Shown one piece after another: positions 1 to 64,000 of a stretch of DNA of 64,000 nucleotides. Every line of letters begins with the position of its first letter. Within the stretch, counting starts at the first letter, position 1. The DNA is taken from NCBI GenBank assembly GCA_039804105.1, contig JBDRZU010000002.1, positions 96,001 through 160,000 of the forward strand, read 5' to 3'. A program made the translations under genes and the position numbers. A model generated the notes under the pieces. That model was not told the DNA's origin and ran no database searches. It worked only from the letters and a program-made list of their open reading frames with translations. This DNA comes from a candidate division WOR-3 bacterium (GTDB lineage Bacteria; Hydrothermota; 32-111).

Positions 1-1145
1 TCACCAAGTTTTATAAATCCAACAGCAGCAACATCTGTGATAATATCACAAAGCGTGAATGTTAAACCATTATCTGTTGATTTATATAAAGCACCTGGAT
101 AAGTTGCTGTAACATAAATTGTTGCACCATTATCAAGTGAATATATTCCTGTAATATCTGAAGTATCTGGAATAACTCCGGTCGTATCGAGTGTTATCCA
201 GTTCTGACCACAATCATCTGATCTATAGAGTCCACCACCAAAAGTTCCATAACTGCCTGCAAAAAGTGAGTTTCCTATTTTTTCGATCGTTGTTAAAGCG
301 TATGGTTCACCGTTGTTTGTAAAATATGTATCAACTATACCCGATGGAATCCATGATCCACCTCTATCAAAGGAGATATAAACTGGCTCACCATATATAA
401 GGTTATCACCACATGCTATTAGTGTATCCCCGTTATATTTTATTATTTTATTGACCAAAAGATATCCAAGAGTATCGATTTTTGTGTATGTGACAAACCT
501 GTCAGTTGTTAAAAACACCTGTCCATCAAAATCAGCACTGTTTGGATCAGGATCACCACCTGCAATTAAAAATGTATCACCATTTAAATGAACAATATCA
601 TAAACTCTTGCTGCTTCTATCGGCTGTGAACCGATCGAATTCCAGGTTTTCAAATCACCACTTTTATAGATAAAACCAAAATTTATTGCACCCCAGTATC
701 CACCAGCAAAAATTGTATCGTTAACCTTTTCAAATGCTAAAAGTTCGCAATTGTTCTGGTTTACAGGTAAAGTATCAAATGATGTCCATGTTTGACCTTT
801 ACTTGTTGAAAAAGAAAGGTTCGCTTTTTTTCCACCAACAGCAAAAATCGTATCGTTGATGTTAACAAGATCATTCACAATCGTAACACTTCCAGCAGCA
901 GCAGGTGGATATGTTGAAATAACAGCAAAATTTGTATCTTCAATAAAACCAAGTGTTAAAGGTGTTGTTAAAAAATGTATCCTTTCTGAACTTAGGAATT
1001 TTGTGTTGTCATTAAAAACCTGTTGCCCTGCACCACCAGACCATGATGTCTGCTTGAAAGGATATTTTACATTTGGTCCTGTATAGGAGAAGATCATAAT
1101 TGAAACAATGAAAATAAGTGTTAAAATGAGAAATTTTTTGAACAT
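1..1145 (-). CDS. Secreted BNR/Asp-box repeat beta-propeller protein (partial, runs off window start)
   Basis: Not in ORF track. Manual translation from ATG at 1145 (GGAGG upstream) gives MFKKFLILTLIFIVSIMIFS (signal peptide) and Asp-box motifs STSKGQTW, SFDRGGSW, RSDDCGQNW, SLDNGATI, STDNGLTF. Confidence 0.8.
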   Translation of the reverse strand, partial: MFKKFLILTLIFIVSIMIFSYTGPNVKYPFKQTSWSGGAGQQVFNDNTKFLSSERIHFLTTPLTLGFIEDTNFAVISTYPPAAAGSVTIVNDLVNINDTIFAVGGKKANLSFSTSKGQTWTSFDTLPVNQNNCELLAFEKVNDTIFAGGYWGAINFGFIYKSGDLKTWNSIGSQPIEAARVYDIVHLNGDTFLIAGGDPDPNSADFDGQVFLTTDRFVTYTKIDTLGYLLVNKIIKYNGDTLIACGDNLIYGEPVYISFDRGGSWIPSGIVDTYFTNNGEPYALTTIEKIGNSLFAGSYGTFGGGLYRSDDCGQNWITLDTTGVIPDTSDITGIYSLDNGATIYVTATYPGALYKSTDNGLTFTLCDIITDVAAVGFIKLG

Positions 1146-1156
1146 AAAACCTCCAG

Positions 1157-3316
1157 TTAAAATTTAACAATCTTTTTGATTTTTTCCCCTTCAAGTTTTT
1201 TAAAGTAAACTCCCCTTTTTAAAACACCTTCAACAACCTTTCTACCACTTAAATCATAAATTTCATGTTTGTTTAAAAAAGTAAATTTGGATATTTCAAC
1301 TTCAATATCCATCTCTTTTGTTTCTCCCCCATAACTTAAAAGTTTTAAATTATAAATATTTTTACCTATTTTGGGTGTTCTGTCAATAGAAAAATTATTG
1401 TAAACTTCAACCTTTTTTGAAAGAGTTTTATTGACACATTCCAGAATTCTATAGTTTATATCGTTTAAAATAATTTTTACAAAATTTTGATTCTTTTCTA
1501 TTGAGAAAACTACTTGATCTGCTCTGACAGATTGACTTCTTAAACTTCTGAAAACATTTAAAAATCCATATCCTGTAAAGAGTTCATAATCTCTATCAAC
1601 AGATACAATATCAGCACCTTTTTTTATTAGTTCATAAAGTTGATTAACATTCAAATTCGAATCTGCCTGAAGAAGTTGAACCAGAGCAACACCTGTAAAA
1701 ATCGATGAATAACTTGTTCCAAGGAAAAATCCAAAAGAGTCCTTATACCCTATACCATCACTGCCAAATTTATAACTTAAAATATATTTACCTGGAGAAT
1801 AGATATCAGGTTTTAGATTATCTTCACTTTTTGAGTTAAAAGATGATATTGTAAAGAGAGTATCTTCACTTACAAAAAGATATGTGTTTCTTCTTGAAAG
1901 GTATGAACCTGATGATATCACATTTTCAATAAGAGCAGGAGAACATAAAGTTTTTTTTCTGTCACCATCAAAAAAATTATCATAAGAGGGTTTCACAAAT
2001 GTTCCACCTCTTGAGATGAAAAATTCAACTGGATTCTCTTTCAATGTTTTAAAGATCTGTATTACAAGATAACTTTTGTTTTGATGTTCAAATAAAAGAT
2101 GTGAAAAATTTTTTTCATCGTTAAAACCAAAACCTAAGAAGAAATCTTTACCATAACAATAAAAAACAGGAGTATCTTTTAAATCGATCCAATCTGAAAA
2201 AAGCAAACTTCCATCAGATACAACAAAAAATCTTATCGAAAGGTCATTGTCGTTTGAGATATCTATATCAAGATTTTTCGAAGAATCTGTAAGGATTAGA
2301 ACAGAACTGTTTGAAAGAATATCATCATTTTTTATACTGTAGTTATCATATACTTTTGCATGGATTTTTAGATTTCCAAGATTTCCAGCAGGAACGGAAA
2401 TTCCTCTTTTTGTCTCTGTTAATGGAAAGAGTTTTTTTATCCCCTCTTCAAACAGATCCTGACCATTATGAAAACCCCAATAATAGGTTAACGGCATAAA
2501 CACAACAAACGGTTTTTTAAAATATTCACATTTTTGCACAAGATATTTTAATCCATCAAGAACATTTTTTGTGTTCAGATAGGTGTTGACTGCTATTATT
2601 TTAGATTTTTTAATCAAACCTTCTGAGAAATAGGACTCAGATGAGAGTATCGAAAGAAGAGAAGTTCCATGACCTTTAACATCCTCGATATTACAGTTCA
2701 AAACATTTAAAGAATCGATCTCTTCTCCATAACCAAAATTTTCAGGTGGAAATGGAGAAAAACCTTTCTGGTTCCAAATAAGTTTGAATTTTGAAAAATT
2801 ATCTTTTTTAAAAATATCAAGTGATGGTAAAAAACCTTCATCAATAAAACCTATATTTACACCTTCACCATCATATCCCATATCAACCATCTGTGAAATT
2901 CTTGTCCAGTAAGCACCACTATCAGATGATTGGAAGATCGGTTTTGAAATTTCACAAAAATTCAAGAAGTTTGAATCTGAAAGTACTTTCAACTGTGAAA
3001 AATCGATATAACCTGTTATCAAAGAATCAGAGATCACAACACTTTCAAAAAGAAATGTTTTTAACTTGTTAACATCACCTTTTAATATAACAGGGATCTG
3101 TGATTTTGTATTCTTTTGAAACTGATAATTGTATGAAAAAATTGAATCTGTATGTGAAATATCAAAAATAATTTTTTCCCTACTTTCACTCAAAAAAATT
3201 TGCTGCCCCAAATCCTCTGAAAAATATGAGAGCAAGGTTGGATCAAGTTTTGAAAGGTCCAAAGAAAAAATGTTGAAAAAAATTATCAGAGGAAAAATTT
3301 TTAAAAATATTTTCAT
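1157..3316 (-). CDS. Secreted S8 (subtilisin-like) serine peptidase with T9SS-like C-terminal tail
   Basis: Signal peptide; triad-like motifs IGFIDEG, GHGT, GTSYSS; oxyanion PAGN; KPDIYSPG; C-terminal EIYDLSGRKV...GVYF. Motifs somewhat divergent. Confidence 0.75.
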   Translation of the reverse strand: MKIFLKIFPLIIFFNIFSLDLSKLDPTLLSYFSEDLGQQIFLSESREKIIFDISHTDSIFSYNYQFQKNTKSQIPVILKGDVNKLKTFLFESVVISDSLITGYIDFSQLKVLSDSNFLNFCEISKPIFQSSDSGAYWTRISQMVDMGYDGEGVNIGFIDEGFLPSLDIFKKDNFSKFKLIWNQKGFSPFPPENFGYGEEIDSLNVLNCNIEDVKGHGTSLLSILSSESYFSEGLIKKSKIIAVNTYLNTKNVLDGLKYLVQKCEYFKKPFVVFMPLTYYWGFHNGQDLFEEGIKKLFPLTETKRGISVPAGNLGNLKIHAKVYDNYSIKNDDILSNSSVLILTDSSKNLDIDISNDNDLSIRFFVVSDGSLLFSDWIDLKDTPVFYCYGKDFFLGFGFNDEKNFSHLLFEHQNKSYLVIQIFKTLKENPVEFFISRGGTFVKPSYDNFFDGDRKKTLCSPALIENVISSGSYLSRRNTYLFVSEDTLFTISSFNSKSEDNLKPDIYSPGKYILSYKFGSDGIGYKDSFGFFLGTSYSSIFTGVALVQLLQADSNLNVNQLYELIKKGADIVSVDRDYELFTGYGFLNVFRSLRSQSVRADQVVFSIEKNQNFVKIILNDINYRILECVNKTLSKKVEVYNNFSIDRTPKIGKNIYNLKLLSYGGETKEMDIEVEISKFTFLNKHEIYDLSGRKVVEGVLKRGVYFKKLEGEKIKKIVKF

Positions 3317-3323
3317 ATATTTT

Positions 3324-3353
3324 ATTGTAAACCTAAAAACATAAAATTGTCAA
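3324..3353 (-). promoter_or_regulatory. sigma70-type promoter of the S8 peptidase (likely leaderless)
   Basis: TTGACA-N18-TACAAT ending 7 nt before the ATG; no SD. Confidence 0.55.
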
Positions 3354-3373
3354 CAATTATCTTAAACAAACTA

Positions 3374-3401
3374 TTGACATTTAAAAATTTTTTCGTATTA
3401 T
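3374..3401 (+). promoter_or_regulatory. sigma70-type promoter of tRNA-Phe/tRNA-Leu
   Basis: TTGACA-N16-TATTAT ending 11 nt before tRNA-Phe. Confidence 0.7.
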
Positions 3402-3412
3402 TTTTGTTTTAA

Positions 3413-3485
<73 letters not shown>

Positions 3486-3489
3486 CTCT

Positions 3490-3573
3490 GCCGGGGTGGC
3501 GAAACTGGCAGACGCGCACGTTTGAGGGGCGTGTGGGCTTCCCGTAGGGGTTCAAGTCCCCTCCCCGGCACCA
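3490..3573 (+). tRNA. tRNA-Leu (GAG)
   Basis: GCCGGGG...CCCCGGC-ACCA, anticodon arm CACGT-TT-GAG-GG-GCGTG, long variable arm. Confidence 0.95.
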
Positions 3574-3576
3574 AAA

Positions 3577-5262
3577 TCAAAAAGTCGTAGGTGGTATTTC
3601 ATCTTTCAAAGATTTTTTTCTCTCATTTTTTATCGCAGTAATTATAGCATAAGATATGTTCCCTGTTAGTATTAAAAAGCCGATCAAAAAGAAAAACAAA
3701 GCACCCCAATTTATTTCTTTATATTTTTCATAAAGCACATAGATAAGAGAAATAACAAAAAGAAACACAAGATAAAGTTTACCTATATTTGAAACATCTT
3801 TCCAAACCTTTCCATTACTGACAAAGATTGAAATTAAAAGTGTTAATAAAACAACAAGAAAACCTCCAAAAATTCTCGCCGTTATTGGATAACCTCCATA
3901 AGGATTTTTGAATTCATTGAATATCGAATATAAAAGAAGAACAATCAAAAATAGCGGAACAATATATTTTATCGAGATTTCAAAAATTTTATCAATATTT
4001 ATCTCTGAAACCGAATTTATAAAACTTCTCAACCTATCACTACCAAAAAACCATGCAACGATAACCGTTTCAAACAGACCAACAACCAAAAGCCCATAGG
4101 TTAAAATCCAGTGATCAACTATGTCAAGCCAGAAGATTCCACTTCCAAAACAGTATAGAAGTCCAAATAAAAGATTAACACTAACAATTATGAATACAGA
4201 TTTTTTTCTTGAAAAGTTAAATCTATCTTTAAGACCCGTAACAACCGCTTCAATAAGTGAAACAAGAGATGTTAAACCCAAAAATAACAACATTGAAAAA
4301 AACAAAATTCCAAAAACATTTGGAAACGCGGGAATCTTTGCTATCGCTTCAGGATATGTTACAAAAGCGAGTCCAGGTCCTCCCAACCTTAAAGAATCAA
4401 TCGATACATTGTTTGAAAACGCAAGGAATCCAACAGTTGAAAAAACTGTTATACCTGCAATGAACTCAACAAGCGAATTTGTAAAACCAGTTATTTTAGC
4501 GTTGTTTGCTATATCGGTTTTTTCATCCCTGTAACTTGCATACGCTATAAGGATTCCAAATCCAAGAGAAAGTGTGTAGAATATTTGAGAAAATGCTTCG
4601 ATCCAAACATTTAAAGAAAGAAGTTTTTTAAAATCTGGAGTAAAGAATTTTTCTACTCCATCCAAAGAACCTTTAAGAGTTATACCTCTTAAAAGAAGAA
4701 CAAAAAGGATCAAAAAAGATAAGGGTAACAAAAATGTATTAAATTTTCCAAGTGTCTTAATCCCTTTTATAATTATAAAACCTGTGATCAGCCATACAAC
4801 AACCAAACCTATAAATATGTTAATATTAAATGATGAAAAATCAAAAGGTGTTGAGGACACCTTTAAAAAATCTTTGAAGAAAAAGTTTACACTACCTGAG
4901 ATGTTCCATGAAAGATTTAATGAGAAGAAAAGATAGTTCAAAGCCCATGACAGAACAACAGCATAGTATGAACAGATAACTGTTCCAACAAATATCGCAA
5001 ACCATCCGAGCCATTCCCATTTTTTTGAAATCGTTGAAAATGTTTTTGCTGCAGATCCCTGAAACTTTTGTCCTATCGCTGTTTCCATCATCAGCAAAGG
5101 AATCCCAGCAACAAAAAGTGCAACAAAGTATGGGATAAGAAATGCTCCACCACCATTTCGATACGCTACAAAAGGAAACCTCCACACATTACCAAGTCCA
5201 ACAGCGGAACCTATTGTTGAAAGCACAAAAGCGACCCTTGAACCCCACCTTTCTCTTTCCAT
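3577..5262 (-). CDS. Sodium-dependent NSS/SNF-family amino acid transporter with MetS-like C-terminal extension
   Basis: RERWGSR...GSAVGLGNVWRFP, GGGAFLIPY, QIFYTLSLGFG, GPGLAFVTYP signatures. Confidence 0.92.
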   Translation of the reverse strand: MERERWGSRVAFVLSTIGSAVGLGNVWRFPFVAYRNGGGAFLIPYFVALFVAGIPLLMMETAIGQKFQGSAAKTFSTISKKWEWLGWFAIFVGTVICSYYAVVLSWALNYLFFSLNLSWNISGSVNFFFKDFLKVSSTPFDFSSFNINIFIGLVVVWLITGFIIIKGIKTLGKFNTFLLPLSFLILFVLLLRGITLKGSLDGVEKFFTPDFKKLLSLNVWIEAFSQIFYTLSLGFGILIAYASYRDEKTDIANNAKITGFTNSLVEFIAGITVFSTVGFLAFSNNVSIDSLRLGGPGLAFVTYPEAIAKIPAFPNVFGILFFSMLLFLGLTSLVSLIEAVVTGLKDRFNFSRKKSVFIIVSVNLLFGLLYCFGSGIFWLDIVDHWILTYGLLVVGLFETVIVAWFFGSDRLRSFINSVSEINIDKIFEISIKYIVPLFLIVLLLYSIFNEFKNPYGGYPITARIFGGFLVVLLTLLISIFVSNGKVWKDVSNIGKLYLVFLFVISLIYVLYEKYKEINWGALFFFLIGFLILTGNISYAIITAIKNERKKSLKDEIPPTTF

Positions 5263-5270
5263 TGAACCTC

Positions 5271-6275
5271 CTATTTTTCAATCACACCAGAAAGAACAAC
5301 TTTATCTTCATTATAAAATACAGCTATTTGACCTGGAGTAACACCATAGATGTAATCTTTTGTTTTCACTTTTATAAGATTTTCTTGTGTCTCTATTGAA
5401 CAATCGACCTCTTCATTTCTGTATCTTATTTTCACTTTTAAATCATTTTCCTCATCTGAAAATTTTTCTATCGGAGAAACAAAAAACTCTTTTACTTTTA
5501 AATCTTCCCTTTTACAAACAACTATTCGATTCTCCTGCGGTATTATTCTTTTCACAAAGAGTTTTTCATCCATTCCACCGATCCTAACATTCTGTCCAAT
5601 AGTGAATTTAAAATATCCCGAATGTTTCTTTAAAACTTTTCCGTTTTCATCAACCATCTCTCCAAATTCATCTAAAAAGCCCTCCCCTTTTAGAAAAGAT
5701 ACATAATTGTCTTTTATAAAACAGATATCCTGACTCTCCTTTTCAAAAAATTTTATATCATAATCTGACACATACTTTTTTACTTCATCTTTCGTAGAAA
5801 ACGATGTTATCGAATTTTCAAAATATTTTAAGTGCTCTCTTTTAACAGTTGAAACATAATAGGACTGATCCTTTCTTCTATCTTTACCTTTATAAAGAAA
5901 TCCATTCTCAACCTTTATATAATGTCCTGTGCTGAATTTTTCGATCCCAAGATCTTTCGCTTTTGATAAAATTAGTGGAAATTTTACCAATCTGTTACAG
6001 AATGCACATGGGTTTGGGGTTCTTCCTTCCCTGTATGTATTTATAAAGTAATCTATTATAGTTTCTTTAAAAAATTTTCTTTTATCTTCAAAAACCAACT
6101 GGAAACCAATATTTTGATAAATTTTTTCCACTTTATCTTTATCTTTAAAATTCTTTTCAGTTAATATCAAAAAATAAGGGTAAACTTTATAATTTTGATT
6201 TTTAAAAAATAAAACTGAGGCAAGAGAATCAATGCCACCTGAAACCCCGACAAGAATTTTTTTCATATCATTCAA
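5271..6275 (-). CDS. mnmA: tRNA 2-thiouridine(34) synthase MnmA
   Basis: SGGIDS PP-loop, TPNPCAFCN, TGHY, KDQSY, ESQDICF, TPGQ. Start may be ATG at 6266. Confidence 0.92.
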   Translation of the reverse strand: MNDMKKILVGVSGGIDSLASVLFFKNQNYKVYPYFLILTEKNFKDKDKVEKIYQNIGFQLVFEDKRKFFKETIIDYFINTYREGRTPNPCAFCNRLVKFPLILSKAKDLGIEKFSTGHYIKVENGFLYKGKDRRKDQSYYVSTVKREHLKYFENSITSFSTKDEVKKYVSDYDIKFFEKESQDICFIKDNYVSFLKGEGFLDEFGEMVDENGKVLKKHSGYFKFTIGQNVRIGGMDEKLFVKRIIPQENRIVVCKREDLKVKEFFVSPIEKFSDEENDLKVKIRYRNEEVDCSIETQENLIKVKTKDYIYGVTPGQIAVFYNEDKVVLSGVIEK

Positions 6276-7944
6276 ATTTTACATAAATATAATCGACTTT
6301 CAATAGCTGGTTGTAAAAAGGTGAAAAGATTACTCTGTAATCTTTACCTTTTATCTGGGTTTCAAGTGTTATATTTTCAAGACCAAAATTTACTTTATCA
6401 AGTATATTTCTGACCTTTCTCTCTTTTTCGTTTTCAAAAATTTCATAAATATTTTTCTGAATAAACACTTCTTCAAAAACTTTATTTTTTATAACAATAT
6501 CTCCTTTTTTATCTATAACACATAAAGGTTTGTCACTTTCATACCATAAAGGAAAAATTTCAGCAAATATATCCTCTGATACCTTCCATTCTTTAACAGT
6601 GTTGTATTCAAAACCAAAAAGAAGTATAAAAATGTTATCTTTATGTTTAAAAGATGTTATGTTGAAAAGAATGTTTATATTGCTTTTTCCAACTTTAATC
6701 GGTATAAAAACCATTTTTGAAACTTCATTCTCTACCACAAACTTTAAAGAATCCTTAACAAAACTCTGTTTCTCTTCTAAAATAAGATCAAAGAAATTCT
6801 TTTTGAATGTTATCCTGTTGTTTGAGAAAAAAATTTCACCATTCTCTTTTATTGTAAAAAGATATATATCCCTTGTTTTCAAAATCCCTAAAAGTATCTT
6901 CTCGTAAAACTCTTTTTCAGATTCAGTAAGATTTTTTTCTTCAAAAATCTCTTTGAAAATTTCTATATCCTCACTCACCCTTTCCTGCAAATATTTTATA
7001 AAGAAAATTGCCACAATCACTATCAAAATAAACATTAGTATTATAAAAAAGGTCTGCCACCTAAAAATCGAATTAAAAATCTCTTTAACCTCATATTCTG
7101 GAGAATAACAATAGATATACCATCTTGAACCATAAACCTCAATATGGGATTTCACAAGAATAAATTTTTCGTTTCTTTTAAAAACACCAAAAGAGTTCAG
7201 TGAAGATAACCTCATCGAAATAAAATTCTGGTTTGAATCTATGAGAGAAGTATCATTTATAAAAAAGAATTTGTTTATGTTTGAGATGTTTTCGAACTCT
7301 TTGAAAAAATCGGGAGAGTATACTATCTTCCCATCACCATTGAAAACTATAAGAAATGAATTTTTTGTCGGTTTTATATCCGAAAGGTATTCATCATACA
7401 AAAGGTTAAAAGGAAGAAGATATGAAAATGCACCATCAAAAACTCTGTTTTTGTAAACTGGATGAGCGAGTGCAATCGCTTTAAAACCCTGAACTGCTAA
7501 AAAAGGTTTTGAGATCACAAACCTTTTCTCAGTAAAAACTTTTTTGTTATGTTCCTGATAAAGAACATTCTGGTTTATGAACTCTTTTTGATATGGTGAA
7601 GTGTATGAAATTTTTCCAGTTTTATTGATTCTTGTAACAGCAACATATCTTTTATTGTTAACATTCTGTATCGAATCTATTAAAAATTTACCAAGAGGAG
7701 TCAGATCAACTATATCCTTATTTTTACTGTATATTGAAAGTTCTTCTATGTTTCTCTGTAAACAGTTGTATACACCATGTTTTGCTGTTTCTATTAGGTT
7801 TTTTGTTATCGAAAGATGATTCTCATATACAAGACGAATCAAAAACATATTAGTGAGTAAATATACAAATGATAATATTATCAAAAATATAATCACAAAA
7901 ACAAGAAACAGTTTAAAAAGGTTCTTTATATTCCCATTCGCCAT
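6268..7944 (-). CDS. Membrane sensor: TM - Cache-like extracytoplasmic domain - TM - PAS-like cytoplasmic region; no recognisable output domain
   Basis: Two TM helices flanking ISKPFLAVQG..IALAHPVY and DGKIVYSP Cache-like motifs; C-terminal LCVIDKKGDIVIKNKVFEEVF is PAS-like. Confidence 0.65.
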   Translation of the reverse strand: MANGNIKNLFKLFLVFVIIFLIILSFVYLLTNMFLIRLVYENHLSITKNLIETAKHGVYNCLQRNIEELSIYSKNKDIVDLTPLGKFLIDSIQNVNNKRYVAVTRINKTGKISYTSPYQKEFINQNVLYQEHNKKVFTEKRFVISKPFLAVQGFKAIALAHPVYKNRVFDGAFSYLLPFNLLYDEYLSDIKPTKNSFLIVFNGDGKIVYSPDFFKEFENISNINKFFFINDTSLIDSNQNFISMRLSSLNSFGVFKRNEKFILVKSHIEVYGSRWYIYCYSPEYEVKEIFNSIFRWQTFFIILMFILIVIVAIFFIKYLQERVSEDIEIFKEIFEEKNLTESEKEFYEKILLGILKTRDIYLFTIKENGEIFFSNNRITFKKNFFDLILEEKQSFVKDSLKFVVENEVSKMVFIPIKVGKSNINILFNITSFKHKDNIFILLFGFEYNTVKEWKVSEDIFAEIFPLWYESDKPLCVIDKKGDIVIKNKVFEEVFIQKNIYEIFENEKERKVRNILDKVNFGLENITLETQIKGKDYRVIFSPFYNQLLKVDYIYVKFE

Positions 7945-7984
7945 TAATAGAATTTTATTTTAGATTTAACTTAAAGTCAAGAGA

Positions 7985-9085
7985 TTAAAATAAAAGAAAA
8001 GAGGTATCACCTTTTTTGTAAAATGACATCTTATAACCATTGTTACCAAGTATTTTTCTTTTAATATGATCTTTTGAAAGATTTTTTATAGCATCTGCAA
8101 TTTCTTTGTAATCTTTTTCCTTTACAATTAGACAGTTGAAACCATCTATCAAAACATCTTTTGAACCACAAGACCCGGTTGCAATGATCGGTAATCTAAA
8201 AGCACCTGCTTCAAGGTAAACTATTCCAAAACCTTCAAAATCCCCCCTATGGTAAAAAACAGGTAAAATAAAAATATCCGATTCTTCGTACAGTTTATAA
8301 ACTTCAATGTTTTTTAAATCGGTCTTTATGAAAACTTTTTCTTCAAGTTTAAAATCTTCTATAAACTTTTCCAGTTTTTCTCTATAATTTCCATTTCCAA
8401 CAATATAGTATCTAAAATTTATTTCATCCTTTAAAATATCGAGTGCCTTCAAAACATATTGAATTCCTTTTCTTGTAGTGAACTGTGCAACTGAAATTAA
8501 GGTTATCGCATCTTTCTGTTTATACTCTTTTTGTTCGATTCTTTTACCTGAATATCTTGGAGAGATTATAAAAATTTCTTTTCTGGTTATTTTTTTCAAC
8601 AAACTTTCAGTATAAGAACTTATCGTTATTATCCTGTCAACTCTGTTCAACAGAAATTTTTTCAAAATGTTCACAAAACCTGATTTTCTTTTAAGGTATG
8701 GATCAAAAATGTTCACATCCGTTCCATAAGCAAAACAAACAATTTTAGTTTTTGGATAAAATTTTTTATAAACATAAGAGAATATTGTTGTAGGTATAAC
8801 AGATTCAGAATAAATATAATCTATTCTTCCCCTATTTCTGAAGAGAAACTTTATTATTTTCAAGTAAAAATCAAGTCGATAAAATCTACCCTTCAATGGA
8901 AGGTTTTTTGACCTTATGATATCTTTGAAAATCGTCAAATCCTCTTCAGGTTCAGTAAAAAGAGGTGTCTGTGTTATCACGACGAGTTGATCTTTATACT
9001 TATACTCTTTAAAAACACTGTAAAGATAATGGGAAATCCCACCTCTATATGGTGGAAAAGAGATCGTCAGTAAAACCTTTATCAT
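7985..9085 (-). CDS. Glycosyltransferase family 4
   Basis: FPPYRGGI N-terminus, RKG, EGFGIVYLEAG. Confidence 0.9.
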   Translation of the reverse strand: MIKVLLTISFPPYRGGISHYLYSVFKEYKYKDQLVVITQTPLFTEPEEDLTIFKDIIRSKNLPLKGRFYRLDFYLKIIKFLFRNRGRIDYIYSESVIPTTIFSYVYKKFYPKTKIVCFAYGTDVNIFDPYLKRKSGFVNILKKFLLNRVDRIITISSYTESLLKKITRKEIFIISPRYSGKRIEQKEYKQKDAITLISVAQFTTRKGIQYVLKALDILKDEINFRYYIVGNGNYREKLEKFIEDFKLEEKVFIKTDLKNIEVYKLYEESDIFILPVFYHRGDFEGFGIVYLEAGAFRLPIIATGSCGSKDVLIDGFNCLIVKEKDYKEIADAIKNLSKDHIKRKILGNNGYKMSFYKKGDTSFLLF

Positions 9086-10104
9086 TTTAACCTTATATTT
9101 CCATCGTTATCAATTTCAATCAAATTCTTTTTGAAATCTGATTCAGTTAAACTTTTCATCAGTTTTACAACCTCATAATCTTTATCGAATATAACTCCCT
9201 TAAACTTTTCCTGTTTAAAAGGATATATTTTACCTGAAATAAAATTTCCAACTGTATCGAGTTCAACATATAGAATCGGTGCTAATCCATTTATTCCTGA
9301 AATGTTGATTCCAGAAAATGTCATAAAATTGCCAAGAGAATATGCAATGAGTTTCCCTTTGTAAAGTTCAACCGCTCTGACAACATGGGGACCATGGCCT
9401 ATCACAAGATCAGCGCCTGCATCAATTACAGTATGTGCAAACCTGTATATATTACCTCTATATTCACCATACATATATTCAACTGTGTCCTTTATGTGTA
9501 AAGCATTTTTTCCTTCCTGTCCACCATGAAAAGTAACAATCACGATTTCATAAAATTTGGAAAGAGAATCAATAAGATTATAACTTTTCTTTAAATCTGT
9601 AAGATCGTTCATAAGGGAGTAGTTTGAAAAACCAACAACACATACCTTTCTACCGTTTAAATTAAAAATACCAAAATCGTTTAAAAAGCCCGTATACTGT
9701 ATAAAGTTTTCTGAAAGTACTTTTTTCGTTCTTAAAACTGAAATATCACCAAAATCCCTTATATGGTTGTTCGCAATGTTCAACACATTGAATCCAGCAT
9801 ATTTTAATGTTTTAACATATTTTTCAGGTGTTCTGAAAGCATAACTTTTTCCATCAACAACATTTTTTCTCAAACTTCCAGAATCAGATAAAGCAGATTC
9901 GAGATTCCCTATCCTGATATCACCTTTTTTTATTATAGATTCCGCTTCTTGAAAAAGATAGAATCCATCACCTTCTGGAACAGAAAATGATGGATAAACT
10001 GTTCCAACCATTATATCACCAACAGCAGTTATCTTTATAGTTTCACTCTTTAAAAAAGAAATGAAAAAAAACATGAAAAATAAAATAATGTTAAATTTTT
10101 TCAA
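9082..10104 (-). CDS. CapA-family (poly-gamma-glutamate synthesis-like) metallophosphatase
   Basis: AVGDIM, GNLE, NIANNH, FHGG, IGHGPHV, YSLGNF; signal peptide. Confidence 0.9.
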   Translation of the reverse strand: MKKFNIILFFMFFFISFLKSETIKITAVGDIMVGTVYPSFSVPEGDGFYLFQEAESIIKKGDIRIGNLESALSDSGSLRKNVVDGKSYAFRTPEKYVKTLKYAGFNVLNIANNHIRDFGDISVLRTKKVLSENFIQYTGFLNDFGIFNLNGRKVCVVGFSNYSLMNDLTDLKKSYNLIDSLSKFYEIVIVTFHGGQEGKNALHIKDTVEYMYGEYRGNIYRFAHTVIDAGADLVIGHGPHVVRAVELYKGKLIAYSLGNFMTFSGINISGINGLAPILYVELDTVGNFISGKIYPFKQEKFKGVIFDKDYEVVKLMKSLTESDFKKNLIEIDNDGNIRLK

Positions 10105-10585
10105 ATCTAACCCCTTTTTGATCTATTAACGCATAAGTTTTTTGTTTTGAAAGGAAAAGTGAAAATGCTCCAGGATTCACAATAACCTTTCCGTTTTCAG
10201 CTCTTGATTCAACTTTATGGGTATGACCATAAAAAATATATTTTGGATGCTCTTTTTGAATGTAATCATCCAAAAAGAACGGTTCATGCATCAAAATTAT
10301 ATACCCAAATGGTTCCAAAAAAATTTCAAAGGGAGAAGTTGAAAAAGATATCGATAGATCCCTTAAAATTTTTGATGTAACAAGATCCAATCTATCGTTG
10401 TTGCCCTTTACAAGATAAAACTCATCAGAAAGATTTCTTATGATCGAAAGATTGTTAAAATCAACAACATCACCAAGATGAATCGTTGCTAAAAATCTTT
10501 CATTTTCATACCTTTTTGTCAAAAATTGGAAAGATCCAATATCGTTATGAGTATCGGATATCAAAAGAATTCTTTTATCTTCCAT
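10091..10585 (-). CDS. YfcE/MJ0936-type metallophosphoesterase
   Basis: ISDTH, HLGD, VKGNND, GHTH, NPG. Confidence 0.9.
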   Translation of the reverse strand: MEDKRILLISDTHNDIGSFQFLTKRYENERFLATIHLGDVVDFNNLSIIRNLSDEFYLVKGNNDRLDLVTSKILRDLSISFSTSPFEIFLEPFGYIILMHEPFFLDDYIQKEHPKYIFYGHTHKVESRAENGKVIVNPGAFSLFLSKQKTYALIDQKGVRFEKI

Positions 10586-11355
10586 AACACTAAAAACAAT
10601 CCGATCAATAAAGTATATATTGAAAAAAGATAAAACTTTTTGCTTCTCAATACCTTATAAAGCACAACCAGAGCCAGATAACCGGTCAAAAATGAGATAA
10701 GAATTCCAGCAAATATGTTCATATCAAAAAAGAATTTCACATCTATAAACTCTTTGATGAAAGAACCTAAAATTATAGGCATAGCCATAAAAAAAGAAAA
10801 ATCTGATGCCTTTTCAGGTTCAACACCTAAAAAAAGTGCTATTGAGATAGTCGTTCCAGATCTTGAAATTCCAGGCAAGAGCGATATTGTTTGAAACAAC
10901 CCGACAACTATTGATTCAAAGATGTTTACACTCTTCATTCTGTTTTTTGAAAATTTTGTTGAAAAAAGGATCATAGAGAGAATAAGATAAAAGATTCCTA
11001 TCAAAAAGATATCTGAAAAAACCTTTTCAACAAAATCGTTCATTAACATCCCAGCAATTGCAGCAGGGATTATTCCTATAAGAACAAGTGATACAAAATT
11101 TATATTCTCTTTTTTTCCCTTTTTATCCTTTAAATCAGAATACATACCTTTTAAAAGGTCTATTATTTTTGTTCTAAAGAAAACCAAGAGTGAAAAGAAT
11201 GTTCCAAGATGTAAAGATGTTTCAAAAAAAAGATTTTTTGTTGTGATTCCAAAGATATTCTTCAGAATCGCAATGTGACCTGAAGAGGAAACAGGTAAAA
11301 ATTCTGTTATCCCCTGAACAAATCCAAACAATGAATGGTAAAAAAGTTCTTTCAT
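10561..11355 (-). CDS. uppP: Undecaprenyl-diphosphate phosphatase
   Basis: VQGITEFLPVSSSGH and PGISRSGTTI. Confidence 0.95.
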   Translation of the reverse strand: MKELFYHSLFGFVQGITEFLPVSSSGHIAILKNIFGITTKNLFFETSLHLGTFFSLLVFFRTKIIDLLKGMYSDLKDKKGKKENINFVSLVLIGIIPAAIAGMLMNDFVEKVFSDIFLIGIFYLILSMILFSTKFSKNRMKSVNIFESIVVGLFQTISLLPGISRSGTTISIALFLGVEPEKASDFSFFMAMPIILGSFIKEFIDVKFFFDMNIFAGILISFLTGYLALVVLYKVLRSKKFYLFSIYTLLIGLFLVLWKIKEFF

Positions 11356-12197
11356 TTTCCTCCAAGGAATATTGCAAGAAGTCCTACAAGCATATCGTAT
11401 TTTATCAAGGAGTTTACAACTCTTTTCGTCTTTAAATCGTTGAATATGTAAAATATCAAAAGCATAACTATTATAATCAGATCAACACCGAAGAATGCAA
11501 CAAGCATATACAATTTGTTGTATATACCTAAAAGATAGGGTATGAAAGTTAGTATGATAAGGATGATGAAAACAAAAATAGCAACAAACAGGGAATTCTC
11601 TTCACCTAAAACTATCGGTAATGTCTTCCTTCCAATATACTTATCACCATTGATATCCTCAATATCTTTTAAAATTTCTCTACCGAGTGTCATAAAAAAT
11701 GCAAATATAGCAGGGAAAACTCCTTTTGATATATCCCCAGCGATTTCAGAACCAAAAATAAAAAGGAGTCCTGAAAGAAGAGAAATTATAAGATTCCCTA
11801 AAAAAGGTATCCTTTTTAGTTTGTAAGAATATAGATAAAGTATCACTGTTGAAAAAACAACTATCAAAAGCAATTTCCATGATAAAAAGAAAGATATAAA
11901 GAATGATAAAATTGAAAACAAAAAATAAATGAAATATACAAATTTTGTGTTAAATTTTGATTTCACAAGTGGTCTTTGAGGCTTGTTGATTCTATCGGTT
12001 TCAAGATCAAATATATCGTTTATTATGTTACCAGCAAACATCACAAAAAATACGACAAGTATGCCTAAATATAATCGAAAATCTTTTAGATCGAATCTTA
12101 CAAGCAAATATGAAACAAAAACACCAAACCCACCTATCAAAGCGTTGTTGACTCTTAAAAGTTTAATTATATCAAAAAAACTATTGTTTTTTACCAT
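11352..12197 (-). CDS. UbiA-family prenyltransferase, DGGGP-synthase-like
   Basis: NIINDIFDLETDRINKPQRP and REILKDIEDINGD motifs; multi-TM. Confidence 0.85.
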   Translation of the reverse strand: MVKNNSFFDIIKLLRVNNALIGGFGVFVSYLLVRFDLKDFRLYLGILVVFFVMFAGNIINDIFDLETDRINKPQRPLVKSKFNTKFVYFIYFLFSILSFFISFFLSWKLLLIVVFSTVILYLYSYKLKRIPFLGNLIISLLSGLLFIFGSEIAGDISKGVFPAIFAFFMTLGREILKDIEDINGDKYIGRKTLPIVLGEENSLFVAIFVFIILIILTFIPYLLGIYNKLYMLVAFFGVDLIIIVMLLIFYIFNDLKTKRVVNSLIKYDMLVGLLAIFLGGK

Positions 12198-13086
12198 CTT
12201 CTTTAAAAAGTTCTTTTAAACTTCCTAACGACGAGAGGATACCTGTTGCTTCGTATGGAATGAAGATCTTTGAACCGTTTCCATTTGCTATCTTTTCAAG
12301 TGCTTCAAGATATTTTAAAGTGATAACATCATTTGTTGCCTTACCATCATGTATCGCCTGAAAAACTGACTTTATCGCTTGTGCTTGACCTAATGCAACC
12401 AATATCTGCGCCTGTTGTTCACCTTCAGCAACTTTGATTTTACTCTCTCTTTCTCCTTCAGCTATCAAAATTTTTGACTGTTTTTCACCCTCAGCAAGAA
12501 GTATTGTGGCTCTTTTCTCTCTTTCGGCTTTCATCTGCTTTGTCATCGCTTCCTGTATCTCATCTGGTGGATTTATGTTTTTAAGTTCAACTCTGTTAAC
12601 CTTAACTCCCCATTTATTCGTTGCATCATCAAGTATAACTTGAAGTTCACTGTTTATCTTGGCTCTTGAAACGAGTGTCTCATCAAGTGTCAGATCTCCT
12701 ATGACATTTCTTAAGGTTGTAATCGTCAACTTCTCTATAGCGTAAACAATGTTTGTTATTTCATACATCGCTTTGTATGGTTCAGTTATCTGATAATAGA
12801 TAACCGTATCGATTTGCATTGTTACATTGTCTTTTGTTATAACCGGTTGCGGGGGAAAATCGAGAACCTGTTCCCTTAAATCGATTCTCACAAGATACCT
12901 TGGCCCAAAAGCTATTGGTCTTATTGTATCGATAATAGGTATTATCACATGGATTCCACTTTTTAGTGTTGCTCTATATTTACCAAACCTCTCTATGATT
13001 ACAACTTCTGCCTGACGGACAATGATAACAGCTTTTGATAAAAAAATTATAACAGCAAAAATGATGAAAAACCATAAAAGTATCAT
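12181..13086 (-). CDS. SPFH/Band-7 (QmcA/stomatin-like) membrane protein
   Basis: IERFGKY, QPVITKDNV, WGVKVNRVE, QMKAEREKRA. Confidence 0.93.
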   Translation of the reverse strand: MILLWFFIIFAVIIFLSKAVIIVRQAEVVIIERFGKYRATLKSGIHVIIPIIDTIRPIAFGPRYLVRIDLREQVLDFPPQPVITKDNVTMQIDTVIYYQITEPYKAMYEITNIVYAIEKLTITTLRNVIGDLTLDETLVSRAKINSELQVILDDATNKWGVKVNRVELKNINPPDEIQEAMTKQMKAEREKRATILLAEGEKQSKILIAEGERESKIKVAEGEQQAQILVALGQAQAIKSVFQAIHDGKATNDVITLKYLEALEKIANGNGSKIFIPYEATGILSSLGSLKELFKEDGKKQ

Positions 13087-14516
13087 ATTCTCTCCTTTTT
13101 AGATTTAAAAACCAGATTACCTTCTTTATAAGTTTCAACTATTTTTACATCGTCTTCATTTATTTTTTTATCTGTAACTATAAAATCGGCCTTAAACCCC
13201 TTTAAAAGTTTTCCAAGTTTTTTTTCTTCATGAACGATTCTCGCACCACCTTCAGTGTAACACTTGAATCCATCAATAAAATCGATCCTTTGTTCCTCAA
13301 AAAGAGCTTTCTTTAAAGAATTTAAACCATAAAGCGGTGAAGGAGGCATACAGTCAGACCCAAAACCTAAGGGTATCTTCTTGTTAAAAATGTATCTAAA
13401 TACATTGTTAAATTCAAAATAATTTTTACTCAACCTCTCTTCATACATCTGCCCTTTTAAACCCCAGTTTCCAATAAAATTCGGTTGCATCGAAAGGAAT
13501 ATACCTTTTTCTTTAACCTTTTCTATCTGTTCTTTTGAAGAAATTTCAAAATGTTCAATTCTATGACCTTCTGGATCTGATAGGTTTTTAAGAACAAAAT
13601 CTGTTGCCCTGTCTCCTATTGAATGTATAGCAAGTTGATAATTTTTCTCCTTTGCTATTAAAACTATCTGTTTAAAATCTTTTTCACTTATAAAAATTTT
13701 TCCTCTTTGACCATTTTTGTAATTTTTATATACAGCAGCAGTAAAAGCACCTATAGATCCATCAGTAAAAATTTTTAGCCCCTTCAATTTTATCCTATCT
13801 TTATCTTTCCACTCCGAGAGTTTTTTTTCGTTCTCCCATGGAAAATAAAAAAATATATCAAGAACACTATCTACTTCACTGTAAACATCAAGTGAGTCAA
13901 AAGTAGCCATATCTGAAACAGATGTAATACCAAAAGATAAAAATTTTTCCTGTGCAATTTTGAACGCTTTAAAAAGTTCTTTTTTATCAGGTTTGAAAAT
14001 AGTGTTCAATTTTAAAACTATACCTTCTTTTAACACTCCATCATCACTAAAATCTTCAAACTTTTCTGATTTTTTCAAATATTCTATCGCTTCACTGTTA
14101 AAAACGGCAATATGCCCACAAACTCTTCTTACGATAACGGGAACATTTTTGAAATGTTGATCAAGAATTTTTTTATTTAGTTTTTCTTTTTTTAAAAACT
14201 TTGTTTCATCATAACCCTCTGCTATTACAAATTTTGAATCCTTGTTATCTTTTAAATACTTTTTGACCCTATCTATGATTTCCTCAACACTCTTAACACC
14301 TGTTAGGTTACACCTTAAAAGGTTGAGTCCATACCAGATCATATGAGTGTGTGAATCAAAAAAGGAAGGATAGATATATTTGTTTGTTAAAACTATATGC
14401 TTATCAAAAACTTTAATTTTTTCATTATCTAAAGAAACAACTTTTCCATTTTCAACTAAAAGAAAATTTTTAAAACTTTTTCCATCAAAAATTTTTGATT
14501 CGAATAAAATTTTCAT
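13083..14516 (-). CDS. Amidohydrolase family 3 (YtcJ-like)
   Basis: [30 protein letters not shown]. Confidence 0.88.
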
Positions 14517-16246
14517 GATTCTATATCCAAAAATGGTCTTAACATATCCGCTCTGTTTTTATGAGCAAGTTTTTCAAGTGCTTTTGCCTCTATCTGTCTA
14601 ACTCTTTCCCTTGTAACATCGAGTATCTCTCCGACTTCTTCAAGTGTCCTCTGGTAACCATCCTGTAAACCAAACCTCAACTTTAAAACTGTTTGTTGTC
14701 GAGGAGAAAGATCTGAAAGCACAAGATCAAGTTTTTCCCTCAACATCGAAAGCATCGCATGATGTTGTGGAGATTTCTGATCAACATCCTCAATAACATC
14801 ACTGAATTTTGATTCATCACTATCACCTATAGGCTTATCAAGAGATATTGTTTCCTGTGCTATCTTGTACACACTCTTTATCTTCTCAAGCGGCATATCA
14901 AGTTTTTCAGCGATCTCTTCTTCTGATGGTTCCCTTCCAAGTTCCTGCATAAGATTTCTTGTAACCTTAACAACCTTATGCATAACTTCGATCATATGGA
15001 CTGGAACTCTTATTGTTCTCGCTTGATCTGCAATCGCTCTTGTAATAGATTGCCTGATCCACCATGTAGCATATGTGCTGAATTTGTATCCTTTTTGATA
15101 ATCAAATTTTTCAACCGCTTTCATCAAACCAACATTCCCTTCCTGTATAAGATCCATGAATTCAAGTCCTCTATTGGTGTATCTTTTCGCTATCGAAATC
15201 ACAAGTCGAACATTCGATTCCATCATCCTTTCTTTTGCTCTGTTAAGTTTTCTTTCATACTCATTAAGATTTTTAACAATTTTGCAGAACTCATCACAAT
15301 CACATTTCAAATTCTGTTCATAATCTTTTATTTTATTTTGTATCCTCTCTATCTCAAATGAAGCATTTTTAAAATCTTCTCTTTTAATATTCTTCCTTTT
15401 ATATTTGAGTGGAACAGTTCCCTGTGCTTTTGCATTTTTTAAAATATCATCTATAGAGGCGTCAAACCTCTTTTCGATCATTCTCAACTTTTCCTTTTCA
15501 AACTCTATCTCTTTCGATAATTCCCTGTACTCTTTTATGTATTGGTTCAAAAGCAATGGATTCAACTGTAGTTCCTCTATATAGCTGATGAGATTTTTAA
15601 ACACTTTTTCAACTTTCTGGTCTGTAGCAATTTTTTCTTCCTTTCTCATCTTTGCATAACCTTTTTTCAACTCTTTTATCTTTTTTAAACTCTCTTTAAC
15701 CTTCGCGTATATATTTTTCAACCTCTGGATCTTCTTTTTCTGTGAAAGTTCTGATGAGATTTTTGGATCCTCAATATGAAAATATTGATCTATTGATTCA
15801 CCTTCAACAACAACCTTGTTGAAAAATTCATCAAGATATGAAAAAGTTTTTTCAACTGAAAAAAGGTTTGTCAATATTCCCCTTCTTCCTTCCTCTATAA
15901 GTTTTGAAATCTCTATCTCTTCTTCCTTTGTCAAAAGATCTATTGATTTCATCTCGTTAAGATACATTTTTATCGGATCATCATTTCTGACCTCTTCCAC
16001 TTCCCTTTTTTCATCTTCGCCTCTAATATAAGATTCTCCGATCGTTTTTTCGGTTTCATCTTCAACAAGAACTATCCCAAGACTTTGCATCCTCTTTATA
16101 AGCGTTTCTATAAGATCAACTCTAAAATCATCCGGCAGAATCTCATTTAACTTCTGATAGGAAAGTTCACCTCCATTGGAACTCTCTTTTACTATCATTT
16201 CGATAATTTCATCAAGAGGATCGTAGTTCTTGCTATTTTTCACCAT
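14513..16246 (-). CDS. rpoD: RNA polymerase primary sigma factor
   Basis: [61 protein letters not shown]; follows dnaG. Confidence 0.97.
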
Positions 16247-17950
16247 TTACTTTCCCCCTTTAAGTTTTTTTTGAATAAGAATCTTGATCTCAAGTAATCT
16301 ATCCCTTTCCTCTTCATCGGTACAGTTTTTAATTTGAGTTTCTATTTCTTTTATCTTTCTTTCAAGTTTTTTTCTCTTCAATATTGAAAGAATGTCTTTG
16401 ATTTTCTTCTCATCGGGAAGATTATTTGAGTAGTAATCCATCCTTTCAATAATTTTATTTTTAAGATTTATAATTTTATCATTCTTTAATAAAAAATCAA
16501 CATTGTTTTCCCACTTTTCCTCGATAGAGTTGCATACTGAAACAAAAACACCTTTGAGATTAAGATCTAAAAAATCCTCCTCTTCGATTTCAGAGCAAAA
16601 AGTTTTACAAAGATTTTTATCCACAAGCATCAAAGATACTATATCAACATAGACATTTACAAGACCTGCATCATTTTTTTCATCCTTTATTTTTTTGGAT
16701 CCCTTACTTTCTTCAAGATTCACCTCAAAACCCAGTTCTTTTTTAACCATATCTCTATATAAAAATTTTAAAGATTTATCTTCAATACCATTTATTGAGG
16801 ATGACAGAAATGTTAATAGATGTTTCTTTGATAGCATCCTATCTTTTTCCTTTTTCAAGAAAAAATCTGTTGAAAACTTTATAATATCAACAAAATCTTT
16901 GTTCAAAAATTCATGAGTTATCTTTTGCGTATTTTTTACAAGTTCGTCTGGATCCTTAAACTTTTCATTTTTATAAACCTCAACTATCAAACCTTCCTTT
17001 AAAAGTATCGGGATCGATCTCATCGTGGCATTTTGCCCTGCATCGTCTGAATCGTACATTAAAATGACCTTTTCACAGAATTTTTTTAAAATTTTTGCTT
17101 GATTTTCCGTACATGCAGTTCCAAGTTGAGCAACAATGTTTTTTATACCACTTTTATAAAGAGATATAAAGTCCATATAACCTTCAACAAGAATTGCATA
17201 GTTTTCCTCAGATATATATTTTCTACTCAGATTCAATCCATATAGAAAATCTCCCTTTTTATAAACCGGTGTTTGTTGTGTATTAACATACTTTGGGAGT
17301 TCATCACCGAGAACTCTACCACCAAATCCAAGAATGTTTCCTGTTATGGAAAAAATTGGAAACATTATTCTGTTGTAGAAAACTTCTCGATATTTCCCAT
17401 CCTCATTTTTTATTACCAATCCAGCCTTTATAAAATCTTCTATATTCAGGTTACTCTCTTTTATATTTTTCAAAAGTGTTCTCTCTCCATCAGCATAACC
17501 AAGAGTAAACAAAGAAATGTCTTCCTCGTTTAAACCTCTTTTTTCAAGATAGGAAAGAACATTTTTACTTTTTTTTAAACTTTTATGATAAATATCACAT
17601 GCGAATCTGTTGACTTCAAAGATTATAGATGCTATACCCCTTTCCTGAGTTTTTAAATAACTTTTAATATCGATTCCACTTTTTCTTGCAAGTATTTCAA
17701 CAGCATCCTTAAAATCAACATTTTCGATAAACTGGATGAATGTGATAACATCACCCCCCTTACCACAACCGAAACAATGGAAAAAACCTCTCTGTGGATG
17801 AACAAAAAAGGAAGGTGTTTTCTCTGAATGGAAAGGACATAACCCCTTCAGTGAACTTCCACTTTTCTTTAATTTAACATACTCTGAAACAACAGAATCT
17901 ATTGGGTTTAACTCTTTTATCTTAAAAATTAGATCTTCATAATTGAGCAT
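16247..17950 (-). CDS. dnaG: DNA primase
   Basis: CPFHSEKTPSF...CFGC zinc finger, FGGR, KYVN, VEGYMD, YDSDDAG. Confidence 0.97.
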   Translation of the reverse strand: MLNYEDLIFKIKELNPIDSVVSEYVKLKKSGSSLKGLCPFHSEKTPSFFVHPQRGFFHCFGCGKGGDVITFIQFIENVDFKDAVEILARKSGIDIKSYLKTQERGIASIIFEVNRFACDIYHKSLKKSKNVLSYLEKRGLNEEDISLFTLGYADGERTLLKNIKESNLNIEDFIKAGLVIKNEDGKYREVFYNRIMFPIFSITGNILGFGGRVLGDELPKYVNTQQTPVYKKGDFLYGLNLSRKYISEENYAILVEGYMDFISLYKSGIKNIVAQLGTACTENQAKILKKFCEKVILMYDSDDAGQNATMRSIPILLKEGLIVEVYKNEKFKDPDELVKNTQKITHEFLNKDFVDIIKFSTDFFLKKEKDRMLSKKHLLTFLSSSINGIEDKSLKFLYRDMVKKELGFEVNLEESKGSKKIKDEKNDAGLVNVYVDIVSLMLVDKNLCKTFCSEIEEEDFLDLNLKGVFVSVCNSIEEKWENNVDFLLKNDKIINLKNKIIERMDYYSNNLPDEKKIKDILSILKRKKLERKIKEIETQIKNCTDEEERDRLLEIKILIQKKLKGGK

Positions 17951-18029
17951 AAATTTAATATAATCCTATTTTATTAAAAATCAATATTATAATTGACTAT
18001 TTTGAATCATAACAATATAATAATTTTTT

Positions 18030-20033
18030 ATGAGAGATCTCAACCTTATCCTTTCGATCCTGTTACTATTTATAGTTTCTGCAATTTTGAATCTTGCCGT
18101 TTCTTTTGAAATAAACAACTTTGCACAAATATTTTTGGGTTTAATTTTTATATTCTTTTTTTTATTCTATTTTATAAGATTTTTTTTCTATCCAAATCAC
18201 CTCTTCTTTCTTCTACCTTTAACTTTTCTTGTGCCATTTTTAAACGAAAATTTTGGTTGGTTTTTGTATTTTATCCTTCTTTCACTTTCTACTGTGCTTG
18301 GAATTTTAGATTATGAAAGGAAAAAGGTTAATTTCTATTTCTTTCTATTCACATTTTTTTTATGGATAAGAACTTATTTTCACAACAATGACAAGATACT
18401 ATATACAAGTGTAATAACTGCAACAACTTTTATAACTCTGCTGCTTGCTGGTAAAGAAAAATCTAAAAAAAGAAACCTTGAAGAAAAGTATGAAAATCTT
18501 TCATCTAAAAATAAAATCATTGAGATCTCTCCATTTATGCTTGAAAAAGAGCAAATTTTAAACGATGATTTAGAAAAAAATAAGATGATTTTAAGTACCA
18601 TAGACGACGCTATAGTTTCTCTCCTTTCAACTTTGAAAATTCTTCTTAACAACAAAAGTGTAGTTTTTTTTATTTTAAATAAAAAAAACGGTTACCTTTT
18701 TATAGAGTATGGACTCTCTAATGAGGATATAAATCTTAAGAAAACTGTTTTCAATAAAGAAAATTTTCTTTATTCCGTTGTCAACGACCTGAAAAATATA
18801 AAGGATAATTTTTTCACAGGCGATATTTCAAAATTATCGCTTTACAAAAATAATACGACCGTACGATCTATAGTATCTTTACCTGTTATAAAATCTGGAG
18901 AATGTGTTGGGGTTTTATATGTTGATGACACTGAAGAGGAAAAATTTAAAGATAAGGATATGCAAACGATTAAACTTTTTTCGGATCAGATTGGAATGAT
19001 ATTAAACTTTGCAGAATATGCTCAACAGGCAAAGACGGAAGCAACAGTTATTTCGATTTTGAACGAGATAACACATAAACTCTCAAAAACACTCGATTTT
19101 GAAGAGATAATCAAAATAATAATAGGTTCTTTAAGAATCATTATAGATTTTTCAAACTATTTTCTTGTTTCCTTTGAGAAATCGAATCTTAAGATTTTGA
19201 TGACCGATTCTAACATAAAAAAATATCCTCAAACGATTTCTGAAAACAGTTTTTTACATCTTGCATTCAAGCAGGACAATGTTTTTTATAAAACAGATCT
19301 TCTTGATAGAGATATTCCAATCTATCTTTTTCAAAAAGGTGACAATGTAGGACTTTTTAACTCAGCAATATCAATACCTGTTTTTCTCGATGAAGAAAAA
19401 AGAATATTTTTGATTTTGATATCTGGTGAGAATCTTTCGATCGATTCAGGGAAAAATTTTCTTTTAAACTTTATCTCGGATATAACGATTACAGCATCCG
19501 AAAAATCATTTTTATATCAGAAGACGAAAGATCTTGCGATCAAAGACGGGCTAACGGGAATTTATAACCATAGATTTTTTCAAGATGAACTTACAAAAAT
19601 CCTTTTGAATTCACAACGCACCGATAAAAAGGTCTCTCTTGGACTTTTGGATATAGATTATTTCAAAAAATTCAACGATACTTATGGACACCAGATAGGT
19701 GATCTGGTTTTAAAACATATTGCAAACATTTTACAACAGTCCCTGAGAAAAACAGATCTTGTTGCGAGGTATGGAGGAGAGGAATTCGTTATAGTTTTGA
19801 CAAATATAAAGGACGATTCTTTTGAAAACGTATTTGAAAACATTAGAAAAAAGATTGAGGATACTAAAATCAAAATTTCGTCAAACGAAGAATTGAGCGT
19901 TACAGTGAGTATCGGATTTTCTCTGTTTCCAGATGATACAAAGGATAAAAACCTTTTGATAAACTTTGCGGATACTGCACTCTATAAGGCAAAAGAACTT
20001 GGTAGAAACAGAGTGGTTAGATATCAAAAATAA
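18030..20033 (+). CDS. Membrane-anchored GAF-domain diguanylate cyclase
   Basis: N-terminal TMs, GAF-like segments, DGLTGIYN, DIDYFK, RKTD I-site and RYGGEEF. Confidence 0.92.
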   Translation: MRDLNLILSILLLFIVSAILNLAVSFEINNFAQIFLGLIFIFFFLFYFIRFFFYPNHLFFLLPLTFLVPFLNENFGWFLYFILLSLSTVLGILDYERKKVNFYFFLFTFFLWIRTYFHNNDKILYTSVITATTFITLLLAGKEKSKKRNLEEKYENLSSKNKIIEISPFMLEKEQILNDDLEKNKMILSTIDDAIVSLLSTLKILLNNKSVVFFILNKKNGYLFIEYGLSNEDINLKKTVFNKENFLYSVVNDLKNIKDNFFTGDISKLSLYKNNTTVRSIVSLPVIKSGECVGVLYVDDTEEEKFKDKDMQTIKLFSDQIGMILNFAEYAQQAKTEATVISILNEITHKLSKTLDFEEIIKIIIGSLRIIIDFSNYFLVSFEKSNLKILMTDSNIKKYPQTISENSFLHLAFKQDNVFYKTDLLDRDIPIYLFQKGDNVGLFNSAISIPVFLDEEKRIFLILISGENLSIDSGKNFLLNFISDITITASEKSFLYQKTKDLAIKDGLTGIYNHRFFQDELTKILLNSQRTDKKVSLGLLDIDYFKKFNDTYGHQIGDLVLKHIANILQQSLRKTDLVARYGGEEFVIVLTNIKDDSFENVFENIRKKIEDTKIKISSNEELSVTVSIGFSLFPDDTKDKNLLINFADTALYKAKELGRNRVVRYQK

Positions 20034-20683
20034 TCTTTGATCTTAAGGTATAGAAGATAGGTTGAAAGAACATCCATAGAACAGTATTTTGCGATTTCAA
20101 GAAATTTTTCTTCTCTATAATACTTTTCAACATCCTTACCAGACATATTAACCTTTGGAGAAGGTATATCAAAAACTTTGCAGTATATATCAAGGGAATT
20201 ACCTTTCAAAAGCCCACTCAAAGTTAAAACATCATAAACATCATAGTGCTCTTCTTTTCTAAATCTCGGGGTGTTAATATTCCTTGAAGGTTTTACGCCA
20301 TTGATTATTGCCCTGAAAGTTATAAAAGGGCAATCGAACCTTAACCCGTTGAAAGTTATAAACTTTGTACATCTTTTAACCCTATCATAAAAATTTTCCA
20401 GAATTTCCTTTTCGTTTGCTATTTTGAATATTCTTCTGTAACCGTTATAATCATCAACATAACTGTTATCAAATAGTGTATTCTGGGATGACTGATAGAA
20501 TGTTTCAATTATATTTCGATCAGCATCAAGAATCGAAATAGCAATTATTTTTCCAGAGGAAGGGTAGAGCCCTTTTTTTTCTTTAAAATCCTTATCCTTA
20601 TCCAGAAAATATTCTAAAACTTTTTCATCGATCTGGTCATCATCTATCCCAAAAGTTTCTATATCAAAACATATCTCACCCAT
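20024..20683 (-). CDS. DnaQ/RNase H-like 3'-5' exonuclease (PolB-exonuclease-like)
   Basis: FDIET, TFNGLRFDCPF, YCSMDV (DEDDy motifs). Confidence 0.85.
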   Translation of the reverse strand: MGEICFDIETFGIDDDQIDEKVLEYFLDKDKDFKEKKGLYPSSGKIIAISILDADRNIIETFYQSSQNTLFDNSYVDDYNGYRRIFKIANEKEILENFYDRVKRCTKFITFNGLRFDCPFITFRAIINGVKPSRNINTPRFRKEEHYDVYDVLTLSGLLKGNSLDIYCKVFDIPSPKVNMSGKDVEKYYREEKFLEIAKYCSMDVLSTYLLYLKIKDYF

Positions 20684-21338
20684 CTTTTTCTCCTATTAAA
20701 ATTTGTTTGAGTTCGAAAACATCATTTGCAAAGAATGTCGGTTTTATCAGTTTTTTTTCGTTTTCATCAATATAACCGTAGCAAACGATTATGGAATCTA
20801 TAGAGTTAAATTTTGCTCCATCAAAATCACTCTTTCTATCTCCAACCATTACAACACTTGCTTTTTCAATATTGAATCTTGTTATAATCGAATTTATTAA
20901 TTCCTCTTTACTCGCATTCGAACCATCCATTTCCGTTCCCTGAACAAATGTAAAATATTTTATAAGAGAAAAATGTTCTAAAATTTTCTGAGCAAATTTG
21001 GTTGGTTTTATAGTTGCAAGAAAAAGATTTTTCCCATCTCTCTTCAAACCATCTAAAAGTTCATAAATACCATCATACACTTTATTTTTGAACATCCCAT
21101 CTTCCTCAAATTTTTTTCTATACAAATTCACAGCAAGATCTATTTTTTCTTCGTTTTCAGTTTTTAGAACTTCTCTGTAAATTTTAAAAAGAGGTTCACC
21201 TATATATTTTTCCAACATTTTTCTTTCGATTCTTATTCCAAAATGTTGAAGTGAATAATCAAGAGAATCCACGATTCCATCTTTCGAATCAGTTAAAGTA
21301 CCATCAAGATCAAAAATTACATTTCGGTAATTTTTCAT
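20676..21338 (-). CDS. HAD-superfamily hydrolase (phosphoglycolate phosphatase/5'-nucleotidase-like)
   Basis: FDLDGTLTDS, ATIK, MVGDRKSD. Confidence 0.9.
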   Translation of the reverse strand: MKNYRNVIFDLDGTLTDSKDGIVDSLDYSLQHFGIRIERKMLEKYIGEPLFKIYREVLKTENEEKIDLAVNLYRKKFEEDGMFKNKVYDGIYELLDGLKRDGKNLFLATIKPTKFAQKILEHFSLIKYFTFVQGTEMDGSNASKEELINSIITRFNIEKASVVMVGDRKSDFDGAKFNSIDSIIVCYGYIDENEKKLIKPTFFANDVFELKQILIGEKDG

Positions 21339-21883
21339 AAATTCAATCCTTCAATCAAAGTTTTATAATGTTTTATTCTTTCCTTCAACACAAGTTTTTT
21401 TAAATTTTCACTTTTAATTCTATCGTTCAAAAAACCTTCGATACTAAGATAATTTTCGAGAAAATCAAAATAGATTTTTTCTTTCTCTCTTGATGAATTT
21501 AAACTAAAAATTGAGTTCTTTAAAAGTTCATAAAGTTTTCCAACACTTTCGGTTGGATATTTCTGTTTTCTTAAAATTTTAATCATTTCAATCATTACAT
21601 TAAATTTTTCCAAATCCTTCACAACACCTTCCGGGTAAAACAGTATCTGTGCTTTTGTGACTACATTAAGTTCCCTGTTCTCTTTATAAAATATTTCAAG
21701 ATAATTAACCGAGAGTTGTTCAAGAGGTGATTGTAACCTTCTGTTCTTTCTATAAAGACCTTTCACCAAAAAATTTTTACAACCGAATATTGGTGTAAAA
21801 ACTTCTACCAATCCACTGCTCTCAAGATACTTGTTTTTTTTGAAAACGATTCCTTCAGTTTCTATATAAGAAGTTTTTATCAT
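21335..21883 (-). CDS. recO: DNA repair protein RecO (short form)
   Basis: N-terminal OB fold TEGIVFKKNKYLESSGLVEVFT...VKG; operon context with phoH/ybeY. Only 182 aa. Confidence 0.75.
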   Translation of the reverse strand: MIKTSYIETEGIVFKKNKYLESSGLVEVFTPIFGCKNFLVKGLYRKNRRLQSPLEQLSVNYLEIFYKENRELNVVTKAQILFYPEGVVKDLEKFNVMIEMIKILRKQKYPTESVGKLYELLKNSIFSLNSSREKEKIYFDFLENYLSIEGFLNDRIKSENLKKLVLKERIKHYKTLIEGLNL

Positions 21884-22719
21884 CTTCTAGGAAAACCTTT
21901 ACCCATAACCTCATAAACATTTGATACAACAACAAAAGCATCCTTATCTATATCCTCTATGATTTTACTTAAAATCGATATTTCTCTTCTTGCAACAACA
22001 CAGTAGAGAATTGTCTTTTCTTCCTTCGAATACATCCCTTTTCCATTGAAGCCTGAAACTCCTCTTCTGAGTTTATTTATTATTTCATTTGAAATCTCTT
22101 CTGGTTTGTTTGTAAATATGAACACTCCTTTTGCATAGTCCTGACCTTCCAATACAAGATCTATCATTTTACTTGAAAGATAAAGAGAAAGATATGAATA
22201 AAGTATAAGTTCATAACTTTTAAAAACGATTCCTGTAAGACCTATAACCATCGAGTCAACTATAAAAATCGATGTTCCTATAGAAATCGAAGTAAATCTG
22301 TTTATCATTCTTCCAATTATATCGCTTCCACCCGTTGAACCTTTACCTTTGAATACAAAACCAAGGCCTATACCTAAAATCACTCCTCCATAAAGTGTTG
22401 CAAGCAACTGGTTTCCTTCAAAAATCAAAAATTTAAAATAACTCAATATATCTGAAAAAAAACCTATCAACAGAATTGAAATCAATGTTCTTATAACAAA
22501 AAGCGTTCCAAAAAGTTTTATACTACCGATAAGCAGAGGAATGTTTAAAACTATCATAACGATTCCAAAAGGTGTCTTGAAAATATGATGTAAGACCATC
22601 GATATACCCGAAATACCCCCCGTACTGATCTTTCCAGGAACAAGGAAAAATGTGTATCCAACAGAACACAATATAATCCCTAAAGCGAGATAAAAAATAT
22701 CTTTTGAGTTTATCTTCAT
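21880..22719 (-). CDS. YitT-family membrane protein
   Basis: GGISGIS, LNIPL, GSTGGSDI, RGVS, DKDAFV..EVMGKGF. Confidence 0.9.
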   Translation of the reverse strand: MKINSKDIFYLALGIILCSVGYTFFLVPGKISTGGISGISMVLHHIFKTPFGIVMIVLNIPLLIGSIKLFGTLFVIRTLISILLIGFFSDILSYFKFLIFEGNQLLATLYGGVILGIGLGFVFKGKGSTGGSDIIGRMINRFTSISIGTSIFIVDSMVIGLTGIVFKSYELILYSYLSLYLSSKMIDLVLEGQDYAKGVFIFTNKPEEISNEIINKLRRGVSGFNGKGMYSKEEKTILYCVVARREISILSKIIEDIDKDAFVVVSNVYEVMGKGFPRR

Positions 22720-23930
22720 TTTTTGATCTCCTCGATCTTCACTTTTTTTACAACCATATTTTTAACTTCAAGAACTATTATTTTAATCTTATTATCAACA
22801 ATTACAATATCATTCTTTTCTGGGAATCTTTTTAAAGTGTAAACTATATAACCTGATAGGGTAGTAAAATTTTTACTTTTTATTTTCACATTATATTTTT
22901 CACAAAAATCATCTATAGAAATATAGCCGTTTTCTATACCAAGAATATTTTCCTGTTCGTCAATTTTATCATGCTCATCTTCAATATCTCCAAAAATTAC
23001 CTCTATGATATCCTCTTTTGTAATAATACCTTCAAACCCACCATACTCATCTATAACGATAGCAAAATTTTCACCAACTGAATTCATCTCATCTAAAACA
23101 CTTCCAATAGAAATAGATTCGTTTACAAATAAAGGTTTTTTTAAAATTTTTTTTATCTCAAACTCCTTTGTTTTTAAAAGATCAAAAATGTTTAGAACAC
23201 CTATTATGTTATCTATACTATCTTTATAAACTGGAATTTTTGAATATATTTTTTTTGAACCTGTTAAAATTTTTTTGAACTCTTCCTCTTTAATATCATC
23301 AGAAACCATTAAAACTTCTTTTCTTTTAACCGATATATCTTTTACCCTCATATCTTTTATTTTAAAAATCCCTTTTACGATATCCTCTTCTATGCCAGTA
23401 TTTTCATCAAAATCAAGATTTTTCATTAACAATTCTTTTATATTTTCACTTTCAAGAATCAATTTATTCAAACCTTTTTGTTCCTTTATTATGAAGATTT
23501 GGTTTATCTTAGAAATTATCTTAATCAAAGGGTAGAGTAAAAAATATAATATTTTCACAGGATAGAAAAAAATGAGAGAATAGAATTCACTCTTCTCGGA
23601 AACTAAATATTTGGGCACTACTTCCCCGAATATCATTATCAAAATGGAAATGTAAAGTGTAGAAACAAGAGGTGAAAAGTTCAAGTTTTTTTCAACAAAA
23701 AATCTTTCCATAAAAGTTGTGATCAGTATATTCGAAAGGTTGTTCGATATCAAAATCGTATAAAGATAATTTTGAGGTTTGTTTAGAAAATACAGAAGGT
23801 TTAAATACATCCTGTTCTTTTTCGATTTTATTTTTAAAAATATTTTGTTCGACGAAACGAAAGACATTTCGCTCGCCGAAAGTAAAAAAGAAAAAAATAG
23901 AAAAAGAATAGCAAAAAAAAGATTATACAT
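22716..23930 (-). CDS. CNNM/DUF21-CBS-CorC (hemolysin-like) transporter
   Basis: SASEMSF, IFGEVVPK, CBS pair, IDEYGG, DIEDEHD, TLSGY. Confidence 0.9.
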   Translation of the reverse strand: MYNLFFAILFLFFSFLLSASEMSFVSSNKIFLKIKSKKNRMYLNLLYFLNKPQNYLYTILISNNLSNILITTFMERFFVEKNLNFSPLVSTLYISILIMIFGEVVPKYLVSEKSEFYSLIFFYPVKILYFLLYPLIKIISKINQIFIIKEQKGLNKLILESENIKELLMKNLDFDENTGIEEDIVKGIFKIKDMRVKDISVKRKEVLMVSDDIKEEEFKKILTGSKKIYSKIPVYKDSIDNIIGVLNIFDLLKTKEFEIKKILKKPLFVNESISIGSVLDEMNSVGENFAIVIDEYGGFEGIITKEDIIEVIFGDIEDEHDKIDEQENILGIENGYISIDDFCEKYNVKIKSKNFTTLSGYIVYTLKRFPEKNDIVIVDNKIKIIVLEVKNMVVKKVKIEEIKK

Positions 23931-24840
23931 TTGTTATCTTTAAACCTTTCAAAATTTTGTACACTATATCATCTAATGTGATTATTGAAAAGAAACTATC
24001 TTCTTTGAAGATAAAAACTATGTGAATTCTCTTTTTTAAAATAAAATTTAAAACTTCACCTAACTTTTGGTCATATTCGACCCTTTCAAAATTTTTCATG
24101 TATCCATCAATAACATCTTTTTCATCTTTAAAAAGGAGATCTTTGATATATAAAACTCCAACAGGATTTTCCTTTTCAAAAACAGGTATTCTTGAAAATT
24201 TTTTTTCTTTATATAATGACAGTGCATCCTTTATAAGAGAACCTTTTTCTATCTTTACAATCTTTTCTTTTTGCGGAGCTAACTCGTAAATATTTCTATC
24301 TTTCAATTCATAATAACCCTTCAAAAAAAGATACTCATTTTCTATGCTTTCTTTATGTTCTTCAAGAAAATAGTATATCGATTCAAAATCCGTTTCAATT
24401 TTTTTCATTCTTATTTTCTTTCCTTTAACAAAAACCTTCAAAATGTATTGAAAAACCTTGAAAAATGGGAAAAAGAACAAAAAACTCTTTAAAAACATAA
24501 TTTTTTTGTAGATGGACAAAGTTTTTGGTAAAATCTCACAGAAAAAAAGGATATAAAAAAGGAGAAAGAGGATTTCAAACACCTTAAAATCTATTCTTAT
24601 TTCTACTCTACTGATAATTTTATCAAACAGTATAACTATACCAACATTAAAAAATGTGTTGAGTGAAATAAGAAAAAATAAAAGTGTATTCTTTTCTTCT
24701 GAAAGTTTTTCTAAAAAACTTATTTTTTTTGAAAATTTTTTCAGTTCAAAAGTTGACAATGAAAAGAAAGATGTTTCTATTCCAGAAATTAAAAAAGATG
24801 ACAGAGAGAAAAACAAAAAAAGTAATATATCAAACATCAA
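23923..24840 (-). CDS. CNNM/DUF21-CBS protein lacking the CorC domain
   Basis: SGIETSFFSL, FCEILPK, FSRIPVF; paralog of the downstream gene. Confidence 0.82.
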   Translation of the reverse strand: MMFDILLFLFFSLSSFLISGIETSFFSLSTFELKKFSKKISFLEKLSEEKNTLLFFLISLNTFFNVGIVILFDKIISRVEIRIDFKVFEILFLLFYILFFCEILPKTLSIYKKIMFLKSFLFFFPFFKVFQYILKVFVKGKKIRMKKIETDFESIYYFLEEHKESIENEYLFLKGYYELKDRNIYELAPQKEKIVKIEKGSLIKDALSLYKEKKFSRIPVFEKENPVGVLYIKDLLFKDEKDVIDGYMKNFERVEYDQKLGEVLNFILKKRIHIVFIFKEDSFFSIITLDDIVYKILKGLKITNV

Positions 24841-25259
24841 ACTATGAGTGAAAGATATTTTTCTTCAAGTTCAATAAATTTCTTATAATCATTTTCCCTT
24901 TTATGGTCATAACCAACAAGATGCAAAACTCCATGTATCATTCTTCTTAAAATATCTTTTTCGGTATCTGGTTTGATCTGTTCAACACATATATAAACAT
25001 CTCCAAGCATATTGTATGAATATTTTGTAAATTTCCCTTCTACAAGGGAAAATGATATCACATCCGTTGGTTTATCAATCCTTCTGTATTTTTTATTCAT
25101 CATTCTGATCTCATGTTCATCAACGAAAATGAAATTCACAATAAAACCTGTAAGACCATTTAGAAGTAAAACATCTTCTATCCAGAGTTTTAACTCCTTA
25201 ACATTTTTCTTAACTTTTTTGGGTTTTTTATAAATGTTGATTTTATTTTTTTGCAACAT
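24837..25259 (-). CDS. ybeY: rRNA maturation endoribonuclease YbeY
   Basis: KPTDVISF, LGDVYIC, HGVLHLVGYDH. Confidence 0.95.
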   Translation of the reverse strand: MLQKNKINIYKKPKKVKKNVKELKLWIEDVLLLNGLTGFIVNFIFVDEHEIRMMNKKYRRIDKPTDVISFSLVEGKFTKYSYNMLGDVYICVEQIKPDTEKDILRRMIHGVLHLVGYDHKRENDYKKFIELEEKYLSLIV

Positions 25260-27378
25260 AATCTATCCTCGGATGGTATATTCCTTTAAAAAATTCAAAT
25301 GAAACCTCTTTGATTTTTTCAATATCCTTTATTGTGATCTCAGATTCTATAAACTGGTTTTCCACGATCCTGTTATTTATAATCTTTTCGATAATTTCCT
25401 TTAAACTTTCATCATCGGTAATACTAATACTTCTAACAGCTGCTTCGATCGAATCGGAAAGCATCACTATCGTTTCCTCTTTACTTGAGGGTAAAGGCCC
25501 CGGATATCTGAACTGTTCTGGATTAAAGTTTTTTTTCGATTCTTTCGCTTTCTCATAAAAATATCCAACCGTTGTTGTACCATGATGTGTTATGATAAAT
25601 CTACTTATTTTTTCTGGAAGTTTGTACTTTTGGGCAAGTTTTAAGCCGTTCTGAACATGCTCTATTATTATTTCAGCAGAAATCTCATATGGAAGATTTT
25701 CATGTGGATTTATACCTTTAAATTGGTTCTCAATAAAATATTCTGGTTTTAGCATCTTTCCAATATCATGATAGTACGAACCAACACGAACGAGCAACAC
25801 ATCAGCATCTATCTCCTGTGCGATCTTTTCAGCAAGTCTGCTAACTATAATACTATGATTGTATGTCCCTGATGTTTTTTCTGAAAGTTCTTTTAAAAGT
25901 TCGTTGTTTAGATCAGCGAGTTCAAAAAGGGTAACATTCGTTAACCTCTGTAAAAAATTTTCGATATATTTTATCGTAAACATCATCAAAACAAAAGAAA
26001 GAACTGGGTTAATAAAACTGTAGACCATCGATATAAAAATGTTTGACATCGATGATTCTCTGTAAAGTTCTATGAAAAATGCCAGTGAAAGATTTATAAC
26101 AGAAATTTTAAAAACTATACCAAAAAAGTTCTTCTTCAAATTTTCATCTTTTATAAAGAATATAGAATATATCGATGAAATTAACACGGCAAGCAATCCA
26201 TACAACCTCATACCGGAATAGAGAATCAAAGATGTGAGAATAAACAGAAGTGTTATCAAAGAAAAAGTTTTACTGTAAAGCAATGATAAAAGTATTGAGG
26301 TTAAAATGAGGGGAACTATATACTCGATGTTTGGTAACTCATAGAAAAAGCCATAAACTCCAAGGTTGATAAGATAAAGTAATGAAACAAAAAGTTTATC
26401 CCTCTTTCTTAATGATAACTTTGAGAATTGTGTGTTTATGAAAACAAGATAGAGTATGAAAGAGATTACAAGTATTAAATTTTTATACAAGGTGTTGAGA
26501 ATTTTTTGTTTTAAATTCTCTTCACCTTTTAAAAATCTATTGAGTGAATAAATCTTATCCTCAACTGTCTGATCCACAACTTGGTTGGCTTTCACAATCA
26601 CTTCGCCTTTTAAAACTATTCCAACTTTTTCAGGAACTTCATTTTTTGCTTTTTCTCTTCTGAATGAGGTTTCATCCCTATCAAAGAATATGTTAGGTTT
26701 TAAAAGATATTGGAACATCTCAAGACCATATTTTAAAAGGTATGAATTACCAGAATATTTTTTTATTATCTCTTTTTTCAAATACTCGTTTGCCTGGGCA
26801 AGATCGAATATTTCATTTTCATATTTTACTGTTTCCCTGTTTGATTTTTTCAAAGAAATTTTTCTGTCTTTTCCAAAAGGTATTACACTTTTATCCCCTA
26901 TAACTCCAATTTCGAGTATCTGTTTTAAAGAAGTTTCAACAAAATTTAAAACATTCTTTGATTGATCAGAGATAAGTATATTTATCAGATCATCAGAAAG
27001 ATTTTTTATACTATCTCTTAAAACTTTTCTTTTCAAATCGTTTTTCCATATATTTTTATTTAGGGAATCAACATAATTTTTTAAAGAATTAAAATTGTTT
27101 AATATTTCAAGATTTCGATTTTCATCGTAAACAAGAACCGGTGGAGTATTATCGTATGCTCTTTCCTTCTCTTTTATAAGAATATCCTTATTTTTAATAA
27201 TGTCAAAAGTGAAAGGAGCAATTATATCCTTTGGTGAAATATCTCCCTTTTTTAACTGTGGAATTTTTGAAAAGGTTGATGGATAAAAAATATTGAAAAA
27301 AATAACAAGTATAAGTATTAGAATGATATCAAAATAGAATTTCTTGAAATTACTTTTTATTGTATGAGGAATATGCAT
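25243..27378 (-). CDS. 7TM-HD phosphohydrolase (PgpH-like, putative c-di-AMP phosphodiesterase)
   Basis: Extracellular domain, 7 TM, GTYNHS, YHDIGK, HHGT, FRYPGP, DSIEAA; phoH-HD-ybeY context. Confidence 0.88.
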   Translation of the reverse strand: MHIPHTIKSNFKKFYFDIILILILVIFFNIFYPSTFSKIPQLKKGDISPKDIIAPFTFDIIKNKDILIKEKERAYDNTPPVLVYDENRNLEILNNFNSLKNYVDSLNKNIWKNDLKRKVLRDSIKNLSDDLINILISDQSKNVLNFVETSLKQILEIGVIGDKSVIPFGKDRKISLKKSNRETVKYENEIFDLAQANEYLKKEIIKKYSGNSYLLKYGLEMFQYLLKPNIFFDRDETSFRREKAKNEVPEKVGIVLKGEVIVKANQVVDQTVEDKIYSLNRFLKGEENLKQKILNTLYKNLILVISFILYLVFINTQFSKLSLRKRDKLFVSLLYLINLGVYGFFYELPNIEYIVPLILTSILLSLLYSKTFSLITLLFILTSLILYSGMRLYGLLAVLISSIYSIFFIKDENLKKNFFGIVFKISVINLSLAFFIELYRESSMSNIFISMVYSFINPVLSFVLMMFTIKYIENFLQRLTNVTLFELADLNNELLKELSEKTSGTYNHSIIVSRLAEKIAQEIDADVLLVRVGSYYHDIGKMLKPEYFIENQFKGINPHENLPYEISAEIIIEHVQNGLKLAQKYKLPEKISRFIITHHGTTTVGYFYEKAKESKKNFNPEQFRYPGPLPSSKEETIVMLSDSIEAAVRSISITDDESLKEIIEKIINNRIVENQFIESEITIKDIEKIKEVSFEFFKGIYHPRIDYVAKK

Positions 27379-28270
27379 CGATAATATCCTTTACAAGTGG
27401 ATGTCTCACAACATCTTCAGATGTTAAATGGACAAATGAAATCTCTTTTATATCCTTTACTATATCCTGTAATTCGACAAGACCTGATGATGATCTTATC
27501 GATAGATCTATCTGAGTTATATCACCTGTTATTATCGCTTTCGATCTTACTCCCAATCTTGTTAAAAACATTTTCATCTGCATCGAAGTTGTATTCTGTG
27601 CTTCATCAAGAAGAAGATAAGAATTTGAAATTGTTCGTCCTCTCATGTATGCAAGAGGAGCGATCTCAACTATTCCATCCCTTATCATCCTATCAATTCT
27701 ATCCTTATCAGCAAGATCATACAGAGCATCATAGAGTGGTCTTAAGTATGGATCTATTTTTTCCTTCAAATCACCTGGCAAAAATCCGAGGTTTTCTCCC
27801 GCTTCAACAGCCGGTCTTGTTAAAATTATTTTTGAAACATTTTTTTTCAAAAGTTCATTCAACGCTTTCGCTACTGCAAGAAAGGTTTTCCCTGTGCCCG
27901 CTGGTCCAATTGCAACAACTATATCGTATCTGTTCAAAGATTCGATATACTTTTCCTGTCCTTTCGTTCTTGCTTTTATTATCTTTTTTGGTAAATAATA
28001 AACATTTTGATCTTTTCCAAAAGAAAGATCGTTTATACTTTTTGAAATCGAACTTACAACATCAATTCTTTCGAGGTACCCTTTGTCGTTTTCAAGTTCA
28101 ATCAGTTTTGAAACTATATTCTTCAACTTTAAAAAGTTATCTTCACTTCCCTCAAAAAAATAATTTCCTTCATTAAAAATAATATTACCCTTTAAATTTG
28201 AATCTATTAAATCTTTGTAGTTAGGGTATCTGTTGAAAAATACTTTAACTTTTTCTTCTAACTGAAACAT
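27350..28270 (-). CDS. phoH: PhoH-family ATPase (YbeZ-like)
   Basis: GPAGTGKT, RPAVEAGE.LGFLPG, YMRGRT, DEAQN, GDITQIDL. Confidence 0.95.
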   Translation of the reverse strand: MFQLEEKVKVFFNRYPNYKDLIDSNLKGNIIFNEGNYFFEGSEDNFLKLKNIVSKLIELENDKGYLERIDVVSSISKSINDLSFGKDQNVYYLPKKIIKARTKGQEKYIESLNRYDIVVAIGPAGTGKTFLAVAKALNELLKKNVSKIILTRPAVEAGENLGFLPGDLKEKIDPYLRPLYDALYDLADKDRIDRMIRDGIVEIAPLAYMRGRTISNSYLLLDEAQNTTSMQMKMFLTRLGVRSKAIITGDITQIDLSIRSSSGLVELQDIVKDIKEISFVHLTSEDVVRHPLVKDIIDAYSSYNKK

Positions 28271-28277
28271 AAGATTT

Positions 28278-28302
28278 GATGGGCTGTTTTAAACAGCCCA
28301 TC
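28278..28302. other. Perfect inverted repeat between the LysM gene and phoH (terminator or mRNA-stabilising hairpin)
   Basis: GATGGGCTGTTT-T-AAACAGCCCATC; no U-tract follows on the minus strand. Confidence 0.7.
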
Positions 28303-28313
28303 TAAAATTTACT

Positions 28314-28730
28314 TTATGGTCTTGGAATCGTTAATTTCCAATTTGGATATATAAGATTTGGATCCTTTATCAACCTTTTGTTTGCTCTGTAGATTTCAGG
28401 CCATCTTTTCCATCCACCTTTTCCATAGACCTCTTTGTATTCAGCAAGTTTTGAAAGCCAATCACCTGGTTTTACAATATAAAATCCTCTTGTTTCTTTT
28501 AAATTGTTAAGTTCAGCCAAGAGATTCTCTTTTTCTTTTCTTAAATTTTCAACCTCTGTCATAAGTGGGGAATGAGTATTTTTGCATTCTTCAATCTTTG
28601 CGTTTGCTGCATCAAGGCGTGCCTGTTCTTTTGCTATAGCATCAAGAACTTCTTTTTCTGTCATTGTCTGAGCAAAGATAACTGTTGAGAGGATCAACAA
28701 TAAAACGACAATAAAAAGTTTACTTTTCAT
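28314..28730 (-). CDS. Secreted coiled-coil + LysM peptidoglycan-binding protein
   Basis: Signal peptide, heptad region, YIVKPGDWLSKLA...WPEIYRANK.LIKDPNLIYPNWKLTIP. Confidence 0.9.
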   Translation of the reverse strand: MKSKLFIVVLLLILSTVIFAQTMTEKEVLDAIAKEQARLDAANAKIEECKNTHSPLMTEVENLRKEKENLLAELNNLKETRGFYIVKPGDWLSKLAEYKEVYGKGGWKRWPEIYRANKRLIKDPNLIYPNWKLTIPRP

Positions 28731-28742
28731 CTTTCACCTCTC

Positions 28743-28988
28743 TTATTTATAAATTTTAATCTCTTTCTTCAACTCTTCGATCTCTTTTAGAAGAGTTTCT
28801 TTCTCTTTTTTCAACTCTTGAACCTTTTTCTGACATTCAGCATACTGGGCTTCTGCCTGATCTGCCGCCATTCTTAATTCTTCAAGTTGAGAAAGTTGTG
28901 CCTGAGTGGCTTTCTTTGGACCACATCCAGTTATAAATAAAGAAACGAGAAGAAGTGATAACACCAAAACAATTAGAGTTTTCTTCAT
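28743..28988 (-). CDS. Small coiled-coil lipoprotein (Braun lipoprotein-like architecture)
   Basis: Lipobox ITGC at Cys22; 60-aa mature heptad helix ending IYK; strong SD AGGAGG. Confidence 0.8.
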   Translation of the reverse strand: MKKTLIVLVLSLLLVSLFITGCGPKKATQAQLSQLEELRMAADQAEAQYAECQKKVQELKKEKETLLKEIEELKKEIKIYK

Positions 28989-29008
28989 TTAAAACCTCCT
29001 TTAAAAGT

Positions 29009-29036
29009 ATTTTATCACTTTTTTTATTTATGTCAA
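29009..29036 (-). promoter_or_regulatory. sigma70-type promoter of the lipoprotein-LysM operon
   Basis: TTGACA-N16-TAAAAT with extended -10 TG. Confidence 0.7.
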
Positions 29037-29042
29037 TATACA

Positions 29043-29847
<805 letters not shown>

Positions 29848-29855
<8 letters not shown>

Positions 29856-30030
29856 TCAGAATAAAATTCATCCCTGTTGAATATGGCGAAACAGAAACCG
29901 TTTTCACATTGCTACCATTACTATATGTATAACAACAACATTGGGAAACATTGAATGTGAATGTGAATGAAGCAAATACAAAAATTGAAATGAGAATCAA
30001 AGCCAAAACGATAAAAAGATTGAGTTTCAT
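29848..30030 (-). CDS. Small secreted peptide (60 aa) with CCC motif
   Basis: Strong SD AAGGAGG, signal peptide ending VFA, stop overlaps the next start. Confidence 0.65.
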
Positions 30031-30063
30031 TAAAACCTCCTTTTATGTATTAAGTTTATAAAA

Positions 30064-30693
30064 TTATCTAAAAAAATCAATAGTTTTTATCCTATAATTT
30101 TTTATATTTTCAACAATGCCCTTCAATCTGTCATAGGTTATTATTTCCACAGGAAAAAATTTATCATCATACCTGTAAAAAGTTGACATGATTGTATCTG
30201 TCCCCTTTATGAAAAATATTGAATCGTAAAAAAAATTTTTATTGAAAAAAATTTTAACTTCATCAACTTTACCATTTCCTGGGGAAAAATTAAAACAGTT
30301 TTCTTTTAATGTATATTTCGTGTTTTTAAGTTTTGACATTGGGTTCAAAGTTGTCATTATTTCAAGATCTTTAAGAAGTGAAATATTTTTTTGATATATT
30401 TTTTTCCCATCCTTTTCCTCAAAAACCCCTTTTTTATTGTAACCTATAATAAAGGATTTGTTTTTATCAACAAGAAAAAGTTTTGTTGAATCTTCTGTTA
30501 AAACTATTTTCCCATTTATGTTTCCAATAACTTCTCCAGAAAACAGTTTTAAACTTTTGATGAAAAAAAATTCATAATTATAAAAATTATTTTTGTTGAT
30601 TATTGAATCGATATAAGAACCATCTGCTTTTAAAAAAAGGGATGACAAAATAAAAAAAAAGCCGGTTAAAACCGGCTTTAATTTATTCCTCAC
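30064..30693 (-). CDS. Exported hypothetical protein (beta-rich, possibly LolA-like)
   Basis: 209-aa ORF; signal-peptide-like N-terminus from GTG with GAGG upstream. Confidence 0.55.
   Translation of the reverse strand: MRNKLKPVLTGFFFILSSLFLKADGSYIDSIINKNNFYNYEFFFIKSLKLFSGEVIGNINGKIVLTEDSTKLFLVDKNKSFIIGYNKKGVFEEKDGKKIYQKNISLLKDLEIMTTLNPMSKLKNTKYTLKENCFNFSPGNGKVDEVKIFFNKNFFYDSIFFIKGTDTIMSTFYRYDDKFFPVEIITYDRLKGIVENIKNYRIKTIDFFR
30652..30679 (-). terminator. Intrinsic terminator after the ferredoxin gene
   Basis: Minus strand AAAGCCGGT-TTTA-ACCGGC followed by T9. Confidence 0.8.
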
Positions 30694-30865
30694 TGATTGC
30701 CTCAGTTGGACAATTATCTATTGCTTCATCAAGGTCGCAGGAGTCAAAATCAGCATCATCTTTTACCTGTGCTTTTGAATCATCATTGAGTTCAAAAACA
30801 TCTGGACAGGTATTGATACAAACACCACAACCTATACATTTTTCCTGATCAACTTTCACTTTCAT
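30683..30865 (-). CDS. Monocluster [4Fe-4S] ferredoxin
   Basis: CIGCGVC...CP...C...CP pattern of single-cluster ferredoxins; SD AGGAG. Confidence 0.92.
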   Translation of the reverse strand: MKVKVDQEKCIGCGVCINTCPDVFELNDDSKAQVKDDADFDSCDLDEAIDNCPTEAISEE

Positions 30866-30940
30866 CCTAAACTCCTTTTTTAGTGTTTTTTTTAATATAA
30901 TAGAATAAAAAAATAAGTCAATACCATTTTCAAAATTCTA

Positions 30941-30968
30941 TTGACAAATTTTTTAATGAGGATATAAT
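30941..30968 (+). promoter_or_regulatory. sigma70-type promoter of initiator tRNA
   Basis: Perfect TTGACA-N16-TATAAT. Confidence 0.8.
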
Positions 30969-30981
30969 GTATAATTAAAAT

Positions 30982-31056
<75 letters not shown>

Positions 31057-31057
31057 A

Positions 31058-31828
31058 TCATTTATATTCAAAAGTTTGAAATTTAACAGGTCTTAAGATT
31101 CTATTAAATCTTATAAATTTCCAGATCTTCCAAACGGGTTGGGTCTTGTCGATCGAGAAATAATACAGAAACGGTGTTCCAACAATATATTTTCTATGTA
31201 AAGGTCCCCAGAACCTTGAGTCATCAGAATTGTCACGATTATCACCTAACATAAAGTAATGATCAGGAGGTACCACAACAGGACCAAAATTGTCTCTTGG
31301 AAGAATTGAAAAATATCTGTTCATATAGAATTCCCCATTCTCCCATAGCCGTTGATACTCTTTATGAGAAAGATAACCTTTATAGAAATCGTTTATGTGT
31401 GGATAAACAACAGAATCGATATGTTGAACAAAAGGTTCATCATAAGTCTTTCCATTTATGTATAAAATCTTATTCTTTATCTCTATTGTATCTCCGGGAA
31501 GTCCAACACATCTTTTTACAAAAGGCCTACCATCATAAGGGAATTTGAAAACTACTATGTCACCTCTTTTGGGATTTCTGTATCTGATTATTTCTTCTGA
31601 AGTGATTGGAACATTTGTTGAGTATTTCAACCTGTTAACAAAAAGAAAATCGTTTATCTGAAGGGTGTTCAACATTGAACCAGAAAATACCATGTACGAC
31701 TGTATAAAAAAAGATTTTAAAAGAAATGTTGCAACAACAGCAAAAAGTATAGCATCTATCCAATCAATGATTTTTTCCTCTTTTGTTTTGACTTTTTTCT
31801 CTTTTTTGTTCTTTTTAAAAAAATTCAT
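31058..31828 (-). CDS. lepB: Signal peptidase I
   Basis: SGSMLNTL, RGDIVVF, FVKRCVGLPGD, GDNRDNSDDSRFWG. Confidence 0.95.
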   Translation of the reverse strand: MNFFKKNKKEKKVKTKEEKIIDWIDAILFAVVATFLLKSFFIQSYMVFSGSMLNTLQINDFLFVNRLKYSTNVPITSEEIIRYRNPKRGDIVVFKFPYDGRPFVKRCVGLPGDTIEIKNKILYINGKTYDEPFVQHIDSVVYPHINDFYKGYLSHKEYQRLWENGEFYMNRYFSILPRDNFGPVVVPPDHYFMLGDNRDNSDDSRFWGPLHRKYIVGTPFLYYFSIDKTQPVWKIWKFIRFNRILRPVKFQTFEYK

Positions 31829-31864
31829 AGCAAAAGTATACCCAACAAAAAATATAAGTCAATA

Positions 31865-33202
31865 TCACCTGAGTTCTGAAACTATTTCCGAAAGTGTTGG
31901 ATGTATAAAAACTGTTTCCTTTAAAATTTTATAATCAAGATTATTCTGAACAAATGGTAAAAGTTGATGTATTATAACATCACTATCTTTACCAACAATA
32001 TCAACTCCTAAAATTTTATCATCTTTTGAAAGATAAACTCTTAATTCACCTGTTCTTGATTCATATGTTGCTGCCCGTCCATTTTCAGCATAATTCGATT
32101 TTAAAATTTTATATTCTATTCCTTCATTTTTCAATTGATCTTCACTCTTTCCAGAATGTGAGACAGGTGGAATCGTAAAAACGGAGTAAGGGATAAAACA
32201 ATAATCGATTCTTTCGCTTTTAATACCACAAATATTTTTTGCTGCAATCAAACCATCATAATAACCTTTATGAGCAAGCATAGGTCCTTCTGTTACATCA
32301 CCTGTTGCATAAATGTTTTCAACATTAGTTTTTTTATATCTGTCAGTTATTATAAAACCTTTCGTATCAGTTTTAATATCATAATTTTTAATCTCAACAC
32401 CTATAACAGGTTTTCTTCCAATAGCAACAATAAGTTTATCAAAATTCAAACTCTCACCTGAAGAAAGAAAAATTTTTTTGTTCTCTTTATCAACGGAAAC
32501 AACTTTACCTGATCCCAAAAATTTTATTCCACTTTTCTGTAAGATTTTTTTTGCACTTTCTTTAATAAAACTATTCTCCGTTGAAGGAAGTGGTGAATCA
32601 AACATTTCAACAATTGAAACTTCACTTCCAAAAAAAGAAAAATATGTTGCAAACTCACAACCGATAACACCACCACCTATTATTACAAGTTTTTTCGGAA
32701 TCTCTTTTAAAGAGAGTGCATCCTTTGAGTTCAAAATCGTTTCACCATCAAAATCAATAGATTGTAAAGATAGATCTTTACTTCCAGTTGCTATTACCAA
32801 ATTATCAAACTCAAATTTTTCACCATTTTCAGTTTCAACAACATTTCCATCCTCCAAATGTGCTGTTGAAAAAACTATATCTATACCAAGATTTAACAAT
32901 TTTTTATAAAGACCTGTTTGGAGAATTTTAACAACCCTTTCTTTCCTTTCAAACACTTTTATAAAATCTAATGAAAATGAAGTTTTTATACCAAATTTTT
33001 CTGAAACTCTTAAACTTTCTATCATCTCTGCTGTTGAAATAAAAGTTTTCGTTGGAATGCATCCATAGTTAAGACACACTCCACCAATTCTATCCTTTTC
33101 TATTATCAAAACACTTTTTGAACTATCAAACTCTTTTATCCTTTCAGCAGCATAATATCCCCCAGAACCACCGCCAATAATAATCACATTATATTTCCTC
33201 AT
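31865..33202 (-). CDS. lpdA: Dihydrolipoamide dehydrogenase
   Basis: GGGSGG, GGVCLNYGCIPTK redox disulfide, GGGVIGCE, MLAH, HPTLSE. Confidence 0.88.
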   Translation of the reverse strand: MRKYNVIIIGGGSGGYYAAERIKEFDSSKSVLIIEKDRIGGVCLNYGCIPTKTFISTAEMIESLRVSEKFGIKTSFSLDFIKVFERKERVVKILQTGLYKKLLNLGIDIVFSTAHLEDGNVVETENGEKFEFDNLVIATGSKDLSLQSIDFDGETILNSKDALSLKEIPKKLVIIGGGVIGCEFATYFSFFGSEVSIVEMFDSPLPSTENSFIKESAKKILQKSGIKFLGSGKVVSVDKENKKIFLSSGESLNFDKLIVAIGRKPVIGVEIKNYDIKTDTKGFIITDRYKKTNVENIYATGDVTEGPMLAHKGYYDGLIAAKNICGIKSERIDYCFIPYSVFTIPPVSHSGKSEDQLKNEGIEYKILKSNYAENGRAATYESRTGELRVYLSKDDKILGVDIVGKDSDVIIHQLLPFVQNNLDYKILKETVFIHPTLSEIVSELR

Positions 33203-33477
33203 TCTTTACTCCTTTTTTAAATATAATAATATTTTCTTTAATTATGTCAACACTAAAAAAGTGAAATTTTTGCACTTTAAATAAAAATGTTTCAATCTTT
33301 TTGTTGAGGTAAACTATAATTAATTAAATATTTATATTTTTCACTTCTTAAATTATGCAACTTTTTGCCTTGATAAACTTCAAATTTTAAATTAAATATT
33401 TAAAAAATAATTACTTAACTATGGTATATTTTTTGCTTTTGGATTTCTCAAATTTTGAGAAAATGATAGGAGGTTAA

Positions 33478-36400
33478 ATGAAAAAACTTTTAACATTAAC
33501 TTTGCTTCTTCTTGTTGTAGCTGTAGTAGTTTTTGCTGTTCCAGCAAGACCAGGATTTAGGGTCTTTGAGCAACCAGATGGAACAAAGTTTATTGCTCAA
33601 CTGAAGGGAGATGAGCATTTCCATTTTGCTGAAACTGAGGATAGGTATGCTATCATCAGAAACAGTGAGGGATGGTGGACTTATGCTAACAAAGTTGATG
33701 GGATTTTGGTTCCTTCACTTTTCCTTGTTGGAAAAGATAATCCACCATTTCCAAAAGGTTTAAGACCTGATCCAGATAAAGTTGCTGCTCTTCCAGGAAA
33801 TGAACTTAAACAGATAAACTGGACAAAACTTTTCAATATCAACGATGAAGCAGCAACAAAAGGAGGTTATACTGACAGAAAATTTTTGGTTATACTTGGA
33901 TGCTTTGATGATTCATCATTCCTCGGAACAGTAAAACCAGAAACAAGATGGGATATAAACTCATGGACACTCAGAAGTGGTTTTACTTCTGGAAGTGCTG
34001 GTGGAACTGCTCATGATTCTTTATACTGGGATTCAGTATTTTTCTCAAATTCTCCAGGTTCATTCAGAACATTCTTTAAAGAGATCTCGTTTGGTAGATG
34101 GCTAATCGATACAGCATGTCATGTTCAGGGGCCAGTTTCATCAGGTAAAACTTATGGTCAGTATGGAGATGGTGCTGAACTGACATATATGCAGGATATC
34201 ATTTATAGAAGTTCAGGAAGAATGAAAACAACACCACATAGAGCAGATCAGAATGCATATTCAGACTATGATGGTGATGGTGATGGTTATGTTGACCACT
34301 GGATAGTTGTTCGTGCTGGTGGTGAACAGTCAGCAACAGGATCAATAAAAGACATGTGGGCTTCAAAATATACAACAACAGTTTCTACAACAACAGGTGC
34401 AACTGTAAGAAACCCGACCAACGCTGGAGAGTTAACAGATTCATTATCAAAAACCTGGACTTCGACACAACTTCTTGATACACAGTTTGTCAGATCATAC
34501 ACAATGGGTATAGGTGTTCATGCTCATGAGTCATACCATGCTTTCAGTGCACCTGACCTTTATGATTATGGATATCAGGGTGAACCCGCAGATGTATGGA
34601 GTTTGATGGATGCAGGTTCGTGGACAGGTGATGGAATACAATCAGGTTCAAGACCACCACATCCAGGTGCAATGCTTCAGTACTCATTCAGAGGTTATCC
34701 TGAAAGTGGTGATACAACAGCAGGATTTATGCCTGATGATTGGGATCAATTGATCACAACAAACGGAAGATATTTTGTTGTCGGTCTTGCTGCTGATTCA
34801 TCAAAAGGTGGACCAAGATTCATCATGGCAAGAAACTCTGCAATGACAACAGCAGGAGAATATTTCTTTATTGAAAATAGGTGTAATAAAGGTTTCTTTG
34901 AATCATGCTTACCCGAGCATGGTTTGATAATCGTTCATTATGACCCGTCAGAAAAAGGTACATATTATAACGAAGGTCCAGATTATTATACTTACTGGGT
35001 AGAACAGAGGGGCTTTGATCCACAGATACATGTAACATACCCTAACGATACAATCTATAGAGATGCAGGTCAGGCACCATATTTTGCAGGCGATGACTAT
35101 GAATTTACAAACCTTACATCAGCAGGTGCAAATATAAACGGTTCAACAACAAGTTTTGGTCCTTATATTATTTCAATCTCCGCACCTGGTGATACAATGT
35201 GGTTTACAATCGATAACGCAACGGTTCCTGCAGGTGCATCATTCGCTTATAAATCACATACAGTTTATGATACTTTAACAAACTATTCAAACAGAAACGG
35301 TTCAATTGATCCAGATGAAGTTGTTGACCTTGTGATAGCAGTAAAGAATGTTGGTGGAAATGCATCAAGTGTTACTGCAAAATTAAGACACAAATATGGA
35401 CTTGTAACTGTTCTTGATTCAACAGCAAACTATGGAACGATCAACTCACAAGCAACTGTTTCAAATACAGGTGATATTTTCAGAATCAAAATCAAACCAG
35501 GTTGTCCAACCGATACAATTCTATTCTTTACACTTTATTTCACTTCCTCAAACGGTTCAAACGAAACAGAGTTCGGTATAAAGATCAATTCAACACCAAT
35601 GGTTTATTCAAGAGTTTTAAGAACAATATCTAACTCACTCAGAGACCCAGCAGGTATCGATTTGATGTATTTCCCAGATATAAATGACTGGTTGTTTATG
35701 ACAGCAGGAACAGGCCTTGGAAATGTTTATGGAACTGGTGCTAAGAAGATGTTTATTCTTGACCTTTCAACATGGGGAACAGTCGTAAAAGATTCATTCG
35801 TATACGGTGGTGCAAACTACCTTATGTGTATGGATCATGATAAGCAGGGAAGAATCTGGTATTCTTCAGGTGACTCAGCATACTGCTATGATATTTCATC
35901 AGGTTCACCGGTGCTTGTTGGAAGATTGAGATGGCCTAACTCTGATTACGCTGGAACCGTTATGAAAAGAGTCAGAGGAGTAACTTTTGATAACAACGAT
36001 TCACTTTATGGTTACTGGCAAACATACGGAACATTTGAAGAATCAATATATGGAGTGAGAAAGACACTTGGAACTCTATCAACCATCTGGGACAGAGCTG
36101 CACTTCTTGATGGAACAAGTTATGGTGGAAAGTGGAACAACGGTAGAGGTATCGAGTGGGATGGAACATGCCTCTGGTCTGTTAACATCTTTGAGAACCT
36201 CATATTCAGAAAATATCCAATCAACAATCCATCAGTTCCTTCAAACCTTGAATTCAAAACAATTAACACAATTTCCTGTCCATCAGTCTTTGGAAATTAT
36301 CCGGCTTATGATATAGCGATTCAGGATGTATCTTCTGATGGAGTTACACCGGCTGTTCCTTACGCTTTTGGAAATAGATACTATATGTGGACGATGAACC

Positions 36401-37290
36401 TCGATAATTCAGAGGTTACAAAAATAGATATTACAGCACTCGTTCTCCCAGAGCAGGTTGACCTTGTGACTTCAGCATGTACATTCAACGATGCTAAAGA
36501 TAGTGTAAAACTTGTTTGGAGAAAGAATCCATTAAAGGACTTTGTGACAAAATATATAGTTTACAGATCACAGGATCCTAACTTCTATGCAACATCAAAA
36601 GATTCTGTGTTGGCAACAACAGATACCACTGTAACATTCGCTATACCAAACACAAAAGGTTTGCATTACTTCAAAGTTAGAGCTGTTAACTATCAGGGCT
36701 ATTCATTCAACACATCCGATGAGGTTTATGTTGTCAACAACACAACAACAGCACTCAACACTGTTTCACTTGTTGCAACACAGAAAGGTACTGATGTTTA
36801 CCTTGAATGGGAAAAGGAAGGTATAAACAATGGTTCTGCATGGGAGATTTCAAGGGCAAAGGAAAACGATCAGTTTGAGGTTGTTGGCTCAGTTGATTTC
36901 AAATCAACAAAATTCGTTGATAATAAAATTTCTGAAAATGGAACCTATACATACAAACTTGACCTTGTAAAACTCGGTGGTGAAAAGGTAACATATGGAC
37001 AGGTCTCGATTAAATTCTTCAATCCTTATGTGTTCAAACTCTATCAACTTGATAAAAATCCAGTCAAAGGTAGTTTCAATATTAACTACTCAATCGATAG
37101 AGAGGACTATGTTACTTTGAAAGTATACTCAGTAACAGGTCAGGTTGTCGCAACACTTGCAAACGGAGTCATGACTCCAGGTAGATATACTGCTAAAGTT
37201 GATGAAAAGAAACTTTCAGCAGGTATCTACTATGTTGTTTTGACTCAGGGTTCAAAGAAAGATAACATGAAGGTTACAATTTTAAAGTAA
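33478..37290 (+). CDS. Large secreted M6-family (immune inhibitor A-like) metalloprotease with Ig/FN3-like and T9SS-like C-terminal domains
   Basis: AVPARPG..QPDGT..GDEH propeptide, DGDGDGYVD, HESYHAFSAPDLYD, WSLMDAGSW, EYFFIENR; tail LKVYSVTGQVVATL...LSAGIYYV. Confidence 0.9.
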   Translation: MKKLLTLTLLLLVVAVVVFAVPARPGFRVFEQPDGTKFIAQLKGDEHFHFAETEDRYAIIRNSEGWWTYANKVDGILVPSLFLVGKDNPPFPKGLRPDPDKVAALPGNELKQINWTKLFNINDEAATKGGYTDRKFLVILGCFDDSSFLGTVKPETRWDINSWTLRSGFTSGSAGGTAHDSLYWDSVFFSNSPGSFRTFFKEISFGRWLIDTACHVQGPVSSGKTYGQYGDGAELTYMQDIIYRSSGRMKTTPHRADQNAYSDYDGDGDGYVDHWIVVRAGGEQSATGSIKDMWASKYTTTVSTTTGATVRNPTNAGELTDSLSKTWTSTQLLDTQFVRSYTMGIGVHAHESYHAFSAPDLYDYGYQGEPADVWSLMDAGSWTGDGIQSGSRPPHPGAMLQYSFRGYPESGDTTAGFMPDDWDQLITTNGRYFVVGLAADSSKGGPRFIMARNSAMTTAGEYFFIENRCNKGFFESCLPEHGLIIVHYDPSEKGTYYNEGPDYYTYWVEQRGFDPQIHVTYPNDTIYRDAGQAPYFAGDDYEFTNLTSAGANINGSTTSFGPYIISISAPGDTMWFTIDNATVPAGASFAYKSHTVYDTLTNYSNRNGSIDPDEVVDLVIAVKNVGGNASSVTAKLRHKYGLVTVLDSTANYGTINSQATVSNTGDIFRIKIKPGCPTDTILFFTLYFTSSNGSNETEFGIKINSTPMVYSRVLRTISNSLRDPAGIDLMYFPDINDWLFMTAGTGLGNVYGTGAKKMFILDLSTWGTVVKDSFVYGGANYLMCMDHDKQGRIWYSSGDSAYCYDISSGSPVLVGRLRWPNSDYAGTVMKRVRGVTFDNNDSLYGYWQTYGTFEESIYGVRKTLGTLSTIWDRAALLDGTSYGGKWNNGRGIEWDGTCLWSVNIFENLIFRKYPINNPSVPSNLEFKTINTISCPSVFGNYPAYDIAIQDVSSDGVTPAVPYAFGNRYYMWTMNLDNSEVTKIDITALVLPEQVDLVTSACTFNDAKDSVKLVWRKNPLKDFVTKYIVYRSQDPNFYATSKDSVLATTDTTVTFAIPNTKGLHYFKVRAVNYQGYSFNTSDEVYVVNNTTTALNTVSLVATQKGTDVYLEWEKEGINNGSAWEISRAKENDQFEVVGSVDFKSTKFVDNKISENGTYTYKLDLVKLGGEKVTYGQVSIKFFNPYVFKLYQLDKNPVKGSFNINYSIDREDYVTLKVYSVTGQVVATLANGVMTPGRYTAKVDEKKLSAGIYYVVLTQGSKKDNMKVTILK

Positions 37291-37302
37291 CCAGATCAAA
37301 AT

Positions 37303-37332
37303 AAAAAGGGGGCTTAAAAAGCCCCCTTTTTT
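37303..37332. terminator. Bidirectional intrinsic terminator
   Basis: AAAAAGGGGGCTT-AAA-AAGCCCCCTTTTTT between convergent genes. Confidence 0.88.
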
Positions 37333-38470
37333 ATTTATAAACTTTCTCCACAATTTTTTTTGAAATTTTTTCCCATGTGAAATTTGAAGAAAAATTTCTC
37401 AAGTATTCCCTATCCCAGCTGTATTCAACTGCTTCAACAAGTTTTTTTAAAAACTCTTGTTTATCTCTTTTTTCAACGATAAAACCTGTTTTATAATCTT
37501 TAACAACTTCTTTTACACCACCAACATCAAATGAAATAACTGGAACACCAGAAGAGAATGATTCAAAAAGTATTGTCGGAAAACCCTCAGATTTACTTGT
37601 TATCAAGGTTAAAAATGCTTTTCTATATATATCTTTCATTCTAATTCTTTCAACAAAACCTTGAAAATCAACATAATCTTTTATTTTATATTCATCAATT
37701 CTCTTTAAAACCTGTTCCCTCAAAGGTCCATCTCCAACAATTTTGAGCTTAAAATCTTTTCTTATTTTTAAAAACTCGTTAAAAATATCTATCAATATCA
37801 AAGGATCTTTGACATAAGTCAACCGTCCAACAAAAAGAAGATTTTTTGACTGATCTGTTATTTCGAATATCTCTTTTATTCCATTTCTGATAACTATTGA
37901 GTTTTCGATTTTAAAATCATTTTTAAGAATCTTTCGCATCTTTTCACTAACAACTATAACTTTTTTTGACTTTTTAAGATAATAGTTTACTAAAATCTTA
38001 TCAAGAGGTCTTCTGTTTATAAACATAAGATCAGATCCATGTATTGTAACAACGAACGGGATTTTTTTTAACCTCGAAAGGATATACCCAGTAAATCCAT
38101 CTGGGAAAAGTGTATGAGAGTGAATAACATCGAATCGATCATTTTTTGTTTTTAAATGAAGAATAAAAGAAATTAAAAAGGAATCAAAATGTTTAGAAAA
38201 AACTTTTGGATATTTTAAAAGTTTAAAATCATTTTTCTGCTCTTTTATTTTGAATTTTTCTAATATTTTTTCCCTTTTTTTGGAAAAAAAAATCAAAAAA
38301 ATTTCTTTTATCGAAGGATTTATTCTAACTGGAACAAAAATTTTTACATCACACAGTTTTTTTAACTCTTCTACCTGTTCATAAACATATATTCCTGTTG
38401 AAGGCGTTAACCTTTGTGGTGACTCTGGCCAGAGGTGGGAGATCAAAAGGACTTTTTTATCCTTTTTCAT
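37331..38470 (-). CDS. Glycosyltransferase family 4
   Basis: IHSH, TIHGSD, FVGRL, EGFPTILFES, DVGGVKE. Confidence 0.9.
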   Translation of the reverse strand: MKKDKKVLLISHLWPESPQRLTPSTGIYVYEQVEELKKLCDVKIFVPVRINPSIKEIFLIFFSKKREKILEKFKIKEQKNDFKLLKYPKVFSKHFDSFLISFILHLKTKNDRFDVIHSHTLFPDGFTGYILSRLKKIPFVVTIHGSDLMFINRRPLDKILVNYYLKKSKKVIVVSEKMRKILKNDFKIENSIVIRNGIKEIFEITDQSKNLLFVGRLTYVKDPLILIDIFNEFLKIRKDFKLKIVGDGPLREQVLKRIDEYKIKDYVDFQGFVERIRMKDIYRKAFLTLITSKSEGFPTILFESFSSGVPVISFDVGGVKEVVKDYKTGFIVEKRDKQEFLKKLVEAVEYSWDREYLRNFSSNFTWEKISKKIVEKVYK

Positions 38471-39551
38471 ACTCTATAAGTTTTATTTTTAGATCTTTAT
38501 CTATCTTCTTTTGTTCAATATCCTTTTCATCTCTAACTATGAATTGCTGGTATCTATCTGTGGTTTTTATATGTACCAATTTTCTTTCACCATCAAAAAC
38601 ACCAAAAATGTTATGTTTCTCAGGTGAAGGGAATGGGCCATCAACTCCACCTGTTTCAAAATAGATTTCATTAACTTTTTTCTTATCTTTAAAAAAACCT
38701 TTTTCAATAAACTCTCTTTTCAATTTCCCATCAATATTTTCTGGAATTTTAATTCCAACGGAAACAAGAAGTAATGGAAGAAAATCTACACTTGAATGTA
38801 GATCGTTTATATCTTCCCTTTTTCCCTCTCCATATTTTATCACGAAATTATGTAGAGTGTAGTTATAAAGAAAAACTCCATAAGCCCTTTCTCCAAAAAC
38901 CTCACCTGTTGATGCACCATGATCTGAAAGAACCCAGATATCACTATTTTCATCCATTTTTTTTTCTTTTAATAGAGAAAGAATTTTTTTTAAGTACTCT
39001 CCAGAAATTCTTATATCATTTTTGTATCTTTCTCTGTTTTTTTCCATATTGTTAAAATACTCTTCAGATCTATCATTATAAACATTTAAAACATTGTTAA
39101 CAAGTGATGTATGTATTTTCGAATAGTGAAGATATAGAAAAAACGGCTTACCTGTTTTCATTTTTTCAGCGTTTTCTTGAACAAACTCTATATGTTTTTT
39201 TTCAACATCCTGATTGTATTCATCATGTAAAGTGTAAACATCAAACCCCCTGTTAGCCATAACAACAGGACTTGGAATATTTGCAAAAGTTGAATAACCA
39301 TTTTCTTTTAAATACTGTGGAATTATTTTAACATCCTTTTTTAAATCGTTAGGTCTGAAATATCCATTCACACCATTGTTTTTTGGATAAACTCCTGTAA
39401 AGATTGTATGCATTGAACCTATAGTATAAGGTGATGCTGTATAAAATCTATTATACCAAACAGATTTTGAAAACAGTTCCTGATATACAAGATCTTCTTT
39501 TACAAAATCGTATCTTGCTCCATCTATTATTATCAAAATTATGTTTTTCAT
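38457..39551 (-). CDS. Sulfatase-like alkaline-phosphatase-superfamily hydrolase/transferase
   Basis: NIILIIIDGARYD, SPYTIGSMHTIFTG, PFFLYLHY, LSDHG. Confidence 0.85.
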   Translation of the reverse strand: MKNIILIIIDGARYDFVKEDLVYQELFSKSVWYNRFYTASPYTIGSMHTIFTGVYPKNNGVNGYFRPNDLKKDVKIIPQYLKENGYSTFANIPSPVVMANRGFDVYTLHDEYNQDVEKKHIEFVQENAEKMKTGKPFFLYLHYSKIHTSLVNNVLNVYNDRSEEYFNNMEKNRERYKNDIRISGEYLKKILSLLKEKKMDENSDIWVLSDHGASTGEVFGERAYGVFLYNYTLHNFVIKYGEGKREDINDLHSSVDFLPLLLVSVGIKIPENIDGKLKREFIEKGFFKDKKKVNEIYFETGGVDGPFPSPEKHNIFGVFDGERKLVHIKTTDRYQQFIVRDEKDIEQKKIDKDLKIKLIEYEKG

Positions 39552-40300
39552 TTTTTATTTCTTTTTTTCAAATTTTTATAAATAACTTCTCTTGCGTATG
39601 AAAGGTCCTCAAAAGTGTCAACCTCTGTCCATAAAAGTCCATCAGTGTAAACAGGTCTGAAAAAAACTCCATCTTTTGAGATATCAACAATAAGATCCTC
39701 ATAATATTTACCTTTCGCTAAAAAATCAAAAGTATCATAATGTTTCATCATTGCTTTTATTGAGTCAAATTTTACCATCGTTATACCTATATACTCACCA
39801 ACAGAGTCCTCTATCCTATTTTTTTTGGACAAAGATGAAACATATCCATCTTTTAAAAGAACCTTCATCTCCTCTTCTCCAAGTGTTTTCACATTATCAA
39901 CAACGATGCAATTTTCATCATGCATTAAAACTTTTTTTAAAATATCACTGTCAAAAATTATATCACTGTTAAAAATTATAAAATCTTTTTTTATATGTGG
40001 TAATGCTGTAAAAAGTGTATAACAGTTGTTATATTCTTTATATTTTTTATTTTCAACAAAGGTAAAATTTATATCTTTAAACTTTTTTTTCAAACTTAAA
40101 ACATACCTTTTTAAAACTGAAAACTGATGACCTCCAACGATCAAAATATCTTTTAATTCATTTTTGTAAATATTTTCTATGATAAGTCCTATAAAAGTTG
40201 TTCTTCCAACCCTTAACATTGTTTTTGGTTTTGTTTCTGTATCTGGTTTTAACCTTTCACCTGTTCCTGCAGCAAGAATAACTGCTTGAAAATTTTTCAT
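39548..40300 (-). CDS. NTP transferase, phosphocholine cytidylyltransferase (LicC)-like
   Basis: AVILAAGTGERL, PKTML, NNCYTL, NSD, EEMKV, GEYIGI, WTEVDTFEDL. Confidence 0.85.
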   Translation of the reverse strand: MKNFQAVILAAGTGERLKPDTETKPKTMLRVGRTTFIGLIIENIYKNELKDILIVGGHQFSVLKRYVLSLKKKFKDINFTFVENKKYKEYNNCYTLFTALPHIKKDFIIFNSDIIFDSDILKKVLMHDENCIVVDNVKTLGEEEMKVLLKDGYVSSLSKKNRIEDSVGEYIGITMVKFDSIKAMMKHYDTFDFLAKGKYYEDLIVDISKDGVFFRPVYTDGLLWTEVDTFEDLSYAREVIYKNLKKRNKK

Positions 40301-40302
40301 TT

Positions 40303-41802
40303 TTACTCCCTATCTTTCAGATAACCTAATCTTCTCAATTCTTCTTTCACAAATTCATCATCAACTTTTATTTCTTCTTTTTTTCTTTTCACAAGAAAAT
40401 CATAAGTATCTATGAAAGTTGGTTCAAAGAATTTATATAAAGTTTTACCATCAAAATCTTTCGCTATAGGTAGATTCAAAAAAGAAAGAAGTGTTGGAAG
40501 AAAATCGTATATCGTCGAGTTCCCAGCATTCCCTTTAAATTGCAGATCCTTGTCATAGATCATAAAAATTCCTGTTTTATCATGGTCAGCAGATCTTTCA
40601 ATATCGTTCAAATCAACAAGGGAAAGAAAATCAAAATAATCTGTTCCAATAAGAACCTTTAAATTTGATAAATCTTCTTCTTTGAATTTACTTTTATCAA
40701 GTTGTGTTATTTTCAAAAAAATTCTTCCACTTTCATCCTTTTCAACAACTTCAAAAAATTTTACTCCTGAGGGCTTAATGATGATGTTTTTAAAGAAACG
40801 GATAAGGTTCTCTGCATCCAATCCACTATTCTCTTTTACAACTATAACAGAATTTAACCCGACAAAATAGATTTCTACTTTTCCAAGAATATTTGTTTTT
40901 TCAAGAAAACTTTTCTGCTTTAGAGACAGTGTTTTAAAACTTCCCTCTCTTATAGGTTTCATTCCATGATCCGATATTATAAATAGAGATGAATCTTTGT
41001 TATTTTCATATATTTTTCTTAAACTGTTGTCTATCTCTATGTACGCTTTTAAAAGAAAATCTCCATATTTTTTTCTTTCTTCATCAGAAACTTCGGGGAA
41101 ATTTTCTTTGTCTGAATATTTCCAGAAATAGTGTGCTGCCGAATCTGACAAAGGAATGAAGAAAAATGATACATCGGTTTTAAATCTTTTCACAAGATTC
41201 AAAAAAAGTGACAGGTTTATTCTGTTCAAAAAAATCAACCTTTTAAAAAGCTTTTCTTTTTTATCATAAAACCTTTCAAAAAATATATTGAATGACAGTT
41301 GAGATAATGTTAAAAAGTCCACTCCAATTCTTTTCAACTTAAAGAATAAAAGAATATTTTTAAAAAGATTTCCCTTTTTCTTTCCTCTAAGTTCCATTAT
41401 CGGATAAAGATATGAAGGAAAAGTCCTATTATCCCTTGCCATAGAACAGGGAATCGTAAATCCACCATAATTTTCAGGTGGCCAAGTTAACTCCCACCCA
41501 AAAGTTCCAACAGAGTATCCATAATGGTTCAAAATTTCAAACCATCTTGCTGAAAATATATCCTGTTGAAGATTAAAAAATGATAAAATTTTATGTTTTT
41601 CAGCTTTTTTACCTGTTGCAAGTGACGTCCATATTGTTGGAGAGATTGGAACCCTTGTGTCCTGCTCAACAGAATCCATAAAAGAGTATATTGAATTTTC
41701 TTTTAAAAATTTAAAAAATGGTAATTTCCCTTCTTCAACAAACCTATCTATCAGAGTGAATGTCCCACCATCTATTCCAATTATAATAACTTTTTTCTTC
41801 AT
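40303..41802 (-). CDS. Alkaline-phosphatase-superfamily phosphodiesterase/nucleotide pyrophosphatase-like protein
   Basis: IIGIDGGT, ISPTIWTSLATG, ISDHG, DHDKTGIF, C-terminal LRRLGY. Confidence 0.88.
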   Translation of the reverse strand: MKKKVIIIGIDGGTFTLIDRFVEEGKLPFFKFLKENSIYSFMDSVEQDTRVPISPTIWTSLATGKKAEKHKILSFFNLQQDIFSARWFEILNHYGYSVGTFGWELTWPPENYGGFTIPCSMARDNRTFPSYLYPIMELRGKKKGNLFKNILLFFKLKRIGVDFLTLSQLSFNIFFERFYDKKEKLFKRLIFLNRINLSLFLNLVKRFKTDVSFFFIPLSDSAAHYFWKYSDKENFPEVSDEERKKYGDFLLKAYIEIDNSLRKIYENNKDSSLFIISDHGMKPIREGSFKTLSLKQKSFLEKTNILGKVEIYFVGLNSVIVVKENSGLDAENLIRFFKNIIIKPSGVKFFEVVEKDESGRIFLKITQLDKSKFKEEDLSNLKVLIGTDYFDFLSLVDLNDIERSADHDKTGIFMIYDKDLQFKGNAGNSTIYDFLPTLLSFLNLPIAKDFDGKTLYKFFEPTFIDTYDFLVKRKKEEIKVDDEFVKEELRRLGYLKDRE

Positions 41803-42047
41803 AATTTTAAATTATACTAACATAAAAATTTAATTCAAGTTAAATTTAAAAATCTATTAACACATTAACTTAAAAAGAATTGGGTTCTATTCAAAATTCT
41901 TAAAGCTTCTAAATCTTTCTTATATTTGCTTATTTAGAATTTATAAAAAAAGTAATAAAAAAATTAAGAGCCTTACATTTTTAATATATAAATAATCCTT
42001 GACACAATTTGAATATTAAAATATTATTAAATAATAAAAAAAGAATT

Positions 42048-42668
42048 ATGATCTACAGGAAGTTAAAAGAGGTTGCAAAAGAAATATATGTTGGAATAAA
42101 TGTAAAAAATTATCTCGACAAAGCCGAAATTTCACAAAATGATTCAGAAAAAAAGATTATACTTCATATCCCCATAATAAATATCTCCAACCTGACAGAG
42201 GATGGATTCTTTGTAGGTGATTTTAAAAGATTAAAAATTTTTTCCCAAAGAGAGATATTAAAGTATACTGTAAAAGAAAAAGATGTGATTTTTAACTCCC
42301 GTGGTACAACTTTAAAAATTGCAATAGTAGATGAAGAAAGAGCAGGTTACCTTATAACATCAAATATGATCGCTGTCAGTTTAATAGATGAATTTATCAC
42401 TCCTGAAATTTTCGAATTTTATTTAAGAAGTGAAAAGGGTTTCTATGAATTGATGAAATTATCCTTTTCTTCAAAAAATTCTATCAGATTAACTAAGGAA
42501 AGTGTTGAAGAACTCAAAGTACCAATTTTAAAACCTCAGGAGTTAGCCAGTTTATCAGGGTTGTTGAATGATTATAAAATAATAAAAAACATAGCAAAAA
42601 ATATATCTACTGATCTTGATAAAATGGCATATTTTATTATGAAAATATTAAATAAAGATGAAAAATAA
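42048..42668 (+). CDS. Half-size (single TRD) type I restriction-modification specificity subunit-like protein
   Basis: KLKEVA, IPIINISNL, VKEKDVIFNSRGT, FYLRS, LTKESVEELKVPI..Q match the HsdS repeat unit. ATG 42048 preferred over TTG 42009 because a TTGACA-N17-TATTAT promoter spans 41999-42027. Confidence 0.75.
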   Translation: MIYRKLKEVAKEIYVGINVKNYLDKAEISQNDSEKKIILHIPIINISNLTEDGFFVGDFKRLKIFSQREILKYTVKEKDVIFNSRGTTLKIAIVDEERAGYLITSNMIAVSLIDEFITPEIFEFYLRSEKGFYELMKLSFSSKNSIRLTKESVEELKVPILKPQELASLSGLLNDYKIIKNIAKNISTDLDKMAYFIMKILNKDEK

Positions 42669-44124
42669 AAATTTCGATACTCAAAAATTAAAAATAGAAT
42701 GTCTTAAAAAATATAAAAGAATCCTTAGAAAGGTTAGCAAATCAAGATTTTCACTTTTGTGGAATCTCAATTCAGATTTTTTAAAACTTTTGTTCATAAA
42801 ATATATTTACATGAATGAAGAAAATATCAAAAAATTTATCATTTTAGATGAGGGACTTTCATGGAAAAACCTTTCAGCGATAAAGGAAGATGTGGGAGTA
42901 TTTGTTGATAAAATTTTTGAAAATTTAGTTAAAAATAATGAAAATTTATCAGTTTTTTCCTTGCTTGAAAATTATTCTGAGCAGAAACATCGAAGAATTC
43001 CTATTGATAAAAAGTTTGCATTAAAATCAAGAGAAAAAATTCTAATTTATTTCATTGAAGAGTTAAACAAAGATTCATTTTTAAATCAAAAAAATACATT
43101 TAATATATTTGTTAAGGAGATAATTAACCATCAACAGCATTTTTACTATAAAATAAATGGATTAAAATATAGAGAAAATACTAATGAAGTAGTAAATTAT
43201 TTAAGTAGATATATAGAACAAAAGGTAAAAAATAGAGAAGATTTGTCTTTTTACATTCCCTATTTTAAAAGAGGTGAATTATATTTTGATATAATATTAA
43301 AAGTTGCTAACAAAAAAAGTAGTGTAAAAATTTATTGTAACGATTTTTGGGGTGAAATACCTGCTTTGATAATGCTAAAACTTTTTTTGAATGGTATTTA
43401 CAATGTTGATATCAGGACAAAAAAAGAACCATGGTTTATTGACTTTTTCAAAGATGAAAAGGAAGATTTAAAAAAATATGATATTGTTTTTGCTGATATT
43501 ATTGATGAAAAATATGATATAGATGAAGAACAATATCAAAAATTAAAAGAAAAAATTGAAACAGATTTAAGGTTTTACTTAGATTCAAAAAATATAATAT
43601 ATTCGTTTCTTCTTGACAGTTTAAATGAAAAAGGGGTTCTTATTTTGCTAACAAACTATAACTTTTTAACCGTTTCTGGTAGTAAAAAGGAAGTAAGAAA
43701 ATTTTTAGTTGAAAACAATTTTCTTGATGAGGTTATATCAATATATGGTTTTTTAAAATCACCTGTTGGGTATGATCCGGTTATAGTTCTTGTTGATAAA
43801 AACAGAGAAAAAAACAAAAAAGTGACTTTTGTTGACCTTGAAAGGGTAGTTGCTAAATTGTTACAGAAAAATAAAAATGAAGATAAAAATATTTTGAATG
43901 GAAATATTGATATATTAAAAGATATAGAATATGCAATGGTTCAAAAAAAGAATGAAGATATAAAAGAGAATGATTACAATTTTAATGTATTTAAATATCT
44001 TTCCTATCTACCTCAAGATTACAATGAAGCATTAGAAGAAATTGCCAAAAGGTTAAATGGAACTACAGAGGAATTTCAAAAGAGATTAAATGAATTTTTG
44101 ATCAAAATAAAAAAATTGAGATAA
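42658..44124 (+). CDS. Type I HsdM-like N6-adenine methyltransferase homolog with degenerate SAM-binding and catalytic motifs
   Basis: HsdM scaffold (LLFIKYI, LFLNGI, LNEKG, EVRKFLVE..LDEVISI, VTFVD, IKENDYNFNVFKY). Motif I reads YIPYFKRGEL instead of YDPACGSGG; motif IV reads VFADIID instead of ANPPF. Confidence 0.75.
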   Translation: MKNKNFDTQKLKIECLKKYKRILRKVSKSRFSLLWNLNSDFLKLLFIKYIYMNEENIKKFIILDEGLSWKNLSAIKEDVGVFVDKIFENLVKNNENLSVFSLLENYSEQKHRRIPIDKKFALKSREKILIYFIEELNKDSFLNQKNTFNIFVKEIINHQQHFYYKINGLKYRENTNEVVNYLSRYIEQKVKNREDLSFYIPYFKRGELYFDIILKVANKKSSVKIYCNDFWGEIPALIMLKLFLNGIYNVDIRTKKEPWFIDFFKDEKEDLKKYDIVFADIIDEKYDIDEEQYQKLKEKIETDLRFYLDSKNIIYSFLLDSLNEKGVLILLTNYNFLTVSGSKKEVRKFLVENNFLDEVISIYGFLKSPVGYDPVIVLVDKNREKNKKVTFVDLERVVAKLLQKNKNEDKNILNGNIDILKDIEYAMVQKKNEDIKENDYNFNVFKYLSYLPQDYNEALEEIAKRLNGTTEEFQKRLNEFLIKIKKLR

Positions 44125-44282
44125 ATAAAGGTCCAGTTCATCCACCATATTTTAAAAAAGGTAAAAGATAAACAGTTGAGTGAATGTATTAATATTAATT
44201 TTTAAAGATTATTTTTTATTCCATAGATAGTTAGTTATTTTTTAAATATAAAAAATTCTTTTAGAATATTTTAATATTCATA

Positions 44283-44310
44283 TTGACTTATTTGTATTTT
44301 ATGATATAAT
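44283..44310 (+). promoter_or_regulatory. sigma70-type promoter of the AAA+/vWA operon
   Basis: TTGACT-N16-TATAAT with extended -10 TG. Confidence 0.7.
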
Positions 44311-44362
44311 ATTATTGTTTGAAAATTACACTGCATCAGTTATAAACAAAAGGGAGGTTATA

Positions 44363-45763
44363 GTGGAAATGGGAACACATATGACCGTCAAATTTTCGGG
44401 TTTTCTTGAAGAACTTGGAATTTTTGGTTATTCAAGCCTGGAACTACCAATAATAATAACTTTAGCAACTCAAGATCCAATACTTTTCGTAGGAACACAT
44501 GGAACCGCAAAAACGATCCTCTGTAAAAGAATTGCTGAAATGCTTTCCTTAAAATATCATTGCTATGATGCTTCAAAAGCTTTATTCGAAGATATTTTGG
44601 GATTTCCTAATCCAAATACTCTCAAAAAAGGAAAAATTGAGTATATTAGTACCCCGATTTCAATCTGGGATAAAGAATTTATACTTATTGATGAAATATC
44701 TAGAGCAAATTTTCAAACTCAAAGTAAATGGCTCGAGATTATAAGATCAAGGAAGATTATGGGATTGGAAATAAAAAACTTGAAATATATTTTTGCTGCA
44801 ATGAATCCTCAAAACTATATAGGTACATTCGAAATCGACAAAGCACTTTTAGGGAGATTCTCAATGATAATAGAAATACCCGATTTAAAAAATATGGATG
44901 ATAACACAATAAAAAATATTATAACGACAACACATTCGGATGATGCGAGAGGATTTTTGAAAAACAACCCCAAATTTAATAACTTCAATTTTAAAAAGAA
45001 AATAGAAAATACAATAAACAAAATAAAAAATGATTTTTATATCAAAAAATATGATGATATATCAATTAATTTTGTTCAAATCTTAATCAAATTGTTATTG
45101 GAAGAAAACATTGAAATAGATGGTAGACGAGCAGGAATGCTTTTTAGAAATATTCACAGTGCTCTATCTGCATATGATTATGATCGTAAAGATAAAAATG
45201 TTAAGAAAATTTTAAACCAAACAGCCTTAGATACAATATCTTCATTTGATAAAAATGAAAAAGAAAAAATAAAACTCTGTATTAAAAAAAGTTCAGATAT
45301 ATTAATTGATGGAAAAAATAAATATTATTTTTTCAATAAAAAAAATATCTCATCTACATTAAATGAATTTGCTTCAAATTACAACATCCTTCAAAATGAG
45401 GAAAAAGAAGAGTTCTTTTTAAAACTTCTTGAATATTATCAAGAATTGAAAAACGAAAAAGAGTTTGAAAAAATTCTTGAAATTTATGAATTTTCTTTTT
45501 TTCTTGAAAATCTCATGGAAAATGAAGCAACCAACAAAAATGAAAAAATAGTTGAACTTTTAAAAATGGTTCAAAAACCTTTTCTATTTCCGAATCAGAA
45601 AAATTTTATAAGAATTCTTACATTAATTAACCAAAAAGATAATAAGAGAATAAACTACTTCATCATTAATGTTTTAAGTAATTTTGAGTTCCAAAATGAT
45701 AACGATATTATAGAACATTATCATATTGCACAAAAATCTATGGAGGTAAATTATGTTTGTTAA
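44363..45763 (+). CDS. MoxR-family AAA+ ATPase with helical C-terminal extension
   Basis: Walker A GTHGTAKT, EDILGFP, Walker B ILIDEISR, AAMNP, ALLGRF, DGRR. Start GTG 44363 follows SD GGGAGG. Confidence 0.9.
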   Translation: MEMGTHMTVKFSGFLEELGIFGYSSLELPIIITLATQDPILFVGTHGTAKTILCKRIAEMLSLKYHCYDASKALFEDILGFPNPNTLKKGKIEYISTPISIWDKEFILIDEISRANFQTQSKWLEIIRSRKIMGLEIKNLKYIFAAMNPQNYIGTFEIDKALLGRFSMIIEIPDLKNMDDNTIKNIITTTHSDDARGFLKNNPKFNNFNFKKKIENTINKIKNDFYIKKYDDISINFVQILIKLLLEENIEIDGRRAGMLFRNIHSALSAYDYDRKDKNVKKILNQTALDTISSFDKNEKEKIKLCIKKSSDILIDGKNKYYFFNKKNISSTLNEFASNYNILQNEEKEEFFLKLLEYYQELKNEKEFEKILEIYEFSFFLENLMENEATNKNEKIVELLKMVQKPFLFPNQKNFIRILTLINQKDNKRINYFIINVLSNFEFQNDNDIIEHYHIAQKSMEVNYVC

Positions 45764-46787
45764 TGCATTTAAACTTTTATATGATTTTAAAGAAAATAAA
45801 ACAAGATTTTTTGAGAAAATAAAAGTTCAATATCCTTTTGTTGAATGTTTCAACAACCTTGAAATGTTTCTTTTTGAAGAAAAAAACAAAATCTTTAAAC
45901 CTTTTATATTGAATCTAACAGATGGTTCAACAAAACACGGGATTTTATCATATTCTTCCATATCTGGTTTAAAAAATTTTTTAAAATCAAAAAATAGCAT
46001 TCACTTCATAGAAAACAAACCTGTAATTTTAAATCAGATTGAAAATGAATCACATTACATGAAAAAATCTTATTTCTTCACAAGAAACAAATTCAAATTA
46101 GAAAAATATGGAATTTTACATAATAAATTTTTTACTAACTACAAAGATGATATCTTTTTTTTAAAAAAAGAATTAATAGATTCTTATAATTATTATAACG
46201 ATTCAGATTATGGTGAATCATTTTCATATAGTTTATTTGAAAAAGATTACAAAGACCAGAAATTAAGATTGTTCAGGACTCTGTTTTTAATTCTTGAACA
46301 AAAAAATGAAAAACCAAAAAAAACTTTCTGTTATAACTTTAAAGATTACTTTTCTGTTTATAATGCTACCGAACTTCCTGAGGAAATACAGGAAGAATTT
46401 GACAATTATGGCTTTTTTGGAAAACCAAACTTTATTGATAATTATTTTAACATGATAAATATTAAAATTAAATATATCGTCAGAATCCCTGAAAAAGAAG
46501 AAATAAACAGATTCCATGAGAATAAAAAAATAATAAAACCTAAACTTGAAAAAAAATTTTATTTTGTATTTTTTGATCCATTTCCACAATATGTTGAAGA
46601 TAAACTCGATGACATAATACCAATAACAGACATTGAACATGCATATTCGATTCTTATACATTCAGGTTCAGGATATTATTTTAACTCAGAGAAAGATCCT
46701 TCTTCTGAACATATTTATGAAAAATTAAGAAAAAATAGCAAATATATATGTCTGGGAGAAGCTATACAATTTCCAAAAAAGATTTAA
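45753..46787 (+). CDS. Hypothetical protein (344 aa)
   Basis: Long ORF, SD GGAGG, overlaps the AAA+ stop; no motif recognised. Confidence 0.75.
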   Translation: MFVNAFKLLYDFKENKTRFFEKIKVQYPFVECFNNLEMFLFEEKNKIFKPFILNLTDGSTKHGILSYSSISGLKNFLKSKNSIHFIENKPVILNQIENESHYMKKSYFFTRNKFKLEKYGILHNKFFTNYKDDIFFLKKELIDSYNYYNDSDYGESFSYSLFEKDYKDQKLRLFRTLFLILEQKNEKPKKTFCYNFKDYFSVYNATELPEEIQEEFDNYGFFGKPNFIDNYFNMINIKIKYIVRIPEKEEINRFHENKKIIKPKLEKKFYFVFFDPFPQYVEDKLDDIIPITDIEHAYSILIHSGSGYYFNSEKDPSSEHIYEKLRKNSKYICLGEAIQFPKKI

Positions 46788-46796
46788 AGAGGTTTT

Positions 46797-48083
46797 ATGT
46801 CGAATAAAGATATCAAAAAAATATTCTCTGATATTTTAAATGAAAACTTTGAGCAATTTTCTGGTAAAATTACCTTCTTGTTTTCAGATGAAATTTCAAC
46901 AGCATGTGTAAAAAGAAATGAAAATGGTTTTTTGTTATTATTTAATAAGAATTTTATTGAAAAATATGATTTAAGTTTATTTGATATCGAATTTGTATTA
47001 TACCATGAACTTTCACACTTAAAATATGGTGATCTCAATAAAATTTTTTCTACAAATATTACAGAAAAAGAAAAAATTACCATAAATATTGTTCTTGATA
47101 TAATGATAAATTCATTATTAATAAAAAATTTTCATTTTACAAAATATCTTACAATTTTTGAAAAATTATATAACTTATCAAGTTTCCCTACATTTCTACT
47201 TTATCCACCATCTCTATACGATTTTCAAAAAGAAAGAGAAAATTTAAAAAAAGTTTTATTAAAAAATGGTATAGATGAATTTGATTGTGAATTAATTTTT
47301 GATCTATATATAAAAATGTGGGATTTAAAAATTTCAGAAACTGAAGCATTTTACAGTTTAAAAGAATTTATTGAATTTTTTGAGGATCATAATCCGATCT
47401 TTTTGGGTTCCCATGAAAAAAAAGGTTATTCAAACAAACCTATAAATGAAATCATAAATTTTAGATTACAAAAATCAGGTCAAAAAGACAACATTAAAAA
47501 CTTTTATGAATTTTTAAAATTTATAAACACCATGTTATCAGAAGGTCAGAATTTTGCCTCAAAAACAATTGAACAAAATATTTTTTACAATGTAATAGAT
47601 TTTATCACAAGAAAAGATATACTTTTCAATTTCTACAATGTTGAAAGATTACTCTATGAAAATAAAATATACAAAGAAGATTTTACAAAAAAGGATCTTT
47701 CAGTTTATATTGATGTTTCTGGTTCATTTTTAAAAACTTATCCATACATCGTTAAACTGGTTTCACAACTAAAAGGTTTTTATTTTTTAGAACTTTTTCA
47801 GTTCAGTTCAACAATTAAAAAAATTAAATTTAATGACTTTTTAAAAGGCATTGTTACAACAAATAATATGACCAATATCGATGCTGTTTTGAAACATATA
47901 ATCGATAACAACTATAAAAATGCACTTATTATAAGTGATGGTTTAATACATCATCCTTCTAATGATCTTATTTTTAAAATAAAAGAAAAAAATATTCAAA
48001 TATTTTCTATCATTACAAGAAAACAGTCAGAAAATAAAGTTAAACAATTTTCTTATAAATACCTTTTTCTTAAAATAAACTAA
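46797..48083 (+). CDS. HEXXH metallopeptidase-like + vWA domain protein (DUF2201-like architecture)
   Basis: ISTACV, VLYHELSH, NIVLDIMIN N-terminal; MIDAS VYIDVSGS...TNI...ISDG C-terminal. Confidence 0.85.
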   Translation: MSNKDIKKIFSDILNENFEQFSGKITFLFSDEISTACVKRNENGFLLLFNKNFIEKYDLSLFDIEFVLYHELSHLKYGDLNKIFSTNITEKEKITINIVLDIMINSLLIKNFHFTKYLTIFEKLYNLSSFPTFLLYPPSLYDFQKERENLKKVLLKNGIDEFDCELIFDLYIKMWDLKISETEAFYSLKEFIEFFEDHNPIFLGSHEKKGYSNKPINEIINFRLQKSGQKDNIKNFYEFLKFINTMLSEGQNFASKTIEQNIFYNVIDFITRKDILFNFYNVERLLYENKIYKEDFTKKDLSVYIDVSGSFLKTYPYIVKLVSQLKGFYFLELFQFSSTIKKIKFNDFLKGIVTTNNMTNIDAVLKHIIDNNYKNALIISDGLIHHPSNDLIFKIKEKNIQIFSIITRKQSENKVKQFSYKYLFLKIN

Positions 48084-48094
48084 AAGGAGGAAAA

Positions 48095-48544
48095 ATGAAA
48101 AAAAGTGTATCAAAATTGTCCGATGATAAAAATTTTTCAATTATAATCGACTTAAAAAATATTTTCAAAGAACAAAAAATAAAAATTAAGAAAGAAAAAA
48201 TAAACCATGGAGGAAATATAAAATTTGGATTGAATTCCTGTCAATATACTTTTTACAGTGATACATTTGAAGAAAAAATTTTAAGAGCGATCGAAGGAAT
48301 TTTAATACATGAACCAGTTGATGATAAAATTAAATTTTTGCAGGGAATACCTAAGAAACTTGAAATAAAAGTGGAATATAGCAATTTTCATGACTCATCT
48401 GAGATAAGAATCGAAAAAATTTCACATTTTGCTTTGGTTACACTTGCATATTACCTTTTAAGGGTAATAAAAGTTTTTGAATGTGAGGTTAAAAGTGACA
48501 TGGACCAAGGATACGGCCTTGTTGCTATAGATGAAGCAATTTAA
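48095..48544 (+). CDS. Hypothetical protein (149 aa)
   Basis: Strong SD AAGGAGG; last gene of the operon; no motif recognised. Confidence 0.7.
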   Translation: MKKSVSKLSDDKNFSIIIDLKNIFKEQKIKIKKEKINHGGNIKFGLNSCQYTFYSDTFEEKILRAIEGILIHEPVDDKIKFLQGIPKKLEIKVEYSNFHDSSEIRIEKISHFALVTLAYYLLRVIKVFECEVKSDMDQGYGLVAIDEAI

Positions 48545-48556
48545 AAATAAAAAAAA

Positions 48557-48630
48557 CGGGAGCGACGAGACTCGAACTCGCGACCTCTTGCGTGACAGGC
48601 AAGCGTTCTAACCAACTGAACTACGCCCCC
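48557..48630 (-). tRNA. tRNA-Asp (GTC), CCA not encoded
   Basis: GGGGGCG...CGCTCCC-G, anticodon arm CTTGC-CT-GTC-AC-GCAAG; promoter TTGACA-N17-TATTAT at 48645-48673. Confidence 0.95.
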
Positions 48631-48676
48631 GTTTAAGGGATGTTATAATACCATAGAAATAAAATTTTGTCAATAT

Positions 48677-50931
<2,255 letters not shown>

Positions 50932-50971
50932 AAGATTAAATTATATCACAAATTCAGAGATTATCAACTAT

Positions 50972-51616
50972 TTAAACACCGATTTTTTCACAGTGTTTAT
51001 TTAATACACAAATATCACATTTTGGTCTTACAGGTCTGCACACATTCTGTCCCCATATAACAAGCAATTCGTTGTAAATTATCCAGTATTTTTCAGGCAA
51101 AACTTTCATCAGTTCGATTTCCGTTTCATAAGGATTTTTTGTTTTTATTACTCCAAATCTGTTTGAAATTCTATGAACATGAGTATCAACACATATACTT
51201 TTTTTCCCATAACCTAAAGATAGCACAAGGTTTGCTGTTTTCCTTCCAACACCTTTCAAATTCAAAAGTTGTTCCATATCATCTGGCACTTTTCCACCAT
51301 ATTTATCGATTATTGTTTGAGAAACATTTTTGATCACTTTCGCTTTATTTCTATAGAACCCTGCTTTTTTTATCAGGTTTTCTATCTCACTGTTTTCAAG
51401 TTTCACCATTTTATAAGGTGTATCTGCTACTTTGAAAAGTTTTAAAGATACCTCTTCTGTTATCTTATCTTTGGTTCTCAAAGAGATCAAAGTTGATATC
51501 AGAATTTTATAGGGAGTGCTTTTTTCAAAAAGTTTACCTACAACAGGTTTTTTATACTTTTTTGTTTCCTTTAAAAGAATTTTTAGAATCTTTATAAAAA
51601 CTTTTTTATCCATCAA
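50972..51616 (-). CDS. nth: Endonuclease III
   Basis: LKGVGRKTAN HhH, VDTHVHRI, CRPVRPKCDICVLNKHC. Confidence 0.95.
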   Translation of the reverse strand: MMDKKVFIKILKILLKETKKYKKPVVGKLFEKSTPYKILISTLISLRTKDKITEEVSLKLFKVADTPYKMVKLENSEIENLIKKAGFYRNKAKVIKNVSQTIIDKYGGKVPDDMEQLLNLKGVGRKTANLVLSLGYGKKSICVDTHVHRISNRFGVIKTKNPYETEIELMKVLPEKYWIIYNELLVIWGQNVCRPVRPKCDICVLNKHCEKIGV

Positions 51617-52494
51617 AACAACAATAAAGTTAAAGCAACATAAACCGATTCAAGAAAATATAAAATTCGATAAAATCTTCTAAAATTTCTCGGGAAATTA
51701 AAATCGATATTTGACTTTAAAATTTTTATAAAGTGATAGAGTTGTAAAAACATTCCAGGTAAAAATGCGATTCCAGTGTAAATTGGGATCACTTTAAAAA
51801 ACGAAATCGTTAAAAAATATAAACAGGATGTAAAAAATATTATAGAGGAAAGTATGAACGATCCTTTAAGACCCAACTTGTGTGCGATTGTGATGACATT
51901 GTTTTCCTTATCCGTTTGATAATCAACATTGTAATGGTTGATATGCCCCGCTATTTCTATAAGTCCAAAAAACAAGGAAAAGAAGATAAGATCAAAAGAA
52001 AAGTAACCTACAATATAGGAACCAAATATTGCAAGAAAAGGCATTGTTAGAAGATCAAGGATAAAAGGGAAAACAATTCCCTTTTTAAACATAACGAGTG
52101 GATGCGTATAGAGAATCCAGCCAAGCATAAGAAAAATGAAATAGATTGTGAAATATGGATTTATAAAGAGAGAAAAGAAGATGTTTGATAAAAAGAAGAA
52201 CGATGAAATATAAAAAAGAAACTTTTTATCAACTCCTTTAAACCTTTCTTCAAATTTCTTTTTTTTGTCTTTCAAATCAAGTTCAAATGTTGCATAGTTG
52301 TTATATGAAAGAACCTGCGATAAAAATGAGAATACAGCGAGAATTCCAAAAAGTGTTTTGAAACTTAACTCAGGAAATCCCAACCTATATGTTGCATAGA
52401 TGAAACCTGCGACAGTTATAAAAAAATGCTGAATGTTTTCGTAAGGTCTTATAGCAAAAAATAAAGACCTTATATGATTTTTAAGAGTTTTCAT
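51613..52494 (-). CDS. UbiA-family prenyltransferase (divergent)
   Basis: IRP, YNNYATFELD, HYNVDYQTDKEN.VITIA; multi-TM; first Asp-rich motif degenerate. Confidence 0.65.
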   Translation of the reverse strand: MKTLKNHIRSLFFAIRPYENIQHFFITVAGFIYATYRLGFPELSFKTLFGILAVFSFLSQVLSYNNYATFELDLKDKKKKFEERFKGVDKKFLFYISSFFFLSNIFFSLFINPYFTIYFIFLMLGWILYTHPLVMFKKGIVFPFILDLLTMPFLAIFGSYIVGYFSFDLIFFSLFFGLIEIAGHINHYNVDYQTDKENNVITIAHKLGLKGSFILSSIIFFTSCLYFLTISFFKVIPIYTGIAFLPGMFLQLYHFIKILKSNIDFNFPRNFRRFYRILYFLESVYVALTLLLF

Positions 52495-53806
52495 TTTTGA
52501 GTATTCCTTCAGATGCTATTATACCAGATATGGCTGCACCAACTATACCTCTTGATTTGCCAGCACCATCACCTGCAACAAAAATATTTTTTACATTCGT
52601 TTCAAGTGTTTCCGTTGTGTTATAAACAAGTGAATAGAATTTCACCTCAGGTGCATATATTATGTTTTCCTCTTTCAAAATCGTGTTTCCAAAAATTTTA
52701 TTAAGTTTTATCAGTGCTTCTTTCAACTCTTTAATTATCTTGTAAGGATAAGACATCCTTATGTCTCCTGGTGTTACAAGTTTTCCAACATTGAGTGTTG
52801 GTTTAACCCGATCGAACCATCTTGTTTTATCAAAAAATGTTTCCTCTTTGCTTCTTTTCTCATCAAGAAAATCACCAACCCTTTGTATTATTGGCCTACC
52901 ATTTCCAAGAATGTTTGTTGAAATTGCTATCAACCTTCCATAAACAAAAGGATCTGTTAACGGTTCAGTCAAAATTATCGTATCAAGAAGTGCAAAATTT
53001 GTGTTTTCAGTTTTGCTACTTTTTAAAGCATCCCCATTTACAAGAGTGAAATCATCATACCTTTCAAGTGTAACTCTTCCCCCCGGATTTGTACAGAATG
53101 TTCTTAATATGTTTCCATACTTCGACTTTATCTTGAACTTTGGATCATAGATAACATCAGTTATCGGATACGACTCTTTTCTCATTTCAACTCTAATACC
53201 GACATCGATCTTTTTGCCGTTCGAATATGAGATGTTCAGCCTATTCGAGATCTCTCTGAGCCACTTTGAACCACTTCTTCCTGGAGCTAAGATTACATAT
53301 TTCCCTTCAAAACTTTCACTCTTAGATGTTTCAAGGATATAAAGTTTATCTTTAATTTTTACATCAACTATTTCAGTTGAAAGTTTAAACTTTACTCCAT
53401 TTTTTTCAAGAAAATTTCTGAAGTTTTTTATAACATTTTTTGAAAGATCGGTTCCTATATGCTTTTGTACAGCAGGTATAAACTCAACATCGTTTCTTTT
53501 TGCCCTTTCATCCCATTCTTTATAGAGTGTCTCATCATCACCAAAAATCTGGTCTGGTGCCCCAAATTTCAAAAATGTCTTATCGATAAACTCTATATAC
53601 TCTTTCGCTTTATCTTTTGTGATTTTTAACTCATCAAGATCCATTCCGATTTCAGTTGACAGGTTCAATTTACAATCGTTCAACATCCCACCTGAAGGGA
53701 ATGGATTTTTATCTATAACGAGAATCGAATTTTTACCATGATTTACAAGATTTAAGGCAGCAAAAAGACCAGCGGGTCCTGAACCAACAATAATTATCTC
53801 ATACAT
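52481..53806 (-). CDS. FAD/NAD(P)-dependent oxidoreductase (COG2509-like)
   Basis: IVGSGPAG, HIGTD, APGRSG, VDVGIRVE, RTFCTNPGG, PEVKFYS, AGDGAG. ATG 53806 lies 8 nt after TATAAT. Confidence 0.85.
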   Translation of the reverse strand: MYEIIIVGSGPAGLFAALNLVNHGKNSILVIDKNPFPSGGMLNDCKLNLSTEIGMDLDELKITKDKAKEYIEFIDKTFLKFGAPDQIFGDDETLYKEWDERAKRNDVEFIPAVQKHIGTDLSKNVIKNFRNFLEKNGVKFKLSTEIVDVKIKDKLYILETSKSESFEGKYVILAPGRSGSKWLREISNRLNISYSNGKKIDVGIRVEMRKESYPITDVIYDPKFKIKSKYGNILRTFCTNPGGRVTLERYDDFTLVNGDALKSSKTENTNFALLDTIILTEPLTDPFVYGRLIAISTNILGNGRPIIQRVGDFLDEKRSKEETFFDKTRWFDRVKPTLNVGKLVTPGDIRMSYPYKIIKELKEALIKLNKIFGNTILKEENIIYAPEVKFYSLVYNTTETLETNVKNIFVAGDGAGKSRGIVGAAISGIIASEGILKNENS

Positions 53807-53846
53807 AAACAAGGATTATATCAAAAAAAAATAGGATGTAAATATT

Positions 53847-54872
53847 TTATAAATCAAAAGGTAGATCCGTTATAAATTTTTCTCTTCTGTCACCTCTTTC
53901 TTTAATGAGTATTTTACCTGCTCTTTGAACTGTTTCTTCTGTTATCTTCAAAGTTGACCTTTCATCCTCTTTAAGACAGATTTTGTTATCGTACAGTTGA
54001 TATTTTTCTCTATATTCCTGAGGGGTATAATTTGGCATTATAACGTTTGCTCCACTGTTTAACGCTTTTTCTCTTCCTTCTTTATCAAGTGTTGCCATAG
54101 AGGTTGTTGCTGGAATATTTGTGTTGATCGTGACCAATCTTAACAGTGCGATAAAGTTTAACACAAGTTCAAAATCAGGTGGTCTTTGATCTTTCAAAGG
54201 TGTTTGGTGATGTGGAATAAAAGGCCCAACTCCAAGCATATCAAAATCATACATCTTAAAAAAAAGAATATCCTTTGCAAGATCATCGTATGTTTGCCCA
54301 GGAAGACCTATCATAACTCCGGTTCCCGTTTCATAACCAAGTTCCTTTAAAGTTAAAAGTGCTTTTAACCTTACATCAAAATCATCATCTGGATGCAATT
54401 TCTTAAAAAGTTCTCTATTTGTAGTTTCTATCCTTAAAAGGAATCTATCAGCACCTGCTCTTTTCCATTCATAATATTTTTCCCTTTTTCTTTCTCCAAC
54501 AGAGAGAGTTATTGCCATATCAAAATTTTTCTTTGTGTATTCGATTATCTCAGTTATATCCTTGTCATATATATCAACTTCTCCACTCTGTAAAACAATT
54601 GTTCGAAAACCATCATCATAACTTTTTTTTATCAATTCTTTTATCAGTTCTTTTTCGATAGTATACCTTGCAATTTTATTGTTGCTTTTTCTTATTCCAC
54701 AATATAAACAATCTTTTTTACATAGATTTGAAAACTCTATGATTCCTCTTAAATAAACATTTTTTCCATAAATCCTTTCAGTTAAAATGTTTGCCTTTTC
54801 TTGAAGTAACAACGAATCTTCCCCCTTACTTTTTAAAAGGAGTGAGAGTTGCTCTAAGGTGTAATTTTTCAT
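53847..54872 (-). CDS. hydE: [FeFe]-hydrogenase maturase HydE (radical SAM)
   Basis: RGIIEFSNLCKKDCLYCG, VLQSGE, GPFIPH, PATT, GANVIMPN, YQLYDNK. Confidence 0.93.
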   Translation of the reverse strand: MKNYTLEQLSLLLKSKGEDSLLLQEKANILTERIYGKNVYLRGIIEFSNLCKKDCLYCGIRKSNNKIARYTIEKELIKELIKKSYDDGFRTIVLQSGEVDIYDKDITEIIEYTKKNFDMAITLSVGERKREKYYEWKRAGADRFLLRIETTNRELFKKLHPDDDFDVRLKALLTLKELGYETGTGVMIGLPGQTYDDLAKDILFFKMYDFDMLGVGPFIPHHQTPLKDQRPPDFELVLNFIALLRLVTINTNIPATTSMATLDKEGREKALNSGANVIMPNYTPQEYREKYQLYDNKICLKEDERSTLKITEETVQRAGKILIKERGDRREKFITDLPFDL

Positions 54873-56104
54873 CTATTCTCCGGGAAAATATTTATATACT
54901 CTCTATAAACATCATCAAAAACTCTAATCGTTCTTTTTAAAGCGTTATGTATATGAGAGATTATAACACCATAATTTGTAACAGGTATGTTATGCTCTTT
55001 CGCTTTTGCGATTCTTGAAAGAACCTCTTTTCTGTTAACCATACAACTTCCACATAGAATCACAAGTTTTGAATCTTCAAGATTTTGGTGTATCATTATT
55101 CCTGGATTCATAACAAAATTCAACTTTTTTCCAGTATAACTTTCGATCCATTTAGGGAGTTTGTATCTGCCTATATCATCAGGCTGTGGATGATGTGTAC
55201 ATGCTTCAGCAATAAAAATTTTATCACCATCGTTCAATTCTTTTAAAACTTTAAGACCTCTTACATATTCGATAAGATCACCTTTCAACCTTGAAAAAAC
55301 TATTGAATATGTAGTTATATATATATCTTCAGGAACAACTTTTGCGACATAATCAACAACCTGAGAGTCAGTTATCACAAGTTTTGGTTTTTTATTCAAA
55401 ATTTTCAAACTCTGCTCAAGTTCAGTATGTTGAACAACAACTGATATTGAGTTCGCATCAAGTGCATCCCTTAACACCTGCTCCTGTGGAAGTATAACTC
55501 TACCTTTCGGAGCAGCGGAATCTATCGGTATGACCTGAACAATTATATCATCCTTGCCAACGATATCTCTGATTATTATATCTGATGTGATCACTTCTTT
55601 TAAAAGAGATGCGATCTTTTCTCTCAATTTTAAAATATTTTCTCCAGTTGAGGAAGAAACTTCCATATATTCAAGTTTTTCACTGGTTATCCAGTCCAAA
55701 ACTTTTTTATCAGTTTTTTCGATATCCATTTTTGAAAAAACAACAAGTATCTTTTCACCTTTGTCTTTCATTTTCTTTATGAAATCTTTATCAAACTGAT
55801 TGAAAGTCGAATATGTTGAAACAAGGATTATAAGATCAGTTTTCCCTAAAACCTCAAGAGATTTTTTGACCCTCTCTTTTCCAAGTTCACCTTCATCATC
55901 TATCCCAGCAGTATCAACTATATAAACAGGGCCAAGAGGTAAAATTTCCATTCTTTTTCCAACAGGGTCGGTAGTTGTTCCAGGGATATCTGAAACTATA
56001 GCAATCTTCTGGCCAGTTAAACTGTTTATCAGAGAAGATTTTCCAACATTTCTTTTACCAAAAATCCCTATGTGGGGAGCCATCGAAAGTAGTTCTTTTT
56101 TCAT
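54869..56104 (-). CDS. hydF: [FeFe]-hydrogenase maturation GTPase HydF
   Basis: GKRNVGKSS, GTTTDPV, DTAG, APKGRVILPQ, EACTHH, CGSCM. Confidence 0.95.
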   Translation of the reverse strand: MKKELLSMAPHIGIFGKRNVGKSSLINSLTGQKIAIVSDIPGTTTDPVGKRMEILPLGPVYIVDTAGIDDEGELGKERVKKSLEVLGKTDLIILVSTYSTFNQFDKDFIKKMKDKGEKILVVFSKMDIEKTDKKVLDWITSEKLEYMEVSSSTGENILKLREKIASLLKEVITSDIIIRDIVGKDDIIVQVIPIDSAAPKGRVILPQEQVLRDALDANSISVVVQHTELEQSLKILNKKPKLVITDSQVVDYVAKVVPEDIYITTYSIVFSRLKGDLIEYVRGLKVLKELNDGDKIFIAEACTHHPQPDDIGRYKLPKWIESYTGKKLNFVMNPGIMIHQNLEDSKLVILCGSCMVNRKEVLSRIAKAKEHNIPVTNYGVIISHIHNALKRTIRVFDDVYREYINIFPENR

Positions 56105-56113
56105 AACAACCTC

Positions 56114-57511
56114 TTAAAAATAAAGATCTCTTTTTCCGTCTTTTGTTTTTTTAACCTTTTCTAAAAATTTTTTCTTCAAAGGAGAATCTTCCATCTTTGA
56201 TATCTCGTTTTCAACAAGTTTGTACCCAATTTCTTTTGTCTTTTCAGATGCATAATCTTCAAGGTATTCGATGAAGGTTAAAAGTGCGTTTGGCTGACAG
56301 AATGTATGTATATGCCCACCTTTTGCCTCACTCATAAAATGAGCACCTGTTCTTCCACTTCTATAACATGAAGTACAGAATGAGGGAATATAACCATGTG
56401 ATGCTATATCCTGAATGACCTCATCAAGTGAACGCGTATCTCCGATTGTAAACTGTTGCATATCAGGTTTATTACATAAAGCATCATGGTAAGCACCAGG
56501 ATATGTTCTTGATCCAGCACTGATCTGTGAGACCCCAAGTTGGAAAAGTTCTCTCCTGAAATCAGCTGTTTCTCTTGTTGAAAGAATAAGTCCTGTATAA
56601 GGAACAGCAATTCTGAGTATTGCAACAATCTTTTTAAAATCATCGTTTGTTATTTCAACTGGAGGATGTTCTGAAAGTGGTGCACCAAGTGCGGGTTCAA
56701 TTCGTGGAAAGGATATAGTGTGCGGGCCTACACCAAAAACTTTTTCAAGATGTTCAGCATGTTGAATTAAAGCCATCACCTCAAACCTGTAATCATAAAG
56801 TCCAAACAACACTCCCATAGCAACATCATCTATTCCCGCTTCCTGTGCCCTGTCAAGAGCATATAATCTGTAAAGATAATCTCTCTTTTTTCCACCTAAA
56901 TGAACCTTTTCATATGTTTTACGATGATATGTTTCCTGAAAACATTGATATGTTCCAATACCTGAACTCTTCAAAATTTTAAAATCCTCAACATCCATAG
57001 GAGCAACATTAACATTTATTCTTCTGATCTCTCCATTTTTTGATTTAACGGAGTAAGCTGCAAGGATTGTATCTTTTATCCAATCAGCTTTAAATTGTGG
57101 ATGTTCACCATAAACCATCAAAATCCTTTTATGACCTTCATCTTCAAGTATTTTTACCTCTTCTTTAATTTCATCTATCGTTAATGTTCTTCTGTTCAAA
57201 TCTTTATTATCTGCCCTAAAACCACAATATGCACAGATGTTACCACAAACATTTGTCACATAGAGAGGAGCGAAAATCACAAGACGGTTTCCATAAATAT
57301 CCTCTTTTATTTTTAAAGCGAGAGAAAACATCTTTTCTTTCAACTCTTCATCATCGTTCTGTAAGAGAACATAAACATCTTCAACTGAAAGTCCTTTTTT
57401 CTCTTCACCTTTTTTTAAAACTTCAAGAACCTCATTTCTTGAAGGTTTTCTATTTTCTTTTATCAAACGATCAAGATATTCCTGATCTATAAAATCTTTT
57501 AGCTGTTCCAT
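56114..57511 (-). CDS. hydG: [FeFe]-hydrogenase maturase HydG (radical SAM)
   Basis: FAPLY..NVCGNICAYCGF, FQETYH, GPHTISFPR, C-terminal CTSCYR...C auxiliary cluster motif. Confidence 0.95.
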   Translation of the reverse strand: MEQLKDFIDQEYLDRLIKENRKPSRNEVLEVLKKGEEKKGLSVEDVYVLLQNDDEELKEKMFSLALKIKEDIYGNRLVIFAPLYVTNVCGNICAYCGFRADNKDLNRRTLTIDEIKEEVKILEDEGHKRILMVYGEHPQFKADWIKDTILAAYSVKSKNGEIRRINVNVAPMDVEDFKILKSSGIGTYQCFQETYHRKTYEKVHLGGKKRDYLYRLYALDRAQEAGIDDVAMGVLFGLYDYRFEVMALIQHAEHLEKVFGVGPHTISFPRIEPALGAPLSEHPPVEITNDDFKKIVAILRIAVPYTGLILSTRETADFRRELFQLGVSQISAGSRTYPGAYHDALCNKPDMQQFTIGDTRSLDEVIQDIASHGYIPSFCTSCYRSGRTGAHFMSEAKGGHIHTFCQPNALLTFIEYLEDYASEKTKEIGYKLVENEISKMEDSPLKKKFLEKVKKTKDGKRDLYF

Positions 57512-57783
57512 TTTTTCTCCTTTTTTATCAAAGTTGATGAAACTTTTACACCTTTCAACCTTCCAAGTTTACCGGTCATTGCTCCAATATCATCATTTGT
57601 TCCTTCAACTATAAGCGATATCGCACAAAAATTTTCTCCAATGTTTGGGATACCCATCCTTCCTCTGATTATATAACCATAATCGGTTAATATCTGGTTT
57701 ACATTATGGGATTGTTCCAACCGGTTTTCAATAATAATACCTATTACCCCAATCCTCAAATCATCTTTTTTGTTTTCTTCCAT
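57499..57783 (-). CDS. TM1266-family iron-only hydrogenase system putative regulator (ACT-like)
   Basis: RIGVIGIIIE, VNQILTDY..IRGRMGIP, GKLGRLKGV; upstream of hydG. Confidence 0.9.
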   Translation of the reverse strand: MEENKKDDLRIGVIGIIIENRLEQSHNVNQILTDYGYIIRGRMGIPNIGENFCAISLIVEGTNDDIGAMTGKLGRLKGVKVSSTLIKKEKKWNS

Positions 57784-57870
57784 TTTTTCTCCTCGGACTC
57801 AATTTTTCTCGTCCTCAGTATTTTTTAGATTCCTCGGTTTTTGGAATTATCCATCACCTCAGATATTATT

Positions 57871-57898
57871 ATTTTAACTAAAAAAATCTATCTGTCAA
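57871..57898 (-). promoter_or_regulatory. sigma70-type promoter of the hyd maturation operon
   Basis: TTGACA-N16-TAAAAT. Confidence 0.65.
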
Positions 57899-57900
57899 TT

Positions 57901-58569
57901 CTAAAATGTATTATCACTTTCATCAATACTTTTTTTTGCAATCTCTATAAGAACTCCTAAATATATTATTAGAAAAACAAACACTATTTCACCAAAAATC
58001 AAATTCAAAGATACAATAAAGTTGTAAATAAAATGCAAAAATATTGGTATAATCAAAGCTAACAATATATATAATCTATAAATTATTTCTTTACCGTGAA
58101 AAAATTTTGCTTTCATAAAAAAATAACCCATAACTGTTCCAAACAAAGTATGGGCTGGAATCGCAGTAAAAGGCCTTGTGACTGCTACGACCATTCCATA
58201 ACTGATTACATAAAAAATATTTTCCAAAAAAGCAAAGCCGAGAGAAATTAGAACAGAATAAAATATGGCATCAAAAGGTTCATCAAAGTTTTTATTTCTG
58301 TATATAAAAAAGAGAAAAGTTAAAAACTTTAAACTTTCCTCAACAATACCGCCATTCAAACCTGCCCGATAGACCTGTTTGATCTGAAAAACTTCAAAAA
58401 CCTCAGAAAACATTGATTCTATAATAATAGCAGGAAAAACAAGAAAAATTCCAAAAACAAAAGAAAAAATGATCATACTCAACGGTTCTTTATTTTTTCT
58501 GTCTCTTAAATAGAAATATCTTACCAAAACAATAAAAGGAAGAACAGAAAGAATAATTTTAAGAACCAT
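57901..58569 (-). CDS. PrsW-family intramembrane metalloprotease
   Basis: DRKNKEP, VEESLK, FDEPFDAI, GFAFLENI, PAH, LHFIYN. Confidence 0.9.
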   Translation of the reverse strand: MVLKIILSVLPFIVLVRYFYLRDRKNKEPLSMIIFSFVFGIFLVFPAIIIESMFSEVFEVFQIKQVYRAGLNGGIVEESLKFLTFLFFIYRNKNFDEPFDAIFYSVLISLGFAFLENIFYVISYGMVVAVTRPFTAIPAHTLFGTVMGYFFMKAKFFHGKEIIYRLYILLALIIPIFLHFIYNFIVSLNLIFGEIVFVFLIIYLGVLIEIAKKSIDESDNTF

Positions 58570-60011
58570 TATTTGGGACCTTCATAGTTTGGTGCTTCTT
58601 TTGAAATTATTACGTTATGTGGATGGTTTTCCTTAACAGAGGAGTAAGATATTTTTATGAATTCGGCATTTTTTTGTAGGTCTTTTATAGTTTTTGTACC
58701 ACAGTATCCCATTCCAGATCTTATACCACCAACAAGTTGAAATAAAACTTCTGAAACTTTCCCTTTATATGGTACCCTTGCAACTATTCCTTCAGGCACA
58801 AGTTTTTGTGCCTCTTCCTGAAAATATCTATCCTTTGAGCCAGCCATCATCGCATCTATTGAACCCATTCCTCTATAAACTTTAAACTTTCTGCCATCCA
58901 TTATAACTGTTTCTCCTGGTGCTTCATCGGTTCCAGCAAGTAATCCTCCTATCATTACAACATCAGCACCTGCTGCAAGTGCTTTTACAATATCTCCAGA
59001 ATAAACGATTCCACCATCAGCAATAAGTGGTATATTATTTGTCAAAGTTATATTTTTAACTTCCATAATTGCGGTTAACTGTGGCACACCAACACCTGCG
59101 ATAACCCTTGTGGTACATATAGAACCAGGGCCTATTCCAACCTTCACTCCATCAACCCCAGCATCGATAAGGTGTTTTGCTCCCTCTTTTGTCGCTACAT
59201 TTCCTGCAATAACATCTATTTTGAATCTTTTCTTGATCTCTTTAACTTTTAAAATCACATTTTTTGAATCACCATGAGCAGAATCTACAACGATAAGATC
59301 AACTCCAGCCTCTATAAGTTTTTCGGCTCTCTCAACGGAATCTGAAGAAACACCAATAGCAGCACCTACCCTTAACCTCCCAAATTTATCTTTGCAGGCA
59401 AGCGGATGTTCAACAAGATTTAATATATCTTTTATTGTTATCAATCCAATAAGATGGTTGCTATCGTCAACAACAGGTAATTTTTCAATTCTCTTCTCTC
59501 TGAAGATTTCTTTTGCTTTTTTTAGAGTTATTCCCTTTTTTGCTACAATAAGATCTTTAGATGTCATTCGGTCTTTTACAAGCACATTCATATTCTCTTC
59601 AAATAGAATGTCTCTTTTTGTTAATATTCCAACAAGTCGTTTTTTTTCATCAACAACTGGAAGTCCAGAGAGGTTATACTCTTTCATATATTTCTTTGCA
59701 TCACCGATTGTATTATCTGGGGAAAGTGTCAAAGGATCCTGTATCATACCCGATTCATACCTTTTTACCCTTCTTACCTCTTCGGACTGTTCTTTTACAC
59801 TCATATTTTTATGGATTATTCCCAATCCACCTTCCTTTGCCATCTCAATAGCCATTGCACTTTCTGTAACAGTATCCATTGCAGCAGAAATTATCGGTAT
59901 GTTCAGGGAAATATTTTTTGTAAGGTTCGTTTTTAAAACTACATCTTTTGGTAAAATTTCAGAATATTTGGGAACAAGTAAAACATCATCAAAAGTTAAT
60001 CCTTCTTTCAT
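58569..60011 (-). CDS. guaB: IMP dehydrogenase
   Basis: [19 protein letters not shown] pair, [17 protein letters not shown]. Confidence 0.97.
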
Positions 60012-60021
60012 CTTTCCTCCA

Positions 60022-62139
60022 TCACTTATTTTTTCTCTTTATAACTTTTTCTATCTTTAAATCAAGTATCATCCTTTCTGGTACTATGTTTAAAATCTTA
60101 ACTAAAACCTTATCACCTATAGTTATTATTTTTTTTGTATTGACTCCATAGATTGAAATCTCATCATCACAGACATGGTAAAAATCATCCTCTATGTCTC
60201 TATATCTTACAAGTCCGTCGATAAAGAGATCTTTTATCTGAATAAACATACCGAAAGGTGTAACAGAAGTTATCACACCCTCATATTTCTTTTTCTGATG
60301 TTCTTTCAGGTAATATAGTTTTGCAACATCGTAAGCGTTTCTTTCGGCTTTTTCTGCTGCAATTTCCCTTTCTGTCGAATGTTTTGCAATAACTTCAAGA
60401 TCTGCAGAGTCAAAGAGTTTTCCTTCGATAATTTTTCTTAACTGTCGATGTACTATAAGATCAGGATACCTTCGTATCGGAGAAGTGAAATGGGTGTAAT
60501 ATTTTAAACCGAGTCCATAGTGTCCATAGTTTTTCGTAGTATATTTTGCTTTCATCATAGATCTTAAAATAAGTTCCCTTACGATGAAACCAAAATCACT
60601 GTTTTTACTCTTTTCCAGAATACTTTGTAATTCTTTTCCATCGAACTTTTTTATCTTTATTCCATACTCTTTCAAAATATCCTTTAATTGATAAAGTTTT
60701 TCTATATCGGGTTCTTCATGAATTCTATAGATAGTTATTCTTGTATTGTTTGTGAGAAAGGTTGATATAAGATTGTTGGCTGTTATCATGAAATTTTCGA
60801 TAATTTTATGGGAAGTCAACCTTTTTTTCTCTTTTATATTTTTGATATTTCCTGTATCATCGATTGATATTTCAACTTCTGGAATGTCAAAATCCATTCT
60901 TCCTTCAGAAAAGGCTTTTTTTGATATCTCGTTTGAAAGTTTTTCCATCATCGCAAGATCTGTATAAAATTGATCATCCTTTTTTGTTTTTAAAATTTCT
61001 TCAACCTCTTCATATGTAAACCTTCTTTTACTCTTTATAACAGATGGAAAAATGTTATAAGTTTCTATATCATAGTTACTGTTGAATGTTACTTCACAGG
61101 TTATGGTATACCTTTCCTCATAAGGTCTAAGAGAACAGATATCGTTTGATAACTTTTCAGGTAACATCGGTACAGTTTTTGAGACAAGGTATACACTTGT
61201 TCCCCTTTTGAACGCTTCTTTATCTATCGGATTGTTCTCCTTTACAAAATAAGAAACATCCGCAATATGAACTCCTAATACCAGTTTGTTATCTTTCTGC
61301 TCAATTGAAACGGCATCATCAAAATCTTTTGCATTGTAAGGATCTATAGTAAAGATATTCTTTTCAGTTAAATCAACCCTGTTTTTAAAGTCCTCTTCAG
61401 GATTAAATCTAATCTTTTTAACCTCGATTAAAACATCTTCAGGAAAATTCTCTGAAAATCCATTCTCGATAAGGATCATCTTCTCTATAAGATCAAGTTT
61501 GTTTTCATATTTTAATTCTTTTTCTATAACACCTGTTGGGTTCAATTTAGGTGATAACCAATCGTTTAATTTCACTACAACCCTTTTTTCAAGATATTTT
61601 TCTAGATCTATTCCAAAACCATCTATAAAAATATTTTTCAAAATCTTTTTGTCATCTGGAACCACATAGTAAAATTTCCCACTCTTTTTTAAAACTCCAG
61701 TTATCCTGTCAGATCTTCTTTCAACAACAGAAACTACTTTTCCTTCCTTTCTTTTTCCACCTTTACCGCCCAAGATTTTTACCAACACTCTGTCTTTATC
61801 AAGTGCTGTTCCCATCAGATGTAAAGGTATAAAAATATCATCCTGAAGGTCATCACGTATCAAAAAACCAAAACCTTTTGGATTAACATCGAGAACACCT
61901 GAAACAATGTTCATCTGGGAGGATACACCAAACTTGTTGTTTTTCAACACAACGAGAAAACCTTTCTTTAAAAGGTTCTCAACGACCTTGTTCAATTTTT
62001 GTTCATCTTTGATTTTTAACGCTTTTGAAAGTTCTTTTTTTGAAAACGGTTTTTTGAACCTGTTCAAAATAAATTTTTCAACATTAGTTGGTGTTAAAGA
62101 ATTATTCTGTTCTATTATTTTTCTAGTCTTCTTTTTCAT
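60022..62139 (-). CDS. rnr: Ribonuclease R
   Basis: N-terminal HTH/CSD, TIDPYNAKDFDDA, HFTSPIRRYPDL, C-terminal S1. Confidence 0.95.
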   Translation of the reverse strand: MKKKTRKIIEQNNSLTPTNVEKFILNRFKKPFSKKELSKALKIKDEQKLNKVVENLLKKGFLVVLKNNKFGVSSQMNIVSGVLDVNPKGFGFLIRDDLQDDIFIPLHLMGTALDKDRVLVKILGGKGGKRKEGKVVSVVERRSDRITGVLKKSGKFYYVVPDDKKILKNIFIDGFGIDLEKYLEKRVVVKLNDWLSPKLNPTGVIEKELKYENKLDLIEKMILIENGFSENFPEDVLIEVKKIRFNPEEDFKNRVDLTEKNIFTIDPYNAKDFDDAVSIEQKDNKLVLGVHIADVSYFVKENNPIDKEAFKRGTSVYLVSKTVPMLPEKLSNDICSLRPYEERYTITCEVTFNSNYDIETYNIFPSVIKSKRRFTYEEVEEILKTKKDDQFYTDLAMMEKLSNEISKKAFSEGRMDFDIPEVEISIDDTGNIKNIKEKKRLTSHKIIENFMITANNLISTFLTNNTRITIYRIHEEPDIEKLYQLKDILKEYGIKIKKFDGKELQSILEKSKNSDFGFIVRELILRSMMKAKYTTKNYGHYGLGLKYYTHFTSPIRRYPDLIVHRQLRKIIEGKLFDSADLEVIAKHSTEREIAAEKAERNAYDVAKLYYLKEHQKKKYEGVITSVTPFGMFIQIKDLFIDGLVRYRDIEDDFYHVCDDEISIYGVNTKKIITIGDKVLVKILNIVPERMILDLKIEKVIKRKNK

Positions 62140-62182
62140 AAATTGAGTTTAAAGAAATATTTCTTTCTGTCAATACAACTCT

Positions 62183-63922
62183 TTATTTTATTATCATAAT
62201 TTTATCTTTTTCACCTTTCCCATAATCAACAAAGTATATTCCATTCTTCAAAAATGAAAGATCAACAATTTTAAGATTTTTTATATTTTTTTCAAAAATC
62301 TTTTTTCCTATTCTGTTGTAAATATCGATATGGTCAACAGAATTATTAAAAAAGAATAATTTGTTTCTCAAAAAGATAGGTCTTCTTTCTTCGCATTTTA
62401 AGTTAAACTCTTTAACAACAATTTTATCAACAAAAGTAAAACCGATTATTCTATAGTTATAGTTTCCATAAATATCAAGTTTATCTTTAAACCTTCCTGT
62501 TGGATTTCCAGATTCAAAAATTATTTTATCATTTCGTACTATCTGGACACCAATAAAATTTGATGGTAAAACATAATCGAAAGAAACTTCTCTTGTTTCA
62601 ATGTCAAAATCATAATTTATTTCAAATTCTTCTTTTTGCGTTGTAGTGGCACCGTATATGAAATTTGTCCATGTATAACAGGCACCATTAACTGAACCGT
62701 TGTAAAGTGAAGATGCCCCCCATCTGTGTGCTGATGAATAGTACTGTTGCTCAAAATAGTAAATATTTTTATCATCAGGCATATATATTCCAAGCCCATG
62801 AGAGTTTGAAAAACCGTTTTGCCAGTCCTCTGGATTCATTTTATCTATAATATTCATTATGTTTACAGCATAAGTTTTTACTCTTGTTCCTATAGTTCCA
62901 TTAGTATTTAAAAGATAGCAAAAATGGTAGAGATCTTTAAAATCCTGATAAAATGTTCCTGAAGACATCGGTTGTGTTCCATCAATACATGCTTGAACAT
63001 CGGATGCATCTCTCCCACCTTCATCGATTATAAGATATTTGGCAAGATTGAATATCTGGCTTCTTAAATATAAAAATTCATTTTCAGTGATTCCATTGAA
63101 ATATTCTGTATTGTTGATCACATTGTAAGTTAAAGTATTTTCCGTAGAACTACCATAATATGTTTTATAATCGTTCACAATAAGATGTCCAAGCCACGCA
63201 TGTGAGGTTGGAGCACTTGTCGCAAGTGAAGTTATAAAAGAGTTATAATACCAACCAGCAAATGGTATGTTTGCTTCAGAATAAACAACCATATCAGCAA
63301 GATCATACATATCCCATAAAACTTCCATATATGCCATAACACACATATCACAACCGATAAAATAAAAATCTTTTCCTATTTGGTTTCTCGCACCTTCAAG
63401 TGCCTCTCTCCATTCTCCAGAAGCGCCACTCATAAAATCTCCATCAGTATCATCCGACACACCCCCTTTCAAAGGCATATCCTGATCTTTAGCCCAACCA
63501 GCACCGTGATTCCAGATTATAAGTCCATAGTTTGATGCACTATAATTTTTCTCTGCCCAATCAACAAAATCTATAAGGGTTTGAGGATCGGACATATTTT
63601 TTTCACCCAAAACAACACTTGCAAGATCGTTTATCTTTCCATCAGTCCCATTCCCTCCTCCTGAAAGATGGTAATATCGAGTATCAGTTCTTGTTCCACC
63701 CTCATCAACATATCCGCCATAAGAAGGATGTCCATCAACACATATAACTATGTCAAGGTTGGATGTTAGATTTCCGTATGCTGCCTCAATTTCATCTATA
63801 TCATCATTTATAGCGGAAGAAAGATTGTTGTCTCCGCAAATATAAATCATAAGTGTAAACGCTTTACCATAGATTGATACCATAAAGATAACCGAAAAAA
63901 ATAGAAAGAACAACTTTTTCAT
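62183..63922 (-). CDS. Secreted clostripain-family (C11) cysteine peptidase with T9SS-like C-terminal tail
   Basis: Signal peptide from ATG 63922; YICGDNNL, WNHGAGW (His), CDMCVM (Cys); tail IDIYNRIGKKI...LKNGIYFV..KIMIIK. Confidence 0.9.
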   Translation of the reverse strand: MKKLFFLFFSVIFMVSIYGKAFTLMIYICGDNNLSSAINDDIDEIEAAYGNLTSNLDIVICVDGHPSYGGYVDEGGTRTDTRYYHLSGGGNGTDGKINDLASVVLGEKNMSDPQTLIDFVDWAEKNYSASNYGLIIWNHGAGWAKDQDMPLKGGVSDDTDGDFMSGASGEWREALEGARNQIGKDFYFIGCDMCVMAYMEVLWDMYDLADMVVYSEANIPFAGWYYNSFITSLATSAPTSHAWLGHLIVNDYKTYYGSSTENTLTYNVINNTEYFNGITENEFLYLRSQIFNLAKYLIIDEGGRDASDVQACIDGTQPMSSGTFYQDFKDLYHFCYLLNTNGTIGTRVKTYAVNIMNIIDKMNPEDWQNGFSNSHGLGIYMPDDKNIYYFEQQYYSSAHRWGASSLYNGSVNGACYTWTNFIYGATTTQKEEFEINYDFDIETREVSFDYVLPSNFIGVQIVRNDKIIFESGNPTGRFKDKLDIYGNYNYRIIGFTFVDKIVVKEFNLKCEERRPIFLRNKLFFFNNSVDHIDIYNRIGKKIFEKNIKNLKIVDLSFLKNGIYFVDYGKGEKDKIMIIK

Positions 63923-64000
63923 AAAACCCCCCAATTTTATTTAAAAATAAAATAAATTCTCAAAATAAACATTTTAAAAATACTCCTGAGGATTATTTTT

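Follow-up and report, generated by a model that had tools for sequence, protein, structure and literature searches.

Within the 64-kb window, the whole stretch of WOR-3 DNA analysed here, ORF calling reveals six plus-strand genes that form a 6.7-kb accessory cassette at positions 41850–48548, bounded by a phosphodiesterase gene on one side and by the 3′ end of a tRNA-Asp gene on the other (Table 1). Alignment of both junctions to the empty site of a relative (G003) agrees with the extent, 41850 to ~48550, proposed in a first-pass annotation, which had also correctly described an AT-rich island of co-oriented genes, inverted relative to its neighbours and abutting the tRNA. Indeed, GC content is 0.236 in the cassette vs 0.310 in the remaining window, V, U1 and M have the lowest GC among the 52 window ORFs of at least 90 aa, all flanking ORFs of that size lie on the minus strand, and 11 nt separate the U2 stop codon from the tRNA 3′ end. 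Purifying selection acts on each of the six genes (dN/dS 0.06–0.23).

Table 1. Features of the cassette and its right boundary (window positions)
Feature	Position	Strand	Basis or remark
Accessory cassette	41850..48548	+	Insert vs empty site of relative G003, both window junctions aligned
P1, promoter-like, TTGACA-17-TATTAT	41999..42027	+	11/12 consensus positions
O1, operator-like palindrome, GAATATTAAAATATTA	42011..42026		15/16 symmetric; between −35 and −10 of P1
S, half-size HsdS, 206 aa	42048..42668	+	PADLOC type I specificity models
M, HsdM-like without catalytic motifs, 488 aa	42658..44124	+	N6_Mtase 3.8e-10
O2, operator-like perfect palindrome, GAATATTTTAATATTC	44264..44279		Ends 3 nt before P2 −35
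P2, promoter-like, TTGACT-16-TATAAT with TG	44283..44310	+	11/12 consensus positions
A, MoxR-type AAA+ ATPase, 466 aa	44363..45763	+	AAA_3 at 1.6e-11
U1, third component, 344 aa	45753..46787	+	No family assigned
V, N-terminal zincin-like HExxH and C-terminal vWA, 428 aa	46797..48083	+	Homolog alignment, fold
U2, 149 aa, no family	48095..48544	+	Genus-specific
tRNA-Asp(gtc)	48556..48631	−	ARAGORN; 3′ end is right boundary of insert

The cassette is accessory, with a presence/absence polymorphism at this site. Among four congeners, it was found in G001 and G002 and not in G003 or G004; in G003 the site is cleanly empty, only 160 bp separating tRNA-Asp from the phosphodiesterase start, and G004 carries 920 bp of unrelated filler at the same place, so that the locus is not part of the core genome. 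The tRNA-Asp gene adjoins gyrB in G001, G003 and G004. Between G001 and G002, dS is 0–0.02 in the flanks (four genes) vs 0.21–0.59 in the cassette, a contrast that suggests allele exchange. Searches of Pfam, NCBIfam, PADLOC and PHROGs bore out the absence of recognisable HsdR, nuclease and integrase families among the six proteins; PADLOC reported no system, again as expected, and, for A, U1, V and U2, no model beyond a weak match to mad8 (4.3e-4). By contrast, the idea that the tRNA 3′ end served as an integration target did not hold up equally well, given that no att repeat or integrase was found that would back it.

A type I methylase-derived pair and a palindrome at both promoters

The S protein consists of one target-recognition domain and the conserved helix; it aligns to either half of full-length specificity models (387–458 positions) and matches 21 PADLOC Specificity_I models (best 1.3e-13), and its ortholog in G008 matches Methylase_S at 2.2e-6. 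In the open frame of S, TTG 42009 is a further possible start, and orthologs point to ATG 42048 as the start. The overlapping (11 nt) M gene encodes a protein that solved HsdM structures (3lkd, 5.2e-8; 7bst, 6.9e-4) match only at residues 320–477; these C-terminal 160 residues include the NDYNLN region, and the N-terminal half is not recognisable as HsdM_N. In an alignment with two canonical HsdM proteins, motif I (DPxxGSG) is replaced by IPYFKRG and motif IV (NPPF/W) by ADII, confirming the earlier call of a dead HsdM. Nevertheless, M is not decaying, because dN/dS is low (0.11–0.12 for M, 0.06–0.14 for S). On this reading, the S–M pair keeps the type I core parts for S–M assembly and DNA reading; having lost the SAM- and adenine-binding motifs, it is predicted to recognise a symmetric DNA site and leave it unmethylated.

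Promoter-like sites lie exactly where promoters had been placed, at 41999 and 44283, and are the top two plus-strand matches; with 64 such sites in the whole region vs 51.1 ± 6.9 in shuffles, agreement with the consensus carries little weight by itself. P1 is identical in G001 and G002, the remaining intergenic region having diverged; P2 is conserved and O2 identical in both. Common to the two promoters is a rare palindrome, GAATATT-N2-AATATT(C), conserved across two genera. Both promoters carry the motif GAATATTNNAATATT in G000, G001 and G002; O1 is one of only 4 loci matching it in the 1.81-Mb genome, and the two promoter sites make up all loci in G002 and 2 of 4 each in G000 and G001 (a reversed-pattern control gave 0–2 matches per genome). 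In G008, the only GAATATTNNAATATT locus directly adjoins the −35 of the A-U1-V operon, and palindromes of the GCGAATATTCA(A/T)TTATTCGC type abut the −35 of the operon holding A-U1-V in both G008 and G011; the g3 genome G009 has no such palindrome. Given this shared element, the two units look co-regulated. By exclusion, the palindrome may be bound by S–M, no other predicted DNA-binding protein being common to both genera; 7-2-7 palindromes are also typical of HTH dimers encoded elsewhere.

Three genera of a single WOR-3 family (f1) share the gene order S-M-A-U1-V at 20–43% identity, which argues that S-M and A-U1-V belong together. The cassette ATPase is encoded in 7 of the 13 f1 genomes (G000, G001, G002, G008, G009, G011 and G012), all with the dead M; the other 6 (completeness 91–100%) yielded neither with these queries. 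S-M-(0–2 genes)-A-U1(-V) lies on one contig in 6 of the 7 carriers, and in G012 the link is split, the N-terminus of M being encoded at the end of one contig and A at the start of another. Thus, the two units recur as neighbours in 7/7 f1 genomes with either of them (in G012 across contig ends), three genera of one family amounting to at most ~3 independent observations of the S–M link. The dead-M family (> 250 bits), with 24–26% identity between genera, was found only adjoining these cassettes, and the remaining 5 of 12 M matches in the phylum as well as all 79 loci from metagenomes remain at ≤ 112 bits, in the range of canonical HsdM. A canonical hsdR/hsdM set is present on the other contig of G000 (C1:1176568-1182843). 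Separately, genus g5 has a second pair, S-M2, heading a different gene set that includes a TPR protein and an FGE-sulfatase-like protein. The checks that the first-pass annotation had named as able to overturn it, including core-genome status and units that never recur together, turned up nothing that refutes the cassette.

The A-U1-V trio within and beyond the family

Orthologs place the start of A at GTG 44363, which a GGGAGG ribosome-binding site precedes; TTG 44315 is a further possible start in the same open frame. The protein, which contains GTHGTAKT and LIDEISRA and has a C-terminal extension of ~190 aa, matches AAA_3 with 44.7 bits (cut-off 27) and AAA_5 at 2.1e-8, and its closest solved structure is 2r44 (1.1e-8). 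U1, the gene of which overlaps A by 11 nt, has no match in Pfam, NCBIfam, PADLOC or PHROGs. Its homologs, located between A and V, occur in Endomicrobiia, Planctomycetota, Myxococcales and another WOR-3 family; G63, F76, G220, P246 and I291 are invariant in 14 sequences, and D293 nearly so. U1 evolves fast, being 20% identical between genera vs 39% for A.

Residues 291–428 of V have a vWA fold (Foldseek 2.3e-6; VIA Z 14.2, rmsd 2.3, 132 aligned) with a complete MIDAS, and H70, E71, H74, D101, D306, S308, S310, T359 and D381, which include the HExxH and DxSxS motifs, are invariant in 40 homologs. Along with the invariant HExxH, marginal profile matches, namely the top PDB match of the V profile, which covers the HExxH region of MJ1213 (E 0.017), and Peptidase_M48 at 0.27, make the N-terminus a predicted peptidase. 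The V of the window itself reaches no Pfam or PHROG model, and 3 of 20 distant homologs give weak matches to DUF2201_N (2 of 20), DUF2201 or VWA_CoxE. U2 has orthologs only in G001 and G002 (dN/dS 0.10–0.22) and no family match in Pfam, NCBIfam, PADLOC or PHROGs.

Trios lacking S-M are present in further WOR-3 families and in three other phyla, where defence genes are often close by. A adjoins V in 10/10 loci outside f1, with a U1 homolog between them in 6 (and a weak split copy in L067), and S-M is absent from all 10. The RM-derived pair, earlier proposed as a sensor, is therefore not a universal one but a lineage-specific add-on. Neighbours of the trio include full-length AbiEii (4e-103), type IIG RM (1e-209), NERD-helicase (1.7e-62) and Cas6 (2.8e-52), as well as HTH-WYL-WCX regulators, PD-(D/E)XK and PIF1-WYL, HEPN-nucleotidyltransferase and PIN. 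Yet PADLOC matches at E ≤ 1e-20, found for ~10 of 106 neighbour proteins, are no better than a housekeeping control (3 of 46 window proteins: DnaG, a sigma-factor-like protein and Nth), and defence enrichment is not demonstrated by this count. The trio looks like an old module in conflict-type neighbourhoods. Of the proposed defence role, what holds is the accessory status and these neighbourhoods, from which alone we infer it, and not an excess of PADLOC-recognised neighbours.

A candidate conflict system and its known relatives

With about even confidence, we favour reading the locus as an accessory conflict system of two modules that most likely acts against phages or other mobile DNA. Module 1 would be the translationally coupled half-HsdS and catalytically dead HsdM, binding a symmetric DNA site without methylation, and module 2 a MoxR-vWA ternary machine of A, U1 and V, followed by the genus-specific U2. 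By binding the palindrome and/or foreign DNA, the S–M complex would control whether module 2 is expressed or active; the ATPase, bound at the MIDAS of the vWA domain, would use ATP to remodel a U1–V complex; and the zincin domain of V, as the putative effector protease, would cleave a host or invader protein, such that the invader or the infected cell is stopped.

MoxR-vWA pairs are classically maturation factors, such as NorQ/NorD, CbbQ/CbbO and RavA/ViaA, and it is conceivable, albeit unlikely, that A-U1-V is a housekeeping-type chaperone/protease for client maturation or quality control, with S–M merely a transcriptional regulator and no conflict role. The structural matches of V include the NorQ-NorD vWA complex 9qh8 (Z 11.2), housekeeping genes surround the copy in Endomicrobiia, the cassette contains no recognisable nuclease, pore or other classical toxic effector, and the shared operator fits plain regulation. 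However, such a role is hard to reconcile with the sporadic spread (V in 16 of 271 WOR-3 genomes, the cassette in half of the congeners), the lack of a conserved client gene beside the trio in the 10 loci outside f1, the low GC, empty site and allele exchange, and the fast evolution of U1. Defence genes often cluster, and the two units have separate promoters; together with the S-M-free trios outside the family, the canonical hsdR/hsdM of G000 and the S-M2 pair of g5, this would fit independent elements, S-M being an orphan type I remnant with HsdR elsewhere or a decoy. We consider this quite improbable, because co-occurrence and order are perfect in all carriers despite the low M identity, the same rare type of palindrome stands at both promoters, the dead-M family is confined to these cassettes, and a dead M working with HsdR would allow restriction while leaving self DNA unprotected.

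A phage or mobile-element origin, with the trio serving not the host but the element, for example by assembling and proteolytically processing its particles or by countering defences, is in our estimate very unlikely. A-V pairs do occur on two large viral contigs (170 kb and 394 kb), A and the homologs of V match PHROG families 1297, 249 and 1314, a Bro-N/anti-repressor gene lies downstream in G008, and jumbo-phage pairs of MoxR and an N-terminal-metallopeptidase-vWA protein have been proposed, in the available text of Iyer et al. 2021 (PMC7824862), to act in virion assembly. However, the viral pairs lack U1, att repeats were not found, neither the cassette nor its surroundings in G000, G001 and G002 (flanks gyrB and phosphodiesterase) contain structural, integrase or replication genes, and V of the window has no tblastn match (E ≤ 1e-3) in 50,697 phage or 72,556 plasmid records.

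Returning to the two-module conflict system, its parts resemble several known systems. With BREX, DISARM and MADS, the cassette shares the combination of an N6-adenine-methyltransferase-family protein and an AAA+-type ATPase in one accessory locus and, for MADS, the weak mad8 match of A; unlike in those systems, PglZ, BrxC, BrxL, DrmA/B and other MADS genes were not found in it, the methyltransferase is predicted inactive, and PADLOC calls no system. Similarly, the target-recognition domain and conserved helix of S, the HsdM-like C-terminus of M and the S/M overlap recall the type I RM core (M2S1, EcoKI, EcoR124I), whereas S is half-size, M has neither motif I nor IV nor a recognisable HsdM_N, and the MoxR-vWA trio stands where hsdR, absent from the cassette, might stand. 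V has the two-domain architecture and ATPase partner described in the jumbo-phage pair (PMC7824862, as far as its available text goes) and in Pfam DUF2201_N/DUF2201, to which, or to VWA_CoxE, some V-family members weakly match; in contrast, the window's V reaches neither Pfam nor PHROG models, and the cellular versions have U1 between A and V and a chromosomal context without virion genes.

The first-pass annotation did not recognise the combination as a named system, and this stands as far as PADLOC is concerned; MoxR-vWA conflict systems and the jumbo-phage pairs, however, were already described. In the available parts of PMC7159879 and PMC12839542, ternary MoxR-vWA systems whose effectors are peptidases figure as predicted conflict systems, and one MoxR-vWA pathway is reported, in the text available, as a threat sensor (bioRxiv 10.64898/2026.09.08.750141). 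The closest known kind, as far as the accessible text describes it, is the ternary systems of Kaur, Burroughs, Iyer and Aravind 2020 (PMC7159879; VMAP, iSTAND, FtsH and beta-propeller types). As in the cassette, one operon encodes a MoxR AAA+, a MIDAS vWA protein and a fast-evolving conserved third protein, the vWA protein can carry a fused peptidase domain, and distribution is sporadic, with defence-type genes nearby. By contrast, U1 matches none of the four third components described there by sequence, the bpMoxR model scores A at 24.1 bits, under its cut-off of 27, and the organism is not a multicellular bacterium but a hot-spring WOR-3 member of 1.8 Mb; the peptidase is an N-terminal zincin, as opposed to the mostly C-terminal trypsin or caspase of that account, with a metallopeptidase only 'on rare occasions', and the cassette has in addition a dead type I methylase pair. 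The cassette thus looks like a variant of a predicted, barely tested conflict-system class, in which a dead methylase pair is joined to a MoxR/U1/metal-protease trio; compared with the systems of Kaur et al. 2020, in the portion of that paper available, what sets it apart is the third component, the N-terminal zincin and the dead type I methylase module.

An accessory island at the tRNA-Asp gene

The genome of the hot-spring candidate division WOR-3 bacterium G000 (1.81 Mb in 2 contigs) carries, at 41850-48548 of the window, six ORFs that all lie on the plus strand, with every neighbouring gene on the minus strand. The GC content of the island is 0.236 compared to 0.310 in the remaining window, and V, U1 and M have the three lowest values among the 52 ORFs that are 90 aa or longer. 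Orthologs place the start of S at an ATG and that of A at a GTG preceded by GGGAGG. Thus, the first-pass annotation, which had described six co-oriented genes inverted relative to their neighbours, more AT-rich than the flanks and abutting the tRNA-Asp gene, stands, and its boundaries of 41850..48550 nearly coincide with those set by alignment of the junctions with the empty site of a congener (about 41850-48548). The two promoters that it had marked, P1 and P2, are exactly the two best plus-strand matches of the region, although 64 promoter-like sites were found there versus 51.1 +/- 6.9 expected from shuffled sequences, such sites being hardly rarer in shuffles of this AT-rich DNA. The minus-strand cluster next to the island (37331-41802), encoding a GT4 glycosyltransferase and sulfatase-family, nucleotidyltransferase and phosphodiesterase/alkaline-phosphatase-family proteins, is also rather AT-rich (GC 0.24-0.31); given that it is syntenic in the congeners G001, G002 and G004, it is not part of the insert. 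Four hot-spring metagenome runs, which come from 2 studies, have fragments of the cassette in their contigs, with no contig spanning the island.

Features of the island and its boundary, in positions of the window
Feature	Position	Strand	Description
P1	41999	+	promoter-like site
O1	42011-42026		palindrome copy between -35 and -10 of P1
S	42048-42668	+	half HsdS
M	42658-44124	+	dead HsdM
O2	44264-44279		perfect 16-bp palindrome ending 3 nt before -35 of P2
P2	44283	+	promoter-like site
A	44363-45763	+	MoxR-type AAA+ ATPase (by sequence)
U1	45753-46787	+	no family match
V	46797-48083	+	putative metallopeptidase-vWA protein
U2	48095-48544	+	no family match
tRNA-Asp(gtc)	48556-48631	-	3' end and U2 stop codon 11 nt apart; gyrB next

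Two of the four congeners, G001 and G002, encode all six genes at the same site, with 76-93% identity, and the cassette was not found in G003 and G004. The empty tRNA-Asp site, for which a comparison of related genomes had been suggested, is present in G003, where gyrB and tRNA-Asp are followed by 160 bp and then by the start of the phosphodiesterase gene; in G004, the site holds 920 bp of unrelated, GC-richer sequence (L038, G004:C18 2217-3137) with a 91-aa ORF inside. The accompanying idea of tRNA-targeted integration fares less evenly: the empty site speaks for it, but there is no integrase family in the cassette, and none of 31 direct-repeat families derives from the tRNA. Between G001 and G002 (L019 versus L020), dS is 0-0.02 for gyrB, the phosphodiesterase, dciA and nth, 0.17 and 1.76 for two other flanking genes (nucleotidyltransferase and sulfatase, respectively) and 0.21-0.59 for the cassette genes, and G002 has a U2 allele nearer to that of G000. 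The near-identical flanks around a diverged cassette, together with the affinity of the G002 U2, suggest allele exchange by recombination, and the tRNA-Asp site looks like a hotspot of recombination at which the alleles are mosaic.

A type I methyltransferase core and an ATPase-vWA module

For the first gene product, S (206-219 aa), PADLOC gives matches to 21 type I specificity models (best 1.3e-13), and the alignment covers one half, be it the first or the second, of HsdS models of 387-458 positions; S is thus a half HsdS, covering in the PADLOC models only one half of a protein of which two target-recognition domains are expected. M matches N6_Mtase (3.8e-10), scores 35.9 bits with the hsdM equivalog (cut-off 242.75) and resembles solved HsdM proteins (3lkd at 5.2e-8) only in its C-terminal 160 residues; residues 320-477 align to 3lkd and 7bst, with the NDYNxN region included, and correspond to the part of HsdM that pairs with HsdS. 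Alignment with two canonical HsdM of relatives bears out the earlier description of M as dead: motif I (DPxxGSG) is replaced by IPYFKRG and motif IV (NPPF/W) by ADII, and none of eight proteins of the cassette type (M, or M2 of a second cassette described below) has NPPF/W. No HsdR, ResIII or nuclease family was detected among the six proteins in Pfam, PADLOC and NCBIfam-type profile searches, in line with the initial impression that HsdR, nuclease and integrase are all missing. The sole hsdR of the G000 genome lies on the other contig, outside the cassette, where a canonical type I system (G000:C1:1176568-1182843) encodes an HsdR of 1103 aa and an HsdM of 518 aa. The dN/dS values (S, 0.06-0.14; M, 0.11-0.12; A, 0.12-0.16; U1, 0.17-0.23; V, 0.15-0.23; U2, 0.10-0.22) indicate that all six cassette genes are under purifying selection, and M is therefore not a decaying remnant. 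A model of the M + U1 complex (score 0.00, mark 0.32) speaks neither for nor against binding.

Judging by its sequence, A is a MoxR-type AAA+ ATPase, with 44.7 bits against AAA_3 (cut-off 27), 34.7 bits against AAA_5 (cut-off 22), 2r44 as the best solved relative (1.1e-8) and Walker A and B motifs GTHGTAKT and LIDE in the translated gene. The bpMoxR family (PF20030), the mark of the MoxR-vWA-beta-propeller subtype, gives 24.1 bits with the window's A, under the cut-off of 27, and 34.1 bits with the ortholog from G008, a genome of another genus (g5) of the same WOR-3 family.

A profile of V and five relatives retrieves 2206 cluster representatives at E <= 0.001, a number that drops to 927 at 1e-10 and to 174 at 1e-30, and the invariant residues in 40 family sequences (H70, E71, H74, D101, D306, S308, S310, T359 and D381) represent an HExxH motif and a complete MIDAS (DxSxS...T...D). 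Residues 291-428 of the V model form a vWA fold, which matches integrin I domains in Foldseek (2.3e-6) and reaches Z 14.2 in VIA, where 132 residues align at rmsd 2.3. The first model had a pLDDT of 58 overall and 50-70 in the N-terminal part, and the vWA domain filled both fold-match lists; among solved structures, the V profile matches best to MJ1213, over its HExxH region (E 0.017), and more weakly to HtpX/BepA (E 1.2-2.4). Weak matches to DUF2201_N (3e-5, 3e-4), DUF2201 (5e-4) or VWA_CoxE were obtained for 3 of 20 family members, the DUF2201-type metallopeptidase-vWA being defined by PF13203 and PF09967, neither of which, like any other Pfam family at E <= 10, matches the window's V itself. 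The assignment of V as a metallopeptidase-vWA protein is therefore supported, its peptidase half only marginally. All 9 clusters looked up in this large family are unnamed or labelled just 'hypothetical protein', so that a function found here would annotate a sizeable piece of metagenomic dark matter.

U1 and U2 match no family in any of the libraries searched (Pfam, NCBIfam, PADLOC and PHROGs), and their best ESM Atlas scores (0.75 and 0.83, respectively) are under the lead level. The model of U1 (pLDDT 72.9, pTM 0.65) has no clear match in the PDB by Foldseek (best E 0.22) or among 48,161 chains by VIA-align (best Z 2.4); U1 was thus assigned no fold, and the lack of a match is no proof of a new one.

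Linkage, a shared palindrome and the trio elsewhere

The cassette ATPase is encoded in 7 of the 13 genomes of this WOR-3 family (G000, G001, G002, G008, G009, G011 and G012), and exactly these seven encode the dead M (>250 bits); with the same queries, neither was found in the six remaining genomes, which are 91-100% complete. In 6 of the 7 carriers, S-M, 0 to 2 extra genes and A-U1(-V) follow each other on one contig, and in G012, the two parts, S-M and the trio A-U1-V, are split between contig ends. Hence the dead HsdM/HsdS pair, whose recurrence beside homologs of the AAA+ and vWA proteins the first-pass annotation had proposed to check, occurs in the same order in three genera of the family. 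Between genera, identity is 37-39% for S, 25-26% for M, 39-43% for A and 27-28% for V, and U1 matches over partial stretches only (23-30%). Elsewhere in the phylum, the M profile finds 5 genomes, all with HsdM of the canonical type (<= 112 bits), and a metagenome scan for the dead M yielded 79 loci (best 80 of 425 matches), all at <= 105.7 bits like canonical HsdM and none with A, U1 or V.

Genomes of g5 (G008, G011 and G012) contain a second cassette headed by another half-HsdS and a motif-dead HsdM, M2 (L021, G008:C90 1-4800; L023, G011:C22 10900-15000; L077, G012:C6). Downstream of S-M2, a TPR protein and an FGE-sulfatase-like protein are encoded in both G008 and G011, and G008 also has there a small ORF resembling NTP_transf_5 as well as a Bact_hydrolase protein; in G008, G011 and G012, a different palindrome, TATAyTTrAGTATA, abuts the -35 of the S-M2 promoter. 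In the g5 loci (L021 7523-8401, L023 2682-3560), M and A are separated by genes for two proteins absent in the window's genus, one of 292 aa and from a WapI-like immunity family (3.5e-20), the other of 104 aa. The latter protein (X in G008) is hydrophobic and repetitive; it is no HTH controller and has no relation to U2.

Both promoter regions of the cassette share a 31-nt inverted repeat (I1) with the core GAATATT-N2-AATATT(C), and the O1/O2 palindrome, GAATATTNNAATATTC, is unchanged in G001 and G002 amid diverged spacers. These half-sites recur in g5 in a longer form, GCGAATATT-N2-AATATTCGC, directly next to the -35 of the operon holding A-U1-V, the extended palindrome being perfect in G008 and carrying one mismatch in G011. 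Genome-wide, GAATATTNNAATATT is found at 4 loci each in G000 and G001 (2 promoters in either case), at 2 loci in G002, each of them a promoter, and at a single one in G008, again a promoter, compared to 0-2 per genome for a reversed-pattern control, and the two non-promoter sites of G000 are not full palindromes. The number of palindromes in the two promoter regions (3 observed versus 1.8 +/- 1.6) is not above chance, so that the argument draws on how well the site is conserved and how rarely it occurs in the genomes. Both genera share no predicted DNA-binding proteins other than S and M, and we infer that these two may bind the GAATATT palindrome. No such palindrome was found in G009, the carrier from a third genus, where the 850-bp M-A spacer (L022, G009:C125 3062-3913) has an 18-nt hairpin-forming element twice, as TTCCTGCGAAGGCAGGAA and as a complement-type partner.

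Outside the family, A adjoins V in 10 of 10 loci, five from other WOR-3 families and five from other phyla (Endomicrobiia, Planctomycetota, Myxococcales with two loci, and Uhrbacteria). A U1 homolog is sandwiched between them in L041, L042, L043, L045, L066 and L070, with a weak split copy in L067, and the A-U1-V order extends over the 3 genera of the family, another WOR-3 family and 3 other phyla; V itself is present in 16 of 271 WOR-3 genomes. The neighbours of the trio within 9 kb, which include AbiEii, a type IIG enzyme, a NERD-helicase, Cas6, HTH-WYL-WCX regulators, PD-(D/E)XK and PIF1-WYL, HEPN-nucleotidyltransferase, PIN, and Macro with a ClpB-like ATPase, look like defence-island company. 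The PADLOC match rate of neighbour proteins, about 10/106, is not clearly above that of housekeeping controls (3/46, all paralogy artefacts), and the count was discarded as a test of defence enrichment for lack of rigour. These control matches, at 14513-17950 and 50972-51616 of the window (a sigma-factor-like protein to MzaA, 9e-63; a DnaG-like protein to RT_UG29, 4e-52; Nth to REase_II, 1e-21), call for caution in neighbour-based scoring of defence. In L066 (G055:C47 1786-3553), from another WOR-3 family, A-U1-V is followed in the same direction by genes for the Macro-domain protein and the ClpB-like AAA_2 ATPase, with Cas6 divergent and upstream of the trio. In L044 (3003-4790), from an Uhrbacteria MAG, a single protein combining major-vault-protein shoulder and repeat domains with SPFH is encoded about 2 kb upstream of A-V, and a SAM-synthetase-like and a RelA/SpoT-like gene lie downstream.

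Readings of the cassette and known systems

We give an even chance to the cassette being a coupled conflict system. The trio in this WOR-3 family is read as having gained a front end for reading DNA, namely a dead type I methyltransferase core: S-M would bind the operator or foreign DNA, the U1-V complex would be remodelled at the expense of ATP, and the zincin domain of V would be the effector. A more elaborate proposal, rather doubtful at this point, is that the type I core (two half-HsdS and the dead HsdM) was repurposed from a DNA modifier to a sequence-specific sensor and operator-binding switch acting on GAATATT-N2-AATATTC at its own and the effector promoters, such that, upon its engagement with or titration by invading DNA, a vWA-zincin protease machine that is driven by MoxR and has a third subunit of so far unmatched fold would be released or recruited. 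If this is true, the second S-M pair of g5, with its own palindrome and TPR/FGE-sulfatase-like set, would make 'dead RM cores' a modular class of sensors.

A chaperone or protease with its own regulator and no role in conflict is unlikely; the Endomicrobiia locus, which is housekeeping in character, agrees with such a role. Still less probable is that S-M and A-U1-V are two independent neighbours. In its favour, S and M are found in none of the ten A-V loci outside the family; against it, within the family the ATPase and the dead M occur in the same genomes. A function serving a phage or another mobile element is the most improbable of these alternatives. A-V pairs without U1 are encoded on two large viral contigs and, in the available part of one study, a virion-assembly role is proposed for a pair of MoxR and an N-terminal-metallopeptidase-vWA protein of jumbo phages (PMC7824862); tblastn gave no match for the window's V in phages and plasmids or for the viral-contig V in phages, and the viral-contig ATPase gave just 28%-coverage matches to phages (phiRSL1 and BCSR5).

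As a candidate conflict system, the cassette would be a compact six-gene version with testable wiring, i.e., a non-methylating DNA-reading module, a shared operator, an ATPase and a MIDAS adaptor with a putative protease. According to the accessible parts of the literature, MoxR-vWA conflict systems are predicted and widespread, experiments are scarce, and a test of the pathway is reported in one preprint, where it is a threat sensor in Actinobacteria (bioRxiv 10.64898/2026.09.08.750141). If the dead HsdS-HsdM senses DNA for the trio, it would show the recycling of restriction-modification parts into sensors and offer a handle on the trigger of MoxR-vWA immunity.

Type I restriction-modification systems comprise HsdR, an HsdM with motifs I and IV and a two-domain HsdS, all three of which the cassette lacks, although its M retains the C-terminal region of HsdM that pairs with HsdS. 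As anticipated, no system was called by PADLOC-DB 2.0.0, which returned generic Specificity_I and MTase_I and weak mad8 matches, with none for U1, V and U2, for which PADLOC 2.0.0 has no model. The literature search, which covered openly accessible texts, found no paper combining MoxR and DUF2201 and none that describes a dead HsdS-HsdM pair linked with MoxR-vWA. The earlier remark that the combination was not recognised as a named system thus holds for this join and not for the ternary class or the peptidase-vWA architecture; both are already in print in the portions available, so that the cassette is not categorically new. The MoxR-vWA ternary conflict systems, as described in the accessible parts of two accounts (Kaur et al. 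2020, PMC7159879; restated in PMC12839542), consist of a MoxR ATPase, a vWA partner possibly with a peptidase and a variable third component. The third components listed there are VMAP, iSTAND, FtsH-type and beta-propeller proteins; U1 has no Pfam match or clear fold match. A single operon of the cassette joins a MoxR to a vWA protein and to a third protein that is conserved, and because this anatomy fits the ternary systems, so far as the available text defines them, A-U1-V is read as a further variant of that class.
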